A DNA stretch of 64,000 nt from Piromyces finnis finn (lineage: Eukaryota; Fungi; Neocallimastigomycota). This document shows positions 1-64,000 of the stretch, piece after piece. Below the pieces are notes generated by a model. That model had not been told where the DNA came from, made no database searches, and saw only the letters and a list, made by a program, of their open reading frames with translations. A program made the position numbers and the translations under genes. The stretch's first letter is position 1. Each line of letters starts with the position of its first letter. The stretch is from contig MCFH01000024.1 in NCBI GenBank assembly GCA_002104945.1, positions 1 to 64,000 of the forward strand. The letters are read 5' to 3'.

Positions 1-805
1 TCCCCTTTTTTTGTTCTTGATGTTTTTCCTGCTTCTTTTTCGATATTATTTACTCTGTTCTATGCTATTCTCGTTTTATTTTTTTCTTGTTCCTGCTTCT
101 CTTGTTGTTGTTATGACTCTTGTTTTTTTATAGTAGTTCTTTTCTTCCTTTTTTATTACCTCCACAATTACTAGTTACTGATGTGTCTTGTATTCTCCAT
201 TATTTATTTTCAATTAACATCCCATGTTCTTTTATATAAGGCAATACCATATTTAATAAATTATTATAATCGTTAGCTCTAGATTTTTCTTCAATTTGGT
301 TTATAGCATCTTCACATTCCTTTAAAGACAGATTTTGATAAAAATTCTTATCTTCTTTTTCTTCCTCTTCATTAATTTATTTTTCATGTATTTTTTTATT
401 TTTTTTTTAAAATCTTAACTTTAATTAAAATATATTTTTTTCTTTATTATTAAAATACTTTCCAATAGGAAATCCGAAATCATATCTGCCATATCCACTA
501 TTTTAACATATTCATATTACTTTTAATGATTCGATTTAACATACTATTTTTATATTTTTTAATTTGACTTAAATTTTCATTTTTTTTTCAGTTAATTTGG
601 GTTTAAGATGTTCAATAGTGTATTTGTAATCTTTAGATTCTTCATCTTTAAAATTTAAATAAAGAACAGGATATTTATAAAATCCTCTCATGCTTTTTCT
701 ATTTTTAGAAACTTCTAAACTATCAAATAAATCATTTCTTAAATTTTTTCTATTAATAGGCCTTTCAAAGAATTCTTGAATCATTTTTAAATTAAAACTT
801 TTATT
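1..805 (-). pseudogene. AAA-ATPase-like / PD-(D/E)XK nuclease pseudogene, copy 1 (internally deleted, frameshifted)
   Basis: ORF 569..844 (NLKMIQEFFERPINRKNLRNDLFDSLEVSKNRK..YPVLYLNFKDE) is homologous to ORF 12597..13484. About 240-500 reads SGYGRYDFGFP...LKECEDAINQIEEK..(frameshift)KYGIALYKRT, matching the nuclease C-terminus at 56.5-56.9 kb. Most of the middle of the gene is missing. Confidence 0.8.
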
Positions 806-1954
806 GAGGAAAAGGAATCGATACTCAGTCCTAATAAATCCCAAATGCTTTCATCAAAACTCAATGATCCTGATATTTCAACAGATGAACTTTCCAAAGA
901 ATTTACTTCAGCTGCTCTTTCAATTGAAGATGTATTAAATATTATATATTTATATGTTTTTCTTGATAATAGAAAATAAAATTTATCGTTATTATTTTTC
1001 TCACTTTTATCTTCATATGATATAAATAAAGCTTTATTAAAAAAAAATGAAAACTAAAATAATTATCAATTTTTTTTTAATTAAATAGATTTCATAATAT
1101 TTGTTTTTCATGGAAAAGCTGAATTTTTTAAATAATTTTATATTTATATTAATTATAAAATTATTATCTATATATTCATAATTATAATGATTTAAAAATT
1201 TTATAATAATTATCTTTTATTTGTTAAAGTATGATTTTATTTTTGTTTTTAAATTAAAAGTGAAGGTCGTTATTATTTCTAACCAAACTTCTAATAAATA
1301 TTAATAATAATTAAACCTTAATCATGTTTAATGATTTATAATATAATTTATGTAATATCAAGTTAAAAAATAGGTGTTAAAATAAAATATAATGAATATG
1401 CCTTGTTTAAAATTGTAGGATATTTTAAATATATTTTACTTTTCATGAAAATTCAATATTTTTACTATTTGTTATATAAATCTATTTCTTTTATAGATTA
1501 TGCAAATAATTGATAAAATTTTTATAAAAAAAAGGTAAAACTTTAAAAATAATTTTATGGCTATTTTTTCCTATAAGAAAAGTATTCAAATGGAATGTAA
1601 AAAAAAGTGAAAAAAATTTGAAAAAATTAAAATTTCAAAAAATAAAAGCATGAATTCAATTCTTTATCAACATTTCAATTATTCTTTATAAAATGGCTTT
1701 ATTAATATTTATTTTCTTGATAAAATAATATCAAAACGTTGAGTTATATCATGTGTATATCATTAAAATAATAAGTTTTTATTAATTTATGATATTTATA
1801 CATATTATATAATAATTAAATTAAAGTTTATTTTATTTAAAGCAAAAGAAAAAAAAACAAAGACATGTAATAAAACAAATAATAATATATTCTTTTTAAC
1901 TATATTTTTATCAAATTAATAATTATGTATTGAAAATTATCTATACATTTTATT

Positions 1955-1983
1955 ATTATTATTACTACTACTACTACTACTAC

Positions 1984-2016
<33 letters not shown>
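1955..2016. repeat. (ACT)n/(ATT)n compound microsatellite
   Basis: Seen directly: actactact... followed by attattatt... Confidence 0.85.
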
Positions 2017-2020
<4 letters not shown>

Positions 2021-2596
2021 TGATAAAGTTAAAATGTTAAAATATTAATTATTATTAAAAACATCTTTGAATGAAAATTATATATATATTTTATTTTCAA
2101 TCTAAAATTAAATTAAAAAACTTTTAGTTTCTTTATTTCTTTTAAAATACTTTTATTTGAATATTAATAATTCTTTTTATTATTGAACATTAATTTGCTT
2201 TTTTTAATAAGCTTTTTCAATTTTTATAATTTCTTTTTATTTAAACTTTTTTCAAGTAAAATTTTAAAAAATATTGAAATTTTTTGAAAAATTTTCAAAG
2301 TTTGAATTTTTCATTAAATTTTTTAATTAATTAATTAATTAATTATTCATCGTCCATTTAAAAAAATTTGATCTGAAAAAAAAATGCATTTGAACATTGA
2401 CACAAAAAACTTAAACTTTTTTTTAAAATTTTTACATTTTAAGAAATACTTTATTTTTTATAATTATTTTTTATTATATTTTATTTATATTTTATTTTTA
2501 AAAATAAATTATTACATGTTTTTTTTATTAATATAAATAATACAAATATATAAAACAAAAACTAAAACAAAATAAAAAATAAAAAATAATTATTAT

Positions 2597-4249
2597 TTAT
2601 ACATTAAAAGTCCATTGATCATGATCAATATATCTATTAAAATATTTATGAAATTCATGGTTTTTTATTGTTGTAGATAATATGTAAGTATTTTTATCAT
2701 CTCCTCCTGCTTTTTTTAATTCTTTTAAAATATATTTTACTTTTTGTTCTGATGATCTTTTATCAATAACAAAGAGATTTTCAATGATTTTATAGTTGTC
2801 GTTCTTCAAGGCGAAAGTATACCATTCATCTTGAAAATTGTTATAATGAAGAAATTCCTTCACCAATAATAAAAATATTTTATTTTTCTTTTCTTTTATT
2901 AATAATTTTAATATATATTGAGGTATATTTAACTTTTCAATTTTTTTAAATTTGTTTTTTAATATTTCAATAATGTAATCGAAATTTTCATACGAAAAGT
3001 TTTTTTGATGAATTAAAAATTGTATCACATTGTTGAAGGAATTGTCCTTATCCAAAAATCTATAATTAATATCCGCACCTTTAGAAATAAGAAAGGTGCA
3101 CACATCTCTTCTATTTATTAATAATGTATAAATGACTAAAGGTACTGATTCATTAATTAATGTACTTGGAATCTCATAATTGAAGTTAGTGTATGAGAAC
3201 AAGTTTATTATTTTTTTAAGTGAATCAATAGAAAATCCTGAAGTAATACAATTTGTTAATACGTCATAATCTGAAGAGTTTATATCATTTATTAATATTT
3301 CATTTTCTTGATAAAAATAAAATATTCTTTCCATATTTCCGGTCTTTATAAATTGACTTAATTCCATTCTTTTCTTAATCAAAATTTTATTCAAATATCT
3401 GTTAAGATGATTAGTATCTAATATATTATTTAAGAAAATATTTTTATACTTATAGTTAATTATGAATTCATATAATTTAAGGGAGAATCCAGGATATATT
3501 ATATCATTATTATTATCCATTATGAATTCAATTTTTTCTCTAATTGAACTTGGAATATCATAACATGAAAAAAATTTTAATTGATCAAATGAACTACAAT
3601 AAATACACCTATAGTACCATTGATATGGTACATCAAAATTTCTTTCATTAATAATTATTTTATCAAATTGATCTTTCGATATGCTTTTTTTTGATTGGTA
3701 TATTTTAAGTAATTTAATAACAAAGTTTTTATCGCACTTATATTTGATATATTTGGATGCTAAATTGAAGTTAAAACTATAATTGTAAATATAATCTTTA
3801 ATCTCCATTATATTCCAATTTTTGTTTAAAAGATATGAAAGAGTTTTAGTAGTTAGTAAATTTTTTTCAATTAATAATTTGACTATATTAATATTGTGTT
3901 GAGTAAAATTAATATCGCCCCCTTTGCTGATAATGAAATCTGCAATTTTAAAATGATTGTTAGCAATTGCAGCGTATAATGGGGACTTTATTTCACCATT
4001 TTTGAAAATGATGAACTTGTTAAGCGGATAATTCTTTTTTTCAATTAACAAATCTAAATATGCAATTGGAACATTGTATTCAATTGCAGAAATGACCTCA
4101 TCAAAATCTTTTTCCTCAATTAAATGGTTTGGTTGAATCATTTCATTTGATACTTCTATATCCTCAAATAACTCTATATCTGAAGTGTAAGAATTATTTG
4201 ACAAGATCATTGTTGAAGTTTCAGTACTATCAATTTCAAAAGATGACAT
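2597..4249 (-). CDS. Ankyrin-repeat protein, 550 aa, single ORF
   Basis: Ankyrin-like motifs KSPLYAAIANNHFKIADFIISKGGDIN and VPLVIYTLLINRRDVCTFLISKGADIN; uninterrupted ORF in very AT-rich DNA. Confidence 0.85.
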   Translation of the reverse strand: MSSFEIDSTETSTMILSNNSYTSDIELFEDIEVSNEMIQPNHLIEEKDFDEVISAIEYNVPIAYLDLLIEKKNYPLNKFIIFKNGEIKSPLYAAIANNHFKIADFIISKGGDINFTQHNINIVKLLIEKNLLTTKTLSYLLNKNWNIMEIKDYIYNYSFNFNLASKYIKYKCDKNFVIKLLKIYQSKKSISKDQFDKIIINERNFDVPYQWYYRCIYCSSFDQLKFFSCYDIPSSIREKIEFIMDNNNDIIYPGFSLKLYEFIINYKYKNIFLNNILDTNHLNRYLNKILIKKRMELSQFIKTGNMERIFYFYQENEILINDINSSDYDVLTNCITSGFSIDSLKKIINLFSYTNFNYEIPSTLINESVPLVIYTLLINRRDVCTFLISKGADINYRFLDKDNSFNNVIQFLIHQKNFSYENFDYIIEILKNKFKKIEKLNIPQYILKLLIKEKKNKIFLLLVKEFLHYNNFQDEWYTFALKNDNYKIIENLFVIDKRSSEQKVKYILKELKKAGGDDKNTYILSTTIKNHEFHKYFNRYIDHDQWTFNV

Positions 4250-5774
4250 TTTTTTTATAATTTAAATGATTTTTATTGTGATTACGTGTTTTTTAAAAAT
4301 GATAATTTATTTTGTTAAATTGTAAAAACAAGACAATAAATTTAAAAATAAAAATGATAACAACATAACTATATTTACAATAAATAACATTTTAAACTTT
4401 TTTTAATAATTAATATTCATTGATTTAATATGATTCGTTAATTAAAATATCCTTAATAAATAAAGTTGTACTTTCTTTTTTCTTATTTCTTTACAGTTTT
4501 AATTTTATTTTTTTTTTAATATTATTATAAGTTATTTAATTAATATTATAATATATAAATATTAGATATTAGATATTAGGTTTTTTTTTTAAGATATCAC
4601 ATTTTTAAATGGATCAACCATTTTTAATATTTAAATAAAAAAAAAAACTATTTTTTCAATTCAAGGATCATATTAATTAAAATTTTTTTTTAATATTTAA
4701 AAAAATTTTATAAAATATGATAATAAAATTCAATAGTTATTACCTACTATTTAAACTTATTATTTATTTTGATATTACATTTTTTTTATTAATATTAAAT
4801 TATGAACTTTTTTTTATTATAATAATTAATAATATTAAGTTCATTAATGAATTAAAATGTAGTAAAATTCTATTGTTGCCATTAATATTATCATCATTAT
4901 TTTTATTAATAGAAATTAGTATTAAAATGCCTGCCTATAAAAGAAGATAGTAAAAAATGTAGTGAAATAAAACATTAAAATATGGGATAAAAATTTTTTC
5001 CTGTTAATAGATTTTCAGAATCTATCGAATTATATATAGAAATAGAGGAAACCGTTATTTCTTTTATTATATTATTATTCTACCTAAAATTAAAATTAGT
5101 TTTTGTTGTATAAGTCATAAAAATTTTTTAAAATAGATAAACTGAGATTCATTTTTATTTTTTTTTTAAATATTAACTAAATTATAACATAGAAAAAAGA
5201 ATTGATTCACAAAAAATTATAAAATTAAAATATTATAATATCAATGTGTAATAAACAATTAATAAATTATATTTATGTATTTATATTAATTAAATAGAAT
5301 ATTGATTTATACTCTTGTTAACAAAATTACTGATGATAAAGATACATTGAATTTATATAGATCTTTATGATATAAAGCAAATTATATTTTGAATGAAATT
5401 AATATTTACCATATTATTATGGCTAATAATAAACATATTTCAAGTAGGTTGGAATATTATCCCTTGAAATTTTTTGAAACTATAAATGAAAGGGGATACA
5501 TTATAATAAATTTAAAATCTTTAGTTTTATAAATGAATTAAAAATATTTGAATATAATTATTAAGTATATATTAGATAATGTTGAACTAATATCTGTTAA
5601 TAATATATTTATATAATTTTTTTTTTTTTTGAATATGTAGTTTTTATTTATCAATAGCTATAATTTTATTAAATTACATTATATATGAAAAAAGAAAAAA
5701 GAAAAAAAAATAAAATAATAAAATATATTAAAATTAAAATGAATAAAAGAAAACCAGATAGTAAAAAAAAAAGG

Positions 5775-7345
5775 ATGAAAAGAGCTTCTAACTCTTCCCG
5801 TTCTTCGACACTGATTCATTACGAATTATTATTATTTATTATTTGATTCTATATTTGAATTTCTTTTTTGCCTTATCCTTTTCAACATCGACACTCCCAG
5901 CAACAGTTGGTCTTGTGGTATACCTAAGGTACTTATATCCACCACTCTTGCAACATGAACAGTAATTAAGACAAACTGGATCAATAAATTTAGCATATTT
6001 TGAAACTCTAGCATCCAACCTGTATCCGCTTCTTGTTTCAATAGCCAATAGAAACCATAGGCAAACTCTGGGTACTCATAACATAATTTAATAAAATTTT
6101 TAGTTTCAATAAATTTATTATCGTCATAATATTGTGCTTTGATTGAATTTCCCTTGGGATCTTTCCAATAAATGTTTTTAACTGTTTTAATATCTCCATG
6201 CTTCTTTAATTTTTTATTAAGTGCCCTACTTGATTTGTACCATGTATATTTTCTAAATTTATGAATGTAATTTGCAAAGTGTGAGATAATATAATTTGAG
6301 TTTTCCCACTTGTTAGCATAACACATGTAACCTGAGCTAATGCGCATTTGGCCGACAATGGAGGAATATTCAAATCTTTTGAAATAAAGTATAGAGATAT
6401 AAACGATACAGCCTTATAAACTCCGGCAACCCATCATATTCCTTTGTTAACATTCTTCTGAACAATCCTATACCTAGCTTTGTTGGATCCAAGTAATGGC
6501 GCAAAGTATGAAACTCTGCTGATTACTTGTGAGTTAAGTATTAGCTTTTTGAAAGAAATAGGAATATTAGGATTTCTTAAGAATTTACTGACTTAGAAAA
6601 GTCCTTTCAAAATCTTATTATTAAGAATTTTAATAACTGATTTAAGGGAGAAATTCTTATTAAATGAAACACCAAGATAAGTATAGCAATCAGTAGTTGA
6701 AATGAGTTTTCCTGCTAAATAAAATATTGGATCTTTCTTGTTCTGATTTTCTGATGATTCAGAACGAATCACCATCGTTGAACATTTCTGGATAACAAAT
6801 TCCATTTCATTATACAAAATCCATTCATTAACTCTTTTTAGCAACTTTTTTAAGCATCCTCTTGATGGAGCACAAATAACTATATCATCTGCAAAAAGTC
6901 CACCACAGCATCGAATACCTCCTAAAATAACTCCGAGATCTTTGCACTCTTTAAAAATATCATTAATAAAGAGATTAAACAGAATAGGTGAAAGTGGGCA
7001 ACCTTGACGGACTCCTTTCTTCGCATCAAAAGATTTTGAGAATTGACCATCTAATTTGAAATTAGCCTTAGATGTTAAATATAAATTTTTGATAAATTGT
7101 AAACTCTTACTTCTGATTCCTAAACATTCTAATTTATGGAGAATATTACCGATTGGGACTGAATCGTATGCTTTCTTGAGATCTAAAAAGGCTAAATAAA
7201 TATCTTTATTATCTAATTGACATCTACGACATATTTCTTGGATTGAAATGAAAAGACTGATACTTTCTTCCTTTTTACGAAATCCAAATTGTTTGAATCT
7301 AATGAAATTATTCTCAAGACCATATTCTGAAATTCTAGTGTTTAT
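5775..7345 (-). mobile_element. Degraded, 5'-truncated non-LTR retrotransposon (LINE) RT copy
   Basis: ORFs 6593..7360, 5832..6347 and 5839..6048 reconstruct RT motifs FLDLKKAYDSV, GVRQGCPLSPILFN, LFADD and a partial C-terminal Cys cluster, with stops and frameshifts. Visibly highly similar to 51312..53462. Confidence 0.93.
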
Positions 7346-8599
7346 TTCTAAGTCAAACAAACTATATACAATTAAGTTATTGTTTCATTTTTATTCACAC
7401 CAGCGGTTTTTAAATATTTCATTGTATATTAAAATATATTAAAATTGAGAATAGAATTGGATTTATTTTTATTTTTTTTTTTCTTTTACTAATATTAATT
7501 TAAAATCTTGCTATAATACTTCCTATTGTATTTTTATAATAAAACTATTATCCTATTTAAAATATTTGCCAAATTCATAATCTCTTTCACATTCATAATT
7601 TTCAAATAATTCTTTCAATACGATTTTCAATATTTTTTTTTTTCCTTTTGAATTAATAAATAATTTAATAACTTTAAATCTTAAGAATTAAAATATCTCT
7701 ATTTATGCAAATCATATATATTTAGACTGTATTGCTATTGACTATTTTATACTTTTATAATAATCATTGTTCATTTCTATTTATATATATATTATACTTT
7801 ATAATATGAGTTATATTAATATCATCATTTCATTATAAAATTGAAAAAGATAAAATGATATTTTATCCCATTTATATTTATATAAAAAGACTATTTTTAT
7901 AATGTTCAAATTCTTTCTTAAAAAAAAAATGAAAATTTATTAATAATTTAATTTTATAAAACATTTTGCCACCAATCATAGTTTAATATAGAAATATTTT
8001 TCAATAGGATGATTTTAGCTACTCTTTGATTGATGTATCATGGATCATGGATGTAACATCTAATAACTTACTACTGTAATTACATTTTATATTTAATGTT
8101 TATATGTTTTAACTTTATGGTTTAATTTTAATTATCATACTTTTACAATACTTTATTGTATTGATTTATTGTTATTTGAATTTTCAATAATTAATATATA
8201 TTATTTGACAAATACATGATAAAAAGGAAGATTACAAAAAAAAAAAAAAAAAGAGAGAGAGAATTGAGACAATTATTTCAGTATATTTATATAATAAATG
8301 TTTTGAAAATTACTGTTTTAAAAATTATTGAATTTTTAATGAAGAAATAATAATAATTTATTCAATAATATAATATTTATTTAATATACTACTTGGATAT
8401 TCATACAGTGTTATAATAAATAATTTCACAATATATATAAATGTTTTTTCTTTTTAAAGAAAAGAAAAACTAAAAGAATGTTATCAACCATTAAAATTAC
8501 AAACTTTTTAATTTTAATAATTATATATAATGGAAATGATACATAATACTAATCAATGTTTTTAATAGAGTTATTCATAAAATATTAATTATTGTTTAT

Positions 8600-9986
8600 A
8601 AATGTATTCTTTTATTATAAAAATCGCAATATTTAATTAATAGTATATGAATATATATATATTGGAAGATATTTGGCGTTGTGTAATATATGTAATAATT
8701 AAAGCAGAGTTATTTCAATACCATAATTATAAAATGATGTTTGTTATTTTTATAAATATACTTTTAAGATATTTTTAAATATTAAATTAAAAATATACGA
8801 TTTCTGGCGATCAACATGAATATGTAATAGGTCCAAAAAAAGATAATTGTTTCAATTATAACAATAGCTTTGTTAAACAATATTTTCTATAATAATAATA
8901 ATTTTATTTCAATTTTGAGTAATATTAAATGAAGTAAATTTAGACAATTCGTTTTATAACATAAAAACTGTTTTGAAAAAATATATTTGTGATAATTTAT
9001 TTATTTATAAGTAATAACAGCAATATCAATCATAAAAAATATTGAATTTACAATATCCTACCATCATTTTCATTTTATGAAAAATTATTATAAAAAATGT
9101 ATCTGTTTTCATTATGGTATAAATAAAATATTATTGTTTATAGTACAAGGAATAATAAAAGTATATTATCCATGTAAATATTGAAATCAAATAAGTTAAT
9201 CTTGTTTATTATTAAAGAGATATTAAGATGATTCCATCAACTAATCTTATAATTTTTTAATATTAATATAATTGTAAATAATTATAGATGTATAATATTT
9301 TAAATTTAGTTTTAAAGTGTATATATTTGATATTTAATAAATAATAAACATTGAATAAAAATAAATAAAATGATAATTTTATTTATTTTATATAAATAAG
9401 TAAAGTTATCTATTAAAATTATGTTAATTTTTGAGTTAATGGTACATATAAAAATATATTACCTACAGATAGTACTACAATTAAAGAAATACACATTGTG
9501 AATATTGTTATCCACAAAGTGATTTTCGTTACAATAATCATTTTCTTTTTCAAAATAATTATAATTTAATATTTCAACATAATAAATGGAATCTTACTTA
9601 CAATATTTTAAATAATGATATTTCAATAGTAAATAAAAGAGAAGAAAAGGATAAAGATAATAATACAACAATTTATATGATTATGTTATTATGTTATTAT
9701 AGTAAATATCATGAAAATGCTTTAAATTTTTATAAGGGTAATAATGTACTTGATATAAATTTTATGAATGTGAATAATCTCAATCCATTTAATACAATAG
9801 AAGGTAAAGCAAACTATATAAATGATATATTAATTAATTAACTATATGAATAACAATCCAAAATTATATCATCCATGGTTGGTTTTAGATTATTCAAGTA
9901 AGTGATTTGATACGTAAGATTCATCATAGTTCGAATTATAAATTAAATGAAAGAAGTAAATTAATTATTTAATATACACTGATTTT

Positions 9987-10023
<37 letters not shown>

Positions 10024-10700
10024 ATTATTATCAGGAAGTGATAATTTAGCTAGTCTTTAACGTAAAAGAATTGTATGATAAGCAAGGTGAATTAAAAGAA
10101 ATAATAATTTTTCAGACAAAATGATCAACATTATTCTATTGTATCATCATATGATGGTAAATGTTTAAATATTACCGATGATGATTTATATATAGATTTA
10201 TCACTACTTTCTGAAAGTATGAAATGAATATCATTACATTTTTCTCCATTACAATAATTAATTCTGATTGTTCATCTCTATTTGCACGGATAACCAAAAG
10301 TACCTAATTCACTATTTTTGAACACTTCAATTACTAATTTCATTAACAATCTTCGTTATAACAACATCTATAACCAAGATATGAAAATATAGATGAACAA
10401 GATAAATGTTCATCTTTATTATTATTTATTATCTTGGTGATTTTATTAGTGATAGGATCAATATTAAATATAACATCAATACATTTATAATTATTATATC
10501 GTGCTCAGAATTTATCGTTCTTAATAATAAATTGTTCATATTTATTATTCTTCTCACAATAATAATAATTAATATTTTAATACATAATTGTTGTTATTGT
10601 TGTGTAAAATGTTGCAAATATTACAAAAAAAAAAAAAAAAAAAAAAAAAATAATAAAGATGATAATTCATTTGTAACTAGGGTTATACTATATAATAATT
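8600..10700 (+). pseudogene. Possible decayed gene remnant (ricin-B-like segment and a hydrophobic C-terminal segment)
   Basis: Short readable pieces interrupted by stops: QNDQHYSIVSSYDGKCLNITDDDLYI (~10120-10200) and PRYENIDEQDKCSSLLLFIILVILLVIGSIL (~10375-10470). No continuous ORF. Confidence 0.25.
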
Positions 10701-12379
10701 AGAAAATTATTAAAAAATATAATTTAAAAGTTTTATAAACATTTTCTTTATTTTTTAAATGTTTCATAACTTTATAAAGCAATTTCATCCATAGCTCTAT
10801 ATAGCTTTTAAATATATATATTTTCTATACTTTTTATTTTAAACCATTCTTTTTCATTAAATTATTGTAACTCCAAAAAATAAGTACTCTTTTGGAAATA
10901 CTAATTTATTCTTTCTATAAAAAAATTATAGAGTAACTCTTGTTGATAAAAAAGAATCAAATTTTATAAGTCTGAATGGATATATATGAAAAAAATAAAT
11001 ATAAATATTTATTTGGAAATTCTTTTATTAAAATAGTTTTATTATCCTAGACGTATTGTTTAATGTAATTTTGTTAATTCCGCATTATCTATGATTGAAA
11101 TGGAATTCTTTTTATGCATAGAAAATATATTTTTATATATTTTTTACTTTTATTTTTAAAAATAAATTACTACATGTGTTTTTATTAAAAAAAAATAATA
11201 TAATATATAAAATTATAAAATAATAAAAAAAAAAAGCAACAAAAATAAATATATAAAACTGTATATTAAAGTTTTATTTGAATGGATTAAAATGAAATAT
11301 AAATATAAATAATGAAGTGTTCATATATTATTTTTAAAAAGTTAAAAAGAAATATTTAAATAATATAATCTCTTCCTTTATTAAAAAAAATCACAATAAA
11401 ACAATAATAATAATGTAGCAAGAAAGAGTATAAACTATTTTTCACGATTACAAATAATAAAATAATAAAATTAATAAAATAGTAAGCTAATACTAGTTTT
11501 ATTTAAATTTAAATTAGGAATATTTGTAAATGAGAATAAAAAAGAATGTTTAAGGAATTTAATTTTTGATTCATTTAATATTTTCTAAAGTAATAATACA
11601 AAAAAGGATTTAGGATATAATGTGGAGGATAGATAAAGAATTCCAAAAAATATATAGAAACATACCGTGAATTTCAAATGCAATTCGATATCCAGAAATT
11701 TAATTATTAAGTTTAGCAAAAAGTTATAATAAAACTACAAAAAAATTAAAAAAAAATGAGCAATATTATGAATTAAAATCGTAAAAAGATAATTTATTTT
11801 TTCCTAAATTACATTTTTATTAAAGTATTACACATTATAGATTATTTATATTTTATTACTTTTTTATTTTTAATTTTATATAAACTTTAACTATTAAGTA
11901 TATTTTAATAATAATAACATCTTCATATTTAATATTTATTTTCAACTATCTTTAAAAAAAATTCTTTATTTTAATATGTTAGAAATTAAAAAAAAAAAAA
12001 AAACATTGAGACTTTTCAAATTATTTTAGTTAAAATAGTCATTTATTTGCATATTCATTTATTAATTTATATATATTAATTTATTTATTCATTAATATAA
12101 TAATAGATTCATTCATTTATCTATTAATAAATTGATTCTTTCATTATTTTATTTAATTAATAATTCTTTTATTCAGTTATATATCATTTGATTTATTCAT
12201 TTATTTAATGATTTTGAAATAAGTAAAATTTTAAACTTTTTCATATGTCAAATTACATTTTTATCTATTAAAAAATATTAAGAATTTACCAATATTTATC
12301 AATGTATATTTAAAAATTATAGTTAATTATTAAATGGTAGAGTAATGGTTCTAATTTACTATTCAAAGATGTATATATA

Positions 12380-13600
12380 GATTATAATTTAAATTAATCA
12401 AAATATATTTTCTTTATATTCTTTCTCATCTAATAATGTTAAATATCCAGAATACAATAAAAGTAGTAATATTTCATCTTCATAATATTTATTTTCAAAA
12501 ATAAATTCGTTAAATACATTTAATATAATTATATTACCATAGAGTAAACTTAAGAAATTTCTTGTAAATAATAATTCATTTTCTTCAATAATTTTTTTAT
12601 AATACTTTGTTTTCCACTATTACACCAATAATTTTCATATTCAATTTTTTTTCCTTTTTACTACTATATTCTTTGATAAAATTCATTATGAAAAAAGGAT
12701 TATACAAATTCTTAATAGTACCTTGACCATTTGTATGGCATATATAGCCATCATATTTCTTTCGAATCATATCCCTTTGATTGTCTGTATGGGTAATGCC
12801 AAAATCAGATAAAATTTTATTTAATCCATTTTCAGTAAATCCATAACAATCATTAAAATATTGATCCTTAAGGAATGAACATTTTTGATAATTATTAAAC
12901 CCTGAATAAAAACTACTAAATTCAAGAGGTAAACATCCGGTTATTATTCCAAAATAAAGATTACCATTTCCTTTAAATGTATTTGAAAATAAAGATTTAA
13001 TAATACTGTACATTTCATCATAGTACTTCTTTTCAAAAGAATTCATAAGAGCTTTATCATACTCATCAATTAAAACAATGCATTTTCTCTTATAAAATTT
13101 TTTCAAACAGTCGCATAAAAATCTAATAGATTCTTTTAAATCTATCTCATCTTCTTTCTTATCTTCTATTTCTTTCCATTTGGTTTGTTCGTTTTTGTCT
13201 AAAATTTTGAAATCAACATTTTCTCTTTGATTTATAAATAAATCAGATATTTTGTTTTTAAGATGTTCAATAGCATCTGCATAATTATTAGAATCTTCAT
13301 CTTTAAAATTTAAATAAATAACAGGATATTTGTGAAAATCTCTCATATTTTTTCTATTTTTAGAAACTTCTAAACCATCAAATGAATCATTTCTAAGTTT
13401 CTCTCTATTAACAGGCTTTTCAAAGAATTCTTGAATCATTCTTAAATTCAAACTTTTTCCAAATCGCCTTGGCCGTACTATCAAATAAACATTTTTTTTT
13501 ATTTATTAAATTTTGTATCATTCTAGTTTTATCAACAAAATAATAATCATTAATATTAAAATTGTTATAATCTTCACCGGAATATATTTCTTATGGCATT
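12380..13600 (-). pseudogene. AAA-ATPase-like module with canonical motifs (copy 2, second module), 3'-truncated
   Basis: Reads EMP*EIYSGEDYNNFNINDYYFVDKT..VYLIVRPRRFGKSLNL (Walker A), VLIDEYD (Walker B), GIITGC and YNPFFIMNF. A frameshifted continuation LLLLYSGYLT lies at ~12440-12480. No nuclease domain is visible downstream. Confidence 0.85.
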
Positions 13601-13642
13601 TCTTTTTTTTTTTGAATTTCTCACCATAATTTATTTCATAAA

Positions 13643-15482
13643 TTACATCACATTTTTTTTATAGATAGCTATTCCATATTTAATAATTTTTTCATTCTTT
13701 TTGTTTAAACTTTTACCATTAAATATTAATTCTTCATTATAATCCAATGCTTCATAACAATATTCTTCAAACTCAACATCATCTGGTTTTTCCTTTATTA
13801 TAATATAAAAAATTTTTGATGAAGTTTCATAATCAACATTATCATTTTGATATTTCTTATCAACAAATAGTAATTCACGAATATTTTCTTTTTCATTAAA
13901 ATTACTCTTAGTAATAATTTTATAACCGTCATCTAAACATAACAATGAATAGATAATAGCATAATAATTATCTAAGTAACTAGGTTGGTTATGGTTATCA
14001 TAATAGTTGACTTTGTTCATATTATTTTCAAGAAATTCTTTTATTCTTTCTTCATCATAATATTTTATAAAATTATTAATTCCATTAATTATTTCCTTAT
14101 TATTTTTATACAAATTCTTTTTCCATTCAATGAATTTATTTTTAATTCTTCAATAGCTTTATTTCTTATTATTAATTTTTTATTATTTTCATCTTCTGTA
14201 TTAATATCAATCAAATAACCATATTCAATAAATAATGACCAAATAATTTCTCGATGATCTTTATATCTATTTTTTTTAATATGTTAAAAATTGAAAATTT
14301 AGGAATTGACTTTTTTATATATCCATTTTTTAAAAGATAATCAATATCTTTGATCAAAATGGGATCAAAATCACTAAATACTTCATTAAAAAATTCTTTT
14401 TCTTGTAAAGAAAGATTATTATACGATTATTCTGATAAAATCTTTTTTATACAATCACATACACAAGATATATCATAATATTTAACTTTATTACTATCAT
14501 AATCATTATTAATATCTTTATTATTATTAGAAAGTGTGGATGAAATTAAAATATTTATTTTATTTGTTTTATTTGTATTATTGATATCCGTTGAATTTAA
14601 AGATAATAATGTACTTTCAATATTATTATAATATTTTTCAAACAATTCACTTTTATTTTTTAATTTTAATTTATCTAAAAGTTTTCTCAATTCAAAATTG
14701 GTTATACTATAATATTCAATATATTTATTATTAAATATAGAGTAATTTCTTGAATCAAAATTACTAAATAATTTAATATTAATTTTTCCAGTAATAAATG
14801 TTTTAAATAAATAAGCATATTTATAATTGTTTTCAAAAATTTTTTTAAAAACATTTATGTAGAATGTATAAAACTCATCATAAAAATCTTTATTTAAAGC
14901 ATTTAATATGGGTGAATCATAGTTGTCAATTAATAATACGATTTTTCTTTTCAATAAATTTTTTAAATTATTACATAAAAAACCAATTGAAACTATTAAG
15001 TCTTCTTCATCAACATCATTACATTCTTGAAAAGATTCCCATATTTTTTTATCATCTTTTAAATTAGTAATATCAACATCTTTATAGCATTCATATAAAT
15101 CTCGAATAAACCTTTTAAATTTTTTAATCGTATCGTTAAAATAATTTCCAATTTGGAAAGTATTAAAATCAATATATACTACTGAATATTTTCCTTGATA
15201 AAGATCAATATAACTTTCACCACCTTTAAATTCTTTTGCTATATTTAATTCTTCAAAAAACTCTCTATTCTTTGAAACATTTTCATTTTCATAATTCATT
15301 TCAAAAAAATAGCGCATCATATATAAATTAACAGTCTTTCCACTTGAAGGTCCAGTAATACAAAATATCTTTGAACAATCATCTATAAATTTTTTTATTA
15401 ACTCGTCTTTTGTTAATTTTCTTTTTTTCTCGGGGGATTCAGCAGAAGAATTGTGAACCTCTTCATCATTCTGCCGTTTCAT
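13643..15482 (-). pseudogene. Degenerate AAA-ATPase-like + nuclease-like module (copy 2, first module), frameshifted
   Basis: ORF 14427..15482 has TGPSSGKTVNLYMMRYFFE (altered Walker A) and LLIDNYD (altered Walker B). ORF 13643..14113 ends in KYGIAIYKK like the other copies but lacks the GRYD/ExK motif. Confidence 0.75.
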
Positions 15483-15743
15483 TTTTACTTTTTTTTTTAT
15501 TTTTTTTATATATTACCTTTTTTTTTGTTATTGTTGTTGTGTTGCTTGATAAAATATAATTTTTATTTTTGTTGAAATAACTCATCTTATATATAAAATT
15601 TATGATAATATGATATAAAAATAATATGTGACTTGAACATATTATTATATTAGTAATTTTTCCTAATATTAAATTTATATAGATTTATTATAATATTAAT
15701 TATTTCTACAATGTATAAGAATATAATGTAAATGTACGACAAA

Positions 15744-15960
15744 TGTAATATCATGTAATGTAAAAGAGTATTGTAAATGAATGATCCATATAGTTCCAGC
15801 CTTATAATTGGACAATTAATTACTAAGTAAGCCTCATTAGTATAAATAGACTAGAATAAATATTATTAAAAAGGGCTTCTTGTTTTAGTTAGAATTTTAA
15901 TATTTGACAACGACAGAACGTTTTAGTATTTAGACAGAATAGAAATATTGGAACGTTATA
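15744..15960 (+). mobile_element. Possible solo LTR remnant
   Basis: About 220 bp, less AT-rich than the flanks, starting TGTAATATCATG and containing TATAAATAG and AATAAA. The end (CGTTATAGA) is not a clean CA and no convincing TSD is present. Confidence 0.25.
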
Positions 15961-16898
15961 GATAAAATTGTTAATAAAATATATATTAATTAAAGTTTAA
16001 TTCTTTCTACATAAAATTAACCCGTATCAAATATATGGTCACATGACTCTATATCTGATTCAAATATAAAATTTATATAATATAGAGTAGGGTCACTACT
16101 TGAATTTGATATCCAATTCTTTTTTGATGATGTCATTTAGTATTAGCTTGTTTTTACTTTATCCTATTGGGTGGTTAAATCTAAATCTAGTATTAGTAAT
16201 TATTTTCTTTTCTTATTAATAATTCACATCTCTTTGATTATTATATTTTCCTATTAAATAATAATAAATTTTTAATATGCTTTATATGTATTTCTTAATT
16301 ATTAATTATATTGAATACACAAATAAAAAAATAATATTTTTATTTATAATGATGAAAACATTATAAGTATGTTATATACTAAATAACAACATTTCATTAT
16401 ATAAAGTAATTGTAATAATACAAGGTACAATTTCTGTATTTATACACTTTCATTCATCATCATCCGATTAAATAATTAAAAGAGTAATAAATATAAAAAT
16501 ATATTATATATATAATAAATTCATTATATTTTTAATATATAATAACTATCTATTTAAAAACTCTTTTTTTTTTTTCTTTTTTCCTTTTAATACTATTATT
16601 CAATATTTATTATTTATTTATTTATTATTTTATTTATTTATTTATTTATAAATTAAATATTTTTATTAATTTAAGGCATGGATTAAACTTAGCCACCACC
16701 ATTAACTTTATTCAAAAAGTTTTTTAATTACAATTTACTTTTTCATTTTAAATAGAATAATGAATAGAATAATAGAATAATGGCATTCATAATAAATATT
16801 ATAAAATATTATAAATGTAAATAAAGGAAAAATAAAAATGTAGAGTATGCATTTTTATTAAAAATAATAAATAAAAAAAAAGGTAGGTGTTATTATGC

Positions 16899-17004
16899 GA
16901 TTTTAATATTAATATATTTTAAATTGTGTTGTTTTTTTAAAGTATTCCTTGTATTGAAAAAATCCCATAATAAATTCACTTTTTAATATGATATTAACTG
17001 AATA
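16899..17004 (+). repeat. Dispersed repeat, second copy at 56187-56273
   Basis: 32-nt exact match GATTTTAATATTAATATATTTTAAATTGTGTT, plus a second block CCATAATAAATTCACTTTT..GATATTAACT in both copies. Confidence 0.75.
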
Positions 17005-17544
17005 GATTATGTAATCTGTATTTATAAAAGATGAATCCTTAATATAGAAAGATATATTAGCATCCACAATAAGTATAATTCTAACATATCTTACTGTACA
17101 CTATTAATAAAATATTCAAAATTCATAATTTTAATAATATTAAAATAATGATATAACTAAAGATTAACATTACAAGATATTATTTCCTCTTTCCACTTTC
17201 TTATTCATACCTATTTAATTTGTGCCACATAATATATGAATTATGGTTTATACCTTTGACCTATTACAATCAATACATTAACCATTGTAATACATTCTTA
17301 AAGTTGTTTTTTTTTTATTTAATCAGCATTTAAAAAAGTGGAAGAAAAGAATCCTTTTTCCATTTCTTAATAAAAACAATTAATATAATTTTATTTTTAT
17401 TTTTATGAAAGGAATGAATTATGAAGGGGAATGATTAGATTCCTATGTTGATTTTAATATTATAAAATCAATACTTTATTATTAATCAATGAATGAATAA
17501 TAAAATGTTTATGATAGTCATTATGAACTAATTACAACTTTAAA

Positions 17545-17592
17545 TAAAATAAAATAAAATAAAATAAAATAAAATAAAATAAAATAAAATAA
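17545..17592. repeat. (AAAAT)n microsatellite
   Basis: Seen directly. Confidence 0.85.
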
Positions 17593-17701
17593 CCTTTTAA
17601 AAAAAAGGTCAAGAACGATGCTATGAAAATGCTTAAAAATGGTTTAGATCAATTATTATTTTTTTAATCTAACTATAATTAATATTTAATATTCAATTAG
17701 C

Positions 17702-17732
<31 letters not shown>

Positions 17733-18681
17733 TATGTATTTTAAATCTATTTTTTTTTTATTATTAAAAAATGACCATATCTATTTAATAAATCTAAATT
17801 AATTCTCTTAAAAAAAATAATAGAAATACTTTATAATAGTTTCTATATAAAAAACCATACTTTAAAATTATTAAAATATAAAATAGAATAATGATTTACT
17901 AAATAATGTTCATACTATATTCACATTCAATACTATATTCAATACAAAATTCAAAAAGTATTTCACTACCGTTGTTTTGTGTCACCTAGCTAAAATATTC
18001 AATAATACTAAACCTTCGTATGATATATATTACCAACAAAATCCTCTAGATTATACAGCTACAGTACCACCAGCTTATTATAAATAAATTTCCTATTTAA
18101 TATAAGATAATTATTATTATTATCTTTAACTTTACATTTTATATTTTTACATAGTTTTTCAAAAAAAATTTATTGTATCAAAGATTACTAATAAATGATA
18201 AATATTACATAAAATAATAAAAAATAGGGTAAACTCTACAAAAAATAAACATCATTTATTTATTTTAAAATAAACAAAATAATATTAACACCTTTCCTTC
18301 ATATTTTTATATATGAGATAATATAAAAAGAAATTAATAATAAATATATATTATTAAATTTAATCATTATTTATTATTATTATTTATTGATAATATTTGA
18401 AAATCTATAAAAATAATATAAATTTTAAGAATATTCATATTTATATTAAAAAGACCACTTTTTATTTCATTTATTTTATAATAATTAGAATTTTAATTTA
18501 TTCTATGTAAATTAAAATTTATTCTTTTTTAAAGTTTATTTTATAGTTAATATTAATAAAAATAAAACTTTATTCTATGTGATGGACAATAAATAAAAAA
18601 AAAAAAATATAAATAATAGTTGGAGTAACAATAATTATAATTATACTAATAATAAAATATAAAAAATATAAAAAATATAAA

Positions 18682-19341
18682 ATGGGTTTTTTTGATAAAT
18701 GCCTTTGTTGTTGTTGTTTAACAAAAGAAACGTCTGTTAAACTTTGTACATACTTCTTGTAAGTTGCTCAAAATGATTGTTTAAATTAAAATATTATTTT
18801 TTTTTAATATTTTACTTTACTTTATTCTTTTCTTATAAAAATTAAAGATTTTCGAACTTTTACCTGGATTATATTCAATATTTTTAGGTGGTATTCATAT
18901 TTATAATTCTTTAATTGTTATTGGCTTTGTTGTTACTCTTATATTTTTACTTTTTGGAATAAAAAATGTAACTTGAAATAATCATAAAATATATATAATT
19001 AAGAAAAAAAAATTGAATAAACTATTTACTTTTAAATAATTTAAAAATGATTAAATTCATAAAAAAATGTAGAATAATACAAAATGTTTGAAACAATTTA
19101 ATTTCTCTTTTGCTGTATTTTTAGTCTTTAGAGTAATAAACTATGCAATCGTTATTACTAATTATGTAATAACTTATAGAGCCACTTTTAATCCTGAGTT
19201 TCTTGAAGAATTTAAAAATAATATGGAAATTTACTCTAAAACGAATATAGGTGAAGATACAAATGTAAATGATTTATTAGTGAAAAATATTATGAAATTA
19301 ACGAGAAATATTACTTGTTTAGTTATTAGATGTAAGTAAAG

Positions 19342-19374
<33 letters not shown>

Positions 19375-19560
19375 GAAAATAAATTTTTTAAATATACAAA
19401 ACACAAAATATATACAATTAAAAAAAAACTAAAATATTAAAATAATTATTTAAATAGATTGATTATTATTTATTTACCTGTCATTATATAAAAGAAACTT
19501 TTGAAATTATAAATTCTATTGAATATAATAGAAAAATTAAAAGTGATATCAGAAGGAATA
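18682..19560 (+). pseudogene. Small multi-exon multipass membrane protein gene with splice-phase conflicts
   Basis: Exon-like pieces MGFFDKCLCCCCLTKETSVKLCTYF / IFELLPGLYSIFLGGIHIYNSLIVIGFVVTLIFLLFGIKN / NNTKCLKQFNFSFAVFLVFRVINYAIV... / IDYYLFTCHYIKETF... have GT-AG borders. Introns 1 and 3 do not preserve frame as sequenced. Confidence 0.5.
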
Positions 19561-22500
19561 ATACTCAATATAAATAAAAATAATAGAATAAATCATTAAA
19601 ATACAAAATACAAAAACTGTTTTATAGCATTTAAAAAAAAAGATAATAATATATATTTTATCTTTAAAAGATATTTTTTTATAAAAACTATTCTTTTATA
19701 TTAATAATCCTTTTATTTTTTGTTTTTTTGAGTAAAAATAATAAAAACAAAATTTTTGTATTTAATAATGTTTTATCTTTGTTTATGTCCAATCATTTTT
19801 GAAAAACTTTGTATCACGTTACACTATTAGAAATTAAAAGTTTAGGAAATAATTATTCATAAATTATATTAAGATATGATATAACTCGGTTCAATACAAT
19901 TTTATTTTTAAGGGTTTTTGTGATAATTACTTAATTTTATTAATAATAATTTTTAATACAAGACGTGTTTTTAATAATTCATAATTTTCATAATATATAC
20001 TAGATATTTAATTTAAGAATAATTAATATAAAATTTAATTTAGAACTAGTAATAATATAAATATAATAAAATTAATAATAATATATAAAATAAATATAGA
20101 AACATTAATAAAATAAGGAATAACATTTATTTATGTACAATAATTTCTCGTGATAATCATAATTTAAATATACGCCACGACTATGATTTTTTATGTAAAC
20201 TTAAGATTTTTGTAGTAAATAAATTTATGGATTTTATGTAATTATTATAAATTTACCAATTTATAATAATTAAGGTTTATATTTTATATTTTATATCAGA
20301 TATTAATAATTAATAAAAAGTCTTTTTAAATAAATAGAAATAAAAAAAATGTAATTTAACGTTAGTTAATAATTTTTATATGACTCTAATAATGATAAAT
20401 ATCTTTAAAGTGGACTTCCATATATAGAAATTATTAATAAATTGAATTTATTCATTTATTCTAATAGTTTGATTTCCAACGTCATCCGAAATTTTAACGA
20501 TATTATCTTCGCTTCGATTTCTAACCAAAGTTATTTTTTTTTTTATAAAAATATATACTTAAAAATGAATTTTAAAATGAATTTCATTAGTAAAATTTAT
20601 ATTTTCCATTTTGAATGGAAAAGAAAAATTACTAATAAAAATGTATTATTTAAATTTCCAATGGTATCATCAAATTCTAATTTGTTTTTTATTTAAAAAT
20701 AAAATAATAATAAAACAAAAAAAAAACTTTTATTATATATTATATTTTATAGTATGTAATTTATTTAATTTTTGTTAATAAACTTAAATAAATATTAAAA
20801 ATTGATTTTTTTTTTTTCCTGATGAAAAATATATAAATATATAAAGGTATATTACACCTTTGCAGATTTAGTTGAAAATTATTATCACTTTTATTTTCTT
20901 TTAATTTTGTATAGTTATGGATTTAACAAATAACCTATTCTCAAAATAAATAGGATATATACAAGATATAGGTATTCCAAAGGAATATCGACGTATTATT
21001 AACACATTATAAGTTATATATACATATTGATTAGACAAATATTTATTTAACATTTGAATGAAAAGCTTTTAAATTTAGTATTCTTTTTCCATTATTATGT
21101 ATTTTCAAAAAAAAAAAAAATCTAAAAGTGGATTAAATAAAATATACTAATAGATATTTAAAGTCATATCTTTATTTAATAATAATATAAAAATAAAAAA
21201 TTGTTAAATAAATCAGACTATGAAATATAGTTTTTTTATAACAATATATTAAAGTATTTTGAATATTTTATGAAGGATCTTTTAAATTAGAAATTAATAT
21301 AAAGGTAATATTTTTTTTCAAAGGTAGAAATGATAGAGATTCCTATTAAAAATGTATACGTAATTAATAAAAATGTAGATGTATGTAATCATAATTGTAT
21401 CATTCATTTTTATTACAACTCTTTATAACATAGGATATATATTCTAATTATTATTATTATTATTTAGTTTTTGAAAATATAAAGTGTTTGTTTATTTCCA
21501 CATAGTTTTTCTTTTTAATAATAATAATAATTCTATTCCACATAATAAATTCCCTATAATTTCTATTTTTACTTTTTTTTTCTTCTATTCTATCAACGAA
21601 AAGAAAAGGGAGAAAAAAAAATAAATATATTAAAAAAAGGCAAAATTAAATGAATATATTTTCATTTTCTGGAAAAATAAAAAAAAATTCCATTTATTCA
21701 ATTATGATATATTAAAAAATAAATAGAATATTTTATAAACTGTTATTTTGAGGTTAAATAAGTATACAATAGTACATTATTACACTCTATGACAAATAGT
21801 GTAAAATGTATATCATAAAGTACACTAAAAAGTAAAAAAAAATATACTATAGATAATGTAGAATATACATTAAATATCTTGTAATATTAACAATAAAAGT
21901 ATTTTCATTATATGAATTGAGAGTTAAACAAACACAAGTGTGAGAAAAAAGGAAATGTAACATGAATTTATGTAATTTTATGTAATTTTAAGTAATAAAA
22001 AAAAATCATTTTTATATTTATTAAGGTTTATTCATTTATTACTTATTTTTATTTAATTTATAATAAATTTCATAATCCATCTTTTATGGAAATGGCAAAC
22101 ATTATCCATTCACATAATTGGTGTATTTTTAATATTCCATAAATTAATTAAAATAAATGGAAATTTAATTTTTAAAAAAAAATTATTTGTTACACAAATA
22201 ATGAATGAAGAGGAAAAAAAAAAAAGTACATAATGATAGGAATCTCTTTAAATTTGAATGGTAATAATAATTTTATTAAAAGTATTTTATAAATTTTATA
22301 CTTTTTTTAAAGAAGAATATAAACCATTAAAGAATAAAAGGTGATAATTCCACAAAATAAACTAAACCAGTAATTAATATAAAATGTATACAAAATAAAT
22401 TATGTTTTTATATTCATATATTTTTTTAAAACGAATTTATTTTTTTTTTTTTAATCTATTTTTTGTATTACAAGATTTTGACTAAATATTAAATATCATT

Positions 22501-22770
22501 TTTTTTATAAAATGTTATTGGTCAATATTAAATGGATCGACATATCAATCTATACAATTTAATTAATTTATAAATAATCTTGGTGAATCAAATTTTTGTT
22601 GGAAAATGAAAAAAATTAAAAAATTATATAAATAAAATTTATTTTCCATTTTTTTTTTACAAAAAACAAAACAAAAAAAAAAAAATAATTAAAAAAAAAG
22701 TAAATAAATAAATAGAATTATTATTATAAAATAAAAAAAAATAAAAATATATAGAATTATAGAAAATAAA

Positions 22771-23835
22771 ATGAGTTTATTAAAATATTTTGTTTGTGCT
22801 TTATTTGCACTTGTTGAATTAGTTTTTTCTCAATCTGTTGTAAGTACTAAAGGATATGACAAAGAACTTTTTACTGTCAATTTAATTGAAACTAAGAAAT
22901 ACACAGTTGAAGGTCATACCTGTACTGTTGATATGATTTATCTTGAGGGTTCCTGTGCTGGTGAACAATTCAATGGTGAACTTATTTTCAAAGACAGCAG
23001 TAATGTTGTTAAATATTTCAATGATGGTAGAATTGAATCAACTGCCAGATATTTTATCAATGGTACTGATATTAATAACAATGTTGCTCGTCTTCATGTT
23101 GAAGATATTTTTGTTGGTTTTGATGACAATGAACATCCAATTACTAGACCAAACCTTATTGCTGATATTGAAGAATTAGCTTGGATTCAAACTGCCGATG
23201 TTATTGGTATTATGGAAGAAACTAAGGAAGGAAAATTAGTTCGTTACATGTGGAATGAAAACAATAAGAAATCATACCCAGTTGCTAAATATCCAGATGA
23301 AACTAAGAATTATTCCAAGAAAATTTTAACCATTGATGTTATGATTCCAGGTTTAGGTTTTGATGGTATTCGTGGTCCAGAAGCTAGTGTTGGAAAGCTT
23401 GGTTTTACTTGTGGTGCCAATACTCCAGAATTCCAAGGAGAAGGTGTTGATTACTTTGTTGATACTAGATATGATTACACTGGTCAACCACAAATTATTT
23501 CTGCTCGTTATATCATTGAAGGTAAGGATGATGAGGGTAATCCAATGAAGATTTACGTCGAAAACAATGGTGTTGATGACTTTGGTGACAATTTAAATGT
23601 TAGAACCGAACCATTTATTATTACTGATAATCCAAAATGGGCTTGGATTGAAACTGCTCCACTTCACGGTACTCATTCTGACGTCGCTCTTCAAATCTTT
23701 TTCTGGACCGTTGAAGGTGCCGATCAAAACCAACCAGAAGAACCAGAATCCTCAGAAGATATGGATGAACCACAAAACATAGATTCCCAAAATGAACCAG
23801 AAGAAATTGAAGATTCAGAAGAATCTGAACAATAA
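22771..23835 (+). CDS. Secreted protein with two DUF3237-like (UPF0311) domains and an acidic tail
   Basis: N-terminal signal-like peptide. Two similar halves (STARYFINGTD..TRPNLIAD..LAWI; ISARYIIEGKDDEG..IYVENNG..RTEPFIITDNPKWAWI). Intronless. Confidence 0.75.
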   Translation: MSLLKYFVCALFALVELVFSQSVVSTKGYDKELFTVNLIETKKYTVEGHTCTVDMIYLEGSCAGEQFNGELIFKDSSNVVKYFNDGRIESTARYFINGTDINNNVARLHVEDIFVGFDDNEHPITRPNLIADIEELAWIQTADVIGIMEETKEGKLVRYMWNENNKKSYPVAKYPDETKNYSKKILTIDVMIPGLGFDGIRGPEASVGKLGFTCGANTPEFQGEGVDYFVDTRYDYTGQPQIISARYIIEGKDDEGNPMKIYVENNGVDDFGDNLNVRTEPFIITDNPKWAWIETAPLHGTHSDVALQIFFWTVEGADQNQPEEPESSEDMDEPQNIDSQNEPEEIEDSEESEQ

Positions 23836-25917
23836 AAATATTTATATTTTAAATAAACAAAAAGTAATTCAAACAATAAAAAAAACTAATATAAAAAATA
23901 AGAATAATCCATCTACATTACTAAATAATAATGGATCATGTTATTATAAAATACTATGATATAGAAAAATAAAATTTTATTATTAATTAATTTATATAAA
24001 AACATGATAATGAAAAAAAAGGTATCCTATCTACCTAACTATATAAATAATAGAAATAGAAAAATAAAAAAGTATATAAAATGTATTTTTTTTTTTTAAT
24101 CTAAAGTAATCAAGTAAAATAAAATAACTAAAATAATCAAAAAAATAAAAATAAAAATAAAAAGCTATTATATTTTTTTAAAAAGTTTAAAAATTTGTTT
24201 ATGTAATTAAAAGGTTTTATTCATTTACAAATTGGAAATGAATTTATTTCTTTAAAGAATTGAATGTTTAATTATTTTAAGGGTGTTAATGAAATATAGC
24301 TAGGCCAAATTCAGAATACTTCCTAATATAATATAAACTCAAACCATTTGAATCTTTTTTGAATTTCATTTATTTTTATGTTCAATCCATGGTTAGTTGT
24401 TTAATATTAATAAATAGTGTAATTATTTATTCAATTTATATAAAACAATGTAAAAAAGAAAAGGAATTTATATATATAACATTAGTGATATATTAAAATA
24501 ATACTGTAGTTTCCAGCTTCATGTAATCTATCCTATACCGTAAATAAAAAAGTTTAATACTAGTATTCTTTGTATATTTAGATTCATGATTCTAATACAT
24601 CTTTAGATAAATCCATTCCTTAACCATCTGTAATGAAGAATGAATATAAAATATTAAATACATTACTAGATATCTAAAGTACAATAGTTGACCAACAGTT
24701 GTTTAAAGTGTTGATATCGATATTTTGATACAGAATCGAATGACTATAATAATGTACAAGGAATTAGCATCGAAGAATGGAAAGTGTTAGTGACCTTTTC
24801 GTTTTTTTTTTTCACTATGAAGTTTTCTTTTATTTCATTTTAATTTTTTTTTTATTTTTTTTTTTTTGTATATTTTAATTCAATTAAAAAATTAATAAAT
24901 AAAAATTATAAAAACGTAAAATAGGAAGGATTCATGTTATAAATTACTTTTTTTTTTTTAAATATAAAAAAATGTATTTAAATGTTAATTTCCCCTTTTT
25001 TTTTTTTTTTTTATGAATAAATTTTTCATTTTTATCTTTTCAAAAAGATATATTTTTAATTAATCAACCTTTTTTTTTTTTTTTTTACCCAATTTCCTTA
25101 TCTTTTACAATTTTTTTAAAAAGTTTGGTATTTCTCCATTCTTTTTAACATTTATTTTAATACATTCTGTATACATTATTCATATTAAATCAATTTTTTT
25201 TTTTAAATTTCATATGATAATTTAATATAGTTTTAATATATTAAATTTTTGATATTTTGATAGAATATAATAAAAAAAAAATAATTTTTAAAAAATAATG
25301 ATTAACTCATCTTTTCAAGTATAGTAGATTATTATTTAGTTACTAAGGCTTCTTTATTTTCAAAAAAAAAAAAAAAGAAATAATTAACTAATACAATAAG
25401 CATTAGTAATAATAAAAAAAGTGAAATTAAAGAATAACATCGGTTTAAAAGTAATTAATAAAACTTTTAATAAATATTTTTAGTTCCCCCTAACTTTAAA
25501 AAAGTTTTAATTTATAAAGATAATATATTAAATAATATTAAATAATAATTTATTTTATTTTATTCTATTTTATTATAATATTAAATAATTTATTATATAA
25601 AACAATTTTAATATAAAAAAATTGGAAATTACCTCTACTAAAAGGTTGAAGAGGTTGTTGCTAGAAAAATAATTTTTATTTTTAGTTTTAGAAAGTGTTT
25701 TTTTTTTTTTAATAAATAAATAATAATTTTATTATTTTATTCTTTTATTATTATTATCTTATAATATTTAAAGGAATTTCAATTTCAAATTCTTTTTTTT
25801 TTTTTTTTTTTATTCAATGGCAAAAGGGCAGGTAAATTTTATAAAAAATTTACTAATCCACCAATTTAAAAAAAAAAAAAAATGATAAATAATATTAAAA
25901 AAATTAATTAAAATAAT

Positions 25918-25948
<31 letters not shown>

Positions 25949-26333
25949 TTCTTTTCAATTAGGTAAAATCTTTTTTTAAAAAAAAAGGAATAAAGAAATG
26001 AAATCATTGGTTTAATTAATTATGTTTTAAAAAGTATAAATACTAATGGTAAATCCTTTTTTTTTTTTTCTTTGAAAAAAAATTATTTAAAAATACTAAT
26101 AGTAAATAAAGATACAACTTTTATATTTTTTTTAAAAAAAAAAGGAAATATATATAATCTTTTATATTTATTAAAATTATCTCTATCTATTTACATTTAT
26201 TACTATTTCTTTTCATAAAAAAAAAAAATATATATTAATATATACTAAATATTTAAATAAATAAATAAATATAACAAGATATATCTCCCAAAATTAAACA
26301 ATAATAGCAGTTATAAAGAAAAATAATTAAACC

Positions 26334-29300
26334 ATGGTAAAAATTATTTTAATACATAATACCATAGTACCTATATTGAATAATATTTAGAGTCTAACAA
26401 ATATAATATTTTTTTTATTCTATTTCTATTAGGGTTATTATTCTAATCAATTGAAAGCGTTGGTAAAGAGAAATATTCTCTTAAAAAAGGCTTCAAAAAT
26501 TAGAACCTTTTTTGAAATATTTTTACCTATTTTAATGGTGGTCATTACTTGTAAGATAATCTTCAATTTAAAAAAGAAATATAAAGATAGTATAAATTAA
26601 TAAATAATAATAGTAATAATAATAATACATTACTAATATGATTTTTATAATATTCTAATTTATCATATAGATTTAGTAAATAAAATATCAGAAACCAAAG
26701 TATATCCAGCAATGGATCCAACAGGAACTATAAATATTAATGATGTTTTTAGACAATTTTCAATGGCTATGCAATATCAATCAAAAGTACCAACTATTGG
26801 TATTGTATTACCAGAATCATCAAAGGATACTACTATTATAAATAAAATAAAGGAAAATGATATGTTTGTAAATTCTCCATTTGAATTTAGAAACTTTGAA
26901 AATCAAGATCAAATGAATGAATATAATAATGATTTTCATAATTTATTACTTGCTGGTATCATCTTTGAAAGTGATGACTTATTCCATTATACTATTAGAG
27001 TCAATAGTACTACTGCTCCGGAACCAAACGCCGATGATATCACAAATTATATTGAAGGTCGTTACAAATCTGAAAATGGTGAAATAGAAGCGGATACTTA
27101 TTCCTACGTCTTTTCTCCAATTCAAGCAGCAGTAGATCAAGCTATTATTCGTTTAAAAGCAAAGGATGATACAATTACATTGAAACATAATATTGGTAAA
27201 TTGGGTAAAGCTGCTTCTGAATATGACTTAACAGATAATGCAGGTAATCTTGGTTTTTATGTTTCTATGATCTTTATGATGCCTGTTATTGTCATTGCTG
27301 TTTCTCTTGTGAAAGAAAAAGAAGATGGAATTAAAAATGGTTTATTAATGGCTGGTACTCATCCAACATTATTTTGGCTTTCATGGCTTTCACTCTATGT
27401 AGCCATTTGCCTTTTCGTTTCGGTTATCATTACTATTATATTCCATTTCTCTGGTACTTTTTCAAATGTTAACATAATCATCATGATTTTAACCTTGCTT
27501 CTATACGGTTTAAGTTGTTGTAATTTAGCATTTGTTTTTAGTGCCTTTTTCAAAAGAACAAAAACAGCTGGTACGGTTATTTCCATTATTATTGTGTTCT
27601 TTTCTTATGCCAATATGGCTTTACCTTTCATAAGTCTCACTGTAAGAAAAATTGTATCTTTATTTTTATGTCAAATTACTATTGGTTCTTTTATATATGA
27701 AGTGGATGCCTTGGAAAATCATTTCCAAAAACTTTCATTCAGTAATATATTCACATCAAATGCAGGTTACTTTTTCCTAATGTTAATTATAAATAATATA
27801 TTATACTTTGTCCTGGGCCTTCTTTTTGATAATTTATTCTCAACCGAGGATAGTCAATACCTTTTCAAATTTAATAAAAAAATCGACGTTTCCGGTGAGG
27901 AGGATGAAAATACAAATGAAAAAGATGTTCAGGAAGATTTTAATTTCAAAAATGGTGCCAAGTGTATTGCCGAAGTGGATCATGTTTATAAAGTATTCCC
28001 AAAGAAAATCGACAGAGAAGATGAAAAAAAATCAATGGAAAAATCAAAAGAAAATAAAAATCAATTTTTGGCCGTAAACAACGTTAGCTTTAAGGTGTAT
28101 GAAAATGAAATTTTTGCAATTTTAGGTCATAATGGTGCTGGTAAAACAACCCTTATTAATATTATGGTTGGTCTTTTAAGAGCATCAAAAGGTGGCGTTT
28201 ATTATGATGGTTTAGACATTGCTAAGGATACAAACACTATTCGTAAAAATTTTGGTGTCTGTGCTCAAACGAATACTATTTTTGATGAACTTACCGTTGA
28301 AGATCATATTAAATTTATTGCTGATTTAAAGGATGTTCAGGTTGATGTCGATGAAGTTTTAACCGAAATCGATCTCATTCATCAAAAGAATTTAAAGGCA
28401 TCAAAATTAAGTGGTGGTCAAAAACGTAAACTTTGTATTGGTATGGCTACCATTGGTAATCCAAAATACGTCTTTTTAGATGAACCAACTACCGGTTTGG
28501 ACCCTCTTTCCAGAAGAAAAATTTGGGATCTTTTATTGAAAAAGAAAAAGGGAAGAGTTATTTTCCTTACCACCCACTATATGGATGAAGCCGATATTCT
28601 TGCTGACCGTAAATTAATTCTTTCCAAGGGTAAAATTCGTTGTCTTGGTACGAGTCTCTTCCTTAAAAATCATTTTAATATGTGCTACAATTTAGACGTA
28701 GAAACCAGTGATAAGGAACGTATTCATTCCATCATTCAACATCATTTGACCGATTTTACCTACGTTCGGAATCAAAATAAGGAGGATGATAGCTCCGGAG
28801 AAAAAAATAAAACTAGCAATAATTATGGCATTGAATGTCATACCTGGCGTTTACCATTAAATGCTACCGATAAATATGCCTTGCTTTTGAACGATTTAGA
28901 GGGTCAAATGAACCAGCAAAATGGTTTAGTTCAGAAATATGCTTTAAATATGCCAACCCTAGAAGAGTTATTTATTCGTTTAGAAGATCACTCTATTACT
29001 GCTGTTGAGGATGAGGATACCAAAGAAGAAATGTCGGGTCAGGAACACTTTAGAATACAAATGGATACAGAATTACCAAAATTAAAACCAGTCCAAAAAC
29101 CAAATAGCTTATTCCTTATTTTCTCTCTTGTCAAATCAAGAATAAAAATATTTACCAAGGACAAGGTATTTACCTTCTTTGCCATTCTTTTCCCAGCTAT
29201 TGCCACAGGGGTCATGTTCTTTATTGCCAATAAAATCTTTAATGGAGATCCAAAACCAACAGAATCAAGAGTACTTTCCGTTCAAAATGTTTATGGCAAC

Positions 29301-31520
29301 ACCTATTTAAACTATGAACCTCAATCGCAACTTCATCTTTCCAAAGAAAATATTCTTGTGGGAACAGGTATTCATGACAACATGCTCTCTTCACATTCCT
29401 TAACGGAAATCCCTAATCCAGAAATAGGAGGTACCTATTATCTTTCTTCTCTTGGTGGTCAAGAAGTTGAAAATACCTATGACTTACAAATTCACTACAA
29501 TGATACCATGACCCATGCCTTACCAGCAACGTTTAATGCTATTAGTAATGCTATTCTTGCCTCCAAAAATATTGATGGTAGAATTGTTACCACTTCTCAT
29601 ACATTTGCTAAAGGAGATGATACCATGGCTATTGTTAGTTTGTCTTTGGCTGGATTTATGATTGGATACTATATTTCAAATAATATTAATCGTTTTGGTC
29701 CTTTAGTTGTTCGTGAAAGATCCAACCAACTTTTACAACAACTTCAATTAAATGGTGTATCTCGTTTGAACTATTGGATTTCCTGCTTCATTTCTGATAT
29801 CCTTCTTTTCATTATTACTTGTATTTTAATTTTCATTATTGGTTTACTTGTTCGTTATGAACCTTTAATGGACTTTAAGATCATCGTCATCATCTTTATA
29901 TTATTAATTATTTGGAGTGTTGCTTCCATGCTATTCCAATACGTTACCAGTTTTCTTTTCGAAAAAGAAGATACGGCTTTCTCCATGTCTTCCTTTATAA
30001 ATACTTATCCTGCTATCTTTGGTTATATTATCTTTATTTTAATTAACGGAAAGTATAGTGTTGTCGAAGGTATTCTTGAAGGAAAGGGAATTCTTGCCAC
30101 TGTTCCAAACGTATATAATATAGTTCTTTCAGCTCTTTTCCCATCCTATGGTTTTATTGGTATGGTGAATTCAATTTTCACCATGAAGGTATACGAAAAA
30201 TTAATCCACTATGAAATAAAACTTTCCACTCTTTTAAGATTTGATAATGGTATTTTACCGATCATTATTGTTCATGCGGTCCAAGCCGTCCTTTATTTCC
30301 TCCTCATAATTAATCTCGACCGTAAAATAAATCAAACCAATAAAAGTGATATATACGATATCCCATCCGGTGTCCTTCAACGATGCCAAGAACATCTTGA
30401 CGAAGGGGATGATGACGTCAAAAAAGAATATGAATATGTCAAGGAAAACCAATTTGATCTTCCATTGAGTGTTCTTCACCTCAGTAAGGAATACAAAGCA
30501 TCCCTTCCTTCCGATAAAGAAAAGGCTGCAGAAATTTCTGCTAGAGATCCTCAAAACTTTACCTTTGGTGAAATTCATAAATCTCCGGTTACGGGTAAAT
30601 ACGTTAAGACTGCCGTCATTGATGTTAACTTTGGAGTTAGAAATCATGAATGTTTTGGTCTTTTAGGTCCAAATGGTGCTGGTAAGTCTACCACCTTAAA
30701 CACCGTAACCTCTACCATTCCACAAACTACGGGTAAGGTTTGTTTTAATGGAGTAGAAACTCATATTGCACGTTTAGGTGAAATTTCCATGGGTTACTGT
30801 CCACAAAACGATATTCTCTGGAAGGAATTAACTCTTCGTGAACATCTTGAACTTTTCTTAAGAATTCGTGGATACACCTCTCAAGAAGCTCGAGACTATG
30901 CTACACGTTATATTGATATTATTGGTGTTGAAGAACATCAAAATAAACGTGCCGATAATTTAAGTGGTGGTACCAAGCGTAAACTTTCTCTTTTAATTGC
31001 TATTTGTGGCTATCCAAAACAAATTCTTTTAGATGAACCTTCCGCTGGTATGGATCCATCCACTCGTCGTTTAGTTTGGAATATTATTAAGAAAACTAAA
31101 AACATGAATGATTCTGCCGTGATTATGACTACTCATTCTATGGAAGAAGCCGAATTCTTATGTGATCGTTTAGCCATTCTTGTCAATGGACGTCTTTCTT
31201 GTATCGGTTCTCCTGAACATTTAAAGATGAAATTTGGCGATAGTTATATTCTTGAACTTCAATCTAAGGATGTAGAACGTTTCCATCATGAAATTATTGA
31301 AAATGGTAAATTATTTGGGGAAAAGGAATACAAAATGGATAAATCTTCCAGTGATCGTGTAAAATATGAAGTTAAAATGACCCATAATATTGGTTATGTC
31401 TTTGGTATTATGGAAAATTGTAAAAAGAGTGGTCTTGTCACCGATTATAGTTTTAATCAAACCACCCTAGAACAAATATTTATTAACTTTGCAAAGGAAC
31501 AAATTATTACTACAGAATAA
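26334..31520 (+). CDS. ABCA-subfamily full ABC transporter, 3 exons (26334-26336, 26433-26550, 26671-31520), ~1656 aa
   Basis: Two TMDs and two NBDs: GHNGAGKTT/LSGGQKRKL/LDEPTTGLD and GPNGAGKST/LSGGTKRKL/LDEPSAGMD. The upstream exon GYYSNQLKALVKRNILLKK..FEIFLP is the typical ABCA N-terminus and splices in frame to the 1602-aa ORF. Confidence 0.95.
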
Positions 31521-32091
31521 AAAAAAATAAATCAATTCATATTACCAAGATGGCAAAAAAAAAAAAAAAAAAAAAAAACTTCGCATTTCCTATTTAATAT
31601 ATTTAATATATAATGATTATTTATAAAAAGAATCGTCATTCTAATAATAAAAAAAATAAAAAAAAAAACTAATAAAATTTATTTCTATCATTCAATGATT
31701 ATTATATAAAATTATAAAATAATTACTACTAAATTATATCAAATAAAATAAATAAAAAAAAACTTTTAAAATATTTAATATATTTAATTATTTCATATTT
31801 AATTACCATCAAAAAATAATATAAAATAAATAAAAATAATTAAATCATCCACATCAAAAAAAAAAAAAAAAATTTTATTTTTTATTTTTATTTTTTTTTA
31901 ATTTCCATAAAAGAAAGAAATTTTATTATTATTAATACTATTAATATTAATTATATATTGTTTTTTTTTGTTTTTCTCATAAAAAAAATAGGCATAACAT
32001 ACACATAAATAAAGGATAAATAAATTTATAAAAAAAAAAAAAGTAATTTTAAAACTAAAACAAATAAACAAGAAAAAAAATTATTATTATA

Positions 32092-32094
<3 letters not shown>

Positions 32095-32133
<39 letters not shown>
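32095..32133. repeat. (AAT)n microsatellite
   Basis: Seen directly. Confidence 0.85.
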
Positions 32134-32134
<1 letters not shown>

Positions 32135-32520
32135 TATTTTTTTTAAAATTTATAATAAAATATAAATATATATAAATACATCGATACATTGATGATGGCT
32201 CTATCTATCTATCTATCTATTTATCTATATTTTTTTTATCGATTATTTTAAAAATGTATACAACCTATAAAAAACTAAATTATAAATTTTATTTATTTTT
32301 TTTTTTTAAATTATTTCTTTTTAAAAAAAAAAAAAAAAGGTAGAAAAAAAAAAAAAAAGTAGGCTCCCGAAATAAAATTAGGTATTAACCATTATTTGTC
32401 ATCATGCATTATTATCCTTATATCTATTATTATTATCGTCATTGTCGCTTAAAAATTTTATAATCGTATACTAATTTTTGGAGGATTCTGTTAATACTTT
32501 GAGGTGTAAAGTTCACCACT

Positions 32521-35500
32521 TTATTTTTTATTTTTAGCTTTTTTGATTTGTGGTCGATATCTAGCATCTAAAAGAATTTTCGCAATTGGTACATTATTTT
32601 GTTTAATGGTGAGCTTAAGCGGTGTGAGATAATTTGGTAATTGATAATAGGGATTGGCATGATGAAACATAAGTAATTCAACTAATTCTATTTGATCCTT
32701 TTCAATGGCATATATTAATGGAACTTTACATTCCTGTGGATGTTCATAATTGACATTGGCACCAAGTAAGAGAATTAACCCTATAAACTCAAAAAGTTTA
32801 AAATATTCTGAGGTTTTCACGATAGGTGTCGTTGGCGCGGGCAATGCCTGTTTTTTGGTCGATACCACCTTTTCAAGATAAAGTTTGATAAGATACAATA
32901 ATGGAGTATTTTGATCTTTATCTAACTCGTTAATATTAAAATCTTTGTGCTTCGATAGATAGTTTAATCCCTGCCGATTTTGATATTTTAAACAATAATA
33001 AAGTGGTGTCAAATGATCAGGTCCATAGGTCTGATGAATCGATAGGTTTGGTAATAATAAATCCAAAAGCTGAGAAGATTGTTGTCGCTGATAGTTTTTT
33101 AAAAGGTATGAGAGGGGTGTGTCTCCATGGTTATCTGGTATTGTTAAATCCGGATGATAGGAAAGTAGTGTACGAACACATTCCAATTTTTCATATTTTA
33201 TGGATAATAAAAGTGGTGTGGTATTTTCAGGACCTCCTACTTCATTTAAATCTTCTATAAAATTTTTTAAATACGCTTTAATACATATAGGTTTATTATG
33301 AATACAATAGTAATGCAATTCGGGGTAACCTTCAACAATAACTTTTCTTTTTTCCTTCAATTTAGTATGACCAGCATTTTCCGGTTGATCTGATTCCTTT
33401 ATTTTATCGGTAGGATTGATTTTATTTTCCATGATAGTTTCATTTACCTCGGCTTTATTTTCTTTTCTATTTATATTTGTGTCAGAGTCTGTATTCTGAT
33501 TTTTATCTTTTTCTAATTCAGTTATGGTATCATCTTTCCTTGTTTCCTTATTCTCTTTTTCTTCATCTGAAAATGAACTTTTTGTTTCCTTATTCTCTTT
33601 TTCTTCATCTGAAAATGAACTTTTTGTTTCCTTATTCTCTTTTTCTTCATCTGAAAATGAACTTTTTGTTTCCTTATTCTCTTTTTCTTCATCTGAAAAT
33701 GAACTTTTTGTTTCCTTATTCTCTTTTTCTTCATCTGAAAATGAACTTTTTGTTTCCTTATTCTCTTTTTTTTCATCTGAAAATGAACTTTTTGTTTCCT
33801 TATTCTCTTTCTTTTCATCTAAAGATATAGGGTTTGTTTCATTCATTTCATAAGATTTCACGATTTTCTCTTTGTCATCTTCATCATCACTCATTGCTGC
33901 TCTCAACTTTTCTTCGTCACTTTTATTCTCTGAATTAATATGACTAGATATTGAAATATATTCACTCTTAACTTTTCTCAAAACTTTTATTTTTTCTTTA
34001 TCTGGTTCATTGTTTTGTACTGGTATAGATGAGGTATTTAATTTAACAAGATTATTGGGATAGAGAGGATATTCATCACTTTTATTATAGCCATCTTCTT
34101 CACTTGGTGATTTTAAATCTTGATTAGTAAAATGAAAAACATTCACCATACTTTTATTACCTGGTAGTAACGGAAGATTGGATATTTCAGCAGATGTATT
34201 TTTCAATGAATCGATGTACAATTTTATTTCACGTATATAACGATCCCCAGCTTTGGGTTTTGTTTTTAATTCAAGTTCATTAATTGGATAACATACTTTT
34301 AATCGTTTGTATTCTTTGGAATGAAATACTTCATACACAAGCTTTGGATGATAATTGTATAATATTTTTTTAAATAAATTAAAATTATTGCAAAGAATAG
34401 TATGGAAAAGAGGAGAATGTTCATGTTCATCTCTTTCTTCAACCGGTGCCCCATTTTCCAATAAAGCGTTAACCAAATTGGTTTTTGTTCTATCAATAAA
34501 AAAAATAAGTGGTGTGGAAATATGTTCTACTTCACCATTTGACTTTTGGACATAAAATCCATTTCTAATAATAGATTTAATCAAACCCACATTTCTTTCT
34601 ATTAAATAACAAAGATCCTTTAACCACTCACTCTTCTCATTAACTCTTACATAGCTTTGATCAATGGCAGCTCTCTGCTTATACAATATATTAAAGGTTT
34701 CTTCATCATCAATCACATGATCAATTAAATGACTCATTATAGATTTTCCGTCGATAACCATTTGATTAGATATTAAAGGATGCTTTATTATTATTTTTTT
34801 TAATAAATCGTAATTTCGTTCTTTAATAACTTGCTTCATTAAATCATTGGTAATTTTATTACCTTTAAAATTAAAATTTACAGCGAAACGACTTTCTTTA
34901 TATTTCATTAGTATATTAAAATATCCTTCTCGATCTTTTTTATTTAAATCATTGTTGTGTAGAAGATACATAAAAGGAGTTTCACCATCTTTGTTTTTCT
35001 TATTGAGATCTGGATGGTAGCTATACAAGAGTTCTCTAAAAAAATCAATATTATTTATTTTTATACTTATAAAAATAGGAGTCATACCTTGATTATCAGG
35101 TTGATTTGTTGAAATTCCAACATCCAATATTTTTTTTGCCAAAATTAATCTTTCTTTTTTAATAAAAAAGTTTACAGGATTAAAAATATGAATTATTTGT
35201 CCTTGTTTATTAGTTGTCACTAATCCACGTCGAGCTATTGTTCGTATAAGACTATTATTATCTTCAATAAAAGAAACTCGATCTTTGTATGTAAATTCAT
35301 AAGGAATAATAAAACCTTTTTTTACATATAATAAATTGTATAGTTCCTCATCTCTTATTTTATTGTTGATAAGCTCTTTCATTATAAAAGCGAAATCTAC
35401 ATTAATTTTTGTAGAAAAAGAAAGAATATTTTTTTTAAATTCTTCTAGATCTCTAACCCTAATGCCATCAATAAGAGATTTCATTAATTTTTTTTCATTT

Positions 35501-35583
35501 GGATTACTAATATTATCTATCCATAATATGTTGGATGGAAAAGATGGCAAAGGATTAATAAACGGGTTGTATATATTATACAT
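32521..35583 (-). CDS. Ankyrin-repeat protein, 1020 aa, with a central charged repeat linker
   Basis: Ankyrin motifs GMTPIFISIK, GETPFMYLL, HSPLFHTIL, TTPLLLSIK, GDTPLSYLL, NTPLLYLIK and VPLIYAIEK flank a low-complexity E/K/S region. Confidence 0.9.
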   Translation of the reverse strand: MYNIYNPFINPLPSFPSNILWIDNISNPNEKKLMKSLIDGIRVRDLEEFKKNILSFSTKINVDFAFIMKELINNKIRDEELYNLLYVKKGFIIPYEFTYKDRVSFIEDNNSLIRTIARRGLVTTNKQGQIIHIFNPVNFFIKKERLILAKKILDVGISTNQPDNQGMTPIFISIKINNIDFFRELLYSYHPDLNKKNKDGETPFMYLLHNNDLNKKDREGYFNILMKYKESRFAVNFNFKGNKITNDLMKQVIKERNYDLLKKIIIKHPLISNQMVIDGKSIMSHLIDHVIDDEETFNILYKQRAAIDQSYVRVNEKSEWLKDLCYLIERNVGLIKSIIRNGFYVQKSNGEVEHISTPLIFFIDRTKTNLVNALLENGAPVEERDEHEHSPLFHTILCNNFNLFKKILYNYHPKLVYEVFHSKEYKRLKVCYPINELELKTKPKAGDRYIREIKLYIDSLKNTSAEISNLPLLPGNKSMVNVFHFTNQDLKSPSEEDGYNKSDEYPLYPNNLVKLNTSSIPVQNNEPDKEKIKVLRKVKSEYISISSHINSENKSDEEKLRAAMSDDEDDKEKIVKSYEMNETNPISLDEKKENKETKSSFSDEKKENKETKSSFSDEEKENKETKSSFSDEEKENKETKSSFSDEEKENKETKSSFSDEEKENKETKSSFSDEEKENKETRKDDTITELEKDKNQNTDSDTNINRKENKAEVNETIMENKINPTDKIKESDQPENAGHTKLKEKRKVIVEGYPELHYYCIHNKPICIKAYLKNFIEDLNEVGGPENTTPLLLSIKYEKLECVRTLLSYHPDLTIPDNHGDTPLSYLLKNYQRQQSSQLLDLLLPNLSIHQTYGPDHLTPLYYCLKYQNRQGLNYLSKHKDFNINELDKDQNTPLLYLIKLYLEKVVSTKKQALPAPTTPIVKTSEYFKLFEFIGLILLLGANVNYEHPQECKVPLIYAIEKDQIELVELLMFHHANPYYQLPNYLTPLKLTIKQNNVPIAKILLDARYRPQIKKAKNKK
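33540..33822 (-). repeat. 42-bp coding minisatellite, about 6.7 copies (DEEKENKETKSSFS)
   Basis: Near-perfect tandem units, in frame within the ankyrin ORF. Confidence 0.95.
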
Positions 35584-36154
35584 ATTATGGTATATGTTTA
35601 AAAAAATGTTTTTTTTTTTTTATATATATATATACGAATTAAAATCTTTCTTCTACAGATTCTGATTAAATAATTTAATGAATAAAAAAGCTTCTTTCTT
35701 TTTAATCTTGATGTATTTTCAGATATAATGTAAATAAAATAATTCAGGTTACAGTTGATAAAAAAGAATAATTACCGGATTTTTATAAATAAAAGGTTTC
35801 TTTTCAAGTATATATTTTAAAAGGTATATTGTTTAGTTAAGTTTAATTCGTCTAATAGTTATTATTTTAGTTTTTATTTGTTTTTATATATACAAATTTA
35901 AATATTCAACCATTTGAAATTCATACTCCTATTAACATTACTTATTATATTTACATTTATCATATAAAAAAAAAAAAAAATTAAAAAATTTAAGTTTTCA
36001 TATTTAATTAAAAAAAAATCATTTTTTAATTATTATTTTTTACCAATAATAATTTCACTTTGCAAATTAATTTTTTAATGTTTAATCTGTAAAGTTTAAC
36101 ATTTAAAATTATTGTATGTTGAATAGAAAAAAAAATTATTAAACTTTTTTATAT

Positions 36155-36185
<31 letters not shown>

Positions 36186-36443
36186 TTTGGTATCAAATTT
36201 CCTCATATATTTTACTAAAAATGGATCATAAACCTTTTAATAACTTTTTTATCTATTTTTTTTTTTTTTTAAATAGTTAACAAATAATCATAATATCAGC
36301 AAAGAATAATATCATCAAAAAACTATCAATGGTTAAAATTGAATTAATAATAAGTATTTGAACTTTATTAATTCTTCTTTCTTTATTAGAATGTTGGAAT
36401 AGGATCAAACAATGGAAAATAATAATAAATCATTAAAATAAAA

Positions 36444-36478
<35 letters not shown>

Positions 36479-36673
36479 GCATCAAATATTTTAAACTTTA
36501 TTATTAATTTAATTAAAATTATAATACATGTAATATAAGAATTAAAATAAAATAAAAATAAAAAAAATATGTTTAAATAAACACAAATGAATAAAAATAG
36601 GGTATAATGTATTCTAGTAATTTTAATTAAAGTAAAAAAGCCACTATTATACTAAAGTATAATAATTGTATTT

Positions 36674-36801
36674 GACTTCCAATGGGACACCGAGCCAAAG
36701 ACCAAAATTTTATCATGGGACAAAATTATGATCTCCATTGGTTGCGCTGGCCCTCCTGGCCTGTCTTACTGTTTCTTCAGCATTGACGCTCTTGGATGTT
36801 G
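36674..36801 (-). mobile_element. Short retroposon-like / LINE 3'-end fragment related to the 56995-57140 insert
   Basis: GC-rich island. Its reverse complement matches the first 44 nt of the 57-kb insert at 39/44, and both end near GGAAGT(C/T)AAA. No TSD is visible for this copy. Confidence 0.7.
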
Positions 36802-37127
36802 AAAATAAAAAAAAAATAAAATAAAAATATTTATTAAAAAAAAAAAAAAAAAAATTATATATACACTATAAAAATATATTTTTAATATTATATTTAATAT
36901 AAATAAACCATAATTATAGAATTTATTATAAAAAAAACTTTTATTGATACATTAATTTTACAACTTTTAAAAATTAATGGTATTAAAAAATAAAGTTTCA
37001 ATATTTGTAAATTGATAATAGATATATGAATAAATTTTAAAAAAAAATTATAATTATTATTCTATCAAAAATTTTTAAAAAAAAAAATAAATTAATGTTT
37101 AATTAGAAAAATAAAAAGTATTTTTTT

Positions 37128-39115
37128 TTATTTGCAAACACCAAATTCTGATTGACAACCCTTTATTATTGCACAATGGGCAGAAGAGGTTCCACAGTAA
37201 CCATTTTTACTACAGCATCTACTAGAAGAACATTGACCATTTTCTGATCCACATTTACAATCACCGAATTCTGATTGACAACCCTTTGCTGATGAGCAAT
37301 AAGCAGAGGTTAAACCACAATATCCTTTTCTACTACAACATCTTCCACTAGAACATTGTCCATTTTCTGAACCACATTTACATTGACCAAATTCTGATTG
37401 ACAACCCTTTGCTGATGAGCAATAAGCAGAGGTTAAACCACAATATCCTTTTCTACTACAACATCTACCACTAGAACATTGTCCATTAACTTCACCACAC
37501 TTACATTCACCGAATTCTGATTGACAACCCTTTGCTGATGAGCAATAAGCAGAGGTTAAGCCACAGTATCCCTTTTTACTACAGCATCTACCACCAGAAC
37601 ATTGTCCATTTTCTGAACCACATTTACATTGACCAAATTCTGATTGACAACCCTTTGCTGATGAGCAATAAGCAGAAGTTAATCCACAGTATCCCTTTTT
37701 ACTACAGCATTGACCATCTGGGCATGATCCATATTTTTCACCGCAACGACCATAATTTGGACATTTACTTGAATAACTTTCTTCGCTGTAACTATGAATT
37801 TAAATATATAAATATATATATATTATATTTGATATTTAGAAATTTAGAAAAAAAATTTTTTTTTCCTTATTATTTATAAATATTTATAATTACATATCCA
37901 AAGATTGTTTATTGGTAAGAACACTAGGAATAGATTTTATACAATTTTTACTGATGTTTCTACATAAAATTTATAAAAAATAAAATTATTATTAGTATAT
38001 TAAAAAATACAGTTTATTTTATATCTATCAAATTAATTTTTTTTATTCCTATTTTCTTTAAAGATAATAAACATACAATTCATAAAGACGTCCTAAATTT
38101 CCTAATGAAGTTGGAATTGAAGTAATATTATTTTCAGATAAATCTCTGTGAATATAAAGTGTTAACAAAATATTCAATTTTTTAATCTTTATGTTATTTC
38201 TCATTTTAAAAAAATATTAATTGAATCTATTTATTATATACTATTTTAATACACTTACAATTTTTTTAAGTTATTTATATTTCCCATTGTTTCAGGTATT
38301 TCTGTTAATTTATTAAAAGATAAGTTACTGTAAAAATAAATATATATTATTTAATAATATCATGAATGTTATAAAATTATATAAAAACATAAACAAAAAA
38401 ATTAATAAATATATATACAGTATGTAATAACTTTAATATTCTATAAAATTAAATACAATGACAATATATATTTACATCTCATATACATTTTCTAGATTGC
38501 CAATTTCTTTTGGAATTTCTTTTATTTGGTTATGTGAAAAATCTCTTTTTTTTTAAAAAAAAATAAATAAAATTTTTTAAAATTAGTATAAAAAAAAGCT
38601 ATAATTTTCCTAATTACATATATACTAATATATATGATATTTATTCTATATAAACTTACATATATGAAAGGTTATTTAATTTTCCAATATCTTTGGAAAT
38701 TACTTCTAAATGTCCAGTAGAAAATAATCTATATAAAAAAATTAATTATATATTTTATAATTTTAATATCTATATATATCACAGTTTTTTTCTTTACTTA
38801 CAATCGACTTAATGAAGTAACCTCAAAAATAAATTCTGGAATGGATGTTAAAGATTCTGAGGTTGTTGAGTAATATCTTTTTAATAGGTATGATAAAGTT
38901 AATAGAGTTATATTTTTAAAAAAGAATAGAATCATTTAAAAAAAAGGATTCATAATATTTTACAATTCACTGGCTTCATTGGATCTATTATCATAACATA
39001 ACAAAGGTGAACAACTAATATTGTTAGTTTTAAAATTATTTTCTATATCCTGGCATGAATAGGCTAATGCAATAGCAACATTAAAAGTTAAACTTGAAAT
39101 GAATTTAAATTTCAT
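37128..39115 (-). CDS. Secreted LRR + 5x CBM18 (hevein/chitin-binding type 1) protein, 8 exons, ~410 aa; not in the ORF track
   Basis: Exons 39115-38964 (signal MKFKFISSLTFNVAIALA), 38876-38802, 38728-38660, 38544-38476, 38327-38259, 38145-38077, 37959-37894 (LRRs such as DFSHNQIKEIPKEIGNLENV and DLSENNITSIPTSLGNLGRL) and 37791-37128 (5x C..CCSKKGYCGLTSAYCSSAKGCQSEFGxC). All junctions are GT-AG; the total of 1233 nt is in frame. Confidence 0.92.
37131..37746 (-). repeat. 123-bp tandem repeat (5 CBM18 units)
   Basis: Recurrent AATTCTGATTGACAACCCTTTGCTGATGAGCAATAAGCAGA at ~123-bp spacing. Confidence 0.9.
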
Positions 39116-40475
39116 TTTCTTTTTTTTTTAATATCTTAAAAACTTGTATATTTAAAAATTATTTTTTTTCTTAAAAAAAAGTAAAATAGAAAGTAAAAAG
39201 TATAAAGGAAAAAAAGACCTGCATTTATATAGAGTATGTAAAACTTTTTAAGTTTTTTTTTTTCGTTAATTAAAAATTTAATTATAATACAATTAATTTA
39301 ATTTAAATAGAACTATAAATATTTAATATATCAGAAAATATTTAATTAAAAAAAATTTTTTTTTTTTAAATTTAATTATGAAAAGTTACACAAAATAAGA
39401 AATTAAAAATTATGAAAATTTTGATTAATTTTTTTTTATTTTCTTTTTAATGCCAACTTTTAATTTTTATTATTATCTTTTTTTTTTAAAAAAAAAGAAA
39501 GAAAAAACATTAATAAGACTTTATATTTTTCTGTAAATATAATCTTCAAAATAAGAAAAAAGCTTTTATTTAATAAAAAATAATTAAAGTATAGATGCAT
39601 AAATAATGTTTAATTTGATATTTTTGATAATGGCATAAACATGATTTTTTTTTTTTTTTTAAACAAATGTATTTTTACTACATCTTTCCGTTATCATGTT
39701 CCAATAACAATAATTATTTAAATTTATTAATAAATGAAAAGAAATTATTATATATGCATTATTAATTACAATGCATAAAATTTAAAGTATATTTATATAT
39801 TAATATATAATAGCGTAATTCTAATCAAACGGATCAATACAACTACTATGTATCCTATGAAATAATAGTTTAGAGAATTTTTTTTAATTTAAACTTTAAA
39901 ATTTACATTAACCTTTTTTCAATTTTTAGTTTAAAAGTTTAAATAGTTTTACTTTTTTTTTCATTTTTCATTTTTTCTTCTTTAATTAATTCATCTTTTT
40001 CTTTTCTTTTTATTCTAATATAATATAAATAAAAATGGATTTTATTTTTACAATTTTAAAAAAAAAATAAAAAAAATGGAAGATAAAAATATGGATGAAA
40101 TAATTAAAAAAAAGATGAATTAATTAAAAAATAAGAATAAAATGAATTATGAAGGTGAATTTTAAAATTATTAATATATATATACAATAAATAATAAAAT
40201 GTATAAAATTATATTCCATTACATTTTTAATTATTACAATTTAAGAATCATTATTATTACATTACAATTAATATTTATATTATTTTCTTATTTCATTTTT
40301 TGAAAAAAATAAATATTCTGTTATTTCTGTTATTATTATAAAAAAAAAGAAAAAACAAAAATCATTATGCATCAGAAATAAAAATTATTTTTTATTAAAT
40401 ATTAAAAAAACAAAATAAAACAAGTGTTAGAATATAAAAGCATCAAATATATTGAAATATATTGTAATAAATTAA

Positions 40476-43200
40476 ATGTATAAAAGTTACATTAATCTTT
40501 ATAATAGAATTTTTATGAATAATGTGAGTAACGATGATTTTGTAAAAGTTAAAAGAATTATAAATGAAGTCGAAAGCAAAAATATTACTTTGAATGTGAA
40601 TATAGTCGATCGAAAAGGATATTATCCTCTATTAAAAGCTATTGGTAATAAAAATATTTTCCTTATAAAAGCAATAATAGAGTATGCAGAGAGAAAAAAG
40701 ATTACTTTAAAAATTAATCAAAAAAATGATTTTGGAACTAATGCACTTATGCTAGCTACAGATAGAAATAATACTAACATTGTAAGAACACTTATTGAAT
40801 ACGCTAATAAACATAATATTATTTTAAATATCAATGATAAAAATATAGAAGGTGATTACCCATTTTCATTTGCAAGTGTCAATTGTAATGTCAATATTAT
40901 GGATATCCTTATTGATTATGCAAATAAAAATCACATTATTTTGAATATCCAAGATAAAATAAGTCATAAGTTATTATAAGTTATGGTATCCATTTTTAAT
41001 GGCTTCTTATCGTTTTAGTATTGAAGCAGCTAATTTAATTATAGATTATGCTGAAAAAAATAATATTGTTTTAAATATTAATGAAAAAGATTCTGAAAAA
41101 TATACTCCACTATTATGGGCATTTAAAACTCACCAACAAAAAATGATTAAAGTTATTATGGATTATGCTGACAAGCATAATATAATTTTAAATGTCAATG
41201 ATAAAACAGAAGATGATCATTACTCCCAAATTTTATATGCATGTATTATAAATAGAAAAGAGGTCGTTCAAGCATTAATGGATCATGCTGATAAACATAA
41301 TATTAAATTAAACATAAATGATAAAGAAAAACGAAATGGAACAACTCCACTTTTAAAGGCTATTGCTAAAAATAATATTGAAATTGTTAAATTAATTTTT
41401 AATTATGCTGAAAAAAACAACATTATTTTAGAATTAAATGAAAATAATAAACTTGGCGATTATCCCTTATTACATAGTATTAACGCAGATAACAAAGAAA
41501 TTGTTAAATTAATTATGGATTATGCTGATAAACAAAATATTAATTTAAATATTAATAAAAAGAATATAAAAAATTTCATCTACCCATTATTAAAAGCTAT
41601 TGATAATAATAATGATAGTATTGTTTCAATGTTGATGGATTACGCCGAAAAACATTCTATCCTATTGGAGATAAATGATAATAAAGAAAATGGAATATAT
41701 CCATTAGCCTGGTCTATCGTAAGAAATAATTACAAAATATTTAAATTACTTTTAGATTATGCCAAAAAACATCAAATATTCATGATTCTCTATGAAAAAG
41801 ATATCCAAAAATTCTTCTCAACAGATAAATATTGTATAAAATCAATCAATGATATTGATGCAAACATTATTGAAGTGTTATATGAAAATCATAATAATGG
41901 TAAAATGAAACTTGTATTCAATGGAAATAGTATACTTTCTAAACGATTAATGGATTGTAAAGCCAAAAGAGATGCCGAAAATAGAAACACAGTTAATAAT
42001 AGTCCATCTTCATGTTCCCAAATAACTACTAAGGAATCAGAAAAAAATGATGGTATAAATGATCTTGTTGTTGTATTATATGATTTTAATGGAATTCATT
42101 CAGATGAGTTAACGATACATAAGGGTGATTATCTTGTAGTTACCAATTGGAATTTCAAAAATGGTTGGGCGTATGGATATAAAAAGGATGATCCACAAAC
42201 CAAAGGATTATTCCCATTTACTATGATTAGTCCATGTAATAATAAAGATAATAAGGGTATGTTACTTTTTATTTAGATATAATTTTTTTTTATATTTTTT
42301 TTATAATTTTTTTTGATTTATTTATATATAGTTTTTTAAAATAAGTTTTAATCAAAATAACTTTATATATATTTCCTCCTATCTTTTCAAATTATTCTCT
42401 TTATATATATATTAATAAATCCAAAAATATATAATAATTTAATAGATCAAGAAAAATGTGATAACCAAAATAATACTAATCAAAGCAATAATAACGATCA
42501 AAGTAATGAAGATGATAGTTTATTACCATCCTATGAAGAAAGTAATAATTTATTAAATAATATTAATGCGACAACACCAACGCTGAACCCAACGACAACA
42601 TCACCTCCAGTAAGCTCAAACCCATACCAAAATGGAAATTTATACTATATTATAAAAAATCCACAATATCAAACCTATCCATCTCCTCCCACTCAACAAC
42701 CAATAACAGCAAACCAACCCTATGGGGCTCCTCCATCAAATCCAAATTATGTTATTTCATCCCTTCCTTCCTATTCATCTTTTCCTTCCCAACCACCAAT
42801 GATATATCATCCACCAATTCCACAACAGCCACATGTTCCAAGCAATTCACCGATTCCACAACAACCACCTGTTCCAAGCAATCCACCGATTCCACAACAA
42901 CCACAATTAATATACAATCAAATTCCTCCTTCCCAACAACCCGTAATATATTATCAAACACCATCCCAACAACCAATAATATATTATCAAACTACGCCAT
43001 CTCAACACCCAATAGTATATTATCCAATTCCACCACAACAACCACCAGCCTCTTATCAAACTTCTCCACCACAACAACCTTCAGCACCAGTCTCTTATCA
43101 GGCTACAACTCAACAACCAGTGGCAGCCTGTCAAACTCCAACTCAACATTCTGTAGCTCCTTACCAAACGCCAACCCAACAACCAGTAGCTCCTTATTAA
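40476..43200 (+). CDS. Ankyrin repeats + SH3 + Pro/Gln-rich tail; frameshifted at ~40965-40984; intron 42257-42445
   Basis: About 10 repeats of the YPLLKAI..NN..IVKLI.DYA.K type. SH3: VVVLYDFNGIHSDELTIHKGDYLVV..GWAYG..GLFP. A GT-AG intron joins in frame to the PQQP-rich exon ending at 43200. Confidence 0.85.
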
Positions 43201-44408
43201 ACTCTTTTCGAATAACATGTTACATAAAATTTAAAGGTAGTAATTCTGCTAATTATTTATCCAGTAATAATATGATATTGTTAAATAAAAGATGAATAAG
43301 AATAAAAAAATGTAAATACATTAAAAACTATAAATAAATATTTTCCTTTTCTTAGTTATTCGTCTTGATTAAGATCTAGAGAATTATTATAAATTAAATA
43401 AATTATTCCTATTCCTCTTTTTTTCACTATTTCTTTTATTCATTCAATAAATAAAAAATAAACTTATTTCTATAATTATATAAAAAATAAAAATCTAAAA
43501 ATTGAAATAAAATATAAAATAAATCAAAGTTTTTTTTTTTAAAAAATCAAAAAATACAATATATATAAATATATGTATTTATATTTCATTTCTTTGTGTT
43601 AATTCTCTCTTTCCATGATATTGATTTATTACTAATAAAATAATTATTAATATTTTTTAAAAACTTTTTAAAAATATTAAAATTTTGATTAGTTCAATAG
43701 AATAATTAAACTTTTACCATTTTTCATTCCTCTTTTTATTTATTGGATTAAAATTATTATTAAAATTCTCATTAAACATGGAAAGAAAAAGTTTATTTAA
43801 TAAAAGAAAAAAAAAAAAAAAGATTACTACTTTTATTATTATTTTATTATAAAATATTTATTTATAACTAATAAATTGTTTTAAATAAAAAAAAAAAAAA
43901 GAATATTTAATTTATTACTTTTTACAATTTATAATATCTATATTTTTTTTATTATATTTTTAAGTCTATGTCTATTATTTTTATTTTTATAAATTAACTT
44001 AAAATAAAAACATTGATGGAATATATACTTAATATTATTGAATACATATCTAACAATATTAGCTAATATATACATATTTATACTTTAATTTCTATTAAAA
44101 GATAATAATTAATTTTTAACATTATAAATTTAACATATATAACAGGTGCCTAAGCTATCATAGTAAATTTATAAACATGAAATATATTATCATTAACATA
44201 ATAATATTAATATTAATATATGTATATAGATAAATATGAAAAATGATGAATACATAATATTTTAATGAATAATATATTATATATATTATATTTTTGTTGT
44301 TGTGGTTGTTGCTACTGTTTTTCCTTTCTAAATTATTTTTTTTTTTTAATTCATCTTTTGGGGAAATGTTGAATCACCTCCATTAAATTAACATTAAAAC
44401 TATTGGTT

Positions 44409-45608
44409 TTATTTATAATTATAATAAGTTAAAGTATTTGTATTAGGTTTTGGATTTAAAAGTTCTTTGTCATTTGATAATTGATCACTATAGATGATAT
44501 TATTATTATGGGAAGGTAAAGGTATTTCCATTTGATTTGATTCATAATTATTAGAAACGTTGGTTGTATTTTGACTTTTATTATTTGAATAACCATTAGT
44601 ATAAATACTAGCATGACTACCTGAATATCCACTAGTATGACTATGAGTATTAGAAGTCATTTTTGATGATTTTTGTTTTTCTATATAAAATTTTAACATT
44701 ACTTGATCTATATACATAAAGGTATAACTAAAATTTAAAATTAATGTTCGTATTGGATCAATTCTTGAATCATTTACCATATCATTAAGAGCTTTTATTT
44801 TCTGTTCATCATCGTATGACCTTGTTGTTCTATTAAAATGAAAAACATAAATAGCATAAGTAAATATTAATGGTATTCCACACAAGGTAACAATAATAGA
44901 AAAAATAATACGATATTCAGAAATTTGTTTGAACTTTTTTAAGAAAGAATTTCCACCTTTACTTAATAAATTAATTCCTTGTTTATCAATAAAAACATTT
45001 TTTCTGAGAGCTATTAAAACAGAAAGATCATAGGCCAAACTACATACTTGTTGTAATGCTACATTTGTCCATTTATTTGCTTTATATTTAGCCATGTCTA
45101 ATGTATAATAGGCACTTTTTGTTTTTTCATCTGCTTGATCATAACCCTCACGAAAAGGAATATAGGATAAATAGGTATAAATTTGAGCACATTTTACTAA
45201 ATTGTAAATTAAACATGTAATAAATACCCATCTTATTTTTTTGGTATTTCTTATGATAGCTTTTGTTCTAATTAAAAGATACCAATCACCAATAATTTCA
45301 CTTAAATGCCATAATATACCAGCAATACCATAGGTATTCAACCATTGTGAATTACCATAAGGCCATAATTTTTCATAGTCTCTTTCACGTACTTTTAAGC
45401 TTCTTTCAAGCATATCACCTATACATCTTAATAAATAATGCAACACCATAAGAACAATAATAGGTCTTTTCCAATTTTTATAAGTTAATAAAAGTATTAA
45501 ACAGGTCCAAGGGAAAAACTCACTAACAATTAACTGAGTAAAAGATACTTGATATTGATCAAAGCCTCGGCTTTGAAAAAGACTTTTCATTGAAAGTAAA
45601 CTTGGCAT
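44409..45608 (-). CDS. 7-transmembrane GPCR-like membrane protein, 399 aa
   Basis: About seven hydrophobic segments by eye, short N-terminus, Ser/Asn-rich cytoplasmic-type tail; intronless ORF. The GPCR-like label is inferred from topology only. Confidence 0.7.
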   Translation of the reverse strand: MPSLLSMKSLFQSRGFDQYQVSFTQLIVSEFFPWTCLILLLTYKNWKRPIIVLMVLHYLLRCIGDMLERSLKVRERDYEKLWPYGNSQWLNTYGIAGILWHLSEIIGDWYLLIRTKAIIRNTKKIRWVFITCLIYNLVKCAQIYTYLSYIPFREGYDQADEKTKSAYYTLDMAKYKANKWTNVALQQVCSLAYDLSVLIALRKNVFIDKQGINLLSKGGNSFLKKFKQISEYRIIFSIIVTLCGIPLIFTYAIYVFHFNRTTRSYDDEQKIKALNDMVNDSRIDPIRTLILNFSYTFMYIDQVMLKFYIEKQKSSKMTSNTHSHTSGYSGSHASIYTNGYSNNKSQNTTNVSNNYESNQMEIPLPSHNNNIIYSDQLSNDKELLNPKPNTNTLTYYNYK

Positions 45609-48600
45609 TTTTTTATTTTTATTTTATTATAGATTAATGACTATTGATAATTATAATTATAATTATAATTATTTATATACAATATAATAGATTAATAATA
45701 TCTATATTTTTTTATACGATAATTTTTTTTTTATTATAGTTAGTTTTGTTGTTTTTGCTGTTATTGACATTGATATCCTTTAATAAATAGTATTATTGAC
45801 ATTACAATATATTTTTTGTTTTTTTATATATGCATGTATATTTAAAACTAACACGTTACTTAAAAATAGTTTTTACTTAATAATAAAATAGAAAGGTATT
45901 TAAAAAAAAAAAAAGAAAATATGAAAAGGTATTTAACTTTCTTTTTATATCAAATACCATTTTTACCGCTGTTTCCTTATATTTTGTTAGTCAACTACCT
46001 TTCCAATAACAAATAAAAAAACAATGGAATAATTAAAAATAAAATTAAAAATTTAATTAAATATATTAAAAATTAGGAAAATCAATTTTAAAGAAAATTT
46101 AATTAAAAATCTTAAACTCTATTTATTATTAAATTATATATAATTAATACCCAATTGTATACATCAATTCTAATCCAATTCATAATATAAAACAATAGAT
46201 TCATTGATTCATTATAGTAAAAGACATCCAATAATAATATTGATCAAATTATGGATTTATGTAATTGTTTTTTATGCTTTAATAATAGTCCTTATAGTAG
46301 ATTCAAAAAAGTTTACTTTTATTAAATTATAAATTATATCATATCATATAATTTTTTATTTCTATTACATATTATTTTCTAGAGCATTAAAATAATAATA
46401 ATAATAAATCAATAGAAGGAAAAAAAAAAGTTTTATTACAAATAACTTTTAATTAAAAAATTATTAAATAAGATATGCGTGTAACATTAATAAACGTTAT
46501 ATTTTTAATTTATATATATTAAATTTATATTAAAAATAAATATAATTTAAGTTCTTTGCGATTTTCAAAATAATTATTAAATAAACCATGGGTTTTTTTA
46601 ATGTTGGTTGAAAGAAAAAAAATTAAAAGAAAAAAAAAATAGTTATCGTAAAAGAAATTAAAGATGAATATTAATGGAATTAAATATAGAAAAATACAAG
46701 AATTGAATTTCTTTTACTAATAATGAATATACTTGAATATACTTATGAATCGTGATTATTATTATATACATATAAACAATAATAATAATTACTATTTTTA
46801 TGTATATAATAATTATGTTTATTCATCCTTTTATTTTTAATTTTGAAATATTTAATATTCAATCCATATTAATTCTTATTATTATAAAATTATAAATATT
46901 ATTCAGACTTAGTATTGGTAATCTATGCTTTATAGTTATATTATTTATATATCCCTTTTTATATTAAATTATTAAGTAATAATAATTTTTTTTTTTTTTT
47001 TTTTAGTATTACGATATTTAAAAATAATATAATTCTTAGTTATTAAGAGAGGATTATTATCATTATTTTATATTAGAAAAGAATTTTTTGAATGTTAAAC
47101 TCTAACCAAGAGAGGTGACTGGAGAAAAGATTACAAAAAAGCTATTATATTACTTTTTTAAAATAGAAAACTTTTAAAATTAATTTTAGATAATTTAAAA
47201 AAATTTTTTTTTTATAATTGACTTTTTTTTTTTTTAACAATAAATATTGTATAATTTTAAAAAAATGTCACTTGTAATTATTCAACACTAATACAATTTT
47301 TAATAGAATAAATAGAAATTTAGGACTAAAGCATAGAATTAATTTAATAATTACTTCATCTTCATATATTAGTTATTTTATAAAAAATATTGAGAAAACC
47401 CTCATCAATAGTTAAAGTTTTCCTATTTGGGATAACTTTAAAGTCAAATATTATAATACTAATTTATGGAATAATTATTTGTTGTTTTTAAAATATTTTA
47501 CTAAATATTTTTTTTAAACATTAAATCTTTAATATCGTCAATTAAAATATAGGGAATTTTTTTTTTTTTTTTTAATAGATATTTAAAAAAAAAACAATAG
47601 TAATTAATCAATTTTAATAAACCAATATATTTTTTTTTTTATTATTTAATGATTTCTTACCAAATTCTTATTCATTTGGTTAATTAACATCTATTGCATC
47701 TATTACATTATATAAATATATAATCATTGTCCATCCATAAAAAAAAAGTAAAATTAAAATTGTAACCCAAAAAAATATAAATATATATGTTTATATTTTC
47801 AAATATAAACATATATATATATATAAAGAAAAGAAAAATTTTAAAGTTGCGGAATGAGTTTAATTCTAAAAATTATAAAAATAAGATTTTTTTTTTTTTA
47901 TGGAATATTATGAAAAAGTTAGTTATTATCAAATACAAGTAGTATTGAATAATTATTATTTAAGTAAAAAAAAAGATTACACATAAATACATCTTATTAT
48001 TTTATGTTATTGAATTTTATGAATTTTATACACTTATCATTACTATTATTACTCAATATGATATATCAATTTTATTATTATTATTTTTTTGTATCTTAAT
48101 TCTACATTTATTAATTTTTTTTTCTAAATGGTAGATAAGTAATCATTTAACAATCTAATCATCATTTATTATTATTAATTATTTATATAATATTTAAAGT
48201 TTTTTTAATCCCATATACTTTAAAATTTTAAAAATAATGCAATGGCGCTTTTTTTTTTAAAAAAAAAAACACTTTAATATATTTTTCAATAATAATTTAT
48301 ATGCTGCATTATATAAATGATAATAATATTAAATGATGTTTTTATGTTTATATAAATTAACATTTAATCAAATATATAATACATAATTTTGGTTTTTCTT
48401 AACACCGCAGTAGCAACATAATCTCCTTATTTTTTAATTGAAATGATGATGAATCTATATTTAGAAAAATGTTTTAAAGATAATTGTTTTTAATAATAAA
48501 TCTTAAATTTATATAATAAAACATTTTCTTTACAATTATTTTTTTTTTATTTTTTCCAATTTAATAATAAATATTTAAAAAAAAAACATTTTAAAGAATA

Positions 48601-49182
48601 AAAAAAATATATATATTTATACATTATTTTATTTTAAATCTAAATTTATTTAAAGTTAATTATTTTTTTAAAAAAATAAAATAAAATTATGTATATTAAA
48701 AAAGAATAAGGAATTTTAATTTTTATAATTTATATATGATTTATATATATATACTTTGTAATATTAACGATTTTTTAATTCTAGAACAAATACATTCAAA
48801 TATATATACTTTTTTTTTTCTTTTTTTTTTTAACCAAAAAACTTTTATAATTTAAAAGATATTAATATTTTTAATTATAATATAAAATATTGTATTTTTA
48901 TTTTATTTTTTTTTTATAAAATATTATAAAGTAAAATTCGGAAAATATTTATTACTATAAAATTAATTAAAAATTGATTTAAAATTTTTAAACTTAATTA
49001 CCCTGCATTATTTTTTTTTATTATATAAAGAAAAGAAATCTGCTTTATCTAATTTGATTTTTCTATAAAAATTATAATATAGAAAAAGGAATTAATATTT
49101 TAGTTCTTTTAAAAATAAAAATTATAGATTTTTTTTTAATAAATAAATATATATAAAAAAAATTTTTTTCTTTTTGAAAAAA

Positions 49183-50876
49183 ATGAAATTCTTTTCATCC
49201 GCCTCTCTTTTATCATTAGCTCTATTAGCATCTAGTGTTACAGCTAGATGGAAAGCAACTCCAGGTCTTACTTGGGATTATCTTCTTGGTGCATCATACC
49301 AAGTAATGTAAGTAAAAAAAAAAAAGATAATTTTTATTTCTGAAAATTTTATAAAAAATTTTTAATATCTCAAAAAAAAAAAAAAATTAATAGTAAAAAT
49401 AAAATTTAAAAATAAATTAATATATTACTATTTATACCTATAATAATAATTTTTTTATAAAGTGAAGAAAGTGATAAAGATGTTGTTACTATTAATGTTT
49501 CATTAGCTGAAAAATATGCTTCTTATTTCCATAATAAAGGTCAAAGAGTAGTTTGTTATTTCTCAGGTGGTACAACTGAAAATCGTGATGATAAGGAAGA
49601 TTATGAAAAAGCTGGATTAGTATTAAAAGGTGGAAATGATGATGGATGGGGTAATAATTGGCTTGATGTTAAGAATAAAGCTAAACTTCAACCATTAATT
49701 AGAAGACGTTTACAAAAAGCATATAATTCAGGATGTGATGCTGTCGAAGTTGATTGTCTTGATATTTATCATTATCGTCCAGAATATACAAAAGAAGATA
49801 CTTTTGTATTTGCAAAATGGGTTGCTGAAACCGCTCATGAAGAAAATATTTCAATTGGTCTTAAGAACCTTTCATCTCTTGTTCCAAGATTAGAACCATA
49901 CTATGATTTTGCTATCGTTGAAAGTTGCTCTGCCTACACTAATGAATGTAACTATTTCAAACAATTTACTGATAATAACAAGGCTGTATTTGTAGTACAC
50001 TACGGAAATCTCGGATATAAGCTTTCAGGTTCAATTTTAAATCAATTAATTAGAGAACAAAGTGGTAAACGTTTCTCTTGTGTTATTAGTGATCATCAAT
50101 ATTTAAGAAACCATTGTACTAATTACAATTGTGATACTGGTGCTGTTATTGGTAAAAATAATAATAAAAAGAAATACTTTATATTTTTCCTAAATTTATA
50201 AAAGTTATAATAAAGCCTATAATAAATTATAATGATATAAAATAAATATAATCTTATTAATGTTATATATATATATATTTATTTAAATAATCAATATTAA
50301 ATTAAAATAAAAAAAATAATAGTTGGAAGAAGTAAATCAACTACTACTACTAAGAAGACCACTACTACTACTAAGAAGACCACCACTACTACCAAGAAAA
50401 CTACCACCACTACTAAGAAGACTACTACTACTACAAAGAAAGCTACCTCTACTTCTGCTCCAAATACCTCTGGTAAATGTGGTCCAGGTATTGGAAGCTG
50501 TGTTACTGGATGCTGTAGTAAATATGGTTACTGTGGTACAAATTCTGACTATTGTGGAGCTGGTTGTCAAATAGGTTATGGTGATTGTAGATGTGGTAAT
50601 GTTAGTAGTAATGGAAAGACTATAAACTATGGTAGTTGCCCAAGTGGTTATTGCTGTAGTCAAAAGGGTTACTGTGGTACAACTATCTCCTATTGTGGAA
50701 ATAGTTGTCAATCCGAATTCGGTACTTGCAGATGTGGTAATATCACTGTAAGTGGAAAGGTATACAATTACGGTAAATGTTCAAGTGGTTACTGTTGTAG
50801 TCAAAAAGGATATTGTGGTAAAACAAGTTCATTCTGTGGAGCTAACTGCCAATCTAGTTTTGGCAAATGTAATTAA
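49183..50876 (+). CDS. Secreted GH114 (polygalactosaminidase-like) + Thr/Lys linker + 3x CBM18; exons 49183-49307, 49463-50151, 50323-50876; ~455 aa
   Basis: Signal MKFFSSASLLSLALLASSVTA. GH114-type motifs TWDYLL, VVCYFSGGTTE, GCDAVEVDCLD, SIGLKN and DFAIVESC. TTTTKK repeats, then three CC..GYCG...CG..CQ..FG.C modules. Total 1368 nt, in frame. Confidence 0.9.
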
Positions 50877-51310
50877 TAATTTTAATTCTATTTTTTTTAC
50901 CCAGCATTCGTTGTAAATAAAATAAACCTTTATTGAATTATTTCAATTATTAATTAATTAATAAATAATAAGTAAATAATAAATATAGTAAATAGCAAAT
51001 TCATGTATATATACATATTAAAACAATTGTATTAAAGAAATAAACTTGATATATTTTTAAAAATAATAATTAATCTATATAAATATCTTTTTTTTTCTTT
51101 ATTACTATTATGTGTTTCATAAAGGCAATATTTAAAAAATAATATTTTTTAGTATTGAATAAATATAAAAGTTTTTCAGGAAAAAAAAAATTAATAATAC
51201 TGTATTATTATTATTATTTTATATATACATATAGTTTTTATTTTTATTTTTATTTAATAAGTAATATATATACATATATTTTTTCTGGACTAATTTTATA
51301 AAATTGAATA

Positions 51311-53810
51311 TATGAAGAGTCATAATCCTAAGAAGGCCTGGAAATGGATCAAAAAAACTGCAAAAATTGGAAAAGATTCTTTCTTTATTGCTCAACCAAT
51401 TGAAAATAAAAATGGAGAATTAGTTGTTGCTACGGAAGAACAACTAGAAGTGTGGCATGATCATTTCGAAAATCTTGCATCAGATCCAAGGGGTGTAAGT
51501 CTTGATTTGGAGCATTGGTATGAAGAACCAACGAATAAACGTTTTTCACTCCCTATGCTTGATGAATGGGATATCAATCAAGATATTAGTATTGATGAAG
51601 TCAAGTCAGTTATCCTCTTTACTCCAAATTATAAAGCATCAGGTCCAGATGGTATTCCAATTGAATTTTACAAAGCATTAATTCCATCAAATAATGATTC
51701 TAATAATGCTACAGGTAATAATTCTTCCGGTAATACCACTTCAGATAATGATGCTCATGGTTTAAATTTTATTCTTAAATTATTCAACCGTATTTGGGAT
51801 GGAGATTTCCCCAGCTCTTGGAATGAATCCAGTATTGTTTCTATTCCTAAGAAGGGAGATTTGATAGATTGTGATAACTATCGAGGTATATCACTTATCA
51901 ATAATGGTATTAAGTTGATTTCAAAAATTGTCACCACTAGAATCTCAGAATATGGTCTAAAGAATAATTTCATTAGACCTGAACAATTTGGTTTTCGAAA
52001 AAATGAAGAAAGTATTAGACTTTTCATTTCGATCCAAGAAATATGCCGTAGACGTCAATTAGATAATAAAGAGACATATTTGGCCTTTTTAGATCTCAGG
52101 AAAGCATACGATTCAGTCCCAATCGGTAATATTCTCCATAAATTAGATTGTTTAGGAATCCGAGGTAAGAGTTTACAATTCATCAAAAATTTATATTTAA
52201 CATCTAAGGCTAATGTCAAATTAGATGGACAATTCTCGAAATCTTTTGATGTGAAGAAAGGAGTCCGTCAAGGTTGCCCACTTTCGCCTATTCTCTTTAA
52301 TTTCTTTATTAATGATATATTTAAAGAGTGCGAAGATCTAGGAGTCAGTTTAGGTGACACTCGATACTGTGGTGGACTTTTTGCAGATGATATAGTTATT
52401 TGTGCTCCAACAAGAGGATGCTTAAAAAAGATGCTTAGAAGAGTTAATGGATGGGCATTGTATAATGAAATGGAATTTGGTATCCAGAAATGTTCAACGA
52501 TGGTGATTCGTCCTGAATCTATAGAAAATCAGAACAAGAGAGATCCAACATTTTACTTAGCAGGACAACCCATTCCAACTACTGACTGCTACACTTATCT
52601 TGGTGTTCCATTTAATAAGAATCTGTCCCTTAAACCAGTTATTAAAGCTCTTAATAACAAGGTTTTGAAAGGACTCTTTTCAGTCAGTAAATTCTTAAGA
52701 AATCCTAATATTCCTATTCCTTACAAAAAACTAGTACTTAACTCACAAGTGATTAGCAGAGTTTCATACTTTGCACTATTACTTGGATCCAACAAAGCTA
52801 GGTCTAGGATTGCTCAGAAGTATGTTAATAAAGGAATACGATGGGTTGCCGGAGTTCATAAAGCTGTATCGTTTATATCTTTGTACTCTATCTCAAAAGA
52901 TTTGAATATTCCTCCATTGTCAGCCAAATGTGCGTTAGCTCAGGTTAGATGTTTTAACAAATGGAAAAACTCGAATTGTATTATCTCACACCTTGTCAAT
53001 TACATTCCTAAATTTAGAAAATACACGTGGTGCAAATCAAGTAGGACACTTGATAAAAAATTAAAGAAGCATGGAGATGTTAAAGCAGTTAAAAACTTTT
53101 ATTGGAAAGATCTCAAAGGAAAATCAATCAAAGCGCAATACTATGACGATAATAAATTTATTGAAACTAAAGACTTTATCAAATTATGTTATGAATACCC
53201 AGAGTTTGCCTATGGCTTCTACTGGCTATTGAAAGCAAGAAGCGGATACAAGTTGGATGCTAGAGTTGCAAAAGCTGCTAAATTTGTTGATCCAGTTTGT
53301 CCTAACTTCTGTCCATGTTGCAAGTATGGTGTTCAAAGTATTAAGCATTGGTTATTAGATTGTCCAACATTTAGAGATATCCGTATTAAACATTATGATT
53401 CCATAGTCCAGCTATTAAATTTTACAGTCAACGTAATTCCAACAGTCCTATCAATAATATAGAAAATGTTAATAACAGTAGTGATAGTAATAATATTAAT
53501 AGTAATAGTAACAATAGTAGTAATAATAATTACAATAGTAATAATAACAATAGTAATTAGAAATAATAATATTAGTAATGATATTAGTAATGATAGTAAT
53601 AGTGAAGATATTAATTCTAATTTAGATAGTAATTTAGTTAATGATAGTAATAGTTCTAATAATCCGGTGAATATAAATTTGATATATTTATCATTAATAT
53701 TATAAAATGATTTTTTAATAGTATTAAATAATTTAACAAACAAATTGTTATAGAAAGTATTTTACTATGAATTTGTTACTATTGTCATTATAAAAAGTTG
53801 ATTATTTATT
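51311..53810 (+). mobile_element. 5'-truncated LINE: intact 716-aa RT + CCHC zinc knuckle, no endonuclease domain
   Basis: KASGPDGIP, YRGISL, QFGFR, FLDLRKAYDSV, GVRQGCPLSP, LFADD, YLGV and CPCCKYGVQSIKHWLLDC, followed by an Asn/Ser-rich degenerate tail. The right boundary is tentative and rests on a candidate TSD AAATTGAATA at 51301-51310 and 53811-53820. Confidence 0.92.
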
Positions 53811-53965
53811 AAATTGAATAATAGAATAATAAGAAAGAATATATTCTATTATTCTATTTGACCAATTTTAATAATAGTCGGAATATACATTAAAATATCA
53901 ATTCAACTAATATTTATTATAAAGAATTATTAAAAGTATTGAAAATGAAATATTATTATTCTAAT

Positions 53966-53966
53966 T

Positions 53967-54021
<55 letters not shown>

Positions 54022-54022
54022 T
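53966..54022. repeat. (ATT)n microsatellite
   Basis: Seen directly. Confidence 0.85.
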
Positions 54023-54648
54023 AATTATTATTCTAATTATTATTTATATTGTTTTTTTTAGCAATAGAAGAATTATCTTATAATAAAAATGTATAATATA
54101 ACAACGTATAGATTGAATTATTCTTTTTTTTTTTTTAATAAAATAAATTATTATTATTATAATATAGAATATTATTCTAATAATGAATTATACATTAACT
54201 TTTATTATTTCTATTAGTATATATTCATTCTTTTTTTTTTTATATCCCAACCTACTATAGAAAGAAGAAACTATCATTACAAATGGCGGTTTTTTTTTTT
54301 TTTTAACTTTTTATCTATATAAAAAAAAAATAAAAAAAGAATAATCTAAAATTAATGTGAAAGTCACATGAAATAATTTATATTAATAATAATATAAATG
54401 GTAATTTTAATTAATATTTTTTAATATATTTTTAATTTAAGTTATAGTAAATGTAGCTTTTTTAATTAACACATGGAGGAACAGGAACACAAAACTTTAT
54501 TTTATATAAATTTTAATAAAAAGATATTTAATTAATTTTTATCCTTTTAAATTTTTTGGAATTCTAAAATGATTTTTATGCCAATATAAATAGATAGCAA
54601 TTTTTCTTTATTTTTTTATTTTTTTGAAACAATTACATAAACAAAACC

Positions 54649-55992
54649 ATGGAAATAAAAAACAATAAATTATTAAAAAAAATAAAAAATCATAAATGGA
54701 TATTTTCCTTTCTTCTTCTAATCCTTATATTTTTAATCATTTTAATAATTAAAATTTTATTTGCACAGTTTTATTATTCAGAAAATGGTTATTTCCCAGT
54801 GATAACAGATGAAAAGTTTCGGTTAGCTCTTTCTGTTAGTCCATTCACATCTAAAAGTATAAATGAAGGTTACACTTTTGAATATAATAACACTATAATA
54901 AGTACAGTGGAAGAATTGGAAGATTTATATATTAAAAAAGGTGCAACTGAAATGTATGTTCGTATAGCTACAAAACGTCATGTTACCGATACAGATACCA
55001 CTGATGGAGAAGTAGATACTAATGCAAATGTTCATACCTTTGATCAAGCAATAGAATTATGTAAAATCGCTGCAAAACTTAATATACCGATAAATCCAGA
55101 AGTTATGTGTGCGTATACCTATATGGATATGGAAAAGCAACAAGCTCCAAAATTTAATGAATACCCTGAAATATATAAATTACAAAATGGTAAGGATTGG
55201 AGTGAACTTTCTTTAAATGAAATAGTTGTTGTTTTAAAAGAATATGGAAAGTTTCTTGCTACAAATATATTGGAAACAGGATGTACCGTAAATAATTGGA
55301 ATTTAGGTAATGAAGCCAACTTTGGATTTGCTGGGGTAAGCTTAGGTTTAAAAACTGCGGTTAATAAAGATCTTGAAAATGTTTCAAACTTTCAACGGTA
55401 TATCAAGCCTTTATTTAATGTGGGATGGCTTGAAAATAATATATGGAAATACAATGCAAAAGAATTTGCTGCCGTTAGAGAAGGAATTTTAGAAGCTTAT
55501 CAACAATTAGGAATAGATTCAACAGACGTTAAATTTTCTACACATATCGCAACAGTTGTTATGACTCCAAGTGCTTGTGCAAGATACTTTAATTGTTTAA
55601 AAAATAATGGATATGCAGTTGATACTGCTGGAATAAGTTTTTATCCAAGTGCCCCATCAATGTACCTAAAGCCAATGATTCTATTTAAAAAAACTGTGAT
55701 GGAAATTAATAATCAATGTGATATTCCTGTTTTTATTGGTGAATTTTCATACCCATCAGGAGAAATGTCTGGGGATTTTAAGGGATGGAATAAAGAAGTA
55801 GAAGGATATCCACATACAGAAGATGGACAAGCACTAATCTATAAAGATGTTATCAATTGGGGAAAAAGTCATGGTGTGAATGGTATTCGTTATTGGGCTG
55901 CTGATTATGAAAATTGGGGTTCAATGGGATTGTTTAAATTTGATAATAAACATGGAACACCTAAAAAGGGATTATTAGATGATATAAAATAA
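54649..55992 (+). CDS. GH53-like (endo-beta-1,4-galactanase family, clan GH-A) with N-terminal membrane anchor, 447 aa
   Basis: WNLGNEANFG (acid/base), GISFYP, IGEFSYP (nucleophile) and GIRYW motifs. Basic N-terminus followed by the hydrophobic helix WIFSFLLLILIFLIILII. Intronless. Confidence 0.75.
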   Translation: MEIKNNKLLKKIKNHKWIFSFLLLILIFLIILIIKILFAQFYYSENGYFPVITDEKFRLALSVSPFTSKSINEGYTFEYNNTIISTVEELEDLYIKKGATEMYVRIATKRHVTDTDTTDGEVDTNANVHTFDQAIELCKIAAKLNIPINPEVMCAYTYMDMEKQQAPKFNEYPEIYKLQNGKDWSELSLNEIVVVLKEYGKFLATNILETGCTVNNWNLGNEANFGFAGVSLGLKTAVNKDLENVSNFQRYIKPLFNVGWLENNIWKYNAKEFAAVREGILEAYQQLGIDSTDVKFSTHIATVVMTPSACARYFNCLKNNGYAVDTAGISFYPSAPSMYLKPMILFKKTVMEINNQCDIPVFIGEFSYPSGEMSGDFKGWNKEVEGYPHTEDGQALIYKDVINWGKSHGVNGIRYWAADYENWGSMGLFKFDNKHGTPKKGLLDDIK

Positions 55993-56186
55993 AATAAAAA
56001 ACATTAAAAATAAATATTAAAAAAGTAGATATAAAATGAAAATAAAAAAATAAAAACTATTAAAATAATTTTCAAATATAATAATTATTTAAAACATTAT
56101 ACCATTATACATGTATATAATGAATAATTAACTTTTTATTATTAAAATAGAAAATTTTATTAAATAAAAAAAAATAGTTAGTATGG

Positions 56187-56273
56187 GATTTTAATATTAA
56201 TATATTTTAAATTGTGTTATTTTTGTCAAGTATTTCCATAATAAATTCACTTTTAGTAGGATATTAACTAAAT
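56187..56273 (+). repeat. Dispersed repeat, second copy at 16899-17004
   Basis: Same 32-nt exact block and downstream block as at 16.9 kb. Confidence 0.75.
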
Positions 56274-56666
56274 ATTATTAAAACTCGGATTTCTTTAATT
56301 AATGAAAAATTACAATTCTTTACATTTTTCCAGTGCCTCTTATTGCTTTAGTCGTTGTACCTCTTGCCTTTCTTGTTGTTTTACCTCTTGTTGCTTTTGT
56401 TCCTTTTATTCCTATTGTTCCTGTTGTTATTGCTCTTTTTTTTTTTTACTATTATTATTTTTATCATCATTACTAGATTTTGATGAGCTTTGAATTTCTC
56501 CATTATTTATTTTCATTTTGATTTCACAAGTTCTTTTATAAAAGGCAATACCATATTTTACAAAACTATTATAGCCATTAGCTCTATATTTTTTTTTCCT
56601 ATTCTTTTTTTTCAATTTGGTTTATAGCATCTTCACATTCTTTTAAAAGACAGTCTTTGATACTAC

Positions 56667-56766
56667 TTTCATTTTCATTTTCATTTTCATTTTCATTTTC
56701 ATTTTCATTTTCATTTTCATTTTCATTTTCATTTTCATTTTCATTTTCATTTTCATTTTCATTTTC
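56667..56766 (-). repeat. (GAAAAT)n hexanucleotide repeat encoding (EN)n, about 16 units
   Basis: Seen directly, in frame inside the nuclease domain. Confidence 0.9.
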
Positions 56767-56994
56767 TTTTTCTTTTTTTTTTTCATTATTTTTTCGTTTA
56801 TTAGATTTTGTATTTTTCTTAAAAGCTTTAATTTCAATTAAAATATACTCTTTTACTTCCTTATCATAATTATTTTTATTAGGAAACCCGAAATCATATC
56901 TACCATATCCACTATTTTCTTCCGCAGTTAAACCATTAATTTTAAAAAATAAAAATAATTGCATTAATAATACTTGATAAGCATTTTCATACGT

Positions 56995-57140
56995 GAGCGT
57001 CGAAGCTGAAGAAACAGTATGACAGACCAGGAGGGTCACAACCACCTAGCAATAGGAATGAGCCAACGTTTCTCTAAGAACCACCATTGGGGCTAACTCC
57101 GATCGATGGGAGAAATGCACTCGGAAGTTAAAAAAAAAAA
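56995..57140 (+). mobile_element. 146-bp poly(A)-tailed retroposon insertion with a 10-bp TSD
   Basis: TTTCATACGT at 56985-56994 and 57141-57150 flanks a GC-rich insert ending in GGAAGTT plus an A run. Excision restores the host reading frame. Confidence 0.92.
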
Positions 57141-58386
57141 TTTCATACGTTTTGGATTTAACATACAAGTGATATGCACTGAATTTTGATAAATATTCAT
57201 TTAAATTTTTATAAATATCTTTATTAAAAATACCATTAATAAATTTTTTAATCGTTTTATCTTGTGCGATTTCTCATTTATTTTCTATAATAGGTCTTAG
57301 CAAAACCAACAAAACTATCTAAAACTTCACCATTCGAAATTTTAACATATTTCTTATTATCTTCATCAATATTATTTAATATATAATACTTATATTTTTC
57401 AATTTGATTTGAATTTTCATATTCTTCAGTTGATTCTGGTTCATCTAATGATAAATTATTTACTTCAACTTTATCTAATAACAGTTTTGTTATTTGGTCA
57501 TTCATATTATTTATATTTTCTTTATATTCTTTCTCATCTGATAATGTTAAATATCCAGAATACAATAAAAGTAGTAATATTTCATCTTTATTATATTTAT
57601 TTTTAAAAACAAATTCATTAGATACATTTAATATAATTATATTAGAAATTTTTTGTAAATAATAATTCATTTTCTTTAATATTTTTTTTTATAATACTTT
57701 CTTTTCCACTATTACACCTATAATTTTCATATTCAATTCTTTTTTCCTTTTTACTACTATATTCTTGGATAAAATTCATTATGGAAAAAGGATTATACAA
57801 ATACTTAATAGTACCTTGACCATTTATATGGCAGTATAGCCATCATATTTCTTTCGAATCATATCCCTTTGATCGTCTGTATGGGTAATGCCAAAATCAG
57901 ATAAAATTTTATTTAATTCATTTTCAGTAAATCCATAACAATCATTAAAAAATTGATCCTTAAGTAATGAACATTCATGATAATTATTAAACCCTGAATA
58001 AAAGCTATTTAATCCAAGAGGTAAACATCCGGCCGGTTATTATTCCAAAATATAAATTATCATTTCCTTTAAATGTATTTAAAAATAAAGGTTTAATAAT
58101 ACTATACATTTTATCATAGTATTTCTTTTCAAAAGAATTCATAAGAGCTTTATTATATTATATAAATTAAAACAATGCTTTTTATAATTGATAATATTTA
58201 ATTTATTATTACTTTCAAAATTATTATTTTATTTTAAATACTTTTAACTTTTATTATACATACATATCCATATACATATATAAAAATAATTTGAAAAAAT
58301 ATTTTACATTAGAATACTTTAATTTATTACTAATTAGTTTTATTTTTTATTTTTTATTTTTTTTTTATCATTTTATTTATTACTAA

Positions 58387-62882
<4,496 letters not shown>

Positions 62883-63376
62883 TTTTATATAATATATTTT
62901 TTTTTTATTATTCTAATTTAACATATATTTTAAAATATTTTTTTTCTTGTTATTACTTTATTTTATTTTTAAATTTTCTTTTATATTTTCAATTTTTCTT
63001 TATTCCTTTTTCTTTTTTTTTTTTTATCTTCAATGTTTTTCAATGATATAATTATTTATTCTCTAAAAATATAAAATACATAATATACATATATTAAATA
63101 GTTAATTATTATTAATTTCAATATTCATAAATTAATATTATTATATTATAATTATACTATTATTATTTTTATTATAAACCTGACAGATTCAGAGAAGTTC
63201 ATAAAAAAAAGGAAATAGAAAAAATAAATGTAAAAATTAGAAAAAGTAAATTTTAAAGGTATAAAATAAAAAAAAAAGGTTTAATTAATTTTTTAAAAAA
63301 TGTTATGAAGGTACAATAATAATTTATTAATTAAAAATTTAAATTAAAAACTTTTTTTAAAGTCATTATTTAAAGC

Positions 63377-63407
<31 letters not shown>

Positions 63408-64000
63408 CATTATAAAAAGAAAAAAAAAAAAAGAATTAAAGGTTAAAGGTATATTCAATATAAAATATTAAAGATGAATTAGAAATAAAACTTTTTCACC
63501 CTTTAATATTTGATAAAAACTAAACCTTTTAGTATTAAGATAAATCTTTTTTTTTTTTAACTCTCCATTATGATATTAAATAAAGTTATTAAAAATAAAT
63601 TAAAAATTAAATAGGACTTAACAAAAAGATAATTGTAATTCTTATGATTAATTATTATTCATTTTAAAATAATTTAATATGGCATCTGTACTAAAGATAT
63701 AAACCTATAAAAAAAAATAGAAAAAGATAATACATACTTATTTATTACCGTTATTCTCAATATTACTTTATTACTAATACTATTAAAAACATTATTATTG
63801 TTAAAATAGCATTGCCTTTATTTTAATGCTAATATTATTTATATTTTTTCTATTATTTAAATTTCACTTTTTTATAGTTTACTTTTTTTTTAATTTATTA
63901 AATATAATAAAAATTACTCATTTTAATATATTTTATGAGTGGATTTTTTTAATTGTTTTTTTTATTGGTTATTGCGGTAAATAAATTAACATAAACTTTA

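Follow-up and report, generated by a model that had tools for sequence, protein, structure and literature searches.

Introduction

DUF1703 proteins, which pair an ATPase domain (PF09820) with a PDDEXK_9 nuclease domain (PF08011), are widespread in bacteria and archaea and have undergone massive expansion in some symbionts. We know of no DUF1703 protein with a tested function. The bacterial and archaeal members have this domain pair and the motifs YYVDKT, RPRRFGKS, LIDEYD, GRxD, ExK and QIxxKxY in common with the fungal genes described here, and relatives include NACHT+DUF1703 and DUF1703+OTU fusions. Among bacterial examples, Cardinium cCpun has a 25-paralogue expansion (PMC6387759); like the fungal family, it is multi-copy with recombining paralogues. 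A coupling of NTPase and nuclease effector comparable to that of the fungal protein is found in the antiviral STAND proteins Avs3 and Avs4 of bacteria. Our literature search found no paper combining DUF1703 with Neocallimastigomycota; the surveys of horizontal gene transfer that we checked do not mention nucleases, and one of them also does not use the word 'ATPase'.

Here we analyse a locus in a 64-kb stretch of the Piromyces finnis genome (64,000 nucleotides, hereafter the window), in which one DUF1703-type module (M1) is followed by a second (M2). The explanation that best accounts for the observations, and that we consider highly probable, is that the window holds a pseudogene copy of a fused gene family of gut fungi whose intact product would be a nuclear, asymmetric ATPase-nuclease.

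Results

Two tandem modules in the window

Both modules of the window copy (Table 1) gave Pfam profile matches to PF09820 well above the gathering score of 26.1 bits, at 55.8 bits (E 6.8e-15) for the M1 ORF and 96.7 bits (E 2.1e-27) for the M2 ORF, while PF08011 was detected in neither at this locus. The C-terminal part of M1 has no Pfam nuclease match of any kind; its homology to the nuclease domain comes from hhalign, which aligned its profile with that of the PDDEXK_9 region of M2 and prokaryotic relatives over 197 columns (probability 96.9%, E 1.6e-10). Among the catalytic sites of M1, GKT is kept in the P-loop, Walker B reads Asp-Asn, nuclease motif II has changed from Asp to Glu and motif III from Glu to Ile or Thr. 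The initial annotation had noted both the altered ATPase motifs of the first module and the lack of GRYD and ExK in its nuclease part, and was right on both. It had also called the second module canonical, which holds for the ATPase half, with RPRRFGKS and LIDEYD kept; the nuclease motifs are missing, since homology to full units ends at 12404. A PDDEXK_9 domain C-terminal to the ATPase is present in fuller relatives.

A fuller unit is the paralogue on another P. finnis scaffold (L001), which matches the window by blastn at 89% over 3.3 kb (window 15611-12404 against L001 5156-8465) and runs 1.1 kb beyond the end of the window copy, with the motifs GYGRYD, ILIEIK and QIEEKEY. The M2 ORF of the window matches a portion of the P. 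finnis gene model BCR36DRAFT_397834 (P0020) with 100% identity. Two further copies lie in the window. One begins in the M2 Walker B region and extends through the nuclease domain into the 3' flank, split by a 151-bp insert (56990-57140) for which an Rfam search gave no match; in the other, an internal deletion separates an N-terminal part of M2 (802-588) from a stretch of nuclease and tail (504-14). The 3' flank common to the copies ends near an A-rich tract. Gene models at these loci are patchworks in which invented introns mask the frameshifts.

Table 1. Features and lesions of the DUF1703-type copies in the window
Feature	Position	Strand	Basis or remark
Duplicated-unit start, 5' flank	15483..15611	-	common to paralogous unit on another P. 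finnis scaffold
M1 ATPase-like part, 351-aa ORF	14427..15482	-	PF09820; alignment to 14 fungal relatives
M1 NLS-like N-terminus MKRQ..PEKKRKL	15479-15414	-	
45-nt in-frame deletion	about 15402	-	conserved FYIDKSL motif lost
M1 P-loop TGPSSGKT (shortened)	15356-15333	-	
M1 Walker B LLIDNYD	14936-14916	-	
Nonsense TAA in M1	14429-14427	-	G>T vs paralogue L001, which has GAA
M1 middle region, readable in pieces	14114..14426	-	three-frame translation; indels listed vs L001
-1 in A8 run, M1	14277-14270	-	
-4 (AATT), M1	between 14148/14147	-	
M1 C-terminal pseudo-nuclease domain, 156-aa ORF	13643..14113	-	homology from hhalign
NIRELL in M1	13885-13868	-	relatives: GRYD at same place
YIIIKEK in M1	13807-13787	-	relatives: IEIK at same place
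-1, M1 end/junction	13661/13660	-	
M1-M2 junction	13489..13661	-	translation and comparison with L001
M1 end, DVIYEINYG	13649-13623	-	
+2 in A11 run, junction	13613-13603	-	
Ancestral M2 start ATG	13599-13597	-	
TAA, junction	13593-13591	-	
M2 N-motif YYFVDKT	13545-13525	-	
A9 run, out of frame	13500-13492	-	A8 or A11 would be in frame
M2 ATPase-like part, 295-aa ORF	12597..13484	-	PF09820
M2 RPRRFGKS	13475-13452	-	
M2 LIDEYD	13073-13056	-	
-1 shift in M2, G run	12654-12653	-	
-1 shift in M2, A run	12598-12592	-	
M2 middle-region remnant, NYWCNSGK ... YSGYLTLLDEKEYKENIF	12401..12596	-	
Second copy, 5'-truncated	56158..58183	-	tblastn, sequence, blastn to L001 7781-9834
Third copy, fragmentary	14..802	-	tblastn and blastn

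A fused double-module family in anaerobic gut fungi

Sequence comparison indicates that M1 and M2 stem from one in-frame fused gene, that this architecture is real and old, and that it belongs to a family found specifically in anaerobic gut fungi, with a predicted intact product of ~1,320-1,350 aa made of two tandem DUF1703-type modules. In each of the eight loci for which downstream DNA is available, M1 is followed immediately by M2. At a gut-metagenome locus (L004) a 957-codon ORF crosses the junction, and the 957-aa protein is found on at least 16 contigs, with a one-residue variant (P0140) on one more; at a Neocallimastix locus (L008) an open frame of 1,109 codons takes in all of M2 together with the junction and the C-terminus of M1. 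The probability of such openness by chance is ln P = -110 for L004 and -131 for L008. At least four more sequences read across the junction in frame, namely P0024, P0144, L012 and the P0142 gene model, although the last of these spans a frameshift that lies shortly upstream of the junction at the genomic locus, L013. A scan of metagenomes with the junction profile returned one locus. The linker between the modules is ~8 residues long without a stop, in keeping with the near absence of a spacer reported in the initial annotation. The reading given there would have fallen had double-module homologues been lacking everywhere, which is not the case. Matches to PF08011 were obtained for P0141 (43.6 bits) and for the second ORF of L004.

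M1 of the family starts with a basic extension of ~15 residues (KR...KKRK), followed by a P-loop with GKT and a Walker B in which Asp-Asn replaces Asp-Glu. In its PD-(D/E)XK-homologous domain GRYD is replaced by (D/N)IRE and IEIK by I(T/I)IK, with loss of the catalytic Glu. The altered motifs of M1 are conserved between genera and do not reflect random decay: eight out of nine copies have LLIDNYDS or LLVDNYDS, and IRELL and I(T/I)IK recur throughout. M2 of the family retains RPRRFGKS, LIDEYD, GxGRYD, IEIK and QIExKxY.

In a tree built by quick search, M1 forms one clade (SH-aLRT 99) and M2 another (100), each spanning several genera, with the sampled prokaryotes opposite them (88). The two fungal modules share only about 31-34% identity, and outside the fungi M2 has its nearest relatives among gut Clostridia-type proteins, at 33-37% identity. 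Compared with prokaryotic DUF1703 proteins, the fungal gene is a two-module tandem in one ORF, in a eukaryote, and its first module is apparently fixed as catalytically dead and carries a basic N-terminal extension. Three prokaryotic proteins also have two PF09820 modules each (P0263, 1093 aa, on a contig that also has CODH/ACS genes; P0157, 1165 aa; P0176, 1036 aa). In P0263, Walker B of the first module reads VLIDGYD, without its Glu, and GRxD is gone, while the second module is canonical; the first module of P0157 reads ILIDDYD, and that of P0176 has lost the P-loop Lys. Unlike the fungal modules, which form clades of their own, the two modules of each of these proteins group most closely with one another (SH-aLRT 100), which marks the three as independent, younger internal duplications. 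Since prokaryotes made the double-module design independently, it is not a eukaryotic invention.

No double-module locus that we examined is wholly intact. The frame of L004 is broken by a single +7 duplication (7-nt, before NLYNPY) and that of L008 by a single T-run shift after LLIDNYDSLILNSLNT; three or more breaks affect L013, and there are many in L014, L001 and L002. Either decay extends to the entire family, or these could be homopolymer errors of assembly. We considered whether the family is no more than the dead remains of a single transfer from bacteria, amplified in repeated DNA and without function today in any anaerobic fungus. The presence of at least one break in every examined locus agrees with this, as do the three fragments in the window beside retrotransposon ORFs, the 296 contigs of a DNA run, at least 90% alike, that align along 3.35 kb, and a dN/dS of about 1 between paralogues. 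In contrast, frames of 700 to 1,109 codons have stayed open despite an expectation of 0.11 stops per codon, and the motif blocks of M1 and M2 do not vary between genera whose sequences are elsewhere only about 50% identical; together with the multi-genus clades of both modules, this implies long-term purifying selection, and we regard a dead relic as unlikely. Paralogue comparisons themselves give no sign of purifying selection. Between L003 and L008 dN/dS is 1.17 and the coding part is less alike (95.4% identity) than the upstream flank (99.45%), a pattern equally compatible with diversifying selection, gene conversion and neutrality. The window copy compared with L001 gives an NG86 dN/dS of 0.91 (Sd 38, Nd 169), which reflects relaxed constraint; its differences are clumped, with a dispersion index of 3.15. 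Both comparisons say little on the family, because clumping is as expected of gene conversion and NG86 is biased at 82% A+T.

Alternatively, M1 and M2 could be two adjacent genes, a regulator and a nuclease, with M2 translated from its own conserved ATG. The M2 start Met (KE-M-PKE..) is found in 8 of 9 sequences and coincides with the start of prokaryotic single-module proteins, and the P. finnis annotation has separate models. However, there are zero stops from VIYEINYG to the M2 Met in L004, L008, L001, P0024, P0144, L012 and P0142, which are only about 50-65% identical, at the chance rate of stops given above, and a spacer of about 8 codons leaves no room for a terminator and a promoter. 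We therefore consider two separate genes quite improbable, although an internal start may yield free M2 besides the fusion.

Lesions of the window copy

Within this fused family, the sequence of window 15611-12404 (minus strand) is that of a pseudogene copy that has lost its function. Two nonsense codons, seven frame-shifting indels, one 45-nt deletion and a 3' truncation have accumulated, and the two stops and seven indels leave no uninterrupted frame from M1 through the junction to M2. The initial annotation had placed the damage at the junction and explained it by poly-A slips and one stop; the lesions are instead spread throughout M1, the junction and M2. Its proposal of a regulator/active-nuclease pair does not apply to this multiply broken, truncated copy, which has no active nuclease.

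Could the locus be an intact, expressed fused gene, with the breaks introduced by long-read assembly of an 82% A+T genome? Six of the nine frame-breaking lesions fall within A or G runs, L001 has five frameshifts and zero nonsense codons, and at site 13657 the DNA-run contig shows the paralogue state only. On the other hand, the two nonsense substitutions (the G>T change among them), the 4-nt and 45-nt deletions and the loss of the last 1.1 kb are not homopolymer events, and the dN/dS of about 0.9 is not that of a constrained gene. Moreover, DNA run X1 contains short contigs with the window state at 13491, 13603, 14269, 12591 and 12652, the paralogue state also being present; the contigs are short because the family is multi-copy, and the lesion states are not anchored to the window locus by unique flanks. 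The window A8 state is seen at about 383/779 depth. Assembly error is thus largely refuted, and we consider an intact gene at this locus very improbable. On the RNA side, three runs presumed to be RNA gave only short exact contigs. Bypass of the A9/A10 run before RPRRFGKS by transcriptional slippage or ribosomal frameshifting, such that M2 is still made, is hardly credible: the two P. finnis copies each lose the frame at this run, by different amounts, and only A9 and A10, neither of them in frame, reach a share of at least 10% in the DNA-run contigs, but other genera have no homopolymer there (KLIEKEDDVFLITRPRR) and the window copy has many other breaks.

The pseudogene is a mosaic with its paralogues. 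We rejected retrocopying as the origin of the dispersed copies, since homology extends past the A-rich tract and the window copy retains its 5' flank.

Basic N-terminal extension and predicted fold

In the M1 extension KR (2-3) is followed by KKRK (19-22), a cluster for which 12 fungal sequences share the pattern KK(R/I/Q)K, bearing out the NLS-like N-terminus of the initial annotation. The N-terminus matches the classical NLS sequence pattern with a spacer of 15; the textbook bipartite spacer is 10-12, and in a proteome as rich in Lys as this one, basic motifs of this kind occur often. By its sequence pattern, the extension is a putative NLS. A proposed link to Crinkler-type effectors was not borne out, as no piece matched a Crinkler-related Pfam family at E up to 1; in contrast to those effectors, the N-terminus is a basic tail and not a signal or header, and the ATPase is PF09820. 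PADLOC-DB 2.0 gave no family at E up to 0.01 for P0141, P0285, the second ORF of L004, P0007 or P0263, and NCBIfam and PDB sequence searches gave no match indicating function.

The predicted M2 structure (pLDDT 77) is most similar to 2qen (Z 16.6) and 2fna (Z 16.0), with an rmsd of 3.9 A over 307 residues of the ATPase and winged-helix region, followed by RPP1, NRC4 and CED-4 (Z about 14); its C-terminal domain matches CidB nuclease domains (Z 10.8). The M1 model (pLDDT 77) resembles 2qen and 2fna at Z 10.7 and 10.2, and its N-terminal 28 residues are of low confidence, consistent with a flexible or disordered tail. The models thus suggest that the family ATPase is nearest to archaeal Walker-type ATPases and STAND/NLR NTPases. 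The entries 2qen and 2fna are the archaeal ATPases PAB2304 and SSO1545 (Pfam ATPase_2 type), which differ from the fungal protein in having a single module and no nuclease domain, at 14-16% identity. STAND/NLR proteins (RPP1, NRC4, CED-4, Apaf-1) have a similar NBD-helical-winged-helix core (Z 11.7-14.1); in the fungal protein, by comparison, the nuclease is C-terminal and Pfam found no C-terminal sensor repeats (LRR, TPR, WD40), so that it resembles this class without belonging to it.

Discussion

We propose that the intact fungal protein would act in the nucleus as a DNA nuclease gated by ATP, its two modules forming an asymmetric pair within one chain. M1 may bind nucleotide without hydrolysis or cutting and serve as a scaffold or regulator, while M2 would hydrolyse ATP and cut. 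Its role may lie in genome conflict, either in defence against foreign or mobile DNA or as a selfish element; this fits better than housekeeping given the multiple copies, fast turnover, recombination, STAND/NLR-like fold and NACHT fusions of prokaryotic relatives.

A broader scenario is offered only tentatively, and we think it more doubtful than probable. A bacterial DUF1703 gene would have been acquired, duplicated and fused, with the first module still binding nucleotide but losing catalysis and gaining an import tail, to give a STAND-like nuclear conflict nuclease, either selfish or akin to innate immunity, that diversifies by recombination among paralogues. Prokaryotes would have repeatedly done likewise, keeping the second module intact while the first degenerated, and DUF1703 proteins would generally work as asymmetric dimers. 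The conserved pairing, within one fungal chain, of a dead module with a live one, together with the same bias in three independent prokaryotic fusions, suggests that the functional unit is an asymmetric dimer. If true, this would provide a first mechanistic handle on the large DUF1703 family.

On its own, the window locus is of value mainly as a marker of the family. The transfers listed so far for anaerobic fungi are mostly of metabolic genes; this family extends that list by a candidate nuclear nuclease system derived from bacteria.

Two DUF1703-type modules at the locus

We translated the minus strand of the window from 15700 to 12200 in three frames and scored the pieces against Pfam. Two AAA-ATPase-like (PF09820) modules, M1 and M2, lie head to tail; in the DUF1703 family this domain is paired with a C-terminal PDDEXK_9 (PF08011) nuclease domain. 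Because their ORFs, motifs and PF09820 matches (55.8 bits for M1, 96.7 bits for M2) are found there, the tandem modules of the initial annotation are real and correctly placed. The breaks, which had been described only at the junction, are much more widely spread. Beyond an in-frame TAA (14429-14427), the M1 frame shifts twice before a 156-aa ORF, for which a Pfam search gave no nuclease match. Three further frame changes and a TAA at 13593-13591 separate this ORF from M2, and at the M2 3' end two more shifts precede ...YSGYLTLLDEKEYKENIF, with coding ending near 12401. The window, from Piromyces finnis, has a G+C content of 15-33%; among its other ORFs are those for ankyrin proteins, an ABC transporter, a GH53-like protein and reverse transcriptases.

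Features of the window, with the paralogous unit on a second scaffold
Feature	Position	Strand	Description
M1 ATPase part	15482..14427	minus	351-aa ORF beginning MKRQNDEEVHNSSAESPEKKRKL; TGPSSGKT, LLIDNYD
M1 C-terminal part	14113..13643	minus	156-aa ORF
M2 ATPase part	13484..12597	minus	PF09820; RPRRFGKS, LIDEYD
Copy B (second family fragment)	58183-56158	minus	5'-truncated
Third family fragment	802-14	minus	internally deleted
RVT_1 ORFs	6593-7360, 51312-53462		retrotransposons
ABC transporter ORF	26712-31520
Ankyrin-protein ORFs	2597-4249, 32521-35583, 40999-42276
GH53-like protein ORF	54649-55992
L001	P. finnis scaffold MCFH01000023.1		complete paralogous unit; 89% identity to window copy over 3.3 kb

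The window copy is a pseudogene

Lesions were scored relative to L001. A 45-nt in-frame deletion at ~15402 takes out LKKLKCSYFYIDKSL, a motif kept in all other M1 sequences, and a G>T change creates the TAA that ends the first ORF. Downstream of it are -1 in the A8 run 14277-14270, -4 at 14148/14147, -1 at 13661/13660, +2 in the A11 run 13613-13603, AAA>TAA at the second stop, -1 in the G run 12654-12653 and -1 in the A run 12598-12592. At the A9 run 13500-13492, joining the M2 N-terminal segment to RPRRFGKS needs A8 or A11. The window copy has nothing past 12404, whereas L001 extends 1.1 kb further, with GYGRYD, ILIEIK, QIEEKEY and a basic tail.

In contigs assembled from a sequencing run of P. 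finnis DNA, both the window and the L001 states occur at 13491, 13603, 14269, 12591 and 12652; at 13657 we found the paralogue's contig only. The indel states are therefore present in the reads, as states of a multi-copy family that are not assignable to the window locus. Homopolymer errors cannot explain the nonsense substitutions, the -4 and -45 deletions or the truncation. A comparison of the window copy with L001 gives a dN/dS of 0.91; the differences come in clumps (0 to 19 per 100 nt, dispersion index 3.15), a pattern that points to gene conversion between paralogues. L001 has five frameshifts of its own. The window copy, initially read as a pseudoenzyme-regulator/active-nuclease pair, is a dead, truncated pseudogene.

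The M2 ORF matches part of the P. finnis model BCR36DRAFT_397834 (P0020) at 100% identity. This model starts within the M1 C-terminal domain and is a patchwork, since its predicted introns leap over the junction and a later frameshift. The P. finnis models over 12597-14113 and at L001 are chimeric: P0020 splices the M1 C-terminal domain to the M2 ATPase with introns that mask frameshifts, and BCR36DRAFT_450040 (P0017, at L001) is in the wrong frame at its start and ends at an out-of-frame A10 run.

Two further segments of the window recur elsewhere. A comparatively G+C-rich 151-bp insert (56990-57140) splits copy B. It shares 98% identity with L001 1533-1683 and 85% with part of window 36739-36791, gave no match in an Rfam search, and has the look of a small mobile repeat of young age. 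Window segment 16546-17010, with an A-rich tract near its end, matches the L001 unit's 3' flank (L001 9691-10122) at 88-96% identity, yet lies upstream of the window copy; it represents a separate repeat or else a remnant of a deleted neighbouring unit.

The fused gene in other anaerobic fungi

In a word-index search with M1, the subfamily was confined to three genera (Piromyces, Orpinomyces and Neocallimastix) together with gut metagenomes. The models P0017 and P0007 (Orpinomyces) read from the M1 end into the M2 start. An exhaustive HMMER search with P0007 returned 3,133 relatives; among the 17 at E <= 1e-30 are proteins 872-1,101 aa long that contain two PF09820 stretches. On a 12.9-kb anaerobic-fungus metagenome contig (L004; 18.8% G+C, CotH/CBM10 neighbour), a single 957-codon ORF comprises an MKR..KKKQK N-terminus, M1, the junction (..YEINYGDNFKRREMPKNIYSGENYKRFNTNKFFFIDKTKMISKLIEKEDDVFLITRPRRFGKS) and the M2 ATPase, followed after one 7-nt duplication by a 386-codon ORF with GYGRYD, ILIEIK and QIEKKKY. 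At least 16 contigs, drawn from several samples, encode this identical 957-aa protein, and one further contig has a one-residue variant (P0140). In Neocallimastix 'constans' (L008), one T-run shift precedes a 1,109-codon open frame with the remaining M1, the junction and the entire M2. N. lanati (L013) has all of M1 in a 700-codon ORF and M2 in a 525-codon ORF, with a shift immediately before the junction. Orpinomyces P0024, metagenome protein P0144 and locus L012 likewise read through the junction in frame. M2 follows M1 at all eight loci with downstream DNA, and the chance ln P of such open frames is -84 to -131 (0.11 stops per codon). The fused M1-M2 gene is real outside the window, and the initial annotation was right about this architecture. 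None of the loci examined was wholly intact; the breaks at every one reflect either assembly errors or a family with mostly dying copies.

In Piromyces sp. E2 (L002), a 933-N gap separates M1 from a downstream M2 with GLGRYD and ILIEVK. On the opposite strand, 1.3 kb from this locus, is a very divergent single-module member (4815-6677, minus; 620 aa, VTRPRRFGKT, PF09820 and weak PF08011), with a MULE transposase-like gene 4 kb downstream. In metagenome protein P0148 (668 aa) the M1 C-terminal domain is shortened and ..NIRELLIINKNYIDAFKN.. directly adjoins the M2 motif YFIDKTKM; here the pseudo-nuclease carries a natural internal deletion. Two paralogous N. 'constans' units (L003 and L008) are 99.45% identical in a 554-nt upstream flank and 95.4% in the M1 coding part, with clumped differences, indicating either recent flank conversion or accelerated or mosaic coding change.

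M1 is conserved as a degenerate module

LL(I/V)DNYDS is found in 8/9 M1 copies from genera ~50% identical overall, with LLIDGYDS in Orpinomyces. The P-loop GKT is kept across genera (RPSGYGKT, GPPGCGKT, IPYECGKT; one residue shorter in P. finnis copies), as are FYIDK(S/T)L, (D/N)IRELL and YI(T/I)I(K/N). A profile of the last 270 M1 residues matched that of the M2 and prokaryotic PDDEXK_9 region (probability 96.9%, E 1.6e-10), placing IRE over GRYD and ITIK over IEIK; M1 therefore has Asp replaced by Glu and has lost the catalytic Glu while retaining the Lys. M2 retains all canonical motifs. The N-terminal KR...KK(R/I/Q)K extension of M1 is conserved in the alignment; residues 1-28 of the M1 model, which hold it, are of low confidence and presumably flexible. 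Judged by sequence, M1 is a conserved dead module rather than the product of random decay, in agreement with its initial description as a pseudo-enzyme.

Origin and prokaryotic parallels

The closest non-fungal relatives of M2 are gut Clostridia-type MAG proteins (33-37% identity). In a quick maximum-likelihood tree of ATPase parts, fungal M1 and fungal M2 each form one clade (SH-aLRT 99 and 100), and the 26 sampled prokaryotic rows lie across a branch with support 88. This topology fits, without proving, a single acquired gene that was then duplicated and fused within the fungal lineage. Prokaryotic double-module proteins also exist (P0263, whose contig also has CODH/ACS genes, P0157 and P0176). 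These are independent fusions, since the two modules within each are sisters (support 100). Parallel to fungal M1, it is the first module that is degenerate in all three (VLIDGYD and no GRxD in P0263, ILIDDYD in P0157, RPRQFGLT in P0176). Other combinations also occur among the relatives: P0163 (1107 aa) has a NACHT NTPase before a complete DUF1703 module, and in P0212 (1044 aa) an OTU protease domain comes after a DUF1703 module.

Predicted fold and proposed action

The M2 model (pLDDT 77.3, pTM 0.66) resembles the archaeal Walker-type ATPases 2qen and 2fna (Z 16.6 and 16.0, 307 residues) and the NBD-HD-WHD core of NLRs, CED-4, Apaf-1 and Avs3 (Z 11.7-14.1), and its C-terminal domain resembles the PD-(D/E)XK domains of CidB (Z 10.8). 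The M1 model (pLDDT 77.0, pTM 0.73) has the same ATPase fold with lower Z (10.7 against 2qen, 10.5 against Avs3). PADLOC, NCBIfam and PDB sequence searches gave no matches. The literature search on DUF1703 biology found only an expansion in Cardinium, where paralogues recombine and the function is given as unknown (PMC6387759), and nothing for anaerobic fungi. From this we infer that the intact fused protein may work in the nucleus as an ATP-gated nuclease, its two modules forming a covalent asymmetric pair. In this scheme M1 would bind nucleotide and serve as a scaffold or regulator, and ATP hydrolysis and cutting would fall to M2. Such a pair, having a single live PD-(D/E)XK site, would nick DNA and would cut both strands only if it oligomerised further.
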